The notes below the pieces were generated by a model. It searched no databases, was not told the DNA's origin, and saw nothing but the letters and a program-made list of their open reading frames with translations. This document shows, piece by piece, positions 1 through 64,000 of a stretch of 64,000 nucleotides of DNA. The position numbers and the translations under genes were made by a program. This DNA is from a bacterium (GTDB lineage: Bacteria; UBA8248): assembly GCA_965219955.1 (NCBI GenBank), contig OZ244799.1, positions 3,072,001 through 3,136,000 of the forward strand, written 5' to 3'. Numbering within the stretch: the stretch's first letter is position 1; each line of letters begins with the position of its first letter.

Positions 1-136
1 AAAGCGGAGATGCCGGGATTTTCCGATTTTATGTCTATCCAATATGGCCGACCGGCACCATTCAGTCAAGAAAAATTCCAGGACTTCCATTTCCGCCGGA
101 GCACAGGTAGCATGCGTCCAGGACGCCGAAAAGGGA

Positions 137-158
137 ATTGTGACAGAAATGTAACAAT
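137..158. promoter_or_regulatory. Imperfect inverted repeat, operator-like, upstream of the STAS gene
   Basis: ATTGTGACA-gaaa-TGTAACAAT, a 9-4-9 palindrome with one mismatch; regulator unknown. Confidence 0.3.
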
Positions 159-379
159 GAGTTGCCAAACGCGAAGAAATTCTATATGGTGTGGACCGCT
201 TTTCTCAGAGAAGTAGTCCCGTATGACTGCGCTGTTTGTCCGGGAATCAGGGGATGCGCTTGCGTTCATACGAAATGAGGCATTACGCTGGACATATTAT
301 TTTTGCTGCCTAAGCATACACTCTCGGGATATCGGGTCTATAACGAAAAATCTCACGCTGTTGGGAGGCAGAGCCAAGC

Positions 380-718
380 ATGGAAATCAAGACTGAACAG
401 GAAAACGGAACCTTGGTTGTGCAGGTTGATGGCCGAATCGACGGCGCTACCGCCCCTGAATTCGAGAGCACGATAAAGAACGTAATCAGCGATGGCGACC
501 GCGCCGTCATTGTAAATTTCGAGGGTGTCTCATATATCAGCAGCGCCGGCCTCCGCGCCGTCCTGCTGGTCGCCAAGCAGCTAAGCCAAAGCAATACGAA
601 GTTCGCCCTGTTCGCGCTCGGGGAGCTGACGCGCGAAGTTTTCGAGATATCCGGTTTCGACCGCATCATACAGATCCACGAGTCGAAAGCGGACGCGCTC
701 GCCGCAACCACAAGCTGA
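380..718 (+). CDS. Anti-sigma factor antagonist (STAS domain, RsbV/SpoIIAA-like)
   Basis: 112 aa; GRID and phosphoacceptor motif YISSAGLR; GGGAGG SD upstream. Confidence 0.93.
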   Translation: MEIKTEQENGTLVVQVDGRIDGATAPEFESTIKNVISDGDRAVIVNFEGVSYISSAGLRAVLLVAKQLSQSNTKFALFALGELTREVFEISGFDRIIQIHESKADALAATTS

Positions 719-862
719 GGGCCGGAAAGCAAAAGGGGTAAAACGCTTTCCTGGCCGCCTCGCCTTCCGGCTCCGCGCGTCCCGGTTCTCTGCGCGGCCG
801 CAACAATCCTTCAACTTTCTCGATATTTTCTCAAATCTTCCGGTGCGGGGAGTCGGCGCGGA

Positions 863-3055
863 TCACCGCGGCAACTCGATGATCATCTCCGTGAATTCGT
901 CCGGCTCGGTTTCGACCCGTATGTTTCCCCCATGCTGACGAATAATGTCGCTGGAAAGGGAAAGGCCGAGACCGGTGCCCTTGTCCGTCGGCTTGGTCGT
1001 GAAGAAGGGGTTGAATATCTTCTCGGCGACGTCGGGAGGCATCCCGCTCCCGTTGTCCCGAATGCGGACTTCAATGCCGTCCGGCCTGCACCTGGTGACG
1101 ACCTTCAGGGTGGGATCGTAGCGCGGCGCATCTTCGGCGGCTGAGGCGGCGAGACTTTTTCGTCTCTCGTCGGTGGCGTAGCAGGCGTTGCTCACCATGT
1201 TCAGGAAGACGCGGCCCAAATCCTGCGGGATGACATCGCATTCCACCATATCCGGATCCAGGTCCCAATCGAGCGTGAGGTTGAAGTTCGGGTCGGCCGC
1301 CCGGGCGCTGTGATAGGCAAGACGCGCGTGTTCCTCGATCAGGGTATTGATGTTGGTCGGCTGCGCTTCGCCCGAACCCCTGCCCATCTGGAGCATGCTC
1401 TCCACGATGTTGTTGGCCCGCTCCCCATGCTCGCGGATGCGCTGGAGGTTCCCGGTGAGGTCTTCGCCGATTTCGTTGATAATCTCGGCAGGATCCTCCT
1501 CGTCCTGTTTTTTCTCCTCCTCCTTCGCTTCCTGTCCGTTTTCCTGTCCGTTGCCGCTATGATCGAATACTTTCTCCAGCTCTTCCTTCAATTCCTCCAT
1601 CAACTCTTCGGAGACTTCCGAGAAGTTCTTGATGAAGTTCAGCGGATTCCTGATCTCGTGGGCGACGCCCGCCGTCAGTTCACCGAGCGCCGCCAGTTTC
1701 TCGCGCATGACGATCTGATCCTGCGCTTTCTCCAGATCGCCCAGCGCGCTTTCGAGTTCGTCGTTCTTGGCCTTGATCTCTTCGGCCAGTTTCTCCACCA
1801 GGTTCAGGCGCTGCACCTCCAGAGCGTGGCGGCGAAAGATCTCGAGCGCCGCGGCCATTTCCGCGACTTCGTCCTGCCCGCCGATATCGACTTTCTCCTC
1901 CAGGTCGCCGTCGGCCATGCGGCGCATGCGGTCCGAGAGACGCCCGAGCCGACGCGACAGCACACGGCCGATGAACAGCCACCCGATCAGCACGGCGCCG
2001 ATGAAGCTGATGGCGCTCAGCGCCAGCAGGATGTTGCTGCCGGTGCTGACGGCCTGGGCGGAATCCTGGGTGGCCTGGCGCGCGCTCTTGCGGGCCGTGC
2101 TCACCAGCGTTTCGGTAGCGGCAAGGATTTTCGCTTCCAGAGATTCGTGGAACGCGAGCAACTCGCCCTGTTTCCTCTCGAGCGCCAGTTCGCGGGCGCG
2201 CAGGTTGAAGCCCCCCTCCTCCCCGATGCTCAACTCGAGCATCTGTTCGAAGAGCGGCTCGAGAGCGTCGCGCACCGGAACCTTTCCGAGCGCGACCAAG
2301 CGCCGCCTGATGCCGCGCATCGTGGCCTCGAACCGCTCGCGCAGCGGCTCGAGCAGGGCGGCGTCCGATACGCTGAAGGCGGTGGCGAGAAGCTGCGCAG
2401 CGATGGTGGCGTCCGACCGCAAACCGGCGATGTAGCGGTAGAGGTTAATCCCCTCCTCCGAGAAGTGTTTCTCTCTGGAGACGGGCACCTTGTCGATTGT
2501 CCGGTAGCCCGTCATCGCGAAGAACAACTGATCGTCGATGGCGGGAACCATGACGCCGGTCAGTTCCTTGCGCACCCACGTGAGCTGGAGTTGCAGGGTA
2601 TCGCGCAGATCGGTGAGGTCGAAGCGCTGCAGCACCAGTCGTTTGATGGCGTTGAGGTTCTCGATCAGCACATTGCCGAGCTTTTTGATGCGCAAGGAGA
2701 TTTCCTCGTTGCCCCCCTGGCGTATCAGCGACGCCAGGGCCGTCTCGAACGCCTCCTGATCCTTTGCGACCTCGGTGGCTATCTGGTCCAGGTTGTCGGG
2801 ATTCACGACGGCGGCCAGGCGCGGCGCGGCAGCGACCAGGCCACTGCTTTTCTGTGCGGTCTCGAAGGCGCTCGCCAGGAACGGAACGGTGCCCTCGTTC
2901 ACGCGGTTCTGCACCTGCGCCACGAAACCGAACGAAACCCATGCGACCACGCTCGCGATGACGGTGAGAGAAGCGGCGGCGCCGATGCTGAGGTAGAGCT
3001 GCGTCGATATCTTGTAGCGTTTGTCCAGGAGGTTTTTGAGCGCGACTTTCATCAC
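863..3055 (-). CDS. Membrane sensor histidine kinase (TorS-like periplasmic helical sensor, HAMP, HisKA, HATPase)
   Basis: Two TM segments, HAMP, H-box AHEIRNPL, N-box NMVSNA, DNGSG, FFTTK, GTGLGL. Confidence 0.92.
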
Positions 3056-4236
3056 TTCTCCGGCCGCCGCATTTTTTCGGTCGGAATGTAGCGGCCGCCT
3101 TCTCCGACGACGGTCATGAAAACGGCGTCCGAACCCTGGTTGTCGCCTTTACCGTAGCGGAGCATGAATCCGCCGAGATCGATGGCGGCCACGCGGCGCA
3201 GTTCCTCGAGAAGGCAGGCGCGATCGGGATTGCGCCCGCACAGTTCGAGGGCGCGGATGGTCAGCCTGCCGGCCATATAGCCTTCGAAGGAGACGAAGCT
3301 GGGAACCGTGCCGGGTTTGTGAACCTCCAGATCCCGCCGGTAGTCCGCCGCGATCTTGAGATTTTCCGTCGTCGGGAAAGGAACCACCTGGGTGACATAG
3401 ATGCCGATGCCGGCGGGGCCGAGTTCACGCACGAGCGCATTGCTGCCCACGAACGAGATCGTCACGAAAATCGGATTGAAACCCGTATGGCGCGCCCAGG
3501 CGATGAAGGAAGCGACCGGCTTGTAGGCTCCCACGAGAACCACCGCTCCGGGGTTCACGCGCCTGATGTCGAGCAGGGCCGTCTTGACCGCCGTCGTATT
3601 CCGTGGATAGACGCCGGTGACCGCCGGTTTGAGTTTGCGCCGCTCAAGCGCGCGGCGAACGCCCCGGTAGCCCGCCAGGCCGAAAGAATCGTCCTGATAG
3701 AGCACGGCGATCTTCTTGATCCCTAAGTCGTTGATCAGCCGGTTCACCATCTCCTCGGTCTCCTGAAAGTAGGAAGCGCGCAGGTTGATCACGTTCTTCC
3801 ATTTCGGATCGCGCAAGAAGGCGGCGCCGGTGAAGGGCGCGATGTAGGGGACGCCCGCTTTTGCGGCGACCGGGGTGGCCGAGCGCGAGGTGGGCGTGCC
3901 GACGGCACCGATGAGCGCGAAGACCTTGCTCTGCTCTATCAACCGGCGCGTGTTCAGGATGGCGGCTTCGGGTTCATAGGCATCGTCGAGGGAGGTGAGT
4001 TCGAGCCGGCGCCCGTGAACGCCGCCGCGCACGTTCGCCGCACGGAAAGCGGCTTCGATGCCAAGGCGCATCTCCTCGCCCAGAGCCCTCGCGGGCCCGG
4101 TGAAGGCTGCAGATTGTCCGAAAAGGATCCGCTGGGGGGAAACGCCGGGCACGGCCGCCTGCGCTCCCGACGCCGCGCAGATGAGCACTCCGGCGAGGAG
4201 GGTGAACGCCAGGCGGATTCGTCGCGGAAGCCTCAT
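3052..4236 (-). CDS. Type I (LivJ-like) periplasmic ligand-binding protein
   Basis: Signal peptide, GQSAAFTGP, DDAYEP, IGAVGTPT, YQDDSFG; 4-bp overlap with the kinase; no permease adjacent. Confidence 0.88.
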   Translation of the reverse strand: MRLPRRIRLAFTLLAGVLICAASGAQAAVPGVSPQRILFGQSAAFTGPARALGEEMRLGIEAAFRAANVRGGVHGRRLELTSLDDAYEPEAAILNTRRLIEQSKVFALIGAVGTPTSRSATPVAAKAGVPYIAPFTGAAFLRDPKWKNVINLRASYFQETEEMVNRLINDLGIKKIAVLYQDDSFGLAGYRGVRRALERRKLKPAVTGVYPRNTTAVKTALLDIRRVNPGAVVLVGAYKPVASFIAWARHTGFNPIFVTISFVGSNALVRELGPAGIGIYVTQVVPFPTTENLKIAADYRRDLEVHKPGTVPSFVSFEGYMAGRLTIRALELCGRNPDRACLLEELRRVAAIDLGGFMLRYGKGDNQGSDAVFMTVVGEGGRYIPTEKMRRPEK

Positions 4237-4652
4237 TCACTCCTCCGCTTGACAAGGCGCATGTGGTTCTTGTTCTCCTCCCGTCGATAGGTCACATCGT
4301 CCATCATCGTCCGCACCAGGTGGATGCCGAGTCCTCCCACGGCGCGGTCTTCAATGCCCGATTCCGTGTCCGGCTCGGGCGCGTCGGTCAGGGGATCGAA
4401 CGGCCGGCCGTCGTCGATGATATCGATGATCACCGCCTCGGGGTCCGAGACGAGTTCGATGTTGATTTCACCTTCTCCGCCGCGGCTTCCGTGGTTCACG
4501 ACGTTGAGCACCAATTCTTCGAGCACGAGGTCGACCTGGAATTCGATGTCCGGCGGCCAATCCTGCTCCCGGCTGAATTCCCCGATCGCGGATTGAATGC
4601 GTGGGAGGTCGGCAGCTTCGAACCCCATTGTCAAAGATAGTTTCGCGCTCAT
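4233..4652 (-). CDS. RsbW-like anti-sigma factor / Ser kinase (HATPase_c_2)
   Basis: EELVLNVVNHG, DDGRPFDP, GGLGIHLVRTMMD. Confidence 0.92.
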   Translation of the reverse strand: MSAKLSLTMGFEAADLPRIQSAIGEFSREQDWPPDIEFQVDLVLEELVLNVVNHGSRGGEGEINIELVSDPEAVIIDIIDDGRPFDPLTDAPEPDTESGIEDRAVGGLGIHLVRTMMDDVTYRREENKNHMRLVKRRSE

Positions 4653-5866
4653 TCACTCTCTCCGCGGCGATAAAGGGTCAGGCAGGTAATGTCATCGAAT
4701 TGAGGAGCCTTGCCCGCGAAAGCATTCACCTCCTCGAAAACCTTCGTGTTGATTTCCCGGGCCGAGGCAGGCGACGAACCGCCGAGGATATCCCGAAGGC
4801 GCTCGAGACCGAACTGTTCTGCCTTCTCGTTCTCCGCCTCCGTCACCCCGTCGGTGTAGAGAATGAGGGCGTCGCCGGGAGCGAGAGTCGCGTTGTACAT
4901 ATCGTAGCTGAAATCAGGCGCGATCCCCAGAGCGACGCCCGGATCCTGGGAAAGCAAACTCGAGGAGCCGTCGGCGTGAAGGACGAGCGGGGGATTGTGG
5001 CCGCCGTTGGAGTAAACGAGTTCCCCGGTATTGGAATCGTAAATCGCGAAGAAGACGGTGACGAACATCGCGGCGTCGTTGTTCTCCTGGAGCAGGCGGT
5101 TCACCTCGCTCAGCACTTCGCCGGGGCGAAGCAGGCGGTTCACCTCGCCGAGCACATCGCCCGGATTGGCGCGCGCGACGGCGACGCTGTTGAGCAGCGT
5201 GCGGCTCGACATCATGAAAAGCGCGGCGGGCACCCCCTTGCCGGAAACGTCGGCGACCGTGATGCCGAGGCGGCCGTCGGAGAGGTCTATCACGTCGAAG
5301 AAATCGCCCCCCACGTCGCGGGCGGGCTCCATGCCCCCGAATATCTCGTAGTGGGGGCTTTCGGGAAACCGGGTCGGCAGGATCGACTGCTGCATCTTGC
5401 TGGCCAGGTCGAGGTCGCTTCTCAGCGCGACCAGCTTGTCGCGCGCCTCGAGTGCTTCGCGCAGCATGGTGAGATGCTCCAGGGTCCGCTCTATGGTGAT
5501 CCGCAAATCCTCGAAGTCGATCGGCTTGGTGACGAAGTCGAACGCGCCCCTGTTCATCGCCGTTCGAATGTTCTTCATGTCCCCGTAAGCCGAGACGACC
5601 ACGGAGCGCACGTTGGGGTCGACCGAGGGGATTTGCTTGAGCAGCGTGAGGCCGTCCATCTCCGGCATGTTGATGTCGGTGAGCACCATGTCGATAGAAT
5701 CGGCGCCGTCGTTTTCGTTCAGGCGTTCGAGCGCTTCGACTCCGTTGCGGGCGAAGACGAACGAATAGCGGCCTCTTCGAATCTCGCGCCGCATGCGCTG
5801 CAGTACGAGCTGCTCGAGATCGGGCTCGTCGTCGACCACGAGTATCCTGTGCGGCTCTTCCATCAT
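4649..5866 (-). CDS. Response regulator with PP2C/SpoIIE phosphatase (RsbU-like)
   Basis: REC (VVDDE, TDINMP, TKP) followed by VGGDFFD, ADVSGKGVPAA, YTDGVTE, DDIT. Confidence 0.93.
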   Translation of the reverse strand: MMEEPHRILVVDDEPDLEQLVLQRMRREIRRGRYSFVFARNGVEALERLNENDGADSIDMVLTDINMPEMDGLTLLKQIPSVDPNVRSVVVSAYGDMKNIRTAMNRGAFDFVTKPIDFEDLRITIERTLEHLTMLREALEARDKLVALRSDLDLASKMQQSILPTRFPESPHYEIFGGMEPARDVGGDFFDVIDLSDGRLGITVADVSGKGVPAALFMMSSRTLLNSVAVARANPGDVLGEVNRLLRPGEVLSEVNRLLQENNDAAMFVTVFFAIYDSNTGELVYSNGGHNPPLVLHADGSSSLLSQDPGVALGIAPDFSYDMYNATLAPGDALILYTDGVTEAENEKAEQFGLERLRDILGGSSPASAREINTKVFEEVNAFAGKAPQFDDITCLTLYRRGESE

Positions 5867-6303
5867 GGCCTCCCTTCCGCCAGCATCTTGTCGCGCGCCT
5901 CGAAGGCTTCCCGCACCGACTTGAGATGCTCCAGAGACCTCTCGATGGTCAGCCGCAGGTCCTCGAAATCGAGCGGCTTGTTGAGGAAATCGAACGCGCC
6001 CCTGTTCATCGCCGTGCGGATGTTCTTCATGTCCCCGTACGCAGAAACGATCACGCAGCGCAGCTTGGGGTCGAACGCCGGAATCTGCTCGAGCAGCGTG
6101 AGGCCGTCCATCTCCGGCATGTTGATGTCCGTGATGACGATGTCGATTCCATCGTCCTCGTTCAGGCGCTCGAGCGCCTCGACCCCGTTGCGGGCGAAGA
6201 CGAACGAATAGCGGCCGCTGCGAATTTCGCGCCGCATGCGCTGCAGCACCAGGCCTTCCAGGTCGGGTTCATCGTCGACCACGAGTATCTTGTACGAATC
6301 CAT
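5863..6303 (-). CDS. Single-domain response regulator, near-duplicate of the REC domain of the next gene
   Basis: VVDDE, TDINMPEMDG, NKP; shares YSFVFARNGVEALERLNE and SAYGDMKNIRTAMNRGAFDF with 4649..5866. Confidence 0.9.
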   Translation of the reverse strand: MDSYKILVVDDEPDLEGLVLQRMRREIRSGRYSFVFARNGVEALERLNEDDGIDIVITDINMPEMDGLTLLEQIPAFDPKLRCVIVSAYGDMKNIRTAMNRGAFDFLNKPLDFEDLRLTIERSLEHLKSVREAFEARDKMLAEGRP

Positions 6304-6695
6304 CGTCCGGGCCTCTCCATCCCTTAGAGTTCATCCGACCAACGATCGAGGACTTTCGAATTCCAGCTAAATGTATAGAAGACTCACGCGGCGCGCAACT
6401 CATTTCTCACTCCGCCTCGCGCCCGGACGAACCCGCGCGGCGGCCTGCAACCCCCTGAAACCATGGCTTGAGCGGCGCCCGTGCCCGGCACGAAACCGCT
6501 CGGCCGCCGGATTCGCCCATACCGGCTTCTCTTCCCGCAGGCATCCGGACCTCCCGAGCCCGTGAGGCGATTCCGCGCCGAATGTGGATAAAGCGGCGAA
6601 AATTTCATCCGCCGCCCGGTTGTCCCGGCCCTCGCATTCGCGTATCTTGGTGTACGAAGCGCCGCCATGCGCGAACCACCAGAGGAATCCCCGCT

Positions 6696-7283
6696 TTGAC
6701 CCGCAAACCCAAGAGTAAAAAGAAAGGCGCAAGAGCCGCCGGCAGAAGCGCTCCGCGCCCGGCGAGAACTGCAGGCTCGAAGAACAAAAGCACCGCCCTG
6801 TTCGTCTGGGCGCTCGCCGTCGCCGCGGTCGTCTTCGGCGTCTATTACCTGACGGCCGCATCCGCGCACAAGGCGCGCGACGTGCCTTCCCTCGGCAACC
6901 GCCACATCCGCGTCGGCACGAGCGGCGCAGTTTCCTACAACACGAATCCCCCCACCTCGGGGCCCCACTATCCGACCATCGTCTCCTGGGGCGTGCACTG
7001 GAAGCCGATCGACAAGGGCTTTCAGGTGCATAACCTCGAAGACGGCGGCGTGCTGGTGCAGTATGGCTGCACCGATTGCCCCGAACTCGTGAAAAAGCTC
7101 GAAAACCTGGTGCGCGGCTACCCGAAGTACGTCATCCTCGCCCCGTATCCCTCCATGAAGCACAGAATCGCGCTCACCGCCTGGGGCAAGATAGACACGC
7201 TGGAAGCCTTCGACGAGAAGCGCATCACCGCCTTCATCGACGCCTTTCGCGGCCTCGACCATCACCCGCGAGGGAGGAGATAG
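6696..7283 (+). CDS. DUF3105 domain membrane-anchored protein
   Basis: NPPTSGPHY and VHNLEDGGVLVQY motifs, CxxC, LTAWG; TTG start after AGAGGA; basic N-terminus then one TM. Confidence 0.8.
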   Translation: MTRKPKSKKKGARAAGRSAPRPARTAGSKNKSTALFVWALAVAAVVFGVYYLTAASAHKARDVPSLGNRHIRVGTSGAVSYNTNPPTSGPHYPTIVSWGVHWKPIDKGFQVHNLEDGGVLVQYGCTDCPELVKKLENLVRGYPKYVILAPYPSMKHRIALTAWGKIDTLEAFDEKRITAFIDAFRGLDHHPRGRR

Positions 7284-7451
7284 GGTTTCCGGAGGGAACG
7301 ACACTCTTCGGTTGACGACTTCTTTTCGCCGATCGATTCGGAGCAATGCGGGGGTGTGGAAAAAGCCTTCTCGGTTGGAATTGACGATGCATTTCGTGCG
7401 CGCCTGGATTCGGGCGTCGTTACAGAGACGGCTGATGCGGTTCACCACGAA

Positions 7452-7647
7452 GCCGTCATTCCGGCGAAAGCCGGAATCCATTTTGACTTTTCACATGGCT
7501 GGGCGGCCACAAACTTGTTGTTGCGCGGCGTTCAGATGCGGAATCCAGAGGATTCGCCTTTCGTTTTTGTTTTCGATTCTGATCCTCCCCAAAGGGAGGC
7601 GAAAAGGCAAAGGCAAAATGGATTCCGGCTTTCGCCGGAATGACGGC
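7452..7647. repeat. REP-type inverted pair, perfect 34-bp arms
   Basis: GCCGTCATTCCGGCGAAAGCCGGAATCCATTTTG at 7452-7485 and its exact reverse complement at 7614-7647. Confidence 0.9.
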
Positions 7648-7706
7648 CAAAACCCCAAGCCGAGAAATCGCTTCCTCCTCGCCGACTCTCCCTCGACTCG
7701 AAACCC

Positions 7707-7800
7707 ACCCCCCCTACCCCCCTTGTCAGGGGGGCAAGAAAAAGCAAAACCCCTCAGCCCGGCGAGAGCGCATCGCCTTTTTATACCCCCCTGACTAGGG
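7707..7800. repeat. Second REP-like inverted pair (CCTTGTCAGGGGGG / CCCCCCTGACTAGG)
   Basis: Inverted arms at about 7719-7734 and 7786-7800; the right arm appears truncated. Confidence 0.55.
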
Positions 7801-7867
7801 ATTGTTGAAAAAGCCTGTTTCGGGATCGGCGGCAAGGAGGTTCACGCGGCGCAGACGTGATGGTTTT

Positions 7868-8028
7868 GTAGGGACAGGCCTCCGTGCCTGTCCTGCTCTT
7901 CGTGGTTGTCCTTCGTCAGGACAGGCACGGAGGCCTGTCCCTACGGCGAACAATCTCAAAGGTCGGACAGGATTTTTGGGAAGCCCCGCATGGCCGATCT
8001 CTCGGGCGGCCACGGGGGGCCGCCCCTA
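7868..8028. repeat. GTAG-type REP cluster (REPIN-like)
   Basis: GTAGGGACAGGCCTCCGTGCCTGTCCT at 7868-7894, reverse complement at 7918-7944, variant ending CCCCTAC at 8028. Confidence 0.85.
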
Positions 8029-8110
8029 CGGCCTCCTTTCGAGGGGACGCGCAGGCGATTCGGAGGCGGCCGCCTCGCAAGACGCGTTGGGGATGACTCC
8101 CGCGCGCGCC

Positions 8111-9883
8111 TCAACCCCCTCCGCCGCGCACCGCTCCCGAAACTTCCACGCGAACCGTCACGATGTCCGTGTCGTGGTATTGCTGGTGGCGAACCGAAGA
8201 CGCGAGGTGGCGCAGCAGTCTGAGCGAGACTTCGCGCTCAATCGGCGCGCCGGCGGTCTGCTCGCCGAGCAGCGCGATTTTATCCTGGAGGTTCTCCTCG
8301 CCGCCCGCGGCGACGAACTCCATCACCGCGCCGCCGTCTTCCTTGTGCGCCACCACGAGGAGGCGCCTCCGCTCGCGGCTCTCGTCGGCTTCATCCGGGC
8401 GCAGGAGCGTCAGCAGCGTCTCCTCGCCCGCGGCGTCCAGGCGATGCGCCATCGCCTCATCCCATCCGCTGGCCGAGGCGAACTCGCCGAGAAACTCCCT
8501 GATCTTCGGCAAAGCGGAGATGTCGAACGCCGCCTCCATCCGGCTGCGGCGCGGTTCGGTGAATTCGACGAACAGGGTCATGATCATGGCGACGAGGCCG
8601 CCGGCCGTCATTCCGTTGTTCAGCAGGCCGCCCGCGAAGGTGGAGAAGTATTCGGGATAGATGACGCCGTTCTGGAAGCCCACGCCCGCCCAGAAGGCGA
8701 TGCCCGCCACCAGGCCCTTTCGGTAGTCGATGCCGTCCTGAATGACCATCCGCATGCCGACAATGAAGAGCATCGCCAGCAATACGGTCATGTAGGCCGC
8801 GGCGACCGGACCCGGTATCGCCAGCACCACGGCGACGAACTTGGGCAGAAACGCCAGGGAGAGGAACACCAGCCCGGCGGCGACTCCGACGCTGCGCGCG
8901 CCGACGCCGGTGAGTTCGGTGACGGAAACGCTCGTCGAATAGGTCGTGTTCGGCACCGTCGCCAAAAGGCCGGAGAGCAGGTTGCCCACCCCGTCGGCGG
9001 CCACGGCGCCCTGCACCGCCTTGAAATCCACCGCCCGGGGCCGCCGCCAGGATACGCGCTGGATGGCGGCGCCGTCGCCCACGGTCTCGATGGCGCCGAT
9101 CAGGGTCACGAAAATGAATCCCGGCAGAAGCGTCCAGAACACCGGCCCGAAGCTCAAGTCCAGGCCGGGCCACGCGCCCTGGGGAAGGCCGACCCAGGCG
9201 GCCTCCGCGACGCGGGCCGTGTCGTAGATGCCGAACCACCCGCCGACGATCGATCCGGCGACCACGCCGATCACCGGCGCCCAGAGGCGCAGCGCCCCCG
9301 CCGCCTTCAGCGCGATGCCGAGGATGACGGCTACGGTCGCCAGCGCGCTCAGCGGAGCGGCGAGCGGCGGGCTGCCCTTCGGCACGTCATCGAGCATGCC
9401 GAAGATGATGGGCATCACCGTCACCGCTATCAGCATGATGACGGTTCCCGCCACGGTCGGCGTCAGCACCCGCCGGAACAGGGAGAGCCGCTCGGAAAGC
9501 ACGAACTGAAACAGCGAGGAGGCGAGAACCAGCGTGGCGAGCATCCCCGGCCCTCCCTTGGCGAGCGCCGCGATGCAGACGGCGATGAAGGCGCCCGAGG
9601 TGCCCATGATGAGCACGTAGCCCGCGCCGAAGCGGCCGATCCGGCGAGCCTGGAGCATCGTGGTCGCGCCGCAGATCGCCAACGCGGCGAACACCGCCCA
9701 CGAGAGATAGTCCGCGGTTCCGCCGGCGGCGCGCACCACGATCGCGGGCGCGAACACGATGCCGCCCGCACACAGGGCGGCGAGCTGCAAGCCCAGGCCG
9801 AACGCGAGCAGGGGCGGCGGCTTCTCGTCGGCTTCGTAGCGTACGTCGGTGTTCGTGTGCTGGTCGGAATTCTCGGCGTTCAA
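8111..9883 (-). CDS. NCS2 (xanthine/uracil permease) family protein fused to a C-terminal degenerate RsbW-like domain
   Basis: YEADEKPP..GLQ, TPTVAG, IETVGD, ADGVGN, PNTTYS..LTG, FLPK; about 145-aa soluble tail aligns by eye with RsbW 4233..4652; TTG start after GGAAGG inferred. Confidence 0.85.
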   Translation of the reverse strand: MNAENSDQHTNTDVRYEADEKPPPLLAFGLGLQLAALCAGGIVFAPAIVVRAAGGTADYLSWAVFAALAICGATTMLQARRIGRFGAGYVLIMGTSGAFIAVCIAALAKGGPGMLATLVLASSLFQFVLSERLSLFRRVLTPTVAGTVIMLIAVTVMPIIFGMLDDVPKGSPPLAAPLSALATVAVILGIALKAAGALRLWAPVIGVVAGSIVGGWFGIYDTARVAEAAWVGLPQGAWPGLDLSFGPVFWTLLPGFIFVTLIGAIETVGDGAAIQRVSWRRPRAVDFKAVQGAVAADGVGNLLSGLLATVPNTTYSTSVSVTELTGVGARSVGVAAGLVFLSLAFLPKFVAVVLAIPGPVAAAYMTVLLAMLFIVGMRMVIQDGIDYRKGLVAGIAFWAGVGFQNGVIYPEYFSTFAGGLLNNGMTAGGLVAMIMTLFVEFTEPRRSRMEAAFDISALPKIREFLGEFASASGWDEAMAHRLDAAGEETLLTLLRPDEADESRERRRLLVVAHKEDGGAVMEFVAAGGEENLQDKIALLGEQTAGAPIEREVSLRLLRHLASSVRHQQYHDTDIVTVRVEVSGAVRGGGG

Positions 9884-10107
9884 TATCGCATCCTTCCCGG
9901 CTGGAAAACGGGTCTGTGGTGGGGCGGAAACCTGCGTCCGGTGCCCTCGCAACGGAGCGGTAAGTTTCTCACACCTCTTCCGGCCCCTCAAGAAAAAAGC
10001 CCGGCGCAAACCGTGGACGGGCGAAAATCGGCGATAGGGTGAGATGCCGGGGAGTTTCGGAAGAGGATCACTTTTTGTATTTTTTCCGGCGAAAAGTTGC
10101 ATTTTTG

Positions 10108-10135
10108 TTGACGAAGCGGCTTCGGTACATATATT
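10108..10135 (+). promoter_or_regulatory. Candidate sigma70 promoter for the RiPP precursor
   Basis: TTGACG-16 bp-TATATT with the palindrome GAAGC-G-GCTTC overlapping the spacer. Confidence 0.35.
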
Positions 10136-10284
10136 TTGGGAAGTTGTTTCTTTTGCCTGAACGGAAAATCGGCAACGCAGCCACGCTCACCCCGACGCCG
10201 GGGCATGGAGCCACGGCCAGGGAAAGAACGGAACACTGCCTGCTTCCGGGCGGGCCCGGCTCATCACCTGGAGAACTCGAAGCA

Positions 10285-10572
10285 GTGAAAACCGTAGAGG
10301 AAATACGCGAAGATATTATCAGAAAAGCAAGCGAGAACGAGGCATTCCGCGCCGAATTGCTGGCCGACCCCAAGGACGCCATCGAAAAGGAACTGGGGGT
10401 CACCATTCCCGAGGGGTTCAAGATCGGCGTTCACGAAGACAACATCATGAGCATCAACCTGGTGTTGCCTCCGGCCGAGTTGAGCGAGGCGGACCTGAGC
10501 GCCGTCGTGGCCGGCTCGCAGTCGTGGCAAGACTTCGCCAACGCCTGGAACAGCTTGAACCAGAACTCCTGA
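10285..10572 (+). CDS. NHLP (nitrile hydratase-like leader) RiPP precursor, 95 aa
   Basis: IIRKASENEAFRAELLADPKDAIEKELG..VHED..LVLPP..ELSEADLSAVVAG leader; core SQSWQDFANAWNSLNQNS; GTG start after GGAG. Confidence 0.88.
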   Translation: MKTVEEIREDIIRKASENEAFRAELLADPKDAIEKELGVTIPEGFKIGVHEDNIMSINLVLPPAELSEADLSAVVAGSQSWQDFANAWNSLNQNS

Positions 10573-10769
10573 TGCGGTATACTGAAAAAGTTCCATAATC
10601 TACTTGACAGGTTTGCCGAAACGCCCCGGGGAGAGGGTTGGTTAAGGATGCCGTATTGTGGGTTCGATCGGCTCTGTGGCCCGCTTCGCTGAAGAGAGGC
10701 CGGGGAGCCGGACCCGGTCATCACCGCCTTCCCCCCCAATGTCTGTATCCCGTTCAGGAACAGGGTTCG

Positions 10770-11867
10770 ATGATGTCTGAGAATTTCCGGGACGTCTTTC
10801 CAAGGTTGCGCCGCTTCGTTCCACCGGCCCTGCTCGATGGCCCGTGGTGGGAGCGCCTGGTGGATCGCGTCGGGGAGCTCCCGAGCTGGCTGACCCTGAA
10901 TTACGCGGCCTTCGAGTTCCGGCTGGGAGACGCTGCGCCCGCCGCCGACTATTTCGTATCGGTTACGCCTGATCGCCCGTCCATGGAGTATTACGTTCGC
11001 CTGGGCGAGGATGCAAAGCCCGACTCCCCGGAGGCGGCCCTCGGCCGGGTCTACTCCCTCATGAACGGGGCGGGTCCCCCTTCCGAACCCTCTCTCGCCG
11101 GCTGGTTCAGGGCGTCGATGCTCGAGTACGACATCGCGGAGGTCCCCTCGAACCTGAACCCGGCTCCGGGCGTGTTCCTGGCGCTCAAGCCTCAATCCGA
11201 ACTGAATGAAGAGGTCGCGGGCTCAAGAACGCCCCGCCGCCTGGCCGCCACCATCGCGAGCGCCGCGGGGTGGGAGGAAGACGAGGAGGAGCGCCTCGCC
11301 GTGGAGCGGACCTTCGCCGCCCTGCCCCGCACCGGCGTGGTGGACCAGATCGGCGCCGTGCCCGAGCGCGGGCCGCGATCCATCCGCCTGATCGTGGACG
11401 GGTTGAAACTGCGCAACGTGCCCGCGTTCCTGAAGCGGCTGAAATGGGACGGCTCCACCCGGAAAGTGATGGACACGCTGGAGGAGATGCGCGACATGAC
11501 GCCCGTCTTCCGGCTGGCGCTGGACGTCGCGGCGAACGGCGTGGGGCCGCGCCTGGGTCTGGAGATGTACAGGCCGAGGAAACCCTCGAACCTCGACTAC
11601 TGGCTGACGTCGGGGCGCAACGCCTGGCGTCCCGTCGTGGACTACCTCGAGCAGATGGAATGGTGCCTGCCGGAGAAAGGAGACGGCCTCCGCGCCTTCC
11701 CGGGAATCGAGCGGCTCTTCGAGGAAAAGGGCATGTCCATCCTCTACAAGGGAATCAACCACTTCAAGCTGTCCATCGAGGGCGACGCCGTGGAAGCCAA
11801 GGCCTACGCCGCCCTCGCCTACTTCCGTCTCTACGCCGATTCCGAGGGGGAGGCGGGGGCTCTTTAA
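10770..11867 (+). CDS. Putative RiPP-modifying enzyme, probably ABBA-barrel peptide prenyltransferase-like
   Basis: Motif series AFEFRLG..LEYD..PGVF..IRL..LDV..GPRLGLE..CLPEK..INHFKL..EAKAY matches a family I recall beside NHLP/Nif11 precursors; function is inferred. Confidence 0.6.
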   Translation: MMSENFRDVFPRLRRFVPPALLDGPWWERLVDRVGELPSWLTLNYAAFEFRLGDAAPAADYFVSVTPDRPSMEYYVRLGEDAKPDSPEAALGRVYSLMNGAGPPSEPSLAGWFRASMLEYDIAEVPSNLNPAPGVFLALKPQSELNEEVAGSRTPRRLAATIASAAGWEEDEEERLAVERTFAALPRTGVVDQIGAVPERGPRSIRLIVDGLKLRNVPAFLKRLKWDGSTRKVMDTLEEMRDMTPVFRLALDVAANGVGPRLGLEMYRPRKPSNLDYWLTSGRNAWRPVVDYLEQMEWCLPEKGDGLRAFPGIERLFEEKGMSILYKGINHFKLSIEGDAVEAKAYAALAYFRLYADSEGEAGAL

Positions 11868-12081
11868 GCTGAACCGGACAGAAAAAGAAACCGACCGAAA
11901 TCGACAAGACCTGGCACGGGTGCTAACGTAGCGCGAATTTTTTGAAATATCACGAGGTTTGAGGACCCAACACCCGTGGATTATCTGCGCCCTGTTTTTG
12001 CGTCTCTGTACGCCCTTTTTCAACCCGTTGTTTCTCCTACGAGCGATCCCGAACGACTCACGCAAGTTTTTTGCGGGCTAA

Positions 12082-13696
12082 CAGCCTGTCGGGCTTTGGC
12101 CTGCCAAGGAGTTCGAAGCACCAATCGTGGGAGTGATTTTCGGGGTTCTTCTCGGTAATCGATTCTTGTTGGCCGGCGATTCGGTGTCAGGAGCCATGAT
12201 CGGCCCTCACAGGCCCGGTGGGAGTCATAGCGGCCGGCAACAGGCCACGGGACGAGGGCGTTTATCCTCCGATCACGCCGACTTCAGGTTGTGCAGACGC
12301 TTGCAGTTATAAGCCAGCATCACCAGGACCCACTCGCCCTGCACCTTCTCGAGACCGCGCAAGAGGAACTGCCGGAAGCCCATCGCCTGCTTGACGATGC
12401 CGAACACCGGCTCCACCGTCTGCCGCCGCAGGCGATAACGGGCGCGCTCTTCCGGCTTCGCCATCTTCGCGCGCATCGCCGCAATCCACTCCGCTCGAAC
12501 TTCCGGACCTGGCCGGGAAGCCACCGGTGGCCGGAAGTCGTGCCGACGGCGCCCCCCTTCGGCTTGCGTGGCCACCAGAACCTCGACGCCCCGTCTCTCG
12601 AGTTCTTCCACTTCGCTGCCCGTCGCGTAGCCGCTGTCCGCCAACACACGCGCCGGCGCGGCAACCGAAGGCGGAATCGCCTCCACGTCCGCCACCAGTT
12701 CCCCGCGGTCGCTCGCGTTGTTGCTCACACGCGCTCCCAGCACCAACTGGCTGCCTTCGGCATCCACCACCGCCTGCGCGTTGTACGCCTGGCGATACTC
12801 GTGACGCTTGCTCTTGCGCATCAAGGCGCTGTCCCCATCCGTCAGGTTGATCTGCCGCCCCTCTTCGGGCTTCTCCCGAGGGGGCTTGATGCGCGGACCC
12901 TTCCTCCGACCTGAACGGCGCTCCCGAGACGCCGCCTTGCGTTCATATTCCGCCCGACCCGCCTCGGCCGACCTCTTCGCGCGGCGCTCCAGTTCCGCGC
13001 ACGCCGCATCCAGCTTCGACTTCAACTCCTCGCGACGCGCCAACTCCTCCGGCAGCGCCTGCGGATCCCCTACCTCCTGCGCATCTTCGCTCTCCGCACG
13101 CTCCAGCAACTCCTCGACCTCTCCGCGCAATTGAGAGCCCAACGCCTGCGCACGGTCATACCGGACGTTGTTGTGCTTGCTCGCGTTCGCGTCCACCTTC
13201 GTCCCGTCCACGCTCACCGTCCCGACCCGCAACAACTTCAACTCCTTCGCCAGCAGCAAAACCTGCTCGAACGTCTCCGCTATCGCCTCGAAGTTATCGC
13301 GACGGAACGCGCAGATCGTGTCGTGGTCCGGGTGTGTGTTCGACGCCACGTATCGAACCCCGATATCCCGGTACGTCGCGCGCTCGATCCGGCGCGAACC
13401 GAATATCCCGTTCGCGTAGCAGTAAATCAGCAGCGCCAGCATCATCCGGGGATGGTACTGCGCTGAACCCGTGCCGCGCTCGTTCACGCGGAATGACCCC
13501 AGAGGCACCCGTTCCACCGCCTCCACTACGAAGTGCGCCAGATCGTCCTCCGGCAACCACTCCCGCATGTCCACAGGAAGAAGATACAACTGCGACTGAT
13601 TACAATCTACAAACTTCGCCACCCCAATCCCCTCCCTTAAAAATACCTCGCGAGAACGACATATTATAAAAGGTAGGGCCTAAGTCCGACAGGCTG
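12082..13696 (-). mobile_element. IS1182-family insertion sequence, about 1.6 kb, apparently intact
   Basis: TIRs CAGCCTGTCGGGCTTTGGCC and CAGCCTGTCGGACTTAGGCC (reverse complement at right end); CTAA direct repeats at 12078-12081 and 13697-13700. Confidence 0.9.
12273..13622 (-). CDS. IS1182-family DDE transposase
   Basis: LLPVDMREWLPEDDLAHF, YHPRMML, PDHDTI, VDGTKV, YNAQ, LADSGY, VEPVFG..K. Confidence 0.93.
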   Translation of the reverse strand: MAKFVDCNQSQLYLLPVDMREWLPEDDLAHFVVEAVERVPLGSFRVNERGTGSAQYHPRMMLALLIYCYANGIFGSRRIERATYRDIGVRYVASNTHPDHDTICAFRRDNFEAIAETFEQVLLLAKELKLLRVGTVSVDGTKVDANASKHNNVRYDRAQALGSQLRGEVEELLERAESEDAQEVGDPQALPEELARREELKSKLDAACAELERRAKRSAEAGRAEYERKAASRERRSGRRKGPRIKPPREKPEEGRQINLTDGDSALMRKSKRHEYRQAYNAQAVVDAEGSQLVLGARVSNNASDRGELVADVEAIPPSVAAPARVLADSGYATGSEVEELERRGVEVLVATQAEGGRRRHDFRPPVASRPGPEVRAEWIAAMRAKMAKPEERARYRLRRQTVEPVFGIVKQAMGFRQFLLRGLEKVQGEWVLVMLAYNCKRLHNLKSA

Positions 13697-13893
13697 CTAA
13701 TATTCTCAAGTTTTGTAATCTGCCTCGTCTTCTACTTCTGGAAAAGAAACTTTCCCAGATTTTCACAATCCACAACTCCTGCTCTCGGAAACCTCGGAAC
13801 ATTCATCGGGATCGCTCTCGGCCTGAAAACGGCGTTTCTGACTTCTGGCGCAGGCATAACCAATCCCTTGACGCCGGGAAAGAACCCCGGCCC

Positions 13894-16788
13894 GTGAATG
13901 CCTCAGAAACTGAAGTCCGCATCAGAGTCGAACGAAGCGGGCTGGCGTCGTTCCTGTTCGCAGTCTTGCGTCCACGAGACGCCAGGGTTGCTTTCGTGAG
14001 CGCGAATTCCCTGAGACTAATGCACGGGTCCCGATACACGGAAATCCCTATTGGGGACATCGTGTCGGCCAAAGTCGAAACCGGGCTACGCTGGTCCGGG
14101 ATACGCTTTCATCATGCTAAAGGGTGCGCAACCGTGTCGGGGCTATCGCGGGACGACGCTTGGGCGTTCGCCGAAGTGTTGGAAACCAACAGGGTCTACT
14201 GGTGGCGCCGAGTGCTCGCGGCAGAGATCGCAGCTCTCCATTCGTTAGATGAGCGTCTGCTGCAACTTGTAAGTCCGCCAGAGTACATAGCGCGCAGCGT
14301 CTTCCGTAAACTGAGGGGCGATGCAAAGAAGGCGGTGGAACAGTTCTTGGAGCGCTGGCCGAAGGCACTGTCTAATACTCCAGAAATTCGACTGTTGAAA
14401 AGGGTACAGGATTTTCTGGAAGACCCAGAGCGTATACGGGAGAAAGCGAACAGGGCTTTCGTCGAAAATGAAATGTTCCGGTTGCGGGAGTTTTTCGACC
14501 GGATTGAAGCCAGACCGCTTACCGAGGAACAACGCCGGGCGGTCGTCATAGATGATGACCGGAACCTGGTGATCGCCGCTGCCGGCAGCGGCAAGACCTC
14601 GGTGATCGTCGCCAAGACCGGCTTGCTTCTCTATAGAGGCGACCGCCGCCCGTCGGAACTGCTGCTCCTGGCATTTGCGAAAGACGCCCAGAACGAGATG
14701 GAAGAACGGGTCCGCAAGCGTATCGGCAACGAAGCGGCGGACGGCATGACCGTCAGGACGTTCCACAGCTTGGGCATGGCGATTATCGGCGAAGCCGAAG
14801 GCAGGCGTCCGGGACTGGCCAAGACGGCTGAAGACCCAAAGGCGCTGCTCGACCTGCTCAAGAGCATCATCACCGAGCTGGCTGAAGAGCGAAAGTTCTT
14901 GGGAGCTTTGCTGAAGTGGTTTCAGTCTCAGTTCGCGCCTTACAGGAGTGAGCACGAATTCCAGAGTTATGGTGACTACTGGGACTATATCCGGCAACAT
15001 GATATCCGCTCGCTAAAAGGCGAGAAAGTACGGAGTTACGAGGAATGTGAGATTGCCAACTTCCTCTATCTGAACGGCGTTCCCTACGAGTACGAACGTG
15101 ACTATGAGCACGAAACGGCTACGCCGGAAAAGGGGCCATACAGGCCGGATTTCTATCTGACCGAAGCCGGTATCTATATTGAGCATTTCGGGCTCGACAT
15201 TGAGGGAAAGACCGCTCCGTTCGTTCCGCAGAAAGAATATCTCGAGTCGATGGCGTGGAAGCGCGGACTCCACTCCCAATGCGGCACCACCCTGATCGAG
15301 ACTTTCAGCTACGAGCGCGCCGCCGGAAGGTTGACCGAGAACCTAGCCGGGAGACTGCGTGCTTACGGCGTATCCCTATCTCCCATTCCCAATGATGAGG
15401 TCTTCGCCATATTGAATCGGCAGGGACAGGTTGACCCGTTTATTAGCCTTCTGGCGACCTTTCTCAAACACTTCAAGGGAACGCGGCTGAGTTTCCGTGA
15501 GGTTGCCCGGCGGGCCGCCAACCATCGGGACCGCCTGCGGGCCGAAGCCTTCCTCACCCTGTTCCGGCCAGTCTTCGAGCGCTACGAGGAAAAGCTCTCC
15601 CAATCGGGAGAGATCGATTTCCACGACATGATCGACAGGGCGACGGGCCATGTCGAGGCCGGACGCTACCGCAGCCCCTTCGGCTATATCCTGGTCGATG
15701 AGTTCCAGGACATTTCACCGGACAGGGCAAGGTTGTTGAAAGCGCTGCTGGAGAAGTCGCCAAGCGCGCGGCTGTTCGCCGTCGGGGACGACTGGCAGGC
15801 GATATACCGTTTCGCAGGATCGGACATCGGCATCATGCGGGAGTTTACGGAGCATTTCGGCGGCTACGATCGCATCCCTCTGGAGACGACCTTCCGCTGC
15901 GCGGACCGCATTGCCTCTGTCGCTACCCAATTCGTCCTGCGCAACCCTGCGCAGATATCGAAGAGGGTTGGTTCAGTACACCGGGCGGACAGGCCGCGCG
16001 TCCATGTTGGTCTCCCCGGCGAGCAAGAACTCCCTCTGTTGAATGAGGCGCTAGACAAGATCACAGAGGATGCCGCAAAGTTTGAGGGGAGATCGAGCGT
16101 GCTATTATTGGGCCGGTACAGGCACACGCGGCCGCAGAACATGTCCGCTCTGGCAAGGAATTATCCCGGGCTCGGGATATCCTACAAGACCGTGCACAGA
16201 TCCAAGGGGCTCGAAGCGGATTATGTCGTGGTTCTCGACCTGTGTTCCGGAAAATATGGTTTTCCCACCGAAATCGACGACGACCCGCTGCTCGACCTAG
16301 TCCTCTCTGTGCCCGAAGAGTACCCGAACGCAGAGGAGCGGCGCCTGTTTTACGTCGCCATCACCCGTGCCAGACGCCGCGTCTTCCTGCTTGCCGAGAG
16401 CGGTCCTCCTTCTCCCTTTGACATAGAACTGTTCGACGGGGAATACGACATCACCGTCTTTGGCTGGTTGCCGGATGGCGACGTCCCCTGCCCGGTATGC
16501 GTTAAGGGACACCTCAGGCAACGCGAAAACAAGCGGAACGGCGGCATCTTCTACGGCTGCTCGAACTACCCCTATTGTGAGCATACACAGCGGCCCTGCC
16601 CGGTTTGCAGGAAGGGATTGCCGGTCAAGGAGGAAGAAGCCTTCCGCTGCCGAGAGTGCGGCGAGTTGATCGAGACCTGCCCCAAATGCGGCGGCTGGCT
16701 GCAGGAAAGAGTCAGTAAATACGGCCCTTTTCTGGGATGCTCGAATTATCCCAAGTGCAAATACACTCGCGACGATACGAAAGAATAA
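13894..16788 (+). CDS. helD: DNA helicase IV-like SF1 (UvrD family) helicase with PD-(D/E)xK-like insert and C-terminal topoisomerase-type C4 Zn ribbons
   Basis: AAAGSGKT, LVDEFQD, VGDDWQAIYRF, HRSKGLE, EERRLFYVAITRAR; FYGCSNYP and FLGCSNYPKC ribbons. Confidence 0.85.
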   Translation: MNASETEVRIRVERSGLASFLFAVLRPRDARVAFVSANSLRLMHGSRYTEIPIGDIVSAKVETGLRWSGIRFHHAKGCATVSGLSRDDAWAFAEVLETNRVYWWRRVLAAEIAALHSLDERLLQLVSPPEYIARSVFRKLRGDAKKAVEQFLERWPKALSNTPEIRLLKRVQDFLEDPERIREKANRAFVENEMFRLREFFDRIEARPLTEEQRRAVVIDDDRNLVIAAAGSGKTSVIVAKTGLLLYRGDRRPSELLLLAFAKDAQNEMEERVRKRIGNEAADGMTVRTFHSLGMAIIGEAEGRRPGLAKTAEDPKALLDLLKSIITELAEERKFLGALLKWFQSQFAPYRSEHEFQSYGDYWDYIRQHDIRSLKGEKVRSYEECEIANFLYLNGVPYEYERDYEHETATPEKGPYRPDFYLTEAGIYIEHFGLDIEGKTAPFVPQKEYLESMAWKRGLHSQCGTTLIETFSYERAAGRLTENLAGRLRAYGVSLSPIPNDEVFAILNRQGQVDPFISLLATFLKHFKGTRLSFREVARRAANHRDRLRAEAFLTLFRPVFERYEEKLSQSGEIDFHDMIDRATGHVEAGRYRSPFGYILVDEFQDISPDRARLLKALLEKSPSARLFAVGDDWQAIYRFAGSDIGIMREFTEHFGGYDRIPLETTFRCADRIASVATQFVLRNPAQISKRVGSVHRADRPRVHVGLPGEQELPLLNEALDKITEDAAKFEGRSSVLLLGRYRHTRPQNMSALARNYPGLGISYKTVHRSKGLEADYVVVLDLCSGKYGFPTEIDDDPLLDLVLSVPEEYPNAEERRLFYVAITRARRRVFLLAESGPPSPFDIELFDGEYDITVFGWLPDGDVPCPVCVKGHLRQRENKRNGGIFYGCSNYPYCEHTQRPCPVCRKGLPVKEEEAFRCRECGELIETCPKCGGWLQERVSKYGPFLGCSNYPKCKYTRDDTKE

Positions 16789-17019
16789 TCGCACAACAAG
16801 ATGTCGGCTTGGGCAACCGACTCGTCGACGGCTTCACCGGCAAATATGCGCAGAGAGTTTGGAAACTGGAAAAGGAGACACGGTTCAGACTAATTCCATC
16901 CTCATTTCGTGCATTAACTCACCCCAAGCCTCCTTTACCGTCACCCTCCCCGCTGAAGCTCATAAAGGCCACACAGGCTTCCGAAACGGGAGAAGAAACC
17001 ATCCGGCACAGAAGAGTGT

Positions 17020-17048
17020 TTGACAAGTGTCGATTGACGCATTACATT
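17020..17048 (+). promoter_or_regulatory. sigma70 promoter of higBA with operator-like palindrome
   Basis: TTGACA-17 bp-TACATT; GTC-GATT-GAC in the spacer; ATG begins 7 nt after the -10 box. Confidence 0.65.
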
Positions 17049-17054
17049 GCGCGA

Positions 17055-17333
17055 ATGATAATGAGTTTTCGGCACCGTGGCCTCAGACGCTTATATCAAC
17101 GCGGCGACCCCAGCCGCATCCATCCCGACTTGCAGGAGCGGGTGGAGGTGATTCTGGCTCAACTCGATGTCGCCACGTCGCCGGAGGCGATGCGCATGCC
17201 CCACTACAGGCTCCACCGACTCAAAGGCGAATTGCGAGGCTATTGGTCGGTCACAGTGAACTCCAACTGGCGCATCATCTTCCGCTTCGAGGGTGAGGAT
17301 GCGTATGACGTCGAACTCACCGACTATCACTGA
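17055..17333 (+). CDS. higB: HigB toxin (RelE/ParE superfamily)
   Basis: [39 protein letters not shown]. Confidence 0.92.
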
Positions 17334-17350
17334 ATGAGGGAGGACCCATC

Positions 17351-17644
17351 ATGCCCATGAAGAATCCGCCGCATCCCGGCAAGGTCGTGCGCGTCTCGTG
17401 TCTGGAGCCGTTGGGCCTGAGCGTGACCGAAGGCGCCAAGGCGCTGGGCGTCAGCCGACAGGCGCTCTCGAACCTGGTGAACGGGCGCGCGCGGGTGTCG
17501 AGCGAGATGGCGATACGCCTCGCCAAGGCCTTCGGCTCGACGACGGAGACCTGGATACGCCTCCAGACGGCTTACGACATCGCGCGGGCGCTCGAGCAAG
17601 AGGACGAAATCGAGGTGGAGCGCTACGAGCCGCAACCGGCGTGA
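17351..17644 (+). CDS. higA: HigA antitoxin (HTH)
   Basis: [31 protein letters not shown]; toxin-first gene order. Confidence 0.92.
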
Positions 17645-17749
17645 AGGGAACCGATTCCTAGTAAGCCGCGCGGGGTCTTATCCGCATGCGTTGTTCCGAG
17701 TAGGACTACTCATCATTCCAAACAGCATGGATTCGTGAATGAACATCGC

Positions 17750-18170
17750 CGCGCATTTCCCCGCATTTGCGGGCATCGCGCACAGCGCGGGATTCGCTAC
17801 CCTGTCGCGTCAAGGCTCGCCGCCCGGGCCGGTTTCGGCGCGCGGGGGCGGGAGAGGTTCGGGTAAGTTTCAGGAAGCGTTTCCCGGGAGGAGGGCGCAC
17901 GATGGCTGCGGAAATTCAGAGGACGCGCTTCCCGGGAAGAACGCATGAGGAGCACGAGAATCCATGGTAATTCAAAAAATCATATTTTCTGTAAAATTCG
18001 ATAAATTCACGAGGTTTTTCGATAAATTTCTGAAAATAAATATCTTCGCAAATGATTGTAATATAAAGGGTTTACCGCAACACCCGGGCGCCGGGCACTC
18101 AAACTTGGGGCAAAAAAAGTTTTTCGGCTCCCCCGCATTTCCCCGCAGCAGCCCGCATTTCCGCGCGGCG
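17750..18170 (+). repeat. Dispersed non-coding element, copy 1
   Basis: Core GATAAATTCACGAGGTTTTTCGATAAAT at about 18000-18027 with CGCATTTCCCCGCA motifs at both sides; boundaries approximate. Confidence 0.65.
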
Positions 18171-18178
18171 TAAAAACC

Positions 18179-19396
18179 CTACAGCGCGCCCGCGAAGGCC
18201 TCGCCCGCCAGGAGCCTGCCGAGCTTCAGGCGCGTCGTGTCGTTCAGCCCGTCGATGTGGTAGCACATCATCGCGTCGCGCAGGTGCCGCTCCGCCGGGT
18301 GGGTGTCCATGTAGCCGTTGCCGCCGAAGATGTTCATCCCCTTGATGCAGACCTGGGGCGCCATCTCCGAGGCGAACAGGGCTGCGCGCATGCCCTGTTT
18401 GTGGTCGTATTCATCGTCCGCAGCCGTGTCCGCGTGCCAGGCGGCGTGCCAGACGGTGTCCCGCGCGACGGTGATGCTCACGTACATGTCGGCGAGAATC
18501 TCGCGAATCCGCGCGTGCTCGATGATGGGCTTGCCGCCCTGCACGCGCTCCCTCGCGTAGGTCATGGCGTCCTCATAGGCGGCGCGCGCGATGCCGACGC
18601 CGAAGGTGGCCGTGGTGGGCGAGTGGCGCGAGAAGACGCGGGCCATATAGGGCAGGCCGCCGCCCACCTCGCTGAGCCGCCACTTTTCGGGCACTTCGGC
18701 GTCCTCGAAGATGAGTTCCCCGTTCATCAGAAGACGCGCGCCGAGCTTGCCGTGGGTGATCCCGCGCCGGAAGCCGGGTATCTCGTCCGTCATGATGAAC
18801 ATGGTGGCCCCCTCGTTCACGGGAACGTCCGGGTTGGTTCTCGCCACGATGAAATTGATGTTGCTCATCGACGCGCAGGCGATGAAGTGCTTCTTCCCGT
18901 TCAGTATCCAGTTGTCGCCCTGCCTGACGGCCGAGAGCTGCGCTCCGCCGTCGACGTTCGTGGCGGGCATGATGTTGTCCGTGCCCGCCTGGGGCTCCGT
19001 CATGCCGATGGCCATGGTGGAGGTGTCCACGTCCATGTAGCGGGGCAGGAACTCCGCGCGCTGCTCCCCGGTGGTGAAGTGGCAGAGCATCTTGGCGAGC
19101 TTCCAGTTCTGGTGGATGACGGAGGCGAAACCCGCCTCGCCCTGGAACAGCTCCTCCAGCAGGACCACGTGCGCGAAAATGCCCAACCCCTCCCCGCCCA
19201 TCTCCTTTGGCGTCGTGAGCGTCCGGATGCCCGCCGCCGAGGCTTTTTTGAGCGCATCCATGGGAAACGAACTCGTCGGGTCGATCCCGTTCTGCCGATC
19301 CCACTCGGCCGCATAGGGCCTCAACTCGTTCTTCGAGAATTCGGCGATCTTGCCCTGCCAGGCTTTCAGTTCGTCGTCCAGAATGTAATCCACCAT
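18179..19396 (-). CDS. Acyl-CoA dehydrogenase family protein
   Basis: GMTEPQAGTD, LNGKKHFI, YARERVQGGKPI, FGGNGY, ERHLRDA. Confidence 0.9.
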   Translation of the reverse strand: MVDYILDDELKAWQGKIAEFSKNELRPYAAEWDRQNGIDPTSSFPMDALKKASAAGIRTLTTPKEMGGEGLGIFAHVVLLEELFQGEAGFASVIHQNWKLAKMLCHFTTGEQRAEFLPRYMDVDTSTMAIGMTEPQAGTDNIMPATNVDGGAQLSAVRQGDNWILNGKKHFIACASMSNINFIVARTNPDVPVNEGATMFIMTDEIPGFRRGITHGKLGARLLMNGELIFEDAEVPEKWRLSEVGGGLPYMARVFSRHSPTTATFGVGIARAAYEDAMTYARERVQGGKPIIEHARIREILADMYVSITVARDTVWHAAWHADTAADDEYDHKQGMRAALFASEMAPQVCIKGMNIFGGNGYMDTHPAERHLRDAMMCYHIDGLNDTTRLKLGRLLAGEAFAGAL

Positions 19397-19426
19397 GTCG
19401 GCTCCCCCGCATGAAGATTCACGAAC

Positions 19427-20392
19427 CTAGTTTTGCTCCGTATTCTTCTCCAACTCCTTGTTTTCCCGGTACAACCGAATCAACGCCTCGTCCCGCACAC
19501 GCGCCGCTTCGCGGGCCGATTCCGGCGTCCACCTGTAAAACCCCTCGCCGCTCTTGATGCCGAGCAGGTTCTTCTCCACCATCTCGTCCATCAGGGGACC
19601 GGGTTCCGCCCGGTGATCGAGCGTGGGCTGGATATTGCGGTGCACGTCGCGCAGCACGTCCATTCCCGAGAAATCGTTGAGCTTGCACAGCCCAAGCGCC
19701 GGAAAGAGCGGGGCGATAGAGCGCCACACGGCGTCGACGTCCTCGGGGCGCGCGTAGCCTCGTTCCACGATGTGGAAGGCCTCGCGCCTGAGCGCCGTCG
19801 TGAGCCTCACCCCGATGTGTCCGGGCACCTCCCGGCAGACGATAGGTTCTTTTCCTGCTTTTTCGAGCAACTCGCACGTGATCCGCGTCGCATCCGGATT
19901 CGTCCGGCGGCCGGCCGCCACCTCCACGACGGGTATGAGATGAGGCGGGGTGTAATTGTGCGTGACGACGCAGCGCCCGGGATGCTTCGTTCGCGCGGAA
20001 ATATCCGTCATGCCCAGCCCTGAGGTCTCGCTCGCCAGTATCACGTCGGGCGGGGCTATCGCGTCCATCTTCTCGAAAACGTCTTGCTTGAGCGATAAAA
20101 TTTCACTCACCGCCTCGACCACGAAATCACCGCCGCCCACGGCTTCTCGGAAGTCCTGCGTCTGGGCGATACGCCCTGAAACAGCGCGTGCTTCCTCCCT
20201 GCCCATCGCATCCGCATCAACAAGTATATCAAGGCTTTTCTCGATTTCAGCACGCGAGCGATCGGCGCTTTCGGCGCTTCGGTTGAACATCAGGACGCGA
20301 AAGTCCGCGAGGGCGAACTGCAGCGCCACGCCCCGGCCCACGTATCCACCACCGATGACGGCGACGTTTCGGATATCGCTCGTCTCGCGCAT
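19427..20392 (-). CDS. 3-hydroxyacyl-CoA dehydrogenase family protein
   Basis: GGGYVG, VEAVSE, HNYTPPHLIPVVEV, LGIKSGEGFY. Confidence 0.9.
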   Translation of the reverse strand: MRETSDIRNVAVIGGGYVGRGVALQFALADFRVLMFNRSAESADRSRAEIEKSLDILVDADAMGREEARAVSGRIAQTQDFREAVGGGDFVVEAVSEILSLKQDVFEKMDAIAPPDVILASETSGLGMTDISARTKHPGRCVVTHNYTPPHLIPVVEVAAGRRTNPDATRITCELLEKAGKEPIVCREVPGHIGVRLTTALRREAFHIVERGYARPEDVDAVWRSIAPLFPALGLCKLNDFSGMDVLRDVHRNIQPTLDHRAEPGPLMDEMVEKNLLGIKSGEGFYRWTPESAREAARVRDEALIRLYRENKELEKNTEQN

Positions 20393-20513
20393 AATGGCTC
20401 CCGGTATGGAATGGACTCGAGGTATGAGTGAAAATGTATCACAGGCGGGTTTTCGAGGCCATGAGGTCTTCAGAATGCCTTTTGTCTCATAGCTAAAGCC
20501 TCAGGGAGTATTG

Positions 20514-21614
20514 ATGGGGAAGCGAACGATTCTATGTTTTTTGCTCGGCTTCGCCTTGGCCGCCTGCAGCGGCGAGGGGGATTTCTCCCCGGCGGGGAAC
20601 ATGAACGCCCCCCGGCACGGGCATACGGCCACAAAACTCGAATCCGGCGAAATACTCATCGCCGCGGGCCTCACGAAAACCTCTCCACTTGGTGATTTCG
20701 AGATATACGACCCGGCACAGGGGACATTCAAGCCCTACAAGATTCAAGGCCTGCGGGCGCGAGGCTGGCACAAGGCGATCCTCCTGAAAGACGCGGTGCT
20801 GGTTACCGGGGGCTGGACAACTGGAGGAAAAGCGCTCAGAGACTCTTTCCTCATACAACCCGGCGGGGGAGTCCGCGCACGCGCCATGATGAAGTATGGC
20901 CGCTATGATCACACCATCACGCAACTGCCCGCCGGAGACGTACTCATCGCGGGCGGCAACGACGGGAAGCGCGCTATCCGCCATCTGGAAATTTTCGCGC
21001 CCGGCAAAAAGCGCTTCCTCCCGGCGCGGAGACCCATGCTCATGGCGCGCCAGCAGCACAGCGCCACCGCGTTGCCTGGAGGCGACGTCCTCATCATCGG
21101 CGGCGCGGAAGGAACGGGGGCGCGCTACGCGGAGCTTTACCTGCCCTCCCAGGGAAGAACACGGCTGGTTCGAAGCCTGGCGACGCAGAGGAGCCGCCAC
21201 ACCGCCACGCGGCTCAAGGACGGGAGGGTGCTCATCGCAGGCGGTCTGGGCAAGGAAAAAACGCTCGCCGGCGCTGAAATCTACGACCCGGCGACGGAAA
21301 AATTCACTCCCCTGAAAAGCAAGCTGCACGTCAATCGCCAGCAGCACACCGCCACATTGATGCCTGACGGCCGAGTCATCCTGATCGGCGGCTGGGGCGG
21401 CGAGGGGCGGACTTTGGCCAGCGCGGAAGTGTTCGAACCCGATAAGGGATGCTTCTGGCTTGTTGGAGTCGAAATGAAGTTTCCCAGACGCCTCCATACG
21501 GCCACTTCGCTGGGAGGAGGGCGGGTTCTCATCGCAGGGGGCGCAACCGACAACGAGGTGCTGAAATCGGCGGAAATTCTCACCATCACGCATGAAGGAA
21601 AAAGCGGATGCTGA
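20514..21614 (+). CDS. Kelch-repeat (beta-propeller) lipoprotein
   Basis: Lipobox LAAC; about seven R..HTAT.L..G.VLIAGG repeats. Confidence 0.88.
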   Translation: MGKRTILCFLLGFALAACSGEGDFSPAGNMNAPRHGHTATKLESGEILIAAGLTKTSPLGDFEIYDPAQGTFKPYKIQGLRARGWHKAILLKDAVLVTGGWTTGGKALRDSFLIQPGGGVRARAMMKYGRYDHTITQLPAGDVLIAGGNDGKRAIRHLEIFAPGKKRFLPARRPMLMARQQHSATALPGGDVLIIGGAEGTGARYAELYLPSQGRTRLVRSLATQRSRHTATRLKDGRVLIAGGLGKEKTLAGAEIYDPATEKFTPLKSKLHVNRQQHTATLMPDGRVILIGGWGGEGRTLASAEVFEPDKGCFWLVGVEMKFPRRLHTATSLGGGRVLIAGGATDNEVLKSAEILTITHEGKSGC

Positions 21615-21676
21615 GCATTCAGGATATCCCGTCAAAAATAGACAATCATAAAAACTAAACAAGTGAGGGTACTCCC

Positions 21677-22882
21677 ATGCCTTTGAAACACGTTCGCCGC
21701 CGTGACAACCAGCAATGGATTCTGGATTACATCGCCAAAACGGCCGGAATGGTTCAGAACTTCGAAGACGACAAGTTTGAGCTTCCCAAGGGCGTCAAGA
21801 ACTACAAGATGATCAGCAAGCTCCAGGGCGAGGATGCGGAGCACAAGGAAGAAATCGCCCGGGCGGCGGAGGAGGCCGGGATGCGGGAAACGGCGCTCGA
21901 ACTCTACGTCCAGGCGTCGGAATCATACCGCAAGGGACAACACGTGATCTTCGAGGACGACCACCCGCAGAAGATCAAACTCCACGCCGGGTTGATTCGC
22001 TGCTACGACCGCGCGATGGCTCTGGCCGATTACCCGGTGGAGCGCGTCGAAGTTCCCTTCGAGGGCCGGGAGATTCAAATCATTCTCCACCTCCTGCCGG
22101 AGGGGAGAAAAGCCCCTTGCATCATCTACATTCCCGGCATGGACCAGACGAAAGAGTTTTATCCCTACATCCTGCAGAACGACATGATCCGGCGGGGCAT
22201 GCACGCCTGCGCCATCGACGGCCCCGGACAGGGCATCTCCAACATGCGCAAGATTCGCGTGACCGAGAACAATTACGAGCGCGCCGTTTCGGCGGTCGTC
22301 GATTATCTGGTGACCCGCGAAGAAATCGACCCGGATAAAATCGGCGTCTTCGGCATCAGCATGGGTTCCTACTGGGCGCCGCTCGCCGCAGCGATGGACG
22401 AGAGGATCAAGGCCTGCGCGGGCGGCAGCGCCACCTTTTCGGACAAGCACGTCATCTTCGGCGAAGCGTCGCCGCGCTTCAAGCAAATCTTCATGTACAT
22501 GGCCGGATACGCCGACGAAGACGCCTTCGACGAGATGGCCGCAAAGATGACGCTCAAAGGCTGCGGGGCGAAAATCTCCTGCCCGATGCTGCTGGCCACG
22601 GGAGAATTCGACCCGCTGAGCCACCTGGAAGATGCTTTGCGCTTTTTCGGGGAGATCACGGCGCCCAAGGAGTTGTGGGTGCTGGAAAACGAGTTCCACA
22701 GGGTGTGGGGGATGCAGGGGCTCGGTAACCTGGACCTGAACCCTTGGGCCGTGGATTGGCTGAAAAAAGCGCTACATGGAGAAATCCCGGACGATCACGA
22801 CAAGACCGTCTACATCAGACAAAAGTCGGGCCGCGGCGCCTTGAGCGGCCCTATCCCTGATGATCATCCCAAGCGGTGGTGA
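21677..22882 (+). CDS. Alpha/beta hydrolase (2,6-dihydroxypseudooxynicotine hydrolase / FrsA-like)
   Basis: PGMDQTKE, IDGPGQG, nucleophile GISMG, GEFDPL. Confidence 0.82.
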   Translation: MPLKHVRRRDNQQWILDYIAKTAGMVQNFEDDKFELPKGVKNYKMISKLQGEDAEHKEEIARAAEEAGMRETALELYVQASESYRKGQHVIFEDDHPQKIKLHAGLIRCYDRAMALADYPVERVEVPFEGREIQIILHLLPEGRKAPCIIYIPGMDQTKEFYPYILQNDMIRRGMHACAIDGPGQGISNMRKIRVTENNYERAVSAVVDYLVTREEIDPDKIGVFGISMGSYWAPLAAAMDERIKACAGGSATFSDKHVIFGEASPRFKQIFMYMAGYADEDAFDEMAAKMTLKGCGAKISCPMLLATGEFDPLSHLEDALRFFGEITAPKELWVLENEFHRVWGMQGLGNLDLNPWAVDWLKKALHGEIPDDHDKTVYIRQKSGRGALSGPIPDDHPKRW

Positions 22883-23111
22883 ACGGAATCATGGCGCATA
22901 AAAGCACCACGCCGCATACGTTCTCTCTGTACACCCACTCGTTGAGCGCATGGCTGCACGTTCGGAATGCTTCGAACTCTTTGCGCATTCATTGTGAATC
23001 GACGATGGTGTAGTATTCACGACAAAAAGCGCCGGGCGCGTCCTTGAAAGCGGGCCTTCCCGTTCGAGGCTTCGGGGAAATTCGGCGCGCATTCAACACG
23101 CAGGAGTAGAC

Positions 23112-24203
23112 TTGGCCGTTCAATTTCACTGGGCTTTGTGCTCGTTCAACGCGGGCGACGGCCACCAAATCAACCCCGCCGTGCCCGAGCGTCCCGCCAC
23201 ACTGGATTACCTGGCCCGGGTCACGCAAGCAGCCGAAGACGCCGGGTGCGTCAACATTCTGGTGCCGACGGGCACGCACTGCGTCGATGCCTGGCAGACG
23301 GCGTCCGCCCTGGCGACCCGGACGAAGAAAATCAAGTTTCTGGTCGCCTTCCGCCCCGGCCTGGTGGGCCCGGTCTACGCCGCCCAGCAGGCGAACACGC
23401 TGGATTACTTCACGAAAGGCCGCCTGTCACTCAACGTCGTCTCGGGCGCGAACTCAGCGGACTTAAGGCGCTACGGCTACCACGCGGCTCATGATGAAAG
23501 ATACGAGGTAACCGAGGAATTTCTCGAGGTCGTGCACCGCCTCTGGCGGGAAGAGGGCCCCGTGAATTTCAAGGGCCGCTTTTTTCACGTGGAAGACGCC
23601 CATGTGTGGCCCAAGCGTTATTCCGACCCCCACCCGACCATCTTTCTGGCGGGCAGTTCCTCTGGCGGAAAGCGCGTCGCCGCGCGCTTCGGCGACGTTC
23701 ACGTCTATTTCGCCTATGAACCGGAAACCGTGGCAAGGGAAATTCAGGAAGTCATGAAGATGGAAGAGCAATTCGAGCGCGAGGCTCCCCTCGAATTCGG
23801 TGTGCGCCACTGCGTTTGCGTGCGGGAGACGAAACGAGAAGCGAGGCGCACCGTGGAGGGCTGGCTGAACGACAGCGACATCGGCAATACAGCGACATGG
23901 GCGGATTCGGTTCGCCTGAGCGAATCCACGAGCCAGTCGCGCATCAACGAGATGGCGTCGAGGGAATCCCTCTGGCTCACCGACACCATCTGGATGGGCG
24001 TGAACAAGGTGCGCGCAGGCGGGGCCACGACGTTCGTGGGCACGCCGGAGATGGTGGCGAATCAGTTCCGTGAATACATCGACGCCGGCGTGACGCACTT
24101 CATCATGCACGGCTGGCCGTATCTGGAAGAAGCGCAGATTTTCGGACGCGAGGTTCTGCCGCTGCTCGAAGACGTGGCGCCGGTGATCTTGCCCGACCCC
24201 TGA
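23112..24203 (+). CDS. Luciferase-like flavin monooxygenase (SsuD-like)
   Basis: LVPTG..DAW, FLVAFRPG, GRLSLNVVSG, HDERY, VGTPE, YLEEA. Confidence 0.88.
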   Translation: MAVQFHWALCSFNAGDGHQINPAVPERPATLDYLARVTQAAEDAGCVNILVPTGTHCVDAWQTASALATRTKKIKFLVAFRPGLVGPVYAAQQANTLDYFTKGRLSLNVVSGANSADLRRYGYHAAHDERYEVTEEFLEVVHRLWREEGPVNFKGRFFHVEDAHVWPKRYSDPHPTIFLAGSSSGGKRVAARFGDVHVYFAYEPETVAREIQEVMKMEEQFEREAPLEFGVRHCVCVRETKREARRTVEGWLNDSDIGNTATWADSVRLSESTSQSRINEMASRESLWLTDTIWMGVNKVRAGGATTFVGTPEMVANQFREYIDAGVTHFIMHGWPYLEEAQIFGREVLPLLEDVAPVILPDP

Positions 24204-24323
24204 GAGACAGAATAAAACAAACATCGGCATGTCTTTCGAGAATGCGTAAAGCCGAGAGTGAATTGAAGTTCTCTTTTTTCCAACCCTGCAACAAGTGATG
24301 ATAATCCATACAAGGAGGTTGTA

Positions 24324-25586
24324 ATGCCCGGCTATCCCGTGAACAGCAATTTGGAGCCCACCACCGAGAACTGGCGGATTTCGCAGCATTGTTTCTCCGA
24401 GGAAATCCGCTCGCAGATGACGCTGCCCGAGAAATTCCAGCTCTGCGACATCACCTTGAGGGAAGGAAGGCAGCTGCCCGGCGTGTCCCTGAGGCGCGAT
24501 GAGGTCATCCGCATCGCCGATGCGCTCGTCGACGCAGGCGTGAGCATGGTGCAGATGCACCACGACGACCCGCTGGAGATGGAGGAAGTCAAAAAACGCC
24601 ATCCCGACCTCATCGTGGAAGCCTTGGTGCATCCCACCGCGGTTCTCAACCCAGAGCTCGCCAAGGTGGAAGTGGATCTGAACGTGGAGCACGGCGCGGA
24701 CTATACGACCCTTTGCTTTTCCTTCTCGCCGAACCAGATGTGCCTGTTCGAATCGATGGCCGGAGACCCGGACATCACCATCGAACAGGCCATCGAGCGC
24801 GCCTGCGGCTCGGTGGCCTACGCCCGGGAGAAATCGGGCCCCGAGAGGAAGGTGGGCTGCCTGATCCAGGACTGCACGCGCATACCCATCGAGCGTCTCG
24901 CCGAGGTGTGCGGCAAACTCGTGGACGCAGGGGCCGACATGATCAAGCTCGACGACATCAACGGCATGGCGATCACGCCGGTCTACACCTACGTCGTCCG
25001 CGAGATGAAGCGCCTGCTGCCCGGCACGCAGATCGGCCTGCACACCCACAACGACATCGGTCTGGCGTGCGCCGCCCTGTACGCCGGTCTTGAAGGGGGA
25101 GCCGACCTCATCGACGCCTGCGTGAACGGGCTGGGCGAGCGCGCGCACATCGCGCCCCTGGCGGAAGTCGCCGCCGTGATCCAGCTCTACTACGGCATCG
25201 ACTGCGGGATTAAGCTCGAGAAAATGTATGAACTCTCGAGACTCGTCTCCGACATCATGAAGTGGCCCATGACGGACACCATGCCCTTCGTCGGCAAGAC
25301 GGCGTTCTCACACCTTGTCGAGGTGCACTATTGCGTGCCCGACACGGAAGAAGGTTTTTGGGCGTATTCGTGCATGAAGCCCGGGATGTTCGGAAACGGC
25401 ATGCACAACCTGCTTGGCCATTACTCGGGCGAGTGGGCCATCCGCACCAAGGCGCGGGAATTGGGCCTCGACCTCCCGCAGGAGAAGGAAAAAGACGTGG
25501 TCGAGCGCGTGCGGGCGGAGATCCGCTGGCGCAAGCGGCAGCTGGGGAACGAGGAGTTCGAGGCCATCGTCCGGGAAGTCTGCTGA
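24324..25586 (+). CDS. DRE-TIM metallolyase (homocitrate / isopropylmalate synthase-like)
   Basis: DITLREGRQ, HTHNDIG, NGLGERA, VGKTAFSH, LGHYSG. Confidence 0.82.
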   Translation: MPGYPVNSNLEPTTENWRISQHCFSEEIRSQMTLPEKFQLCDITLREGRQLPGVSLRRDEVIRIADALVDAGVSMVQMHHDDPLEMEEVKKRHPDLIVEALVHPTAVLNPELAKVEVDLNVEHGADYTTLCFSFSPNQMCLFESMAGDPDITIEQAIERACGSVAYAREKSGPERKVGCLIQDCTRIPIERLAEVCGKLVDAGADMIKLDDINGMAITPVYTYVVREMKRLLPGTQIGLHTHNDIGLACAALYAGLEGGADLIDACVNGLGERAHIAPLAEVAAVIQLYYGIDCGIKLEKMYELSRLVSDIMKWPMTDTMPFVGKTAFSHLVEVHYCVPDTEEGFWAYSCMKPGMFGNGMHNLLGHYSGEWAIRTKARELGLDLPQEKEKDVVERVRAEIRWRKRQLGNEEFEAIVREVC

Positions 25587-25653
25587 GAGAAAGCACTTTT
25601 TCGATCAATCACGCTTGAAATCCGGGAAATGACTACCCTGATAAGGAGAAACC

Positions 25654-26430
25654 ATGAAACTCGAAGGCAAGGTCGCATTCATCACGGGCGCATCCGGCGG
25701 CATCGGCGGCGCCATCGCGCGCACCTACGCGAGCGAGGGAGCGAACCTCGCCCTGGCCGCCCGCTCCGTGGACAAGCTCGAAGCGCTCGCAAAAGAGATA
25801 GAGGCCATGGGGCGAAAGGCGCTCGTCTGCCCGTGCGACGTCATGAGGGATGAGGACATTCTCGATTCGCTGCGCAAGACGGTCGACGAACTCGGCCCCA
25901 TCGACATTCTCGTCAACAACGCAGGCATCGTGAGCTTTGAAGCCGTGCACGAGCTTCCCGACGAGGTTTGGGAACGCACCATGCAGATCAACGCGAAGGC
26001 GCCGTTCACGGCGATCCGCGAGGTTCTGCCCTCGATGCTTGAGCGCAAATCGGGAAAGATCATCAACGTGGCGTCTGTTTCGGGGAAAATCGGCCTGGCC
26101 TACAGGAGCGCCTACGCGGCGTCGAAACACGCCGTCCTGGGCCTCACCAAGGCGCTCTCGGCGGAAGTCGCCCCGTTCGGCATCACGGCGAACTGCATCT
26201 GCCCCACATTCGTCTCCACCGGCATGTTCGAGGAAAGCATCCAGAAATGGGCCGACGAGACGGGCAAGACTTTTGAGGAACAATCAGAAGAGCTCAGGAA
26301 CCGGGTGCCGATGAAGCGCTTCATCGATTCGGAAGAATGCGCGCCGCTCGCGCTTCTCCTGGCGTGTGAGGACTCCGGCGGGATCACCGGCCAGGCCATC
26401 AACGTGGACGGCGGCTTCGTCCAGTTCTAA
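25654..26430 (+). CDS. Short-chain dehydrogenase/reductase
   Basis: TGASGGIG, NNAG, YAASK, VDGG. Confidence 0.92.
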   Translation: MKLEGKVAFITGASGGIGGAIARTYASEGANLALAARSVDKLEALAKEIEAMGRKALVCPCDVMRDEDILDSLRKTVDELGPIDILVNNAGIVSFEAVHELPDEVWERTMQINAKAPFTAIREVLPSMLERKSGKIINVASVSGKIGLAYRSAYAASKHAVLGLTKALSAEVAPFGITANCICPTFVSTGMFEESIQKWADETGKTFEEQSEELRNRVPMKRFIDSEECAPLALLLACEDSGGITGQAINVDGGFVQF

Positions 26431-26443
26431 ACGGGAGACCGAA

Positions 26444-27193
26444 ATGCGGCTGAAGGAGAAGGCAGCCATCATCACGGGAGCCGGAAGCGGCCTGGGCGAG
26501 GCCATCGCCAGGCGTTTCGCGGCGGAGGGCGCGTCCCTGCTCGTCTGCGATCGAAACGCGCAAGCCGTGGAAGCCCTCTCGAATGAACTCGCTGCACATT
26601 CATCAGGCGTTCGGGCGTGTGAGGCCGACGTTTCGGATTCCGCATCCGTTCAAGAGATGGCCGAATCCTGCCTGGAAGCGTTCGGGCGAATCGACATCCT
26701 CATCAACAACGCAGGGATTTCCCCCAAAAAAGGTTATCTCGAATACACAGAAAAAGACTGGGACGCCGTGATCGACGTGAACCTGAAAGGCGAGTACCTC
26801 TGCGCCCGCGCCGTCTCCGAACACATGATGGCGAGGCGCTACGGCCGCATCGTGAACCTCTCCTCCTCCGCATGGCGCTCGGGCGGCTTCGCGGGCGGGA
26901 TTCCCTACACTTCGGCCAAGGCGGGCGTCATCGGCCTCACGCGCTCGCTCGCCAAGACGCTGGGGCCCTACGGCGTCACCGTGAACGCCATCGCGCCCGG
27001 CCCCACGACGACGCCCCTCACGGACGGGTGGCTCCCCGCCCGCCGGGAAGAGATAGTCAAGCAGATCCCGCTCGGCCGCGTGGGCAGGCCGCTGGACGTG
27101 GCCAACGCCGCGCTCTTCCTCGCCTCGGACGAGGCGGAATACGTCACGGGCGTCTGCCTGGACGTGAACGGCGGCATCGCCATGGGGGGTTGA
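26444..27193 (+). CDS. Short-chain dehydrogenase/reductase (FabG-like)
   Basis: TGAGSGLG, NNAG, YTSAK; ATG after GGGAG. Confidence 0.92.
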   Translation: MRLKEKAAIITGAGSGLGEAIARRFAAEGASLLVCDRNAQAVEALSNELAAHSSGVRACEADVSDSASVQEMAESCLEAFGRIDILINNAGISPKKGYLEYTEKDWDAVIDVNLKGEYLCARAVSEHMMARRYGRIVNLSSSAWRSGGFAGGIPYTSAKAGVIGLTRSLAKTLGPYGVTVNAIAPGPTTTPLTDGWLPARREEIVKQIPLGRVGRPLDVANAALFLASDEAEYVTGVCLDVNGGIAMGG

Positions 27194-27249
27194 TTTATAG
27201 AGGATGAGGCGGCAACAAGATTTTGAAAAGTATCCCGAGTAATTTGACT

Positions 27250-27669
27250 CTAAGGGGTTTCCCCCGTTGAATTCTTAGGTTCCTGCTCCTGCTCTGGTGG
27301 AGGAGATGCCTGACGCCCCCCAAAATAAAAACCGATAACGGAACCGGCAAGAGTGCCGAAAGCGGTGATGACCTGCTCGAAATGATCCGGAAACACCTCG
27401 GCGCCAAACACCAAGATGTTTACGAACGAACCGACGATCAACAAAGCCAGCATCGCCCGAACGGAACCTCTGGGAAGGTTCAAGCCTCGAAGAGATTTGG
27501 AAGATTCATCAGATCTTCGGGCCCAATACGCATAGAAGGGACCCCCCAACACAACCAGCAATAGCAACAACAATTCGAACCAAAGAAGTGGTTCTGAAAA
27601 CCATATGATGCCGGCAGCCTCAGATGCGGATTTAGCTTGTTCGGCGGCGTGCGCAATATTCGTAAACAT
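27250..27669 (-). CDS. Small hypothetical membrane protein, about three TM segments
   Basis: AAGGAG SD; GLNLPRGSVRAMLALL and VIGFYFG motifs; visibly more AT-rich than neighbours. Confidence 0.7.
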   Translation of the reverse strand: MFTNIAHAAEQAKSASEAAGIIWFSEPLLWFELLLLLLVVLGGPFYAYWARRSDESSKSLRGLNLPRGSVRAMLALLIVGSFVNILVFGAEVFPDHFEQVITAFGTLAGSVIGFYFGGRQASPPPEQEQEPKNSTGETP

Positions 27670-28012
27670 GAGAAATCTCCTTCTCATTCGTTCTATTCAA
27701 TCGAGCAGTATTGTCGATGATGTGTTGCGCCAATTCAAGGACGCGATTCTCCTGCTCTTGAGGTAGACCAGTCCGGGTTTTTCTCTCATTTGCGGAAAGA
27801 CCGGGAATCAAGTGCGTTCAATACGCTCCGCTTGCATTTTTGCGCCCTGCATGACACCCTTTTTTCGGTTCATGAATCATTGTTCGAGCGATGGTCGAGA
27901 CAGCGCATTCTCCGTTGCCTGATGGGTTTCCCGAAAGACGAGTTTCCGCTTGTTCTCGGCATAAATAATGAAAACCGAATCCGGGATGTCACATATTCGA
28001 GAGGAAACCGCC

Positions 28013-29170
28013 ATGAACCTGCCCTTTGATGACAACAAGCTCAGCAGCCTGATGGAAGATCAGGGAGCGGACGTCGTTCTCGCCACGTCGAAGGAAAACG
28101 TCCGGTACCTGCTCGGCGGCTATCAATTCTTCTTTTTCGCCCACAAGGACGCCATCGGCGTCAGCCGCTACCAGCCGATAGTGGGCCTCCCGAAGGGCGC
28201 GCCCGACAAGGCGTTCTACATCGGGAACATCATGGAAGGCTGGCAGCAGGAAGTCGAACCCCTGTGGGTGCCCGAGAAGCGGAACAACCAGTGGCACACC
28301 GACCAGGCCGGCAAGGACGCGGCCGATTTCATCCGCAAACTCGGCCACGAGAAAGGCACAGTGGCGGTGGAGAAATGCTTCCTGCCGGCGGATTCTTACG
28401 AGGCGCTTCAGGAGGAGTTGCCGGACGCCAAGTTCATCGACGCCGTCTATCTGCTCGAAGAACTCCGGGCCGTGAAACAGCCCCACGAACTGACTCTCCT
28501 GAAAGAGGCTTCTGAAACTATCGTCGAGTGCATGCTCGACGTCATGAAGAGCACGCCTCCGGGCACCACCATGTACGAGGTCGCCGACGAGATGAAGAAA
28601 CTCGAGACCCAAAGGGGGCTCGACTTCGAGTACTGCCTCACCTGCACGGGGCCGAGCTTCAACCGCGCCCCCTCGAACGCCACCTGGGATGAGGGGAACA
28701 TCCTCTCGCTCGATTCGGGCGGGAACAAGCAGGGATACCTGGGCGATCTCTGCCGCATGGCCGTCATGGGCGAGCCCACGCAACTCATGGAGGATTTGCT
28801 CGGCGAAATCCAGGCGGTGCAGACGGCCGCGCGCGCCGTGGTGCGTCCGGGCGTCACGGGCCAGGAAATCTATGAGGCCGCCCTCAACGAGCAGGCCAAG
28901 TGCGAGCACGACGACCAGATGGTCTTCCTCGCGCACGGCATGGGCATCATCCAGCACGAAGCGCCGCACCTCACCTCCTCGGGCGTCGTGCCATACCCCG
29001 CCACCTATGAGACCAAGGGCCTCGAACCCGGGATGGTGGTGTCCATCGAAACCGACATGAAAAACCCCGAGGTCGGCTTCGTGAAACTCGAGGACACCGT
29101 GGTCGTCACCGAAGACGGATCGGTTGGCTACGGCGACGAAGGACGGGGCTGGAACATCGGCGGCGCGTAG
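28013..29170 (+). CDS. M24 (Xaa-Pro peptidase/creatinase fold) hydrolase
   Basis: LRAVK, SLDSG, GDLCR, AHGMG..HEAP, SIET, KLED. Confidence 0.88.
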   Translation: MNLPFDDNKLSSLMEDQGADVVLATSKENVRYLLGGYQFFFFAHKDAIGVSRYQPIVGLPKGAPDKAFYIGNIMEGWQQEVEPLWVPEKRNNQWHTDQAGKDAADFIRKLGHEKGTVAVEKCFLPADSYEALQEELPDAKFIDAVYLLEELRAVKQPHELTLLKEASETIVECMLDVMKSTPPGTTMYEVADEMKKLETQRGLDFEYCLTCTGPSFNRAPSNATWDEGNILSLDSGGNKQGYLGDLCRMAVMGEPTQLMEDLLGEIQAVQTAARAVVRPGVTGQEIYEAALNEQAKCEHDDQMVFLAHGMGIIQHEAPHLTSSGVVPYPATYETKGLEPGMVVSIETDMKNPEVGFVKLEDTVVVTEDGSVGYGDEGRGWNIGGA

Positions 29171-29202
29171 ATTCCATTTCGTGAACGGTAAGGAAGAAGC
29201 AG

Positions 29203-30378
29203 GTGGATTTTCGCATCAACCCTGAAAATGAAGATTTGCTCGACCGCGCGAAAATCTACGCGAAGGAAATCCTGGCCCCGAGAGCCGAGAAAATCGACCA
29301 GGAAGGGATTTTTCCCCGCGAGAATTTCAACGATCTGGCGAAAGAAGGCTTCACCTCCCTGACGCTTCCGAAGGACCAGGGAGGCAGGGACCTCTACGAG
29401 GACACCGCCACCTACTCGATGGTCCTCTACGAACTCTCCAAGGGCTGCACGAACACGGCCATGCTCTTCCACATGCACAGCTCCATCTCCCACGTCATCA
29501 CCTATCTGGGAACGGACGAGCAAAAGCGCAGGTACGGCGAAATCATAAGAAGCGGAAAGATCATCGCGAGCTACGCGAGCGAGAACACGTCGAGCCTTCA
29601 CGGCGTGTGGCGCATGGAGACGAAGGCGATTCGGGACGGCGATGTCTACCGGATCAACGGGAAAAAATACTTCTGCTCCATGGCCGGCGAGGCGGATTAC
29701 TACGTGCTCTGGGTGCAGCTCGAAGACGAGGAAGACCTCACGAAAAGCCTGGGGCTGCTCATCGCGCCCTCGGACAACCCCGGCTTCAAGATAGACCAGG
29801 AGTGGAACTCCTTCGCCATGCGCGGAACGGTGAGCCACTCGATGATATACGACGACGTGAAGATACCGGTGGAGGACCTCGTGGGCCGGGGCGGCGACCC
29901 GATACGCCCCGACGTTCTGCCCAAGTTCGGCTTCGGCTACTCCGCCGTCTACCTGGGCGCGGGCGGAGGCGCCTTCGACTGGGTGGTCAACTACGCGCAA
30001 ACCCGAAAGCTCATGCCCGACAACGTGCCCATCGCCACCTATCCCGCCATACAGCGCCAGATCGGGGAGATGAAGATCGCTCTCGAGGGCGCGATACTCA
30101 TGCTCCAGAGGGCGGGCTGGATGATCAACGCCCACGGCGCGGACAAGGCCTACGGCGCCATCAACGAGGCGAAATACGTTTGCGCGGAAGCGTCTGCCTT
30201 CATCACGGAAAAAGCGATTAAGGTGGCCGGCGGCCCGGGGCTGTTCCGGCACAACCCGCTCCAGCGCTTCCACCGCGAGGCGAGGGCCGGCCTCATCATG
30301 CCGCCCAACACGGAAAAGTGCCTGGAGCTCACCGCAAAGACCGTGCTCGAGGGCAGCGCGAACGTGCTGGGCTCATAA
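29203..30378 (+). CDS. Acyl-CoA dehydrogenase-fold flavoprotein, paralogue A
   Basis: INGKKYFCS, WNSFAMRGTVSH, AGG, LQRFHRE. Confidence 0.85.
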   Translation: MDFRINPENEDLLDRAKIYAKEILAPRAEKIDQEGIFPRENFNDLAKEGFTSLTLPKDQGGRDLYEDTATYSMVLYELSKGCTNTAMLFHMHSSISHVITYLGTDEQKRRYGEIIRSGKIIASYASENTSSLHGVWRMETKAIRDGDVYRINGKKYFCSMAGEADYYVLWVQLEDEEDLTKSLGLLIAPSDNPGFKIDQEWNSFAMRGTVSHSMIYDDVKIPVEDLVGRGGDPIRPDVLPKFGFGYSAVYLGAGGGAFDWVVNYAQTRKLMPDNVPIATYPAIQRQIGEMKIALEGAILMLQRAGWMINAHGADKAYGAINEAKYVCAEASAFITEKAIKVAGGPGLFRHNPLQRFHREARAGLIMPPNTEKCLELTAKTVLEGSANVLGS

Positions 30379-30398
30379 GGGATGGAGGAACAACGCCG

Positions 30399-31970
30399 AT
30401 GAGTGAAAGCGCCAACCTCCCTCCCTATTTCCGCCCCCCGCTCGAATATCCCGATTACGCGTTTCACGGACTGCTCAAGACGGCGTGCTCACGCCGCCCC
30501 GACGCCGTCGCCTTAGTAGACGATGATATCCACATGAGTTTCCGGGAACTCGACGTACTCTCGAACGCCTGCGCCCGCGCCATGCTCTCCGAGGGTGTGG
30601 GGATCGGGGATCGCGTCGGCCTGTTTCTCCCCAATTCGGCCGAATTCGAAATCGCCGCTTTCGGCGCATCGAAGACAGGCGCCGTCTTCACGCCGATGAA
30701 CCCCGCCTACAAGGAAGCAGAAGCCGCGCATCAACTGGGCGATTCGGGCGCGAAGATTCTGATCACGACGGCCGAGGGCGCCGCCGTGGTTCGGGAAGTG
30801 CAGAAAGAACTCCCGATGCTCGAAGCCATCATCGTCACGGATGACGACGAAGGAGACGCCCGCTTTGCGGACTGGATAAGCCCGCATTCGCCGGAGAACC
30901 TGCCCGAACCGCAGATCAACACCGCGGAGGACTTAATCGCCCTGCCCTATTCGAGCGGCACGACGGGCCTGCCCAAGGGCGTGATGCTCACCCACAGGAA
31001 TCTGGTGTCGAACTACCACCAGTGCGTGGCGAACCATCATATTACGGATCAAGATTCGGGCCTCCTGTTCCTGCCGCTCTATCACATCTACGGCGCGCTG
31101 ATCATGGGCGCGCTGATCCTCGCGGGCGCCACCCACGTGCTGATGAAGCGCTTCACCGTGGATGACGCCCTGCGTCTCGTTCAGGAACACGAGCTCACGC
31201 TCTTCTATGGCGTGCCGCCCGCGCTCCTGGCCATCGCCCACCATGAGAACCTGGGCGACTACGATCTCTCTTCCTTGAGATACATCATGAGCGGCGCAGC
31301 ACCCCTGCCGCCAGAGGTGAGGCGCGTCGTGCAGGAGAGAACGGGCGTGCTCACCTTCATGGGCTACGGCCTCACCGAAGCCTCCCCGCTCACGCACATG
31401 AACCCGCCCGTGGAGGCCTACATCCGGGAGGAATCCGTGGGGCCTCCCGTCTCCGATCAGGAGCAGAAAATCGTGGACGTCGAGACGGGAACGAAAGAGT
31501 TGCCCGTGGGAGAGGCGGGCGAGTTGATCATCAAGGGGCCCCACATCATGAAGGGCTACTGGAACGCGCCCGAGGCCACCGCCGAGGCGCTGCGCGCCGG
31601 CTGGCTCCATACGGGCGACATCGGGCGGGTGGACGAGCAGGGCTACGTCTATCTGATGGACAGGAAAAAGGAGATGATCAAGTACAAGGGCTTCGCCGTC
31701 GCGCCCGCCGAACTCGAAGCGTGCCTGCACCTGCACCCCGACGTTGCGGACGCGGCCGTCGTCCCCCGCGAGGATCCCGAGGCGGGCGAGATTCCCGTGG
31801 CCTTCGTGGTGCCCAAAGAAGGCGTCCAGATCAATGAGGTGGCCCTGATGGAATTCGTGAACGAAAAAGTCGCGGGCTACAAGCACATTCGCGCGGTGGC
31901 CTTCATCGACGCCATCCCGAAGTCGGGCAGCGGGAAAATACTGCGCCGTTTGCTGAAAGAAAAAACGTAA
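30399..31970 (+). CDS. AMP-dependent acyl/aryl-CoA ligase (4-coumarate / long-chain acid ligase-like)
   Basis: YSSGTTGLPKG, GYGLTE, LHTGD, DRKKEMIK, PKSGSGKILRR. Confidence 0.92.
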   Translation: MSESANLPPYFRPPLEYPDYAFHGLLKTACSRRPDAVALVDDDIHMSFRELDVLSNACARAMLSEGVGIGDRVGLFLPNSAEFEIAAFGASKTGAVFTPMNPAYKEAEAAHQLGDSGAKILITTAEGAAVVREVQKELPMLEAIIVTDDDEGDARFADWISPHSPENLPEPQINTAEDLIALPYSSGTTGLPKGVMLTHRNLVSNYHQCVANHHITDQDSGLLFLPLYHIYGALIMGALILAGATHVLMKRFTVDDALRLVQEHELTLFYGVPPALLAIAHHENLGDYDLSSLRYIMSGAAPLPPEVRRVVQERTGVLTFMGYGLTEASPLTHMNPPVEAYIREESVGPPVSDQEQKIVDVETGTKELPVGEAGELIIKGPHIMKGYWNAPEATAEALRAGWLHTGDIGRVDEQGYVYLMDRKKEMIKYKGFAVAPAELEACLHLHPDVADAAVVPREDPEAGEIPVAFVVPKEGVQINEVALMEFVNEKVAGYKHIRAVAFIDAIPKSGSGKILRRLLKEKT

Positions 31971-32007
31971 AATTCGTTTTCATTTTCGAACTCTTTAACG
32001 AGAATTC

Positions 32008-33183
32008 ATGGACCTACGCATAAACCCCGAAAACGAGGCCCTGATTGAGCGGGCCCGAGAACTCGCCCGAGACGTACTCGCTACCTACGCGGACGAATGC
32101 GATCAGGAGCAACGCTTCCCGAGAGAGAGCTTCGACGCCTTGATCCGGGCGGGCTTCACGCGCCTCACACTGCCCGAGTCCTACGGGGGTCGGGCGCTCT
32201 GGAGCGACCCCGTCTGCTATGCGATGGTGTTCCACGAACTGAGCCAGGGCTGCACGAACACCGCCATGACGCTCCACATGCACAGCTCGATTCTCTACTT
32301 CCTGCTCACGCTTTCGGATGAAGAGCAAAAGCACCGCTTCGCCGAGGCGGCCCGAAACGGCGCCATCTTCGGCAGTCACGCGGGCGAGGCGGCCTCCAGC
32401 CCCCAGTGGAACCGCACCATCACTACGCGCGCGCGCAAAGAGGGCGATGAATACGTCATCAACGGGCAGAAGTATTTTTGCTCCATGGCCGGGGAGGCGG
32501 ACCATTACGTGCTCTGGTGCCTGCTCGAAGACGTCGAGGAACTCCAGGCCGGCCTCCGCTGGGCGGTGCTGGACAAGAACTTGGGCGGCATCACCATCCC
32601 GAGCCGCTGGGACGCCTTCGCCATGCGGGGCACGGCCAGCCACTCGCTCGCCTATGAGGACGTGCGGGTCCCGGCGCGCAACATCGTGGGCACGGGCGAG
32701 GGCATCCTCCAGCCCGATTTCGTGCCCAGGTTCGGCCTCGGCTACGCCGCCGTCTACCTGGGCGCGGGCGCCGCCGCGCTGGACTGGATTGTGGACTACG
32801 CGCTCAAGCGCAAGCTCCTGCCCGACAACGCGCCGATCGCGAGCTATCCGGCGATTCAGCGCCAGATCGGGGAGATGAAGATCGCTTATGAGACCGCGCT
32901 CATCATGATCCAGAAAGCCGCCTGGGTGCTGGAAACCGAGGGCGCGGCCAAGGCCATTCCCTTCATCAACGAGGCGAAATACACCGCCTCCGAGGCGGCG
33001 GCCTCCATGACGGAAAAAGCGCTCAAAATCGCGGGCGGCCCCGGCCTGCTGAATGACAAGCCGCTCCAGCGGTTCCACCGCGACGCCAGGGCCGCGCTGG
33101 TCATGCCGCCCAGCACGGAGAAGTGCCTGCAAATGGCGTCGAACTTCGTTTTGAGTCAGAATGAGGCGGCATCCATCTTCTAG
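32008..33183 (+). CDS. Acyl-CoA dehydrogenase-fold flavoprotein, paralogue B
   Basis: Collinear with 29203..30378 (RINPENE, GCTNTAM, KYFCSMAGEAD, YPAIQRQIGEMKIA). Confidence 0.85.
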   Translation: MDLRINPENEALIERARELARDVLATYADECDQEQRFPRESFDALIRAGFTRLTLPESYGGRALWSDPVCYAMVFHELSQGCTNTAMTLHMHSSILYFLLTLSDEEQKHRFAEAARNGAIFGSHAGEAASSPQWNRTITTRARKEGDEYVINGQKYFCSMAGEADHYVLWCLLEDVEELQAGLRWAVLDKNLGGITIPSRWDAFAMRGTASHSLAYEDVRVPARNIVGTGEGILQPDFVPRFGLGYAAVYLGAGAAALDWIVDYALKRKLLPDNAPIASYPAIQRQIGEMKIAYETALIMIQKAAWVLETEGAAKAIPFINEAKYTASEAAASMTEKALKIAGGPGLLNDKPLQRFHRDARAALVMPPSTEKCLQMASNFVLSQNEAASIF

Positions 33184-33215
33184 CCAAGTCTAAAATTTCT
33201 CGCGAGGGAGAGCGC

Positions 33216-34889
33216 ATGAACAGCGGCAACGGTTCGGACCTGTTCCTGGAAACACTCATCGACGAGGGCGTCGACTGCATGTTCGGCAACCCGGGCACCA
33301 CCGAGCTGCCCCTCATGGACGCGCTGGTGAACGAGAGCAGGCTCGATTACATCCTCTGCCTCCAGGAGTCCGTCACCATCGGCGCGGCGGAAGGCTACGC
33401 CTACGCCACCGGCGGCGTGGGCGTGGTGAACCTCCACGTCGCGCCCGGCCTCGGCAACGCCATGGGGATGCTCTACAACATCAAGCGGGCCGGCACGCCG
33501 CTCATCGTCACGGCGGGCAACCAGGGCCAGCGCGGCCAACTCTCAGAACCCGTGCTCTGGGACGATCTGCCGCGCATGGCGGAGCCGCTCACCAAGTGGT
33601 CCTACGAGGTGCGGCGGGTGGAGGATCTGGAGCAAAGCGTCCGCCGGGCGATCAAATACGCGCTCACGCCGCCGACGGGCCCGGTATTCCTCTCGCTTCC
33701 CGGCGACGTCATGCTGGCCGAGACGGGAGGCCTCACGGGCCGCCCCACGAGGCTTTCGAGCGCGTTCCCTGCGCCTGCGGAATCCATTGAGCGCGCGGCG
33801 CAGACCCTCGCAGAAGCCGAGAACCCCTACATCGTCACCGGCTCGCGCGTCACCCGCTCGGGCGCGGTGGGCGAAGTCGTCCGGCTGGCGGAGCGCATCG
33901 GGGCGAAGGTGTTTTCCGACAACCGCCCGAACTCCCTCTCGGTCTCCCTCACCCATCCCCTCTACGCGGGAGAACTCCTGAACACCATCGAGCCGCTGCT
34001 GGATCAGATAGAAGACGCGGACGTCGTGTTCTTCATCGGCACGGAGACCTACACCTTCTCCTTCCCGCCGGAGGGTCCGCTGGCGCCGCGCGGCGCGCGT
34101 ATCATCCATCTGGACCTGGACCCCTGGGAGATCGGCAAGAACTTCCCCGTCGACGTCGCCATGCTGGGAGACCCCAAGACCACGCTCACAGAACTCACCG
34201 GAGCGGTGGAGAAGAAAATGGGCGAAGCGGGCCTTCAAAGCGCAGCCGAGCGCCGCGCGTGGATCGAGAAGGAACTGGCGGCATCGAGAAGGGAGGTCGC
34301 CCCCAAGGCAGGCGACGACGGCGGCCCCTTGACGAAGGAAACCTTCCAGGCCGCATTCGGAGAGGTGCTGCCTCAGGGGACGGCGCTGGTGGATGAATCC
34401 CTCACCATGGGGCACGGGGGAGGCCTCAAGAGCGCGATCGCTGGAAAGGTAGATTCGCTTTTCGGCATGAAGGGTGGCGGCATCGGCTTGGGCCTGCCCA
34501 GTGCGCTGGGCGTCAAGAAGGCCCTGCCCGATACGCCCGTGGTCTGTCTCTCGGGAGACGGCTCCGCCATGTACGCCATTCAGGCGCTCTGGAGCGCCGC
34601 GAAATACGATCTCGACGCGGTGTTCGTGATTCTGAACAACAAGAGCTACCGGATTCTCAAAGAGCGGGTCTTGAGGCTCGACGGCAAGACGCAGGAGCAC
34701 CGGCAATTCGTCGCCATGGATTTCAAGGAGCCCGAACTCGATTTCATTCAGATGGCCCAGTCCATGGGCGTGGACGCCGTCCGGGCGAAGACGCCGGCGG
34801 AACTCAAAGAGGCCATGGAGAAAGGACTGGCGGGCGGCAAACCATATCTCATCGACGCCCACATCGAATACGAACGCCTGGAGAACTGA
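33216..34889 (+). CDS. ThDP-dependent enzyme (benzoylformate decarboxylase-like)
   Basis: FGNPGTTELP, LQE, NLHVAPGLGNA, GDGS..NN. Confidence 0.88.
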   Translation: MNSGNGSDLFLETLIDEGVDCMFGNPGTTELPLMDALVNESRLDYILCLQESVTIGAAEGYAYATGGVGVVNLHVAPGLGNAMGMLYNIKRAGTPLIVTAGNQGQRGQLSEPVLWDDLPRMAEPLTKWSYEVRRVEDLEQSVRRAIKYALTPPTGPVFLSLPGDVMLAETGGLTGRPTRLSSAFPAPAESIERAAQTLAEAENPYIVTGSRVTRSGAVGEVVRLAERIGAKVFSDNRPNSLSVSLTHPLYAGELLNTIEPLLDQIEDADVVFFIGTETYTFSFPPEGPLAPRGARIIHLDLDPWEIGKNFPVDVAMLGDPKTTLTELTGAVEKKMGEAGLQSAAERRAWIEKELAASRREVAPKAGDDGGPLTKETFQAAFGEVLPQGTALVDESLTMGHGGGLKSAIAGKVDSLFGMKGGGIGLGLPSALGVKKALPDTPVVCLSGDGSAMYAIQALWSAAKYDLDAVFVILNNKSYRILKERVLRLDGKTQEHRQFVAMDFKEPELDFIQMAQSMGVDAVRAKTPAELKEAMEKGLAGGKPYLIDAHIEYERLEN

Positions 34890-34895
34890 AGAGGG

Positions 34896-36146
34896 TCAGG
34901 CCACGCCCATCTTCGCGCCATAGGCTTCCAGCGCCTGCTCGAAGCAGGCGAGCGGCGCGCGAACGACGCCCGCGCCCACCTGGCCGACGCCGGGTTCCTT
35001 ATGCGCGATGCCTGTGTTGATGACGGGCGTGACGCCGAGCTTCACCACCCTGGTGATGTCGATCCCCGTTGGAACGCCCTCAAAATCGAGGGAGGGAATC
35101 GTCCACTCCGGGTTCCGGCCCTGGGTGATCTCGTACATGGCGCGGGAATAATTGAGCGCATCCGCGGCGCTCCCCGCCCCCACGAACCCGACGACGGCGG
35201 GCGCTGCCGCCATGGCGAATCCACCCAGCCCCATCGTCTCGATGATCGTGGAATCGCCCATGTCCGGATTGGCGTCGTCCTCGCCGAAGCCGGGGAAATA
35301 CAACCCTTCGGGCATCTCGACCGGCGCCGTGAACCATTCATCCCCCGTCGCGCTCACCCGGATGCCGAAGTCCGTTCCGTTGCGGCACATCGCCGTGACG
35401 ATGCCCGACGCCCCGATGCCGCGCACCGGGTCCATCACCGCCTTGCCGGTTGCCATCGCGACGTTCAGGAAGAACTGATCGTTGCCGCCGATGAAGGACA
35501 GCACTTCTTCCAGCGCCTTGCCATCACCCACAACGCGCGCCAGCGCGGGCGCCGCCTCGCGCATGAAGAGGCTCGTGCAGGCCACGTTGCGCTGGTGCAT
35601 CTCGTCCCCCATCGAAAGCCCCCGCGCGATGATGCTCTTGAGCGGCAGCCCGCCCATGATCTCAAGGGCGTCCGAGAGCGCGGGCGCCAGGCGCTCCGCG
35701 AGCCAGCGGAGCCGGTTCAGCACCTCCCCGTCGTTCCCGCCGAAGCGCATCACCTTCCCCAGGCCCTCGTTCAGGGTGCAAAACGCCCGGTTCCCGAATT
35801 TCTTGTTCTCCACGATCATCACCGGCATCGAGCGCGTGGTGATGCCTGTCATGGGGCCGACGGCGTCGAAATGATGATTGGGGTGGAAGGCGACGCCGCC
35901 CGAGGCGGCGAGCGCCTCGCCCGAGGCCAAATCTTCCGCCCAGCCCTCCAGGACGGCCGCTCCCGCAACCGCCCCGCGCAGGGGGCCGCACATCCGCTCC
36001 CACTCGATCGGGGGGCCGGCATGAAGGAGAACGCCCTCCTCCAGACCCGGTATCACCTCGCCCGCCGGGCGCACGTCCACCAGGACGGGCTCCGCCTCGG
36101 TGATGCGGGTGAGCGCCTCCGCGTTCGCGTCCGTGATCACGCCCAT
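34896..36146 (-). CDS. DUF1116 protein (YlbE/AllG-like)
   Basis: LHAGPPI, NEGLGKVMRFG, GDEMHQRN, RNGTDFG, DMGDS, INTGIAHK..GQVGAG. Confidence 0.85.
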   Translation of the reverse strand: MGVITDANAEALTRITEAEPVLVDVRPAGEVIPGLEEGVLLHAGPPIEWERMCGPLRGAVAGAAVLEGWAEDLASGEALAASGGVAFHPNHHFDAVGPMTGITTRSMPVMIVENKKFGNRAFCTLNEGLGKVMRFGGNDGEVLNRLRWLAERLAPALSDALEIMGGLPLKSIIARGLSMGDEMHQRNVACTSLFMREAAPALARVVGDGKALEEVLSFIGGNDQFFLNVAMATGKAVMDPVRGIGASGIVTAMCRNGTDFGIRVSATGDEWFTAPVEMPEGLYFPGFGEDDANPDMGDSTIIETMGLGGFAMAAAPAVVGFVGAGSAADALNYSRAMYEITQGRNPEWTIPSLDFEGVPTGIDITRVVKLGVTPVINTGIAHKEPGVGQVGAGVVRAPLACFEQALEAYGAKMGVA

Positions 36147-37405
36147 CCAGTCCCCTCCCGCCAGGTCGTCTCCGAGACGTTCTCCACGACGATGCGCCCC
36201 CCTTTCACCACGAATCGCTTCTCGGGCTGGTCGATGAGGACGTCGTCGAAATTCACCGAATCGAGAACCACGAAATCAGCCGCGCAGCCGGTTCGCAACC
36301 CGTAGCCCTCCTCCACCCCCAGCGCCTTCGCGGCGTTCGTCGTGAAAAGATCGGGAACCACAGCCCTCTCCGCTGCGCCGCTCATGTGGAGCACATGGGC
36401 GAGGAGGAGGCCGATTTCGAGCAAATCGCCGCGTCCCGAGGGCGTAAAGGCGTTTTTGATGTTGTTCGAAGATATGGCGACGTTGACGCCCGCGCTCAAC
36501 AGTTCCTTGACGGGGGCGAGGCTCCTGAAGCGCGGCGGGTTCTCTCCCCTGCCTCCCAGGAACAGATCCGTCGCCGGCAGGGGCAGGACGGAGATGCCCG
36601 CCTCGAGAATCTTCTCGATGATTCGCGCGGCATCATCCGGCGGCATGGCGCCCGGGGAGGTGAGATGACCGGCGGCCACCCGGCCCTGCAAGCCTGCGGC
36701 CACCGTGCGGGCGGCCACGGATTCGATATTCCTCACCCGGGGGTCGTCCGCGAAATCGAGATGAAAGTCCAGGCCGCAGCCAAACGCCTCGGCCATTCCG
36801 AAAACGATGTCCAGATGCCGCTCGGGGTCGAGGTCGTTGTACGGGATTCCGCCGATGAGGTCCCCGCCCATACGCATGGCCTCGCGCATCAAATCCTCCG
36901 TGCCTGGCTGCTGCTCGATGCCTTCCTGCGGAAAAACGACAAGTTGAAAATCCGCCAGACCGGCGTATTTCTCCTTGAGCGCCAGGGCGACTTCCACCCC
37001 CAGAAGCCCGACGATGGGGTCGACCTCCACCTGCGCGCGAAACCAGGTGGCGCCGTGACGGATGCACATGCGCAGCGCGCGCTCGGCGCGCTCCATGACG
37101 TCTTGTTTCGTGACGCTTCTCTTGAGCGCCAGCGTGATGGAAATGGCGTCTTCGAGCGTGCCGGAAAGATTGGGCTCACGCTCTTCCAGAAACGCCTTGT
37201 CCAGATGAATGTGGCTCTCCACGAACGCCGGCAGCACGACGCGGGCGCCTACGTCGATCTCCTCACAGCCGGAATCGTTGCACAGACCCGGCGAAACTCT
37301 CGTAAACAGGCCCCCGGCGACGCAAAAATCCACCAATGGGCCGCCCGATTCGATTCTGGCGTTCCTGAAAATTCTGTCGTCCGTCTTCTCTGCGCACATG
37401 GCCAT
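36137..37405 (-). CDS. Amidohydrolase (cytosine deaminase / AtzC-like)
   Basis: ESHIHLDK, VFPQEG, FHLD, AGHLT, NAAKAL, ADFVVL. Confidence 0.85.
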   Translation of the reverse strand: MAMCAEKTDDRIFRNARIESGGPLVDFCVAGGLFTRVSPGLCNDSGCEEIDVGARVVLPAFVESHIHLDKAFLEEREPNLSGTLEDAISITLALKRSVTKQDVMERAERALRMCIRHGATWFRAQVEVDPIVGLLGVEVALALKEKYAGLADFQLVVFPQEGIEQQPGTEDLMREAMRMGGDLIGGIPYNDLDPERHLDIVFGMAEAFGCGLDFHLDFADDPRVRNIESVAARTVAAGLQGRVAAGHLTSPGAMPPDDAARIIEKILEAGISVLPLPATDLFLGGRGENPPRFRSLAPVKELLSAGVNVAISSNNIKNAFTPSGRGDLLEIGLLLAHVLHMSGAAERAVVPDLFTTNAAKALGVEEGYGLRTGCAADFVVLDSVNFDDVLIDQPEKRFVVKGGRIVVENVSETTWREGTGWA

Positions 37406-37558
37406 TTAACCGGTATGAAAATCAACTCAACAGAAACGAAACGCGCATCGCCCATCGTCGTACAGTGGAAAATTTCGACATGGCGAACTCTATCGTCCTG
37501 CGCCGGTTTTCGCCAGTGAAAAAGGAAATGACGGGAAAAACCCCGCAATCCCGTCAAC

Positions 37559-37588
37559 TTGACCCACAACTCGAATCGGGAACATAAT
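37559..37588 (+). promoter_or_regulatory. Candidate sigma70 promoter for the ABC operon
   Basis: TTGACC-18 bp-CATAAT in the divergent intergenic region. Confidence 0.35.
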
Positions 37589-37702
37589 GAAAGACTCGGG
37601 ATCATATCGCATCAGGATTTCCGTGCGGATTTACGACCCGGCAACGCGCCGTCGGGGACTTGTTTTTAAGGCGCGCCGTCTGCGGATAAAAGAGAGACAT
37701 GA

Positions 37703-38800
37703 ATGACCACCCTAAGCTTCACGAACATTGTCGTTCTCAGTTTTAACTCCCTCTCCTACGCCGCGATTCTGTTTCTTCTGGCGAGCGGGCTCTCGCTCAT
37801 CTTCGGCGTGATGCGCATCGTGAACCTCGCGCACGCCGCTTTTTTCCTCTTCGCCGGCTATCTCGCCCTGGAATTCTACAACATCATTTTCGGCACCCTG
37901 AGCCTGATGCCGCGGATCATCCAGCTCGTCTCGTGGACCCTGCTCTATTTCGCATGGCGTGGACTCAACTTGTACGTCGCTCCCAGACACGCCGCACTGG
38001 CGCTCCTGCTCGCCTACGTCGTACTGGAAACCTTGTGCAGCCTGGTGTGGGGCTTCAGGTTCTTCGAACTTTTCTTCCCGCACGTGCCCGTCAAACCCGT
38101 GGACAGGATCAATTTCCCGGGCATGATGGCCGCCATCGTCGTCGCCCTCGCCATCGCGGCGCTGTGCGGAATGTTCATCGAGCGCTTTTTCCTGCGCCGC
38201 CTCGGGCAGGACACGCTCTCCCAGGTGCTGGTGACCATCGGCTTCGCGTTCATCCTGCAAGACGGCTCGCTCTACACCTGGGGCGGGGACAACTTCATGC
38301 TCAAACAGCCCTGGCCCCTCAATTTCAGCGCCGTCGTCTGGGGCCTCTCGCTGCCCCAGTACCGCGCCTTCATGATCGTCATCGCCGTCGTGGTGGCCGC
38401 GGCCCTCTTTCTCGGGATCGAGCGCACCCGCCTCGGCGCCATCATGCGCGCGGCTGTGGACGACCCCGAGATGGCGCGCGGCATCGGCATCAACACCAAC
38501 GTCGTGCAAATGGCGATATTCGCCATCGGAGCGCTGCTGGCCGCCACGGGCGGCGTGGTGGGCGGCGCGTTCTTCGGCGTCTACCCGGGGCTCGATTTCG
38601 AGATACTCCCCTATGCGTTCGCCGTGGTGATCATCGGGGGACTCGGCAGCCTGGGAGGGGCCGTCCTCGGCAGCATCGTGGTCGGCTTCATCGAGAACTT
38701 CGGGACCGCGCTGTTTCCCGAACTCTCCTATTTCGCGCTATTCGCGCCCATGGCCATCATTCTGGCGATCAAGCCGACCGGCCTATTCGGAAAGGGTTGA
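37703..38800 (+). CDS. Liv-type ABC permease (LivH-like) with an extra hydrophobic insertion
   Basis: GLSLIFGVMRIVNLAH, TRLG..MRA, IIGGLGS, KPTGLFG. Confidence 0.88.
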   Translation: MTTLSFTNIVVLSFNSLSYAAILFLLASGLSLIFGVMRIVNLAHAAFFLFAGYLALEFYNIIFGTLSLMPRIIQLVSWTLLYFAWRGLNLYVAPRHAALALLLAYVVLETLCSLVWGFRFFELFFPHVPVKPVDRINFPGMMAAIVVALAIAALCGMFIERFFLRRLGQDTLSQVLVTIGFAFILQDGSLYTWGGDNFMLKQPWPLNFSAVVWGLSLPQYRAFMIVIAVVVAAALFLGIERTRLGAIMRAAVDDPEMARGIGINTNVVQMAIFAIGALLAATGGVVGGAFFGVYPGLDFEILPYAFAVVIIGGLGSLGGAVLGSIVVGFIENFGTALFPELSYFALFAPMAIILAIKPTGLFGKG

Positions 38801-38803
38801 GCC

Positions 38804-39829
38804 TTGGTGGAGAGCCTGGCGGAAAAAAGAAGAGTGCTTATCGTACTGGGCGTATTCGTCGCTCTCGGCGTCGTCACGCCGTTTCTCGACCTCTTCATGC
38901 AGAGCCTGGTGACGGAAATACTCGTGTTCGGCATCCTGGCCATGAGCCTGGACCTCCTGCTGGGCTTCACCGGACTGGCCTCCCTGGGGCACGCCGCCTA
39001 TTTCGGCGTCGCCTCCTACACCACGGCCATCATCATGACGAAAGAAGACTGGACGTGGACCTTCGCCGCCTTCCAGTGGGCGGACTCGCTGGGGCTGGGC
39101 CTTTTCTACATCTTCATCTTCGCGCTGGTCGTGGCGCTGGCCTTCGCCGCGTTCTTCGGTTTCCTGGCGATACGCGCGGTGGGCGTTTATTTCCTGATGA
39201 TCACCCTCTCCCTCGCCATGGTCATCTGGGGCCTGGCGTACCGCTGGAGCGCCGTGACCGAAGGGGACAACGGCATCAACGTGCTGGGGAGGCCGTCCCT
39301 GTTCGGCATATCGCTGGAGTCGGAAATTCCGTTCTTCTACTTCACGCTCGCGGTGTTCCTCATCTGCCTGGGCCTGATGTACATGTTCGTGAGAAGCCCC
39401 TTCGGAAAAACGCTGGTCGGCATCAGGGAGCGCGAGGAGCGCATGCAGATGCTCGGCTACAACATCTGGCTCCACAAATACCTCGCGTTCATCATCGCGG
39501 GCGTTTTCAGCGGCGTCTCGGGCGTCTTGTGGACACTGTTCAACCTCTTCGTGAGTCCGCCGGACATCGAACTCATCACCTCGGCCGAGGCGCTGTTCAT
39601 GGTGGCGCTGGGCGGCCCGGCCACGCTGGTCGGCCCGGTAATCGGCTCGGCCATCATCCGGTCGCTGCAGCAGTTTATCAGCATCTACGTGGAACGCTGG
39701 CCCCTGATCCTGGGCGCCATCTACATCATCACCATCATGTTGGGACGCCTGTACGGCGTCGAGGGAATTCTTGGATTGTTCGGCAAGTTTCGCAAACCCG
39801 CCGCTCCGCCTGAAGCCCCGGAGGGCTGA
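38804..39829 (+). CDS. Liv-type ABC permease (LivM-like)
   Basis: LLGFTGLASLGHAAYFG, YFLMITL, SPFG, LGG..GP. Confidence 0.9.
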   Translation: MVESLAEKRRVLIVLGVFVALGVVTPFLDLFMQSLVTEILVFGILAMSLDLLLGFTGLASLGHAAYFGVASYTTAIIMTKEDWTWTFAAFQWADSLGLGLFYIFIFALVVALAFAAFFGFLAIRAVGVYFLMITLSLAMVIWGLAYRWSAVTEGDNGINVLGRPSLFGISLESEIPFFYFTLAVFLICLGLMYMFVRSPFGKTLVGIREREERMQMLGYNIWLHKYLAFIIAGVFSGVSGVLWTLFNLFVSPPDIELITSAEALFMVALGGPATLVGPVIGSAIIRSLQQFISIYVERWPLILGAIYIITIMLGRLYGVEGILGLFGKFRKPAAPPEAPEG

Positions 39830-39882
39830 GGACGGAGCGGCACCGCGTCTCCTGAACGAGACGAAACGAGGGAGGGAAAAAG

Positions 39883-41136
39883 ATGAAACGAAAACTTATC
39901 ACCATCATCGCAGCGCTCGGCATCGCCTTCGCCGCCGGACCCGGCGGCGCGCAGGCCGCTGACGTGCGCATCGGGTTCATCGCGCCGATGACGGGCATCT
40001 TCGCCCAGATCGGCAAGGACATGAGCAACGGCTTCAAGATGTACATGGCGCACACGAAGAACAAGATGGGTCCCCTGGACGTCAAGTTCATCCTCGAGGA
40101 CTCGACCGGCAAGCCGGCCGTGAACGTGCGCAAGGCGCTCAAGCTCATCAAGCGCGACAAGGTGCACATGTTCATCGGCGGACTGCTGGCCAGCACCGGG
40201 TACGCGCTCGCGCCGGTGGCCAACCGCTTCAAGACGCCCTACATCTCGCCCGTGCCGGCCGCGGACGACCTCACACAGCGCAAGCTCTTCAAGTACTTCC
40301 TGCGCAGCGGTTTCACGAGCAGCCAGAACAGCCATCCGCTCGGCGAGTGGGCCTACGACCAGGGCTACCGCAAAGTGGTCACCATCGGCGCCGACTACGC
40401 GTTCGGCTACGAGACCGTGGGCGGCTTCCACAAGGCTTTCGAGGCGCGCGGCGGCAAGATCGTCAAGAAGATCTGGGCGAAACTCGGCACGAAGGACTTC
40501 GGCCCCTACCTGCCGCAGATACCCAAGGACGCCGACGCCATCTTCACCCTGATGGTCGGCCCCATGTCCCTGGCCTTCCCGAAGCAGTTCCGGGCCGCTG
40601 GCTTCAAGATGCCGATGCTCGGCGGCGTGACGAGCGCGGACGAGTTCATCCTGCCCAGCATGGGTGATGAGGCGCTCGGCTACGTGACGGCCGCGCAGTA
40701 CAGCGCCGCCCTCACAACGGACAAGAACAAGGCGTTCGTCAAGGAATACCAGCAGCGCTACGGGAAGATGGCCTCCTACTATTCGGAGACCTGCTACACC
40801 ACGGGCCAGTGGGTGGACCTGGCGCTCAAGAAAATCGGCTACAAGCCGGACAACAAGGATGCGTTCCTCAAGGCGTTCAAGGAAATCCGCATCGACGCCA
40901 TCAGGGGGCCCGTATATCTGGACAAATACGGAAACCCGGTGCAGAACAGCTATATCCGCCGGGTGACCCGCGTGAAGGGCGACCGCCTGGCTCTGGGCGT
41001 GAAGTCGAACTCACTCTGGAATATGGTGATCAAGACCTACCCCGCCGTGGGCCAGTTCTGGAAGTGGTCGGACAAGGAATTTCTGGCGCATGAAGTGTAC
41101 AGCAAGAAGTTCCCGCCGTGCCCGCATTGTAAGTAA
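39883..41136 (+). CDS. Liv-type ABC substrate-binding protein
   Basis: Signal peptide, IGFIAPMTG, DYAFG, TKDFGPYL; ends in CPHCK. Confidence 0.9.
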   Translation: MKRKLITIIAALGIAFAAGPGGAQAADVRIGFIAPMTGIFAQIGKDMSNGFKMYMAHTKNKMGPLDVKFILEDSTGKPAVNVRKALKLIKRDKVHMFIGGLLASTGYALAPVANRFKTPYISPVPAADDLTQRKLFKYFLRSGFTSSQNSHPLGEWAYDQGYRKVVTIGADYAFGYETVGGFHKAFEARGGKIVKKIWAKLGTKDFGPYLPQIPKDADAIFTLMVGPMSLAFPKQFRAAGFKMPMLGGVTSADEFILPSMGDEALGYVTAAQYSAALTTDKNKAFVKEYQQRYGKMASYYSETCYTTGQWVDLALKKIGYKPDNKDAFLKAFKEIRIDAIRGPVYLDKYGNPVQNSYIRRVTRVKGDRLALGVKSNSLWNMVIKTYPAVGQFWKWSDKEFLAHEVYSKKFPPCPHCK

Positions 41137-41215
41137 GGGCGAATCATCCCGCCGTCCGGGTCTTGCGGCCCGGGCGGCGGATTCGCGCCGGGCTTCCTGA
41201 AGGAGCAAACAGGTT

Positions 41216-41971
41216 TTGGAAAACGGGCACCCAGGGCTGGAGCTTGAGAACGTCACGAAGCATTTCGGCGGCCTGCACGCCGTCGAGGACGTGAACCTGC
41301 GCCTTGACCTCGGCGAGCGGCGGGGAATCCTGGGGCCGAACGGAGCGGGGAAAACCACGCTGTTTCACCTGATAACGGGCGTGCTTCCGCTCACCTCGGG
41401 CCGCATCCGCCTCTTCGGGCAGGACGTCTCGGGGTGGCCCACCCACAAGCGCGTGGCCTTGGGAATGGCGCGCACCTTCCAGATCACCAGCCTGTTTCCC
41501 AAGCTCACCGTGCTCGAAAACGTCCTTCTCGCCGTGCAGGGCCTGCGGAAGATGAAGATGGTGATGTTCAAACCGCTGTCCAAGTACAAGGACGTATACG
41601 AAAAAGCCGAAAAGCTGCTCAGCGACGTGAACTTCTGGCACTTGAGGGATCAGGAAGTCCGCAATCTCTCCCACGGAGAGCAGCGCCAACTCGAGATCGT
41701 CCTGGCGCTGGCGAGCGACCCCAAGGTGCTGCTCCTCGACGAACCCTCCGCCGGCCTGGCCACGGGAGAATCCCACGAGATGGCCGATTTCCTGAAATCA
41801 CTCGACCCCGGAATCGCCATTCTCCTGATCGAACACGACCTCGACGTCATATTCGAGGTCGTCTCCCACATCAGCGTTCTCCACTACGGAGAGGTTCTCG
41901 CCGAGGGGCCCAGCGACGACATCCGCAACGATCCCAAGGTGCAGGAAATCTATCTCGGAAAGGCGGAGTGA
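41216..41971 (+). CDS. ABC ATPase (LivG-like)
   Basis: GPNGAGKTT, LSHGEQR, LLLDEP, IEHD. Confidence 0.93.
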   Translation: MENGHPGLELENVTKHFGGLHAVEDVNLRLDLGERRGILGPNGAGKTTLFHLITGVLPLTSGRIRLFGQDVSGWPTHKRVALGMARTFQITSLFPKLTVLENVLLAVQGLRKMKMVMFKPLSKYKDVYEKAEKLLSDVNFWHLRDQEVRNLSHGEQRQLEIVLALASDPKVLLLDEPSAGLATGESHEMADFLKSLDPGIAILLIEHDLDVIFEVVSHISVLHYGEVLAEGPSDDIRNDPKVQEIYLGKAE

Positions 41972-41972
41972 C

Positions 41973-42683
<711 letters not shown>

Positions 42684-42926
42684 ATAAACCCTCGCGCAAC
42701 AGAATCCATTCGTAGTATTCTTCGAATAGCGGTAATGAAAGTGAAACTGCGGGCGGAGAGACGCTACAGGGAGGCTGTTTCCCGGGTTTCACTCAAGGAG
42801 ATGCGTTCGGACCCCGGCGCACCTCTCTCCATCACCTGAAGAAACCCCGGTCCGACGATAGCGCCGGGGGCCGGAAATGACGAACCTGCCGCCGCTCCCG
42901 ACCATGACGCCAAGGCGATAACCCTC

Positions 42927-45206
42927 ATGCTGTTGGACCGTTACATCAACGCCGTTCTTCGTCATCGTTGGCTGGTGATAGCGCTGGCCGCGTCGATCAT
43001 GCTCATCACGGGAGTCGGCGCGCTGTTCATCGGCGTCACGAACGACTACCGCATCATGTTCAGCGAAGAAAATCCACAGTATGTCGATTTCAAGGCGCTC
43101 GAGAACATTTTTTCCACATCCAACATGGCGTTCATCGCCATCGAGCCCCGGGGAGGTTCCGTTTTCACCCGCGAAACGCTTGGCGCGCTCGAGGAATTGA
43201 CGGAAGCCGCCTGGCGAACACCCCATTCCAGGCGGGTCGACTCCCTGACGAACTACACCCATAGCTGGGCCAAGGGAGATGAACTGATCGTCGAGCCGCT
43301 CGTCGACGACGCGCGCTCGCTGAGCAATGCCGACCTCGCGCGAATCAGGAAAATCGCGCTCGAGTCGCGCGATCTGCCCGGTCGTCTCGTCTCCCGGAAG
43401 GGGCATGTGGCCGGGCTGGCAATTACTTTCGTCCTGCCCGACGACATGGACGCCGCGGTGGTCTCGATAAACGACTACCTGAACGCTCTGTTGAAGAGAG
43501 CCGGCGCGAGACACCCGGAAGTCGCCTACTACCTGAGCGGCGACGTGATCAGTAACCGCACTTTCTCCGTGGCGACTTACAATGATTTCGTCTTCCTGGC
43601 TCCAGTAGTGTTCCTCATGATCGTCGTCATCAGCACACTTCTCCTGCGCTCGTTTCTCGGCACGTTTTCCATCATCGTCGTGATCGGGTTCGTCATCCTG
43701 AGCACGATGGGGATTGCGGGCTGGCTCGGCACGGTGTTCAGCCCCGTCAACGCCGGCGTGCCGACCATCGTCATGGCGACATGCGTCGCCCACTCTATCC
43801 ACATCATCACGACCACCCTGCTGGGAATGGGCCATGGGTTGGATAAAAATAAGGCGATTGCCGAATCGCTTCGGACCAACGCATGGCCGGTGTTTCTGAC
43901 TTCGATCACGACCGCCATCGGATTCCTGAGCCTGAACTCCTCGGATTCACCTCCCGCCCGTATTCTGGGGAATCTCGTGGCGCTCGGCGTGCTGTGGGCT
44001 TTCGTCTTCTCGATGACCCTGTTGCCGGCCCTGCTTTCGATTCTGCCGTTGCGCGCGCGCCGGATTCCCACCGACAAATCCCCTTTTTTCGTCCGCTTCG
44101 GCGCTTTCGTGGTCAAGCGCCGCGCGTTTCTGCTCTGTTTCGTCGCCGTTCTGACGGCTGTTCTCATCACGGGCATACCCCGCAACGAGTTGACCGACAG
44201 ATGGACGCACTATTTCGACGAACGCTACCGGTTCCGCCGCGATTCGGATTTCATCTTCGATAACCTGAACAGCATGAATTTCCTGGAGTATGCGCTGAAA
44301 TCGGGGCGTGAAGGCGGCATCACCGATCCCGAATACCTGAAAAAAGTCGAAGCCTTCGCGAAATGGTACCGGGAGCAACCGGAAGTGAGCCACGTCCAGG
44401 CTTTTTCGGACATCATGAAGCGTCTGAACAAGAACCTGCACGGCGACGACCCGGCCTTTTACAAACTCCCTGAAGACCCCGAGCTCGCCGCGCAATATCT
44501 CCTGCTCTATGAGTTTTCCCTGCCCTTCGGCATGGACTTGAACGACCGCATCGACGTCGCCAAGTCCACGACGCGAATGACCGTCATGGTTCGCAACCGC
44601 TCCTCCAGGGACCAGCGTGAACTCGACGAGCGCGCCAAAGCCTGGCTCCGCACCAACATACCCGAGTTTGCGACCGAGGCGTCGGGCATCACCATGATCT
44701 TCGCGCATCTATCGCTCCGTAACATCCACAGCATGCTGCGCGGCACGATCATCGCCATGCTGATTATCTCTTTACTCCTGATCTGGGTTTTCAAAAGCGT
44801 GCGTCTGGGCCTCATCAGCCTCGTGCCCAACTTCATCCCCGCCGCCATGACCTTCGGCCTGTGGGGCTACATGGTCGGCCAGGTGGGCTTCGCCGGCTCG
44901 CTGATGACCGCCATCGCGTTCGGAATCATCGTGGACGATACGATCCACTTCATGAGCCGATATCAAAAAGCCCGCCACATGGGCTTCCCCGCGCCCGAGG
45001 CCGTGCGCGCCGCCTTTCGAATCGTGGGCCAGGCGCTATGGACGACGACGGCGGTTTTATCACTCAGCTTCCTGGTGTTCGCCACATCGGGCTTTCATGG
45101 GAGCAGGACGCTCGGCCTCATGGTGGCGATCACGCTCGTCTTCGCGCTCCTGGCCGATTTCCTGCTTCTGCCGACCCTGCTGATGGCTCTCGACCGGAAG
45201 AAGTGA
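42927..45206 (+). CDS. MMPL/RND family transporter, paralogue 1
   Basis: Two-lobed membrane protein; TSITTAIGF, AQYLLLYEFSL, GIIVDDTIH. Confidence 0.88.
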   Translation: MLLDRYINAVLRHRWLVIALAASIMLITGVGALFIGVTNDYRIMFSEENPQYVDFKALENIFSTSNMAFIAIEPRGGSVFTRETLGALEELTEAAWRTPHSRRVDSLTNYTHSWAKGDELIVEPLVDDARSLSNADLARIRKIALESRDLPGRLVSRKGHVAGLAITFVLPDDMDAAVVSINDYLNALLKRAGARHPEVAYYLSGDVISNRTFSVATYNDFVFLAPVVFLMIVVISTLLLRSFLGTFSIIVVIGFVILSTMGIAGWLGTVFSPVNAGVPTIVMATCVAHSIHIITTTLLGMGHGLDKNKAIAESLRTNAWPVFLTSITTAIGFLSLNSSDSPPARILGNLVALGVLWAFVFSMTLLPALLSILPLRARRIPTDKSPFFVRFGAFVVKRRAFLLCFVAVLTAVLITGIPRNELTDRWTHYFDERYRFRRDSDFIFDNLNSMNFLEYALKSGREGGITDPEYLKKVEAFAKWYREQPEVSHVQAFSDIMKRLNKNLHGDDPAFYKLPEDPELAAQYLLLYEFSLPFGMDLNDRIDVAKSTTRMTVMVRNRSSRDQRELDERAKAWLRTNIPEFATEASGITMIFAHLSLRNIHSMLRGTIIAMLIISLLLIWVFKSVRLGLISLVPNFIPAAMTFGLWGYMVGQVGFAGSLMTAIAFGIIVDDTIHFMSRYQKARHMGFPAPEAVRAAFRIVGQALWTTTAVLSLSFLVFATSGFHGSRTLGLMVAITLVFALLADFLLLPTLLMALDRKK

Positions 45207-45253
45207 TGGGCCGTCTCATTTCACCCTTAGAACAAAGGGATCAAGAACACGAG

Positions 45254-45333
45254 TGAATCTTCTTCCGGGATTGTGGATAAACGAGCAAGTCAGAAAAAAC
45301 CATCTGAGAATCGGCTGAAATATCCCTTGCGCA
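45254..45333 (+). repeat. Degenerate copy of the 3' end of the LivF-like gene (42617..42698)
   Basis: Shared collinear blocks TGAATC, TGTGG, AACGAG, AAGTCAGAAAAA, CCATCT, GAATCGGCTGAA, GCGCA. Confidence 0.75.
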
Positions 45334-45574
45334 GTGGATGGATTTGACAGTATATTTAATAAATTGCAAAGAAACCATAAAGGAAACTGAAACAAATAGT
45401 TGCGGGTGAGGGTTCAAGGGGGTGTCTTAACGGTTTTTCGAAAGTTTACTTGCTGCGTTGTTTTCGCAGGACTCAACAGGTAGATGTACATGCTTTCTAC
45501 AGGATGGATTCATTCTTCGCCTCACCGGAAATTCCGAGAACCCCTGAATGAACTTTCGAGGAGACCTTACGGCG

Positions 45575-46738
45575 ATGCAAATTCCATCCGCCTACGTTGA
45601 AGGCTACGAGAACAAGGCTCGTCTTCACGATCAGGAACTGGCGGACCTCTACATCCGGCACACCACCATCGGCGACCCGGAACTCGACCCGATCATGGAG
45701 GAGATTGCCTCCATTCCCACCTACGACCTGCACGCGTTCATCGAGGCCGGCATCGAAGGACATGACCGTGTTCTGCAGGAAGCGCCGCAACCCCTGCGCG
45801 ATTTCTTCTGGAATTTCAAAGAGCCGTCCTGGCTGGATCATGAAACCTTCAAGCCGGGGGTCCGCTGTTTCAACGTCAACGTCGACCTCATGCTCGTCGC
45901 GTTCGTGACGGGGGTGCTGGTGGAGGGTTTCTCGACGCTCATCGCCAAATCCTTCAACACGACCGGGCGGGTGGCGGCGACCCCCAGGCGCCTCATGCAG
46001 AACAACCGCCAGTTGATGGAGATATTCTACCCCGGCGGCCTGCTGAGAGACGGCGACGGCTGGAAGCTCTCCGTGCGCGTCCGGTTCGTGCACGCGCGCA
46101 TCCGGCAACTGCTGGCGAAATCAGGCGACTGGGACCAGGAAACCTGGGGCACGCCGCTGAGCGCGGCGAACCTGGGGTTGGCCATCGCCATCTTCTCGAT
46201 GCAGCTACTCAAATACTCGCGGCGGGTGGGAACGAGCTTCAGCATCGAGGAACAAGAGAGCGTTCTCGCCGTCTGGCGCTACTCGGGCTACCTCATGGGG
46301 GTACCCGAGACCATCCTCTACACCGACGGCGCGGATGCGGAGAGAAAACACAACATCGCCTACATGTGCGAACCACCGCCCGGCGAAGATTCGGTGACCA
46401 TGTCGAACTCGCTGATCAAGGCCATCGCGCCGGTCGCCGGCGTGACGGACCCGAAGGAGCAGGAAGACTTGACGGATCTGGCCTACCGCCTTTCGAGAGG
46501 GCTGATAGGCCAGAAACTCGCGGATCAGTTCGGGTATCCGAAGCACTCCCGCCTCAATACGATGATTACGCTCTACAGTTTCCGGATAAAACAACGCTTC
46601 CTGCGATTCTTGCACAGCAAACAGCTCGTCAAATCCAAGAATTTTTCGCAGCTTCTCCAGATTTCGGTGTACGATGAGGGCGGGATCAGCTACCGGATGC
46701 CCGACCGCGTCAAAGCGTCGGAATCGAGCAAGTGGTAA
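45575..46738 (+). CDS. MpaB/DUF2236 (Lcp-like) heme oxygenase family protein
   Basis: GDPELD, PSWLD, GWK..VRVRFVHARIR, WD..WGTP, WRYSGYLMGV. Confidence 0.82.
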   Translation: MQIPSAYVEGYENKARLHDQELADLYIRHTTIGDPELDPIMEEIASIPTYDLHAFIEAGIEGHDRVLQEAPQPLRDFFWNFKEPSWLDHETFKPGVRCFNVNVDLMLVAFVTGVLVEGFSTLIAKSFNTTGRVAATPRRLMQNNRQLMEIFYPGGLLRDGDGWKLSVRVRFVHARIRQLLAKSGDWDQETWGTPLSAANLGLAIAIFSMQLLKYSRRVGTSFSIEEQESVLAVWRYSGYLMGVPETILYTDGADAERKHNIAYMCEPPPGEDSVTMSNSLIKAIAPVAGVTDPKEQEDLTDLAYRLSRGLIGQKLADQFGYPKHSRLNTMITLYSFRIKQRFLRFLHSKQLVKSKNFSQLLQISVYDEGGISYRMPDRVKASESSKW

Positions 46739-46810
46739 GCGGCCCGGTGATATGGCGCCCCCCGAACAGACAGTTCACGCCCGGCCCGTGAGAAGGAAGG
46801 AATAACTCCC

Positions 46811-49093
46811 GTGCGACTGGAACGCTATATCGACGCCGTTCTGCGCCGGCGGTGGCTCGTCGTCGCGCTGGCCGTCGTGCTCCTGCTCATCACGGGAGCG
46901 GGCGGACGCTTCATCAAGACCACGAACGACTACCGCATCATGTTCGGCGAAGACAATCCCCAGCTCACCGCCTTCAGAGAGCTGGAGAAAACCTTCTCCA
47001 CGTCCGACACCGCGCTCATCGCCGTTGCGCCCAAGGGCGGTTCTGTCTTCACCAAAGAGGCGCTCGGCGCGCTCGAGGAGTTGACCCAGGCCGGGTGGAA
47101 GACGCCGCATTCGAGCCGTGTCGACTCCCTCACGAACTACAACCACAGCCGGGCGGAGGGGGATGACCTGATCGTCGAGCCGCTCGTAGACGACGCGAGC
47201 GCGCTGAGCGAGGCGGAGGTCGCGCGAATCCGGAAAATCGCGCTGGGCGCCAAGGCAATCGCCGGACGCCTCGTCTCTCATGATGGCCGCGTGGGCGGGC
47301 TGGCGATCACTTTTATCCTGCCTGACGACCTCGACGCCGCGGTGATCGAGATAAGCGATTATCTGAACGCCGTTCTCAAGAAGGCCCGAACGAAATACCC
47401 GGACATCTCCTTTCACCTGACCGGCGACGTCATCATGCACCGCGCCTTCGCCGACGTGACGAAAGAAGAGCTGGAAACGCTCATGCCGCTCGTGTTTCTC
47501 ATGATCATCATCACGACCGCGCTTCTCCTGCGCTCGTTGCTGGGCACGCTGGCCATCGTCGTCTCCATCGTATTCATCCTGATCAACACGCTGGGGATCG
47601 CAGGCTGGGTGGGGGCGGTGTTCAGCCCCACCAATTCCGGCGTGCCGATCATCATCATGGCGATCTCCGTCGCGAACTCGGTCCACATCGTCACGGCCAC
47701 GCTGCTGGGCATGGGGCGCGGGCTCGAGAAGAACGCGTCGATCGCCGAATCGCTTCGGAACAACGCCTGGCCGGTGCTCCTGACCTCGCTCACGACCGCG
47801 ATCGGCTTCCTGAGCCTGAACACGTCGGATTCGCCGCCCTTCCACGTCCTGGGCAATCTCGTGGCGCTGGGCGTGCTGTTCTCCTTCGTCTACGCCATGA
47901 CGCTGCTGCCGGCGCTGCTTTCGATTCTGCCCTTGCGCGCGCGCCGGATTCCGCCCGGGAAATCCTCATTTTTCGATCGATTCGGCGACTTCGTCGTCGA
48001 GCGCCGCGTGCTTCTGCTCGCGTTCGTCGCGGTTCTGACGCTCGTTCTCATCAGCGGCATCCCCCGCAACGAGCTGACCGAACGGTGGGTGCACTACTTC
48101 GACGAGCGCTACGAGTTCCGCCGCGATACGGATTTCGTGTTCGAGAACCTGACCGGCCTGGATTCACTGGAATACTCGCTCAAATCGGGGCGCGAAGGGG
48201 GCATCACCGATCCTGAATACCTCAAAAAAGTAGAGGCCTTCGCCGAGTGGTGCCGGAAGCAGCCCAAGGTGAGCCACGTGCGGGCGTTTTCGGACGTCAT
48301 GAAGCGCCTGAACAAGAACATGCACGGCGACGACCCGGCCTTTTATAAACTCCCCGACGACCCGGAGCTCGCCGCGCAATATCTGCTGCTCTACGAGTTC
48401 TCGCTCCCCTTCGGGATGGACCTCAACAACCGCATCGACGTCGCGAAATCCGCAACGCGCATGACCGTCGTGATCCGCAGCCTCTCCTCCAAGGACCAGC
48501 GCGATTTCGACGAGCACGCGCAAGTCTGGCTCCGCGCCAACATACCCGAGTTCGCGGCCGAGGCGTCGGGCATCACCATGGTCTTCGCGCACCTCACGCT
48601 CAGGAACATCCACAGCATGCTGCGCGGCACGATAATCGCCATGGCGCTCATCTCGTTGATTCTGATCCTGGTCTTCAAGAACGTGCGCATCGGCCTCATC
48701 AGCCTCGTGCCGAACTTCATTCCCGCGGCCATGACTTTCGGCCTGTGGGGCCACCTGGTCGGCCGCCTGGGCCTCGCAGGCTCCGTGATGACCGCGATCG
48801 CGTTCGGGATCATCGTGGACGACACGATCCACTTCCTGAGCAAATATCTGAGATTCCGCCGCGAGGGCCTCTCCGCGACCGAGTCCGTGCGCGGCGTCTT
48901 CCGCACCGTGGGCCATGCGCTGTGGACCACGACGGCGGTCTTGTCACTCGGTTTTCTGGTGTTCGCTTCATCGGGGTTCGAGGTCAGCTGGGCGCTCGGC
49001 CTGATGGTGGCGATCACGATCAGCTTCGCGCTTCTCGCCGATTTCCTGCTCCTGCCGACCCTGCTGATGACGCTCGACCGGAATAATTCATAA
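46811..49093 (+). CDS. MMPL/RND family transporter, paralogue 2
   Basis: Collinear with 42927..45206 and highly similar over its whole length. Confidence 0.88.
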   Translation: MRLERYIDAVLRRRWLVVALAVVLLLITGAGGRFIKTTNDYRIMFGEDNPQLTAFRELEKTFSTSDTALIAVAPKGGSVFTKEALGALEELTQAGWKTPHSSRVDSLTNYNHSRAEGDDLIVEPLVDDASALSEAEVARIRKIALGAKAIAGRLVSHDGRVGGLAITFILPDDLDAAVIEISDYLNAVLKKARTKYPDISFHLTGDVIMHRAFADVTKEELETLMPLVFLMIIITTALLLRSLLGTLAIVVSIVFILINTLGIAGWVGAVFSPTNSGVPIIIMAISVANSVHIVTATLLGMGRGLEKNASIAESLRNNAWPVLLTSLTTAIGFLSLNTSDSPPFHVLGNLVALGVLFSFVYAMTLLPALLSILPLRARRIPPGKSSFFDRFGDFVVERRVLLLAFVAVLTLVLISGIPRNELTERWVHYFDERYEFRRDTDFVFENLTGLDSLEYSLKSGREGGITDPEYLKKVEAFAEWCRKQPKVSHVRAFSDVMKRLNKNMHGDDPAFYKLPDDPELAAQYLLLYEFSLPFGMDLNNRIDVAKSATRMTVVIRSLSSKDQRDFDEHAQVWLRANIPEFAAEASGITMVFAHLTLRNIHSMLRGTIIAMALISLILILVFKNVRIGLISLVPNFIPAAMTFGLWGHLVGRLGLAGSVMTAIAFGIIVDDTIHFLSKYLRFRREGLSATESVRGVFRTVGHALWTTTAVLSLGFLVFASSGFEVSWALGLMVAITISFALLADFLLLPTLLMTLDRNNS

Positions 49094-49144
49094 TGCCTAT
49101 CCACAAGAATGTTGCGACACATTCATATCCACGAGGAAAGCTAC

Positions 49145-50509
49145 ATGAGAAAGAGTACCGTTGTAATTATAGGAGGGGGAGCGGCCGGACTGAGCGCGGC
49201 GTACACGCTCAAGAAACACGGCATCGAATCCATCTTGCTCGAGGCCAACGACCAGATAGGCGGACGCATGGGCGGCGACAGGGTGGATGGCTTTTCGGTG
49301 GATGCGGGCGCGGACTTCTTCCCGGCCTGTTACGACGTCGCATTTCGCTTGTGCGAGGAGTTGGGGTTACCCTTGATTCGCACGAAGATGAACATCGACT
49401 GGCGCAGAAAGGGTCGATGGGTTGTGACGAGGCCGATTGAATCCCTCGGCGACTTCATCAGCAACCTGGCGCCGTTCTGGACGTTAGAGTTCCTGTCGCC
49501 TCGGGGGTTGTGGCCGACCCTGAAGCTGGTCAAGAGCATCAAGGACGATTCGGAGTACCTGAATTACTCCAGCGACCACAAAATCGCCGAGCTCGACGGG
49601 GAAGAGACCTACGGCGACTACCTCGACAGACTTGGTATTCCCGAGTCTCTGAGGGTGACGTTGGAGGGGTTCCTGGAATTGACGATGGGCAACCCCGAAG
49701 ACTTCGGCGCGACGTGGATTCGGGCATTTCTGGGAGAAGTTCTGCTGAAACCCGAGCAGCTCTACGTGCCGGAGGAGGGCTGCAGCTCCCTGTCCTACGC
49801 CCTGGCCGACGCCTCGGAAGCCGATATTCGCCTCTCGACGCCCGTCAGGCAGGTGGTCATCCGGGACGGGATCGTGACGGGCGTGATCACCGACGCCGGC
49901 CTCATCGAGGCGGACGCCGTCATCTGCGCCGTGCAAGCCACGAAGGCGCTGGAACTTATCCCCGACCTGCCGCCCGGGATTCGCCACGCGCTCGGCAAGG
50001 TAACTTACTCGCGCGGGATTCGAGTAGTAGTCGGCCTCGACCACCGGCCGCTCCCCCCCGGCTGGTCTGTCGCATTGTACCCCGAAGACGACACCCCGGC
50101 GCTCTTGGACCGGACCATCAACCTGCCCGCCTGCGCACCGCCCGGTAAGAGCACATTGGACCTTTGGGTGGGCGAGAACCGCGCTGAGGAACTGCTTCCG
50201 CTCGACGATGCGGAGATCAGGCGCCGGATGCTCGCCGACGTGCGCCGGAACCCTCCTCCCGGCTCCAACCTTCCCGGCGACGACGAGGTGCTGTTTACCC
50301 GCGTGTACCGCTGGCGAGAGGCCGTGTGCATGGGGCTGCCCGGCATGTTCAAGGCGATAGTGGATATGCGCGCTCGACTCAACCAGGACGTGAAGAATCT
50401 CTTTCTGGCGGGCGACTACATGCGGTCGCCCATTGTGAACGGCGCCCTGGCCAGCGGCGTGGATGCGGCCGATGAGGCTGCGGAGTTGCTGGCGTCCCGC
50501 CCCGCATAA
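49145..50509 (+). CDS. FAD-dependent oxidoreductase (amine oxidase / HemY-like fold)
   Basis: IGGGAAGL..E..GGR..DAGA, LFLAGDY..GALASG. Confidence 0.85.
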   Translation: MRKSTVVIIGGGAAGLSAAYTLKKHGIESILLEANDQIGGRMGGDRVDGFSVDAGADFFPACYDVAFRLCEELGLPLIRTKMNIDWRRKGRWVVTRPIESLGDFISNLAPFWTLEFLSPRGLWPTLKLVKSIKDDSEYLNYSSDHKIAELDGEETYGDYLDRLGIPESLRVTLEGFLELTMGNPEDFGATWIRAFLGEVLLKPEQLYVPEEGCSSLSYALADASEADIRLSTPVRQVVIRDGIVTGVITDAGLIEADAVICAVQATKALELIPDLPPGIRHALGKVTYSRGIRVVVGLDHRPLPPGWSVALYPEDDTPALLDRTINLPACAPPGKSTLDLWVGENRAEELLPLDDAEIRRRMLADVRRNPPPGSNLPGDDEVLFTRVYRWREAVCMGLPGMFKAIVDMRARLNQDVKNLFLAGDYMRSPIVNGALASGVDAADEAAELLASRPA

Positions 50510-50554
50510 GAGCAGGCGTTCTTAGATGTAATGGGGCGCGCTCACCCTGTGGGG

Positions 50555-50777
50555 GCTGTTGAAAAAGCCTTTGTCAGTCGGTGTTGCGGTTGTAGGGACA
50601 ACCCTCCGTGGTTGTCCTTTTGCAGGATGGTTCGAATCAGGACAGGCACGGAGGCCTGTCCCTACGGGGCTGCGCCTCCTCGGTCGGTTCGATTGCCCCC
50701 TCATTTGTTGAAAGGCAACCCCTGCAACCGGATTGGCGAACTGCCTGAATCGGGCGGGCGCAGAGGCCTGCCCCTAC
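50555..50777. repeat. GTAG-type REP cluster between convergent genes
   Basis: GTAGGGACAACCCTCCGTGGTTGTCCT at 50592-50618; AGGACAGGCACGGAGGCCTGTCCCTAC at 50639-50665; variant ending at 50777; preceded by TGTTGAAAAAGCCT, as at about 7803. Confidence 0.85.
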
Positions 50778-50796
50778 GGACCAACGCGTTCGGGAG

Positions 50797-53091
50797 TCAC
50801 GACCTCGCTTTCAGGAGCGCCATCGCGACCCTGTCCGGCGTCAGGGGCAGGTCGTGGAAACGGACGCCCGTGGCGTCGCAGATCGCGTTGGCGATGGCCG
50901 CCGCCGTGGGCACGGTCACCTGCTCGCCGACGCCCTTCGCCCCGTACGGGCCGTTCGAGTAGGCATCCTCCACGATGAGGGAAGCCACCCGGTCCGGCAC
51001 GTCTTCCACCGTGGGAGCGAGGTAGCCGTGCATGTCGGGGTTTTCCATCCGCCCCTCGCGCTGGACGACCTCCTCCATCATGCAGAAGCCGATCCCCATG
51101 TAGACGCCGCCCTCGATCTGCTGCTCCACGCCCATGGGGCTGATGGCCCGGCCCACGTCGTGCGCGGCCCAGACGCCGGTGACCTCCACCTCGCCCGTCT
51201 CCTCGTCCACCAGCACCTCCGCCACCTGGCTGCCGAACCCGTAGATCTCATACGGCTCGCCCTGGCCGGTCTCCGCATCGACCTTGGCGGGCGGCGGGAT
51301 GCTGTCCGCGGCCCCGATCTGCTTGAGTTCATCGGCAACGAAGGCGCCCGCGATCTCGGCGAGCGTGACCCGCGTCTCCTCGTGCGAGCGCGAGCGGACC
51401 ACGCCGCCGCGCAGTTCCAGGTCCGCAGGGTCCGCCTCCAGCAGAATGCCTCCCAGCCGCAGCAATTCCTCGCGCGCCTTGATGGCCGCGTTGTAGACCG
51501 CCTTCCCGCCCTGCATGGTGATGCGCGAACTCGAACTCGTGCCCCCGAAGGGATCGATGGCGGTGTCCACGCTCTCCATCAGGAACTCAGGATACGGGAT
51601 GTCCAGCGTCTCGGCGGCGATCTGGCAGAGCACCGTCTTGCTGCCCTGGCCGAAATCCACGACGCCGGCGGCCACCTGCACCTTGCCGTCCGCCGTCAGG
51701 AAGACGTGCGCCTCCGCCGGGGAATAGGCGTTGCCCGTCCCGTAGAGACAGCTCGCCACGCCGCGCCCGCGCAAGCGGCCGTCCGCGGCTCTGCCGTTTC
51801 CTTCGCTTCCCCAGGAGGAGGCCCGCTCCACTTCTTTCAGCGTGTCGAGGAAGCCGACGCTCTCGGGCAGGTGCTGGTTCCACGCCGTACGTGTTCCGAC
51901 CCGAAGCCCGTTCACGCGCCTGATCTCGATGGGGTCCATCCCCAGCACCCTGGCGAGCGCGTCCATCTGCTGCTCGCCCGCGAAGTGCACCTGCGGACAT
52001 CCCGGCCCGCGCATCTGGCCCCCGTAGGGATGGTTCGTGTGCACGCAGTGGACGTCCACCTTCACGTTCGGCGCCTGGTAGGGGCCCGCGGCATGGTAGG
52101 TCGCGCGCTTGAACGCGGGCGGGTTGTCCCCCCCGTTGGCCACGTACGCCCCCTTGTCGAGCCAGACTTCTACTTGAACGGCGGTAAGGCGTCCGTCCTT
52201 CGTCGCCCCGGTTTTCGAGCGGATGAACGCCGCGTGGCGCTTGGTGGAGGCGATCATGCTCTCCTCGCGTGAATAGACAAGCTTCACCGGCCTGCCGGCG
52301 GCGCGGGCGAGGACGGCGGCGCGCAGGCACACGTCGAGGCTCGCCTCGCTCTTCCCGCCGAAGGCCCCGCCGGTGGTCGTCTGGACGAAACGGACCGAGC
52401 TCTCGCCCTTGAGGCCCAGTATGCGGGCGACGTTCTGCCTGACGAGAAAAGGCTGCTGGGTCGAACCCCATATCTGGATCCCGCCGCCGGGGTTGGGGCT
52501 CGCGCACGCCGCCTCCACTTCGAGATAGAGGTGATCGACGGCGGGCGTGGAGTATTCGTTCTCGACGATCACGTCGGCCTTCCCGAAGCCCTCCTCGATA
52601 TCCCCTTTTCGAATCTTCGCCTGGTTGAGCACGTTCCCGCCGGGGAAGATGACTTCCGCGCCCTCTTCCATCGCCTCGCGCGGACAGGAGACGACGGGCA
52701 GGGGCCGGTATTCGACCCGTATCAGCCGCGTCGCCGCCTCGGCCGCCTCGAGCGTCTCCGCCGCGACGAGCGCGACCACCTCGCCCGTGTAGCGCACCCG
52801 GTCGTGGGCGATGACGGGCATGGCCCGGTTATGGGCGGTGATGCAGGGATGCTCGGCCAGGTCGTCTCCCGTGAGGACGGCCACCACGCCGGGGACGCGC
52901 AGCGCCTCGCCCGCGTCGAGCGAAACTATCTCGGCGTGCGCGTGTTCGCTGCGGAGCGCCTTGCCGACCAGCATCCCCGGAAGCTGGAGGTCGTCGAGGT
53001 AATCCGCGGCGCCCGCCGCCTTTTCGGGGTCGTCCAGAAAGGGAAGGGACTCGCCGACTACGGCGCCGCCCATGTCTTTGGCTTCCGCCAT
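50797..53091 (-). CDS. Xanthine dehydrogenase family molybdopterin-binding large subunit
   Basis: LRSEHAHA, HLYLE, GGAFGGK, GPY, MRGPG, GQGS, QIEGG, AKGVGE. Confidence 0.92.
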   Translation of the reverse strand: MAEAKDMGGAVVGESLPFLDDPEKAAGAADYLDDLQLPGMLVGKALRSEHAHAEIVSLDAGEALRVPGVVAVLTGDDLAEHPCITAHNRAMPVIAHDRVRYTGEVVALVAAETLEAAEAATRLIRVEYRPLPVVSCPREAMEEGAEVIFPGGNVLNQAKIRKGDIEEGFGKADVIVENEYSTPAVDHLYLEVEAACASPNPGGGIQIWGSTQQPFLVRQNVARILGLKGESSVRFVQTTTGGAFGGKSEASLDVCLRAAVLARAAGRPVKLVYSREESMIASTKRHAAFIRSKTGATKDGRLTAVQVEVWLDKGAYVANGGDNPPAFKRATYHAAGPYQAPNVKVDVHCVHTNHPYGGQMRGPGCPQVHFAGEQQMDALARVLGMDPIEIRRVNGLRVGTRTAWNQHLPESVGFLDTLKEVERASSWGSEGNGRAADGRLRGRGVASCLYGTGNAYSPAEAHVFLTADGKVQVAAGVVDFGQGSKTVLCQIAAETLDIPYPEFLMESVDTAIDPFGGTSSSSRITMQGGKAVYNAAIKAREELLRLGGILLEADPADLELRGGVVRSRSHEETRVTLAEIAGAFVADELKQIGAADSIPPPAKVDAETGQGEPYEIYGFGSQVAEVLVDEETGEVEVTGVWAAHDVGRAISPMGVEQQIEGGVYMGIGFCMMEEVVQREGRMENPDMHGYLAPTVEDVPDRVASLIVEDAYSNGPYGAKGVGEQVTVPTAAAIANAICDATGVRFHDLPLTPDRVAMALLKARS

Positions 53092-53327
53092 GGCATACTC
53101 CTGATGAGAAGAGAACCGCGAAATGATAAGTCGATGAATGAGCCGTCAATCTACATGCTCGGACGGCGTTTGTCCACGAAATCGGGGGGACGGAAGGGGC
53201 GACGACCCGGCCTCCCACCCCTGCGCCGCCGCGACGGCTGTGCGATACTGAGGCGGTGGAGCCATGATTCGGCGGAGAGAACGCAGCGCCGCAGGCGACC
53301 CTGCGAACGATCTAAAGGAAGGACCCG

Positions 53328-54074
53328 ATGTTCGACGCGGCCACCATCCTCGTAATCGCCGGGACCTTCCTGCTCGCGGGCGCGGTCAAGGGGGTCATCG
53401 GCCTGGGCCTCCCGACGGTCAGCCTCGCCGTCCTGGCGGTGGCGATCGACCTGCCGAGCGCGATGGCCCTGCTCCTGGTTCCATCGTTCGTGACCAACGT
53501 CTGGCAGGGGGCCGTCGGCGGCCACGGACGGGACCTCCTGCGCCGGATATGGCCGTTCCTGCTGGTGGCGGCGGTCACCGTGCGGCTCGGAGCGTCCGCG
53601 CTGACGCGCGTCGATTTCGCGCTGCTCTCCGCACTCCTCGGCCTGCTGCTCGTGGCCTACGCCGCCGCGAACCTGCTCGGGCTCAGGTTCCGCGTCGAAG
53701 CGCGCCGCGAGAAGTGGGCGGGCCCGCTGGCCGGGCTCGTGAACGGCGTGCTGACGGGGATGACGGGTTCGTTCGTCGTGCCGGGGGTGATGTACCTGCA
53801 AGCGCTCGGCCTCTCCAGAGACGCGCTCATCCAGGCGATGGGGATGCTCTTCACGGTATCGACGCTGGCGCTTGCGTTCTCGCTCCAGGCGAACGACCTG
53901 CTGCGGACCGAGCACGGCGCGCTCTCCACCATGGCGCTCGCGCCGGCGATGGCGGGGATGGTCGCCGGACAGCGCATCCGGAAAAGGCTCTCCGAGGGGC
54001 TGTTCCGCAGAATCTTCTTCCTCTCCCTCCTCGCGCTGGGCGCCTACCTCGCCTCGCGCGCGTTCGGCGGCTGA
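53328..54074 (+). CDS. TauE/SafE family permease
   Basis: AGAVKGVIGLGLP, PSFVTN, NGVLTGMTG; about eight TM segments. Confidence 0.88.
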   Translation: MFDAATILVIAGTFLLAGAVKGVIGLGLPTVSLAVLAVAIDLPSAMALLLVPSFVTNVWQGAVGGHGRDLLRRIWPFLLVAAVTVRLGASALTRVDFALLSALLGLLLVAYAAANLLGLRFRVEARREKWAGPLAGLVNGVLTGMTGSFVVPGVMYLQALGLSRDALIQAMGMLFTVSTLALAFSLQANDLLRTEHGALSTMALAPAMAGMVAGQRIRKRLSEGLFRRIFFLSLLALGAYLASRAFGG

Positions 54075-54196
54075 AACCGCATTCGGGATTCCGGGAAGAC
54101 GGCCTGATTCGGGCCCCGCCCTCCCGCATCCGGCGGGGGCGGAGGGCGCACAAGCCCGCCTCGGGGTTGCCCTGCCCTCCGTGGTTATCCTTCGTT

Positions 54197-54274
54197 AGGA
54201 CAGGCACGGAGGCCTGTCCCTACGCCTCGTATCGAACGCGGCATTTCGCAGGGGCGGACCGATGTGTCCGCCCT
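54197..54274. repeat. GTAG-type REP copies
   Basis: AGGACAGGCACGGAGGCCTGTCCCTAC at 54197-54223, identical to 7918-7944 and 50639-50665; variant at 54248-54274. Confidence 0.8.
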
Positions 54275-54489
54275 TGTCATCGGCTTGCCCCCACTGCCCC
54301 TCCTCCTCAGGGGGACGACACCCCCGACGGATACGGGTCCTCGCTCTTCGATACAAACGCTACTTTCTCAGTCGCGTTTTACCTCCGGCGGCTACCCGGG
54401 GTGAGGAAACCAAAAAACATCCTCATCCCGAACAGGCTCGCAAGAGCCGTATCGAGGGATGCAGGAAAACCGTCTTCGCATCCGGCGGG

Positions 54490-54750
54490 GGCGGAGGGCG
54501 CATTTGTCCGCATTTGCGCGTGGCGGCGAAGTCCCGGCTCGGGTATGGTGGCGCTTCGGGAAGAAATCGAACGGAAAAAATGAATTTCCGTAAATTTCGA
54601 TAAAATTAGATAAATTCACGGGGTTTTTCGATACATTGACGGGGTATTTGGGGAAGGGTTCCCGGCCGGATTCAAGCCGGGAACGAGGCTGATCCTACCC
54701 CGGAGCGGAGGGGGCCGGTAGGTGCAAATGCGAGGAAATGCGGGGAATTT
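54490..54750 (+). repeat. Dispersed non-coding element, copy 2
   Basis: Core GATAAATTCACGGGGTTTTTCGATA at about 54609-54633; inverted flanks GCATTTGTCCGCATTTGC and GCAAATGCGAGGAAATGC. Confidence 0.65.
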
Positions 54751-54776
54751 CACGTTCGACCGGAGGAATCCATAAG

Positions 54777-55448
54777 ATGCAGGGACGAGAGAATCCAGCG
54801 CGCGCGCTTTTCCCCGGATTCCGCCAAGTCGCTGATTTATATGAGATTGAGACGGAAGGCCTCCCTGAGGCGGTCTTGCGCAGAACGAGGGAGGAGAAGA
54901 GCTGGGGCGCCTGGTCGATCCGCGATCAGGTGAGCCACGTGGCGTCCCTGCCCTACCGCTGGCTGCTCGTCCGCTGGGGGGCGATCCTCTTCGGCGACGA
55001 CCTCCCGCGCGATGAGGCGCTCCTCACCCGCTTCGACGGGCGGATGATGAAGGAGGCGTATTGCCCGCAAATTCAAGACCTTATCGGCGCCATGCGGGAT
55101 TCGTTCGGCCTCGCCTGGGAGGTGCTGGGAGCGGAGACGAGCGAATCGATCCGCGACGGGAGAAAGATATCCGAGCGCGTGCCGCACGGCATGAAACGGC
55201 CCGGGACCGGCGAGGACGTGCGCAGGTGGCGCGAAAACGTCACCCTGAAAGCCCACCGCACCGGCGTGTGGATCGACCCCGAAGATACTGAATTATTTCA
55301 CTTTAACCTCGAATACACGTTCCGCCACATCCTCTGGGAGGCGTACGCGCACCTCAAGACCATCCAGATGCACAAGAAAGAGGAAGGCCTGGAGCCGCTC
55401 GCCCGGATTCCGCAAGAGGGTTACATCGGCGTGCTGGAATGGGAGTAA
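54777..55448 (+). CDS. DinB/YfiT-like protein
   Basis: WSIRDQVSH and HILWEAYAHL motifs; GGAGG SD. Confidence 0.6.
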   Translation: MQGRENPARALFPGFRQVADLYEIETEGLPEAVLRRTREEKSWGAWSIRDQVSHVASLPYRWLLVRWGAILFGDDLPRDEALLTRFDGRMMKEAYCPQIQDLIGAMRDSFGLAWEVLGAETSESIRDGRKISERVPHGMKRPGTGEDVRRWRENVTLKAHRTGVWIDPEDTELFHFNLEYTFRHILWEAYAHLKTIQMHKKEEGLEPLARIPQEGYIGVLEWE

Positions 55449-55515
55449 TATCAATATAATCAATCATTTGCGTGAATAGAACCATTCGCATCCAAACCCT
55501 GGAGGACTAACGAAC

Positions 55516-56079
55516 ATGGTCGAGAGCATCAATTATCCCTGGCATGAGAGCACCGTGCCCGGCGAGCGGCCGATCGACAAGCCCGAACTACCGAAAGACG
55601 GTTACGAGATCACCATGCTCGCGGAGACGGAGACGATGGACGACGGGCAGCTCAAAATCGGGCGCTTCCGGCATTTCGAAGTATTCAGCGACGAGCCGCC
55701 CCGCATCGGTGGAGAGGACAGGTATCCCCAGCCTCTCACGTACATCGCCATGGGGGTCGGCTTCTGACTGTTGACCCAGCTTGGGCGGTACGCCCATATG
55801 ACGAAAACCACCTTCGAAAAAGCCGCCTGCCGCGTGGAATTCGATTATTTCCTGAAAGGTTCCGTCCTGAAAGGCGACGTGAACTCAGGGTGCAGAAGGG
55901 TGCGTACGCACTTCAAGGTCGAGTCGAGCGATTCGGAAGAGAAAATCGCGAACATCATCCGGTTGGCGAAACAAGGCTGCTACGCCGAGCAGATGGTTCA
56001 GACGGCGGTGCCGCTCACGAGCACGGTTGAACTGAACGGGAAAAGCATCGAACTGGATGGAATCACGAATCCCGCTTGA
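55516..56079 (+). CDS. OsmC-like protein with in-frame UGA at codon 84, probable selenoprotein of 187 aa
   Basis: ORFs 55516..55767 and 55771..56079 are in one frame; SDEPPRIGGED..PQPL..GVGF-UGA-LLTQ places UGA at the OsmC catalytic Cys; second Cys in KQGCYAE. Confidence 0.82.
55782..55796 (+). promoter_or_regulatory. Bacterial SECIS-like hairpin
   Basis: TGGGCG-GTA-CGCCCA starting 14 nt after the UGA, with G at the start of the loop. Confidence 0.6.
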
Positions 56080-56097
56080 CGCGTACGGGATGGTATC

Positions 56098-56173
<76 letters not shown>

Positions 56174-56365
56174 AGTATGTGGAGCGATCAACGGACAACC
56201 AAGGGTTGTTCCCTATCGGCTCATTCCCCGGAAAGGCAAGCGTTTCCATGCCTTTATCGGGAAGCCGGGATTCTAAAACGCGCAATCTCAGGCGTCAACA
56301 TGAAAACGCCTTGCATACTCGATGCGGGGCTTGATGTGAGGAAACCTCCTCCCTATGGTAAGAGA

Positions 56366-57379
56366 ATGGTGAAGCGATCTCCATATCCCGTAGGCAAGCT
56401 TCCGCCGGACGTGCTGGGCGCTCTGCTCGAGAACACGACGTCTCACCCGCGCCTCATCGTGGGTCCACAGGTTGGAGAAGACGCGGCCGTCATCGACATG
56501 GGGGATCGCTATCTCGTCGCGAAATCTGACCCCATCACGTTCGTGGAGCATCATATCGGGCGCTATGCCGTACACGTGAACGCGAACGACATCGCCTGTA
56601 TGGGCGCCACCCCTCTGTGGTTTCTGATGACGCTGCTTCTGCCCGAAGGGCGTGCTGAAGAGGCGATGGTAAGCCGTATCTGGGAAGAAGTAGGAGACGC
56701 ATGCGCCGATCTGGACATTACCTTATGCGGTGGACATACGGAGATTACCTCGGGACTGGAATTTCCGATTCTCTCGGGCCACATGCTGGGTGAAGTGTCC
56801 AAGGAGAATCTGATTCGTGGCGCGGATGCGCGGGCGGATGACCTGATTCTGCTTACGCGCGCGATACCCGTCGAGGGAACGGCGATCCTGGCGGATGCGA
56901 AATACGATGATCTGAAAAGCATCCTGGATGTCGAGATACTCGAGAATGCGAAAAGATACGTGGAATCTCCCGGCATCAGCGTGGTGGCGCAAGCTCTGGC
57001 GGCGGCCGGAACCGGCTCCGTACACGCGATGCACGACCCGACCGAGGGCGGCCTCGCCACCGGCGTCCATGAAATGGCGGGAGCAGCGGGTCTGGGGGCC
57101 ATCGTGGAGGAGAACCATATCCCCATCTCCCTTGAGGGTGGAGAGATTTGCAAAGCGTTGGATATCAACCCCTTGGGCGTCATTACGTCGGGAGCGCTTC
57201 TGCTGGCGGTTCCGGCGGGAGGCGAAGAAATCGTTCAGGAAGCGCTCACGGCGACGGGCGCGATGGGTGTCTGCATCGGCAGATTATGCGCGCCTGAATC
57301 GGGGGTCATGATTCGGCGCGACGGGAAGATTTTTCCGCTGCAACGCTTTGATGCCGATGAAATTTCCAAGGTGCTGTGA
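56366..57379 (+). CDS. AIR synthase-related (HypE/PurM superfamily) protein
   Basis: GKLP, GEDAAVID, SDPIT, NANDIA..GA, GGHTE, MHDPTEGG. Confidence 0.88.
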   Translation: MVKRSPYPVGKLPPDVLGALLENTTSHPRLIVGPQVGEDAAVIDMGDRYLVAKSDPITFVEHHIGRYAVHVNANDIACMGATPLWFLMTLLLPEGRAEEAMVSRIWEEVGDACADLDITLCGGHTEITSGLEFPILSGHMLGEVSKENLIRGADARADDLILLTRAIPVEGTAILADAKYDDLKSILDVEILENAKRYVESPGISVVAQALAAAGTGSVHAMHDPTEGGLATGVHEMAGAAGLGAIVEENHIPISLEGGEICKALDINPLGVITSGALLLAVPAGGEEIVQEALTATGAMGVCIGRLCAPESGVMIRRDGKIFPLQRFDADEISKVL

Positions 57380-57389
57380 GGAAACAATA

Positions 57390-57974
57390 ATGAAGCGACC
57401 TTTAGAGGGCGTGCTGCTCGATTTTGACGGCACGCTCACGAAACCCGCCTTCGACTGGCCCGCCATGAAAGATGAGATGGGATTGCTCGACGGGGATATA
57501 TCCATTCTGGATTATCTCCCAACACAATCTCCCGAACGGGCGCGTGAAATATCCGATATCCTTGAAAAACATGAACTTAAGGCCGCCGACATGGCCGAAG
57601 CCAACGACGGCGCACATGATTTGCTCGCTTACTTGAGGACCAGAAAAATCCCCTTCGGGGTCGTCACGAACAACGCGGAACGGCATGTTTTGAAAATGGT
57701 GAAAAAAATCAACATCTCGTTCGAGGTTCTGATCACCCGGGACATCGGCTACTGGAAGCCGGACCCGAGACCAATGCTGGCAGGCGCCGATGCCATCGGC
57801 GTAACGCCCGGCAAATGCGTCGTCATCGGGGACGGGAAATACGACATGATGGCCGCTGAAGCGGCGGGCATGTTGTCGGTTCACTTGTCGGAGCGTTCCT
57901 CGATTCCCAGCGATTTGACCCTTCGCACCCTCCGGGAAGCGCCCGCCCTGCTTGATCAACTCCTTGATACATAA
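57390..57974 (+). CDS. HAD family hydrolase
   Basis: DFDGTL, VTNN, KPDP, IGD..D. Confidence 0.9.
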   Translation: MKRPLEGVLLDFDGTLTKPAFDWPAMKDEMGLLDGDISILDYLPTQSPERAREISDILEKHELKAADMAEANDGAHDLLAYLRTRKIPFGVVTNNAERHVLKMVKKINISFEVLITRDIGYWKPDPRPMLAGADAIGVTPGKCVVIGDGKYDMMAAEAAGMLSVHLSERSSIPSDLTLRTLREAPALLDQLLDT

Positions 57975-57980
57975 AGACTT

Positions 57981-58012
57981 GGGGCACGCCCCCGAAGGAC
58001 ATGCCCCATTTT
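57981..58012 (+). terminator. Possible intrinsic terminator
   Basis: Imperfect GGGGCA..TGCCCC stem followed by ATTTT just after the HAD stop. Confidence 0.4.
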
Positions 58013-58409
58013 GGAAGGAATCCGCCCGACTCGGGCGAATCACTTGGCGAGATGTCAGTGAATCAGTATCGGGGGATCCTTCAACTGACCACCGGGGAGA
58101 AAAGGCTCCTCTATAAAAGGCGCCCATTGAGGGCAAAAGGTTCACACTCCTATAAATAGCAATAATCATGCCAAAGGAATGAATTCGACGCTCCAGAATC
58201 AATCTTTCCTTTAACCTTAAATTTATCAACGCGATAAAAGACCTCTCCAAGGCGCGAAATCCTGGACGAACCCTCCCGGTTGTGGCGTCCGACTTCTCAT
58301 TTGACTATTTTTCGGGAATGAACGGTCCGGGTCTGACAAAATGTCAATCCGGGGTCCGGGTAAGCGCCACGAAAAACCCTGAATCGCGCTTATCGAAAAA
58401 AGTCCCGGA

Positions 58410-58740
58410 ACTCCCCGCAATTCCGCGCAATTGGCGTCATCGCGTAAAGCACGGATCATGGCAGAATTCCCCTGCGCCCGGATGCCGCGGCGGTAAACCC
58501 TAAGAAAATAAATTGTCGGATATTTATCGAAAAACCCCGTGAATTTATCTGATTTTATCTTATTTTTCACATATTATTTTTTGCATTTTCACGCGTTCCC
58601 CGCCTCGCCGGAGCGGCCACCCGGATCCTTCGATCCGCGTCGCCTCCGCCGCCTGAAAAACGAAGGATGACGAGCGGCCTTTCGAGCATACCCCGTCGCC
58701 CCGAAAATCCCGTGACGGCAAGCGGGGAAATGCGCCTTCG
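58410..58740 (-). repeat. Dispersed non-coding element, copy 3, inverted
   Basis: Reverse complement reads GATAAATTCACGGGGTTTTTCGATAAAT then AGGGTTTACCGC..CCGGGCGC, as in copy 1. Confidence 0.65.
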
Positions 58741-58939
58741 CCGCTCACCGCATCTTTACCATGAGATACCGGAACCGTTGATTCGTTCCTTCCCGAATCT
58801 TGAATAATCTCTCCAAGCACAATCACAGGAACCTTTGATACATATGGGTTCCTTCCTGCCTTTCGTCGTACCCCCACCAGCGTTTTTAGACCATGCCATT
58901 TCACCAACGATTTTTCTTCCCTCATGAAGGCGAGTAGTC

Positions 58940-59120
58940 GCGTCTCCCGTTAAGAGATACGTCTTGCCGTGGGGAGAGCGGCAGCGGTAGCAGACGCTAT
59001 TGTCGGTATGACCCGGCGTCAGGATCACCTCAACATCGCTGCCTAGAAATTCGCTCGGGGGTGAGTCGAATAGCACGTCGGCGGAATCCGCCTCAGGTAA
59101 ATAAGATGCATCAAGCCGTC
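58940..59120 (-). pseudogene. Fragment of an MBL-fold metallo-hydrolase
   Basis: EVILTPGHTDNSVCY..GKTYLLTGD; no HxHxDH region, in-frame stop upstream, similarity lost after TGD. Confidence 0.55.
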
Positions 59121-59287
59121 CGCATCAGAGGCAAGAGGCAAGCGGCATCCCGCCGCCATCATGGAGACGGGATGCCCGGAAAGTTGAATTTCGAGTGAAG
59201 CCGCCCCGGCTAGAAGATTGCCCCGGGGGCGTCCGGCTTTTTCCGCTCCCCGGCGGAAGGGGCGGTTCCCGCTTCTGGCGGGGAGCG

Positions 59288-60610
59288 TCAGCGCACGATT
59301 GTCCCGGCGACGTCCGGCTTTCGTATCTCGAGGCGATCCTTCATGCAGATGTCATGGGCGGCGTTGACGAACACGTGGGTGCCCTTGGTGAGATCGTGCA
59401 CCGATGCGTGCTCTCCCTCCTTCGGGTAGTAGCCCGTGCCGCCGCCGCTGGCGCGTCCCTGGGGGCCGTAGCAGATCGCCGGAATTCCGGCGCGGGTCAG
59501 CGGTGCGGTGTCGGCGTACCAGCCGTCCCAGGTGATCTCGGGGCGCTCGCCCCAGACGAGGTCGTGCGAGGCGGAGATACTGCGCACGACGTATTCCTCG
59601 GGCGATATTTCGGCCGCGTACGCCGTCTGGATGACCTGCAGTTCGACCTCGATGGCGGGTTCCCGCTCCCGCAGCTTGCGGATCACCTGATCCACTTCGG
59701 CGATGATGTCGCCGTGCAGCTGGCCCGGCATGATCCCGACTTCCAGATAGAGCCGGCAGAAGCACGGCAGCTTGCTGGCCCGGAACGGATGCCCCCCTTC
59801 GATGGCGATGATGTTGACGTTTCCGGCCTGCTCCCCCTTGTAGCGGGTCCTGCTCAGGTAGTCCTCGCCCCAGCTCTTGAGGGCGGGTATGGCGTTCAGC
59901 ATCTTCTCGATGGCGTCTTCGCCGGGCTTGATCTTGACCGTGGAGCCGCCGCGGCTGTAGGTGGCGGCCGGGTTGCCACGGGTCATGAGCTCCATGAACA
60001 CGTATCCGCCCGTGGCCACCGAAATCCGGTTGGACGTCGGCTCGGGTATGACCACCATGTCGGCGGTGATGCCGTTGTTGACCATGAAGCGGGCGCCGAT
60101 CCCGCAACCCCGGTAGCGGGCGCCCTGGTAGCGCCCCACCGGCGTGTGGCAGGTCTCGCCGACGACGCCGGCGATCATCAGGTTACCGCGCAGCTTCGCC
60201 TTCGAGCGGGCCATCGCCTCCACGGCGAGGATGGCCGACGCGTGGCCGCTCTTCATGTTGTAGGTGCCCATGCCGTAGATCCACTCGCCCTCGCGCCAGG
60301 ATTTCGGCTGGTACCCCGGTCCGAGATCGCGGATGCCCTCCTCGTCGCCGCCGTAGGTCGTGTCCAGGTGGCCGCAGTACATCAGGGTAGGGCCGTCGCC
60401 CGTGCCCTCGAGCTGGCCGTAGACGTTGTACCGATCCGGCTCGACCTCCTGCATCCAGGTCTGCAGGCCCGCCGCCCGGAAGCGGTCGGCGAGATATTCG
60501 GCGAGCGCCTTCTCGCCGCCCTGGGGGCTCGGGATGTCGACCATCTCCATGGTCAACCCTGCGATAGCTTCCTCGTCGACGTATGCCAGTGCGTCTTCGA
60601 CCATGCTCAT
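59288..60610 (-). CDS. M20/ArgE-DapE family metallo-hydrolase
   Basis: IPSPQGGE, CGHLDT, IYGMGTYNMKSG, VVGE, PEPT, YGP. Confidence 0.88.
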   Translation of the reverse strand: MSMVEDALAYVDEEAIAGLTMEMVDIPSPQGGEKALAEYLADRFRAAGLQTWMQEVEPDRYNVYGQLEGTGDGPTLMYCGHLDTTYGGDEEGIRDLGPGYQPKSWREGEWIYGMGTYNMKSGHASAILAVEAMARSKAKLRGNLMIAGVVGETCHTPVGRYQGARYRGCGIGARFMVNNGITADMVVIPEPTSNRISVATGGYVFMELMTRGNPAATYSRGGSTVKIKPGEDAIEKMLNAIPALKSWGEDYLSRTRYKGEQAGNVNIIAIEGGHPFRASKLPCFCRLYLEVGIMPGQLHGDIIAEVDQVIRKLREREPAIEVELQVIQTAYAAEISPEEYVVRSISASHDLVWGERPEITWDGWYADTAPLTRAGIPAICYGPQGRASGGGTGYYPKEGEHASVHDLTKGTHVFVNAAHDICMKDRLEIRKPDVAGTIVR

Positions 60611-60711
60611 CGTTCGTCCCTCCTCGGTTCGCGCGATCCATGGCTCCATGGACGCCCCGGCCTCTCGTGGCGGGCGCCCCGGTGGCTATATGCCAGAAAA
60701 CAATAGTCAGA

Positions 60712-61431
60712 TTACATGCCAAGGTACATCTGGCGAATGTTCGGGTCAAGCAAAAGCTCCGCCGAGTCTCCCTCGCGGCGGTTCCGCCCCATGTCCAGCA
60801 CGTATCCCCGGTCGGAATTCTCCAGGGCCTTGGCCGAGTTCTGCTCCACGACCAGGATGGATACGCCGTCGCGGTGAATCCGCTCGATGCTCTCGAAGAT
60901 GGTTTCCATCACCGTGGGCGCAAGCCCGATCGTCGGCTCATCCAGCAGGATGAGGGTCGGCCTGGTGACCATGGCCATCCCGAAGCTGAGCATCTGCCGC
61001 TGACCGCCGCTGAGGGTGCGGGCCTTGCTGCGCTCCTTCTCCTTCAGGATGGGGAACAGGCCGAATACCCCTTCGCGAGAGCGGCGCCGTTCCCCGGCGT
61101 CGGTCACCGTCCAGGCGCCGAGGTTGAGATGCTCGCTCACCGTCATCTGGGGGAAGATGTTGCGCCCCTGGGGGCAATACGCGACCCCGTGCTGGATGAT
61201 CAGGTGCGGCTCGATCCCGGTGATGTCCTCTCCCTCGAGGACGACCGTTCCCCCCGTCGGCTTCAGGTACCCCAGGATGGTCAGCAGCACGGTCGACTTG
61301 CCGGCGCCGTTCGGCCCGATGAGGGCGATCGTCTCGCCGCGGCCGACCTCGAGCGAGACGCCGTGCAGGATTTGCTTCTTGCCGTAGCCGGAGACGATCC
61401 CCTCGACCTTCAGCAGCGTATCCCCGGCCAT
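60712..61431 (-). CDS. ABC ATPase (LivF-like)
   Basis: GPNGAGKST, LSGGQRQ, LDEP, VEQN. Confidence 0.92.
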   Translation of the reverse strand: MAGDTLLKVEGIVSGYGKKQILHGVSLEVGRGETIALIGPNGAGKSTVLLTILGYLKPTGGTVVLEGEDITGIEPHLIIQHGVAYCPQGRNIFPQMTVSEHLNLGAWTVTDAGERRRSREGVFGLFPILKEKERSKARTLSGGQRQMLSFGMAMVTRPTLILLDEPTIGLAPTVMETIFESIERIHRDGVSILVVEQNSAKALENSDRGYVLDMGRNRREGDSAELLLDPNIRQMYLGM

Positions 61432-61434
61432 GAC

Positions 61435-62142
61435 TCAAGCCCCGAAATAAGCGGTGAGGACCGCCTCGTTCCGCCGGACTTCGTCCGGCGAGCCTTCGGC
61501 GATCTTCTCACCCATGCTCAGTACGACGACGCGTTCGCAGTTGTTCATGATCACGTCCATGTTGTGTTCGATGATCAGAAAGGTCCTGCCTTCCTCATTC
61601 AGATGATGGATCAGCTCCAGCAATTTCTTCTGCATCATGGGACTGACGCCGGCGGCCGGCTCGTCGAGCAGGATCAGCCCCGGATCGAGCATCAGGACCT
61701 GGATGATGGAGAGGAGGCGTTGCTGGCCGAAGGAGAGGTCGCTCGCGTATTCGTCCCGCAGGTCGGCCAGGCCGACGAACTCGAGAAGTTCATGGGCCCT
61801 GTCGCTCGCGATGGTGTTTCGCGTCGGCAGGGTGGCGTTCTCCAGCAGGGTCATCTTGGGGAAGATGCGCGTCACCTGAAAGGTGCGGCCGATGCCCTTC
61901 CGGGCGATCTGGTAGGGCGGCAGACCCGTCACGTCCTCTCCGCGATAGAGAATGCGCCCGCCGTCCAGCGGCAGATACCCCACGATGGTATTGAACAGGG
62001 TCGTCTTGCCGGAGCCGTTGGGGCCGATCAGGCCGACGATCTCGCCCTCTCCGACGAAAAAGCCGCACCCGGCGAGCGCGTGGACGCCACCGAAGCTTTT
62101 CCGGACGTCGTGGATCTCGAGGATCGGACTATCGGCGGTCAT
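61435..62142 (-). CDS. ABC ATPase (LivG-like)
   Basis: GPNGSGKTT, LSFGQQR, LDEPAAG, IEHN. Confidence 0.92.
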   Translation of the reverse strand: MTADSPILEIHDVRKSFGGVHALAGCGFFVGEGEIVGLIGPNGSGKTTLFNTIVGYLPLDGGRILYRGEDVTGLPPYQIARKGIGRTFQVTRIFPKMTLLENATLPTRNTIASDRAHELLEFVGLADLRDEYASDLSFGQQRLLSIIQVLMLDPGLILLDEPAAGVSPMMQKKLLELIHHLNEEGRTFLIIEHNMDVIMNNCERVVVLSMGEKIAEGSPDEVRRNEAVLTAYFGA

Positions 62143-62202
62143 GCTCTTCCCCCGGTAGAATCGAGCGGTGTCGCGTGGTGCTGCGGGTTATCGCCTCCAT
62201 CG

Positions 62203-63150
62203 TCAGATCCACCTCGTTTTCGGCAGGATACCCACCTCCTTGAGGCGGACCAGGATGCCGTCGGGCATCCAGATGACCAGGCAGACCATAACGAGACCGA
62301 AGATGGTGATGTTGGCCTGGCCGAAATGCAGCCAGACGTAGTCGCTGATGAGCTGGAGCGTGAAGGCGCCGATCACCGCGCCGAGGACGGTTCCCAGCCC
62401 GCCGAACATGGCCATCACGATGGACAGCATGGTGTACTTGATGTCGAAAGCCGCGAACGGTTCGATGTAGTGCAGAAAGGTGGCATGAATGCCGCCCGCC
62501 GTGCCGGCGAAGAAAGCGCTGCCGACGAACACGCTGACCTTCACGGCGGTGGTATTGACCGCGAGACCGCTCGCCGCTGCCTCGTCTTCGCGAACGGCGA
62601 TCAGCGACAGGCCGAAGTGCGAACGGGCGAAGAACATGGTCGCCAGCACGATGCAGACCGTGAGCGCGAAGATGGCGTAGTACTTCTGGTTCAGGTTTCC
62701 CGCGAGGACGGGCATGCCGGCGCCGCCGCGCGTAAACGGCGTCAGGTACTTGGTGGATATAAGTACCCGGGCTCCCTCGGCCAGCGCCAGCATTGAGATC
62801 GCGAAATAGGCCCCGCGGATGCGCAGCAGCGGATAACCTATCACCGCCGCGACGAGGGCGGAGACGAGCCCGCCCGTCAGGTAGCCCGGGATCAGTCCCA
62901 TCTTGAAGTCGACGAAGCCGATGACCGAGGCGTACATGCCGAGTCCGACGAACAGGACGAAGCCGAAATTGATGTAGCCGGAAAAGCCGGAGAAGAAGTT
63001 CCAGGCACCGGCGAGGCAGGTGTAGTAGAGGATCAGGAACAGCAGGGAGACCGCCGCCGGACTCAAGAAGAGCGGCGCAGTAGCCGCGAGGACCGCGTAG
63101 GCTGTCAGGCCCACGGCGCCGACGATGGGAATCGCGCGTCTCCAGGTCAT
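62203..63150 (-). CDS. Liv-type ABC permease (LivM-like)
   Basis: WNFFSGFSGYINFG, LRIRGAYFAI, AVREDE, FGGLGT. Confidence 0.9.
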   Translation of the reverse strand: MTWRRAIPIVGAVGLTAYAVLAATAPLFLSPAAVSLLFLILYYTCLAGAWNFFSGFSGYINFGFVLFVGLGMYASVIGFVDFKMGLIPGYLTGGLVSALVAAVIGYPLLRIRGAYFAISMLALAEGARVLISTKYLTPFTRGGAGMPVLAGNLNQKYYAIFALTVCIVLATMFFARSHFGLSLIAVREDEAAASGLAVNTTAVKVSVFVGSAFFAGTAGGIHATFLHYIEPFAAFDIKYTMLSIVMAMFGGLGTVLGAVIGAFTLQLISDYVWLHFGQANITIFGLVMVCLVIWMPDGILVRLKEVGILPKTRWI

Positions 63151-63157
63151 GGCCGGA

Positions 63158-64000
63158 TCAATCCTCCACCCCGTAGCCGAGCAACCCTCGCCGCCGGATG
63201 GCCAGAATCAGCACGATGATCAGGTAAGGCAGCACCTGCGCCATGCGCGTCGTCAGGAAATAGGTGCCGACGCTCTCGACGATGCCGAAGATGTAGGCCC
63301 CCAGAAACGCGCCGGGCAGACTCCCGAGGCCGCCGATGACGACGATGGCGAAGGCCTTGGCAACGTAGATCAACCCCATTTGCGGATAAATCGTCCACAC
63401 CATCGCCACCATGGTCCCGCAGGCGCCCGCGAGCGCGATACCGAGGCTGAAGGTCACCGTCATGACCTGCTTGACGTTGATGCCGCAGGCTTGCGCCAGA
63501 CTCCGGTTCTGCGCGGTGGCGCGTATGGCCTCGCCGTATGCCGTGAACCGCAGGAGGGCGAAGAAAGCGGCGAGCAGGAGCAGCGCCAGCACGAAGGCGA
63601 CGAGATAGATCTTGCTGGTGGTGAGGAATCCGATCGTGACCGGCTCGCCCAGATAGTCGACCGAGCGAAAGGTCGGCGTGAAGACCACCTCCGCCGTGTT
63701 CCACAGGATCATGGAGATCCCGAAGGTCAGCATCATCGGCGGCATCAGCCCGCGGACGGCGACGACGTTGATCAGGAAATGCCCCAGCCCGAAGCCGATG
63801 GCGAAGAGCACCGCTATGGTGAGGGGCAGCGCCAGCAGCGGATTCATGCCGAGGAAAGCCCAGGCGCCGAAGGTGGTGAAGGCGCCGAGCATCACAAACT
63901 CGCCGTGGGCCGCGTTGACGACCCCGCAGACGCCGAAGATCAGGCTCAGACCGATGGCCACCAGTGCGTACATCGTCCCCAGGATGATCCCGAACGCGAT
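63158..64000 (-). CDS. Liv-type ABC permease (LivH-like), 5' end outside the window
   Basis: YALVAIGLSLIFGV..NAAHG, IIGGLGS; the frame is open to the window edge. Confidence 0.88.
   Translation of the reverse strand: MAFGIILGTMYALVAIGLSLIFGVCGVVNAAHGEFVMLGAFTTFGAWAFLGMNPLLALPLTIAVLFAIGFGLGHFLINVVAVRGLMPPMMLTFGISMILWNTAEVVFTPTFRSVDYLGEPVTIGFLTTSKIYLVAFVLALLLLAAFFALLRFTAYGEAIRATAQNRSLAQACGINVKQVMTVTFSLGIALAGACGTMVAMVWTIYPQMGLIYVAKAFAIVVIGGLGSLPGAFLGAYIFGIVESVGTYFLTTRMAQVLPYLIIVLILAIRRRGLLGYGVED

Follow-up and report, generated by a model that had tools for sequence, protein, structure and literature searches.

The 64,000-nt stretch of bacterial DNA analysed here (the window) carries a gene for a 590-aa protein that joins an NCS2 permease to a pseudokinase tail, and with it a free STAS protein and a five-gene partner-switching/two-component module (Table 1). 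The first-pass annotation, made from the sequence alone, had read the gene as an NCS2 permease fused to an RsbW-like domain without ATP motifs, and this reading stands (Pfam match to PF00860, predicted fold and column statistics). The gene runs from a TTG start codon at 9883 to a stop codon at 8111-8113 according to the ORF list and the translation; one relative (P0002) has the same length and the same N-terminus, and the AF2 model of the full-length fusion has a pLDDT of 83.5.

The module genes lie on the same strand as the permease gene. Their RsbW is the sole small HATPase_c_2 gene in the 4.28-Mb genome, and Pfam found no sigma-factor gene among the module's six genes. In the free STAS protein, S54 and S55 are invariant (alignment A3); the long ORFs of the genome also contain four STAS domains, including a tandem set of three. 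Between module and permease lie the DUF3105 gene, on the other strand, and after it a palindrome-rich spacer of about 800 nt (7300-8100; inverted repeats I1, I2 and I5), so the permease and the module are not one operon.

Table 1. Features at the locus, in window coordinates
Feature	Position	Strand	Basis
Free STAS protein, anti-sigma antagonist type, conserved Ser loop	380..718	+	Pfam STAS, E 7.8e-21
Partner-switching/two-component module, five genes	863..6303	-	Pfam
Histidine kinase (HAMP)	863-3055	-	Pfam
Periplasmic binding protein (Peripla_BP_6)	3052-4236	-	Pfam
RsbW kinase	4233-4652	-	Pfam
REC-PP2C phosphatase	4649-5866	-	Pfam
REC protein	5863-6303	-	Pfam
DUF3105 gene	6468..7283	+	Pfam, E 2.2e-26
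Whole gene, 590-aa NCS2 permease-pseudokinase fusion	8111..9883	-	ORF list, translation, 590-aa relatives with the same ends, AF2
Predicted cytoplasmic C-terminal domain, residues 447-580, RsbW/SpoIIAB-type GHKL pseudokinase	8144..8545	-	AF2, Foldseek, VIA, columns
E487-E488, retained N-box Glu pair	8420..8425	-	Alignments A1/A2, 203 rows, alignment with EE of RsbW
Membrane domain, residues 1-442, NCS2/NAT 7+7 fold	8558..9883	-	PF00860, UapA profile match, AF2
TM10 region, residues 309-326, altered NAT signature	8906..8959	-	UapA alignment, 139 members
TM8 motif E266-T-V-G-D270	9074..9088	-	UapA alignment, 139 members
TM1 motif Q33-L34	9782..9787	-	UapA alignment, 139 full-length members

The permease-pseudokinase architecture is an undescribed and unannotated family that is both large and widespread: 3730 proteins were found at E<=0.001, and the hosts are uncultured bacteria, represented by MAGs from nine named phyla, each genome having between one and four fusion copies. 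The window genome itself has a second copy, with a tail 64% identical, about 0.9 Mb from the module.

The membrane domain and its substrate motifs

Pfam Xan_ur_permease (PF00860) spans residues 30-402 of the fusion (E 4.7e-43; 147.8 bits against a cut-off of 27) and matches all 40 members of alignment A2, and a profile search of PDB sequences returned UapA (E 5.6e-36) and UraA (E 3.6e-21). The AF2 model places the helices within residues 24-442, with short strands at 93-95 (TM3) and 312-314 (TM10). Two NCBIfam models fall short of their cut-offs: pbuX (TIGR03173) scores 189.7 against 414.15, and ncs2 scores 172.4 against 291.8.

Canonical NAT proteins, as described in the available part of PMC5972032, have Gln-His in TM1, Glu-x-x-Gly-Asp in TM8 and Q/E/P-N-x-G in TM10; the same part of that paper also refers to prokaryotic NAT branches that are divergent and of unknown function, but gives no description of them. 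Set beside this description, the window protein departs from it in TM1, agrees with it in TM8 and departs again in the TM10 signature. Across 139 full-length members, the TM1 positions are Q in 132 and L in 112, and those of TM8 are E in 96 and D in 102, with the Glu replaced by Q, K, R or H in 40. The TM10 changes are Q/E/P4 to T317, N5 to S318 and G7 to S320, while T314-Y-S and T325-G326 are retained; the window protein reads T317-S318-V-S320-V-T-E-L-T325-G326, and only the last two positions agree with the canonical NAT signature. These substitutions are a family trait (position 317 is T in 78 and S in 34 of the 139, position 318 is S in 116), and the signature is altered further in two members (P0101 and P0117). 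The alignments bear out three motif calls of the first-pass annotation: ExxxD kept in TM8, QH changed to QL in TM1 and (Q/E)N changed to TS in the NAT signature. Since the signature has Thr/Ser-Ser where canonical members have the Gln/Glu-Asn pair, the substrate of the fusion permease is probably something other than a canonical nucleobase, and the current annotation "purine/pyrimidine permease" therefore probably misnames the solute. The fusion thus shares with UapA, XanQ and UraA the Xan_ur_permease domain, the Glu-x-x-Gly-Asp of TM8 and the opening T-Y-S of the TM10 motif, and differs from them in having Gln-Leu rather than Gln-His in TM1 and an extra 150-aa tail.

The C-terminal tail

The tail had been aligned by eye with the neighbouring RsbW over two stretches, and only the first of these holds as sequence. 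In the first half, BLASTP against that RsbW aligns 47 aa at 26% identity (pairwise E 4e-6), hhalign aligns 50 columns at a probability of 67%, and a global alignment gives a z of 5.0 over 500 shuffles. The C-terminal half is at chance level in the global alignment (z -0.3); the second stretch (IEREVSLRLL against EDRAVGGLG) is equivalent to RsbW by predicted fold only, in that the order of strands and helices matches. Searching with the window RsbW, phmmer matched the fusion ORF of one other locus (L038) at E 2.8e-4 among 15,449 ORFs. The Pfam model PF13581 has no match on the window tail at E<=0.1; at E<=1 it picks up 6 of 40 family members, the best at 0.0062, and among 52 fusion copies from 25 genomes it hits three tails, one of which scores 29.1 bits (cut-off 27.4). 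A search of PDB sequences with the family profile returned transporters only, with no GHKL chain at E<=10, and the link to RsbW therefore needed a comparison of folds. Two further matches were noted along the way. The nearest ESM Atlas cluster (score 0.93) carries HATPase_c_2 in 15% of its members, which is a lead only, and Pfam DUF5691 was set aside for the tail (E 0.018, or 0.001 with the tail alone; below the cut-off and in 2 of 40 members only).

The AF2 model of the tail, built from a 45-row alignment, has a pLDDT of 84.5 and a pTM of 0.77, and its best matches among solved structures are all partner-switching kinases. Foldseek finds UsfX at E 5e-7 and the set of partner-switching kinases at 5e-7 to 5e-4. 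The VIA Z scores are 14.4 for UsfX, 13.7 for RsbW, 13.5 for the RsbW domain of Rv1364c and 13.2 for SpoIIAB (alignments covering 103-130 residues) and 11.1 for SiaB, as against at most 7.2 for the ATP domains of histidine kinases. The model thus agrees with the GHKL fold that had been proposed from sequence: as predicted, the tail is of the RsbW type (HATPase_c_2 type), with the same order of elements as RsbW, SpoIIAB and UsfX (strand, two helices, two strands, lid, helix, two strands). Those three are free proteins of about 140 aa, whereas the window domain is joined to a 14-helix transporter.

GHKL proteins bind ATP and Mg through the Asn of the N-box, the Asp-x-Gly of the G1 box and the Gly-x-Gly-x-Gly of the G2 box. 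These columns were scored on 203 non-identical family rows, in an alignment that past residue 495 rests on the order of predicted elements. The N-box Asn column holds T in 133 rows, S in 42, A in 10 and C in 6, the G1 Asp columns hold A/S/V/G, and the G2 region has E-R-E-V-S in place of the glycines. Loss of the N-box Asn, the DxG Asp and the GGLG loop, which had been claimed for the window protein, is thus confirmed there and extends to the 203 family rows. With the residues for Mg-ATP binding lost, the tail cannot be a kinase; judged by these columns, it is a catalytically dead pseudokinase. This absence sets it apart from RsbW, SpoIIAB and UsfX, as does the failure of the Pfam model to detect it. 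What it has kept is the pair of Glu residues that opens the N-box helix (E487 in 199 of 203 rows, E488 in all 203, both invariant in alignments A1 and A2), which aligns with the EE of RsbW, and a sequence likeness to the neighbouring RsbW in helices 1-2 that is weak but real.

Conservation of the tail goes well beyond this pair. E487, E488 and H566 are its best-conserved residues, and E487, E488, N531, D534, R555 and H566 are each conserved in at least 95% of the 203 rows; the least conserved part, which is also the part modelled with least confidence, is the ATP-lid region (positions 540-548; pLDDT 54-68). Mean pairwise identity over 4000 sampled pairs is 0.63 for the tail and 0.66 for the membrane part. 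The loss of every catalytic motif might suggest that the tail is an inert relic, of use for folding or stability alone, but such strong conservation across nine named phyla, surface-type polar residues at 95% or more included, makes that reading extremely improbable.

A search for stand-alone or differently fused tails covered the best 150 of 618 clusters, and among these no tail was seen with any other complete domain. Six short matches in alignment A1 that could have been stand-alone tails were rejected as fragments because all begin within the last membrane helix. Eleven matches of odd length carry Xan_ur_permease in 2 cases, a DctM fragment in 1 and nothing in 8; two proteins appear to be chimeras or misassemblies, P0131 with a tail behind a DctM fragment and P0018 with one behind an integrase-like N-terminus. 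The linker is short, with about 5 residues between the end of the last membrane helix (442) and the first strand of the tail (447-452). Conserved like the membrane part, seen with no other complete partner domain among those clusters and tied on by so short a linker, the tail is part of the transporter.

Partner-switching neighbours and the mode of action

The first-pass annotation had proposed that the free STAS protein docks on the tail according to its phosphorylation state and thereby couples permease and cascade, and it had fixed in advance, as a test of this idea, that homologous fusions should lie near partner-switching genes. The association was sampled in 80 loci and 28 genomes (fusion relatives number at least 479), and for the most part it did not appear. 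No STAS, RsbW or SpoIIE gene was found in the flanks (up to 10 kb per side) of 66 of the 80 loci, against 14 with partner-switching genes beside the fusion. A further 25 genomes hold 52 fusion copies; 47 of these lie more than 60 kb from any small RsbW gene, 4 are adjacent to one and 1 is about 12 kb away. In G019 (L099), a pair of RsbW and PP2C genes some 12 kb from the fusion was not counted as linkage, since by a rough estimate about 0.5 such distances are expected by chance among 47 copies. Within 4 kb of the fusion in 18 loci, the 130 called neighbour ORFs include neither a STAS, RsbW or SpoIIE domain nor a conserved operon partner; neighbours in these loci include TRAP transporters, an Mrp antiporter, PKS, sulfatases and YCII. 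At the level of whole genomes, an RsbW-type gene is present somewhere in all 25 other fusion-bearing genomes, a co-occurrence that is uninformative because 11 of 14 control genomes pass the same cut-off.

Where the association did appear, it is confined to the window's clade and one Nitrospirales lineage. The same type of module (PBP-HK-REC-PP2C-RsbW-STAS) adjoins the fusion in the window's clade (13 loci) and in Nitrospirales (four genomes, L051, L092, L093 and L098), where the gene order is different. A single origin of the linkage is not rejected (AU p 0.12), so the two lineages may count as one event. The linkage nevertheless seems more than chance would produce and argues for some partner-switching coupling in the linked lineages; as it is real and conserved in both, the fusion may be coupled to the cascade beside it, in the window's lineage alone.

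One form of such coupling would have the unphosphorylated free STAS protein dock on the tail, so that the cascade gates transport or the tail serves as a decoy at the membrane and competes with RsbW for STAS. The predicted fold is that of proteins solved with STAS partners (8ih8, 6m36/6m37 and 1th8), helices 1-2 are the part of the tail closest to RsbW in sequence, and fusion and module are neighbours in the linked loci, with rearranged gene order; moreover, the genome holds no other small RsbW gene, and the module contains no sigma-factor gene. However, most loci and copies have no such neighbour, the second copy in the window genome is remote from the module, the linkage in the two lineages may go back to one origin and the permease lies outside the module operon. 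In the kinases, STAS is contacted in part through the ATP-lid region, and in the tail this is the least conserved and least confident region. Complex prediction for the tail (residues 12-155 of a 160-aa stretch, A1) with STAS (A3) gave ipSAE values of 0.05 and 0.07, where the mark is 0.32, in a run without controls that counts neither for nor against binding. On balance docking of STAS on the tail seems unlikely. A more specific version makes the tail an anti-sigma decoy anchored in the membrane, which binds unphosphorylated STAS or pairs with RsbW without being able to phosphorylate its partner; this is more doubtful still. If true, it would mean that the output of the partner switch and the flux of solute through the carrier control each other, and that NCS2 carriers hold the "kinase half" and SLC26 carriers the "antagonist half" of a partner switch, with contacts between the two classes possible.

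The neighbourhood may also reflect shared physiology and no contact at all, the periplasmic binding protein and the histidine kinase sensing the solute or one related to it, the cascade controlling expression of the permease and the tail acting independently. Neighbourhoods that combine a sensor and a transporter are common. Consistent with this, a Peripla_BP_6 protein and a HAMP histidine kinase stand at the head of the module, the permease gene forms a transcription unit of its own and the linkage is limited to part of the family. Promoter-like matches near the permease gene, however, were found on the other strand only, with no regulator site identified, and we regard this explanation as quite unlikely.

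A transceptor or anti-sigma role, in which the membrane domain senses and the tail holds a sigma factor, a transcription factor or RsbW and releases it with the transport cycle, draws on the identity of the closest folds, which are anti-sigma factors with UsfX at the top. UsfX is reported to act without kinase activity. Such a role would also suit a protein whose substrate-site residues vary, as in the 40 members with a changed TM8 Glu and the P0101 and P0117 signatures, and whose tail stays conserved. Against it, the window protein retains the TM8 Glu and Asp and the NCS2 core, like a working carrier, a sigma-factor gene is absent among the 130 scanned neighbour ORFs of the 18 loci, and one to four copies per genome suit nutrient carriers better than regulators. 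We hold this role to be very unlikely.

The reading preferred here, to which we give about even credence, is that of a non-canonical NCS2 transporter whose built-in pseudokinase tail is a dimerising and regulatory cytoplasmic module acting in cis. A self-contained unit of transporter and tail fits the data because there is no conserved neighbour outside the two lineages. The tail would act at the place that STAS holds after TM14 in SLC26/SulP carriers. Domains of the RsbW type form dimers, and NCS2 transporters function as dimers via their gate domains, TM14 included, so two tails would pair under the dimer interface. At the former nucleotide pocket, R481, E487, E488, N531, D534, S553, R555 and H566 form a candidate polar patch that would bind a cytoplasmic ligand or protein and so set transport activity. 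The conserved polar residues of the tail could equally make a protein interface. In the window's lineage the neighbouring partner-switching cascade could be the regulator, but the family overall is independent of such a neighbour. Action in trans would be compatible with the presence of an RsbW-type gene in 25 of 25 genomes, although 11 of 14 controls pass the cut-off as well.

SLC26 and SLC4 carriers have structured cytoplasmic regulatory domains, and full-text literature searches found no description of one in NCS2/SLC23-type carriers. The present family gives NCS2 a cytoplasmic domain from the partner-switching toolkit, in catalytically dead form. Like SLC26/SulP, the fusion consists of a 7+7 inverted-repeat carrier followed by a cytoplasmic domain from that toolkit; it differs in that the carrier is NCS2 and the domain has a kinase-side, RsbW-like fold rather than the antagonist-side STAS. 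In SLC26, the available part of PMC8256260 describes STAS as a cytoplasmic domain required for the stability and function of the 7+7 transporter. Three questions become open to experiment with this family: how gating from the inside works in an elevator-type carrier, what the binding targets of pseudo-GHKL domains are and whether transporters are acted on by partner-switching cascades that lack a sigma factor.

A second architecture invites comparison. CbrA and CrbS consist of a solute symporter domain fused to a histidine kinase. They resemble the fusion in joining a secondary carrier to a signalling domain of GHKL fold, but have an active HisKA and HATPase_c and belong to another carrier family, whereas the window tail is predicted to be RsbW-type and dead.

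The carrier and its predicted RsbW-type tail

The fusion is encoded on the minus strand, ends at 8111 and is open reading back to 10102. Its 590-aa relatives (P0002 among them) start at the position matching TTG 9883, so the limits given in the first-pass annotation (8111..9883) are correct. In Pfam, residues 30-402 match Xan_ur_permease (E 4.7e-43) and the last 150 residues have no significant match; NCBIfam scores are all sub-threshold (pbuX 189.7 bits where the cut-off is 414, ncs2 172.4 where it is 291.8), and neither collection has a model of the tail. Motifs of the carrier were compared, by alignment to UapA and 139 full-length relatives, with the NAT definitions in the available text of PMC5972032. 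The carrier differs from a canonical NAT in TM1, which reads Gln-Leu instead of Gln-His, and shares the TM8 Glu-x-x-Gly-Asp (the Glu is retained in 96/139), both as first read. In TM10, the T-Y-S start and final Thr-Gly are retained and the substrate motif is altered (T317-S318-V-S320 where canonical NATs have Q/E/P-N-x-G). By these motifs it is a NAT of non-canonical type. The same text mentions, without describing them, divergent branches of prokaryotic NATs whose function is unknown.

AlphaFold2, given the C-terminal 160 residues aligned to 44 relatives (34-72% identity), predicts past the last membrane helix the order strand-helix-helix-strand-strand, followed by a short helix, an ill-defined loop, another helix and a final two strands (pLDDT 84.5, pTM 0.77). 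The full-length model (pLDDT 83.5) has identical tail elements (residues 447-580), starting about 5 residues past the last helix. The top solved structures in Foldseek are UsfX (E 5e-7), SpoIIAB, RsbW and the Rv1364c RsbW domain; histidine-kinase domains come after these (E 1e-3 or worse), and an independent structure search gave the same ranking. Z scores to the tail are 14.4 for UsfX (rmsd 2.7 over 115 residues), 13.7 for RsbW, 13.5 for Rv1364c, 13.2 for SpoIIAB, 11.1 for SiaB and 10.2 for the next, the Leptospira regulator LvrC, against at most 7.2 for ordinary histidine-kinase ATP domains. The tail as modelled is thus an RsbW-type fold, in keeping with the RsbW likeness proposed at first reading.

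Sequence comparison gives a narrower result. BLASTP aligns the tail with the neighbouring RsbW at 26% identity across 47 residues (E 4e-6) and hhalign over 50 columns (probability 67%); the global-alignment z is 5.0 overall and -0.3 in the C-terminal half. With the window's RsbW as query, phmmer matches the fusion ORF of one relative (E 2.8e-4). PF13581 matches 6/40 relatives at E<=1 and, in whole-genome searches, three relatives' tails, one above the cut-off at 29.1 bits. The alignment with RsbW claimed in the first-pass annotation therefore stands for the first half and fails for the C-terminal half: at this level the link is real, yet confined to the first half.

Motif statistics were taken from 203 non-identical rows, positions past residue 495 being equated with RsbW motifs by order of predicted elements, not by residue-level structural alignment. 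The N-box Asn position holds T (133), S (42), A (10) or C (6), the G1 Asp positions hold A, S, V or G, and the expected G2-glycine stretch is E-R-E-V-S. Judged by these residues the tail is catalytically dead; the missing N-box Asn, DxG Asp and glycine loop, noticed earlier in the one protein, prove to be a family-wide trait. A different set of residues is conserved: a Glu pair also present in RsbW (E487, E488), R481, L493, L508, L521-E522-F523, N531 and D534 and, C-terminally, S553-L-R555-L-L-R-H559, S563, V564, H566, Y569, D573 and V579; positions 540-548 form a variable loop of low confidence.

Spread of the family

A tail search of a 90%-clustered collection returned 3730 proteins (E<=0.001), the best 120 including 119 with PF00860; a 50%-clustered library gave 618 clusters, and the tail was confirmed at at least 479 places in species-representative genomes. 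P0018, the sole protein of those 120 without PF00860, is by appearance a chimera. The 80 best loci, with tail identities of 63-99%, all come from metagenome-assembled genomes, with nine phyla in the record titles. Phyla are intermixed on the fusion tree, with an Actinomycetes locus (L036) inside an alphaproteobacterial clade and a gammaproteobacterial one (L070) inside another clade, which indicates gene transfer, perhaps frequent among co-occurring uncultured bacteria, or binning error. Copy number per genome ranges from one to four: the window's genome has two, three Nitrospirales genomes have three each, and 25 others have 1-4. Some genomes of ~2.5 Mb have three copies each. The second copy in the window's genome lies ~0.9 Mb off, with a tail 64% identical and no partner-switching neighbour. 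Conservation is roughly equal in membrane part (0.66) and tail (0.63).

Linkage to partner switching and a possible role

The permease lies 1.8 kb from the module; between them are a DUF3105 gene on the opposite strand and a spacer rich in palindromes. The module contains the only small RsbW gene of the genome, and none of its six genes encodes a sigma factor. Linkage was sampled in 28 further genomes and in 80 loci out of at least 479; these 80 were searched by tblastn with the module proteins, and 15,449 ORFs by profile and phmmer. STAS, RsbW and PP2C were present in 11/80 loci, all of the window's clade, two short contigs of that clade held fragments (L009, L013), and one Nitrospirales locus (L051) had the complete module beside the fusion. 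The remaining 66/80 gave no module genes in any of these searches, which covered up to 10 kb a side; in 18 of them, 130 ORFs within 4 kb of the fusion, called by a rough caller made for this analysis, included neither a STAS/RsbW/PP2C-type domain (Pfam) nor a recurrent neighbour. Among the 25 further fusion-bearing genomes, 4/52 tail copies adjoin an RsbW gene (three in the window's clade, one in Nitrospirales genome G013), and in G019 the pair is 12 kb apart. The Nitrospirales order is MreB, fusion, RsbW, STAS, REC-PP2C, PBP, HK in L051, L092 and L098, and partial in L093, whose contig stops past RsbW; the other fusion copies in those genomes lack such a neighbour. On the fusion tree the linked copies fall into two clades, but a topology uniting the two passes the test (lnL difference 5.3, AU p 0.12). 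The linkage therefore had one origin or two, and it survived rearrangement of the gene order. It is suggestive in these lineages, but linkage to partner switching is not a family-wide property, contrary to the association expected at first reading. Docking of the module's STAS protein on the tail, the model proposed there, is unlikely, and co-regulation of permease and module with no contact slightly more so. A transceptor or anti-sigma role for the fusion is improbable, and that the tail is an inert relic very improbable. Many other genomes have STAS orthologues (47-62% identity), and some of these genomes carry the fusion elsewhere.

Proteins of the RsbW type form dimers, and NCS2 carriers function as gate-domain dimers. 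In SLC26, the STAS domain comes after the 7+7 membrane domain and is required for stability and function (available text of PMC8256260); the RsbW-type tail would occupy the equivalent place. Given this placement and the two kinds of dimer, we favour, at about an even chance, a tail that acts in cis in dimerisation and regulation; its conserved polar patch would bind some ligand or protein. Carriers fused to a cytoplasmic regulatory domain are a known kind, as are pseudo-GHKL domains; a full-text literature search found, in the text available to it, no description of an NCS2 carrier bearing an RsbW-like or GHKL domain.

Other features around the fusion

Features of the window, of the window's genome (G000) and of a gammaproteobacterial locus (L017)
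Feature	Position	Strand	Remarks
Module: STAS, HAMP histidine kinase (HK), PBP, RsbW, REC-PP2C, REC	within 380-6303		STAS 380-718; RsbW 4233-4652
Spacer, DUF3105 gene to permease	7450-7950		G+C lower, 0.58
Small ORF	10039-10572	+	divergent from permease; weak nitrile-hydratase-alpha match, E 0.0036, sub-cut-off
409-aa protein	10638-11867	+	no Pfam family; next to small ORF
IS-type DDE transposase	12273-13622	-	DDE_Tnp_1 E 1.5e-19, DUF772; just past 409-aa gene
Second fusion copy (L091)	G000 C1 4005619-4006074		
STAS domains in long ORFs	G000 C1 4170390-4174145 and 468092-468334		
L017 NHase_alpha-like ORF, 409-aa homologue, YcaO group	11153-11425, 12033-13130, 13143-15479		

The small ORF, which we take to resemble an NHLP-type peptide precursor, and the 409-aa gene are both kept across the window's clade, in 9-10 loci. 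In L017, a homologue of the 409-aa protein (30% identity) adjoins a fusion permease, beside a 91-aa ORF with a clearer NHase_alpha match (E 6.9e-8) and a YcaO cyclodehydratase. These genes may form a cluster for a peptide natural product, which would be the second neighbour to recur beside the permease. The transposase is missing from all 80 related loci and is therefore a recent insertion in the window's genome. Three strong palindromes in the spacer, of 39 nt (97% complementarity), 28 nt (100%) and 26 nt (81%), resemble REP elements; L002 has a carbonic-anhydrase gene in its place. The window's genome also has four STAS domains in long ORFs (497-638 aa), three in tandem. These ORFs probably encode transporters of the SulP type, in which case STAS-tailed and RsbW-tailed 7+7 carriers occur together in the genome.
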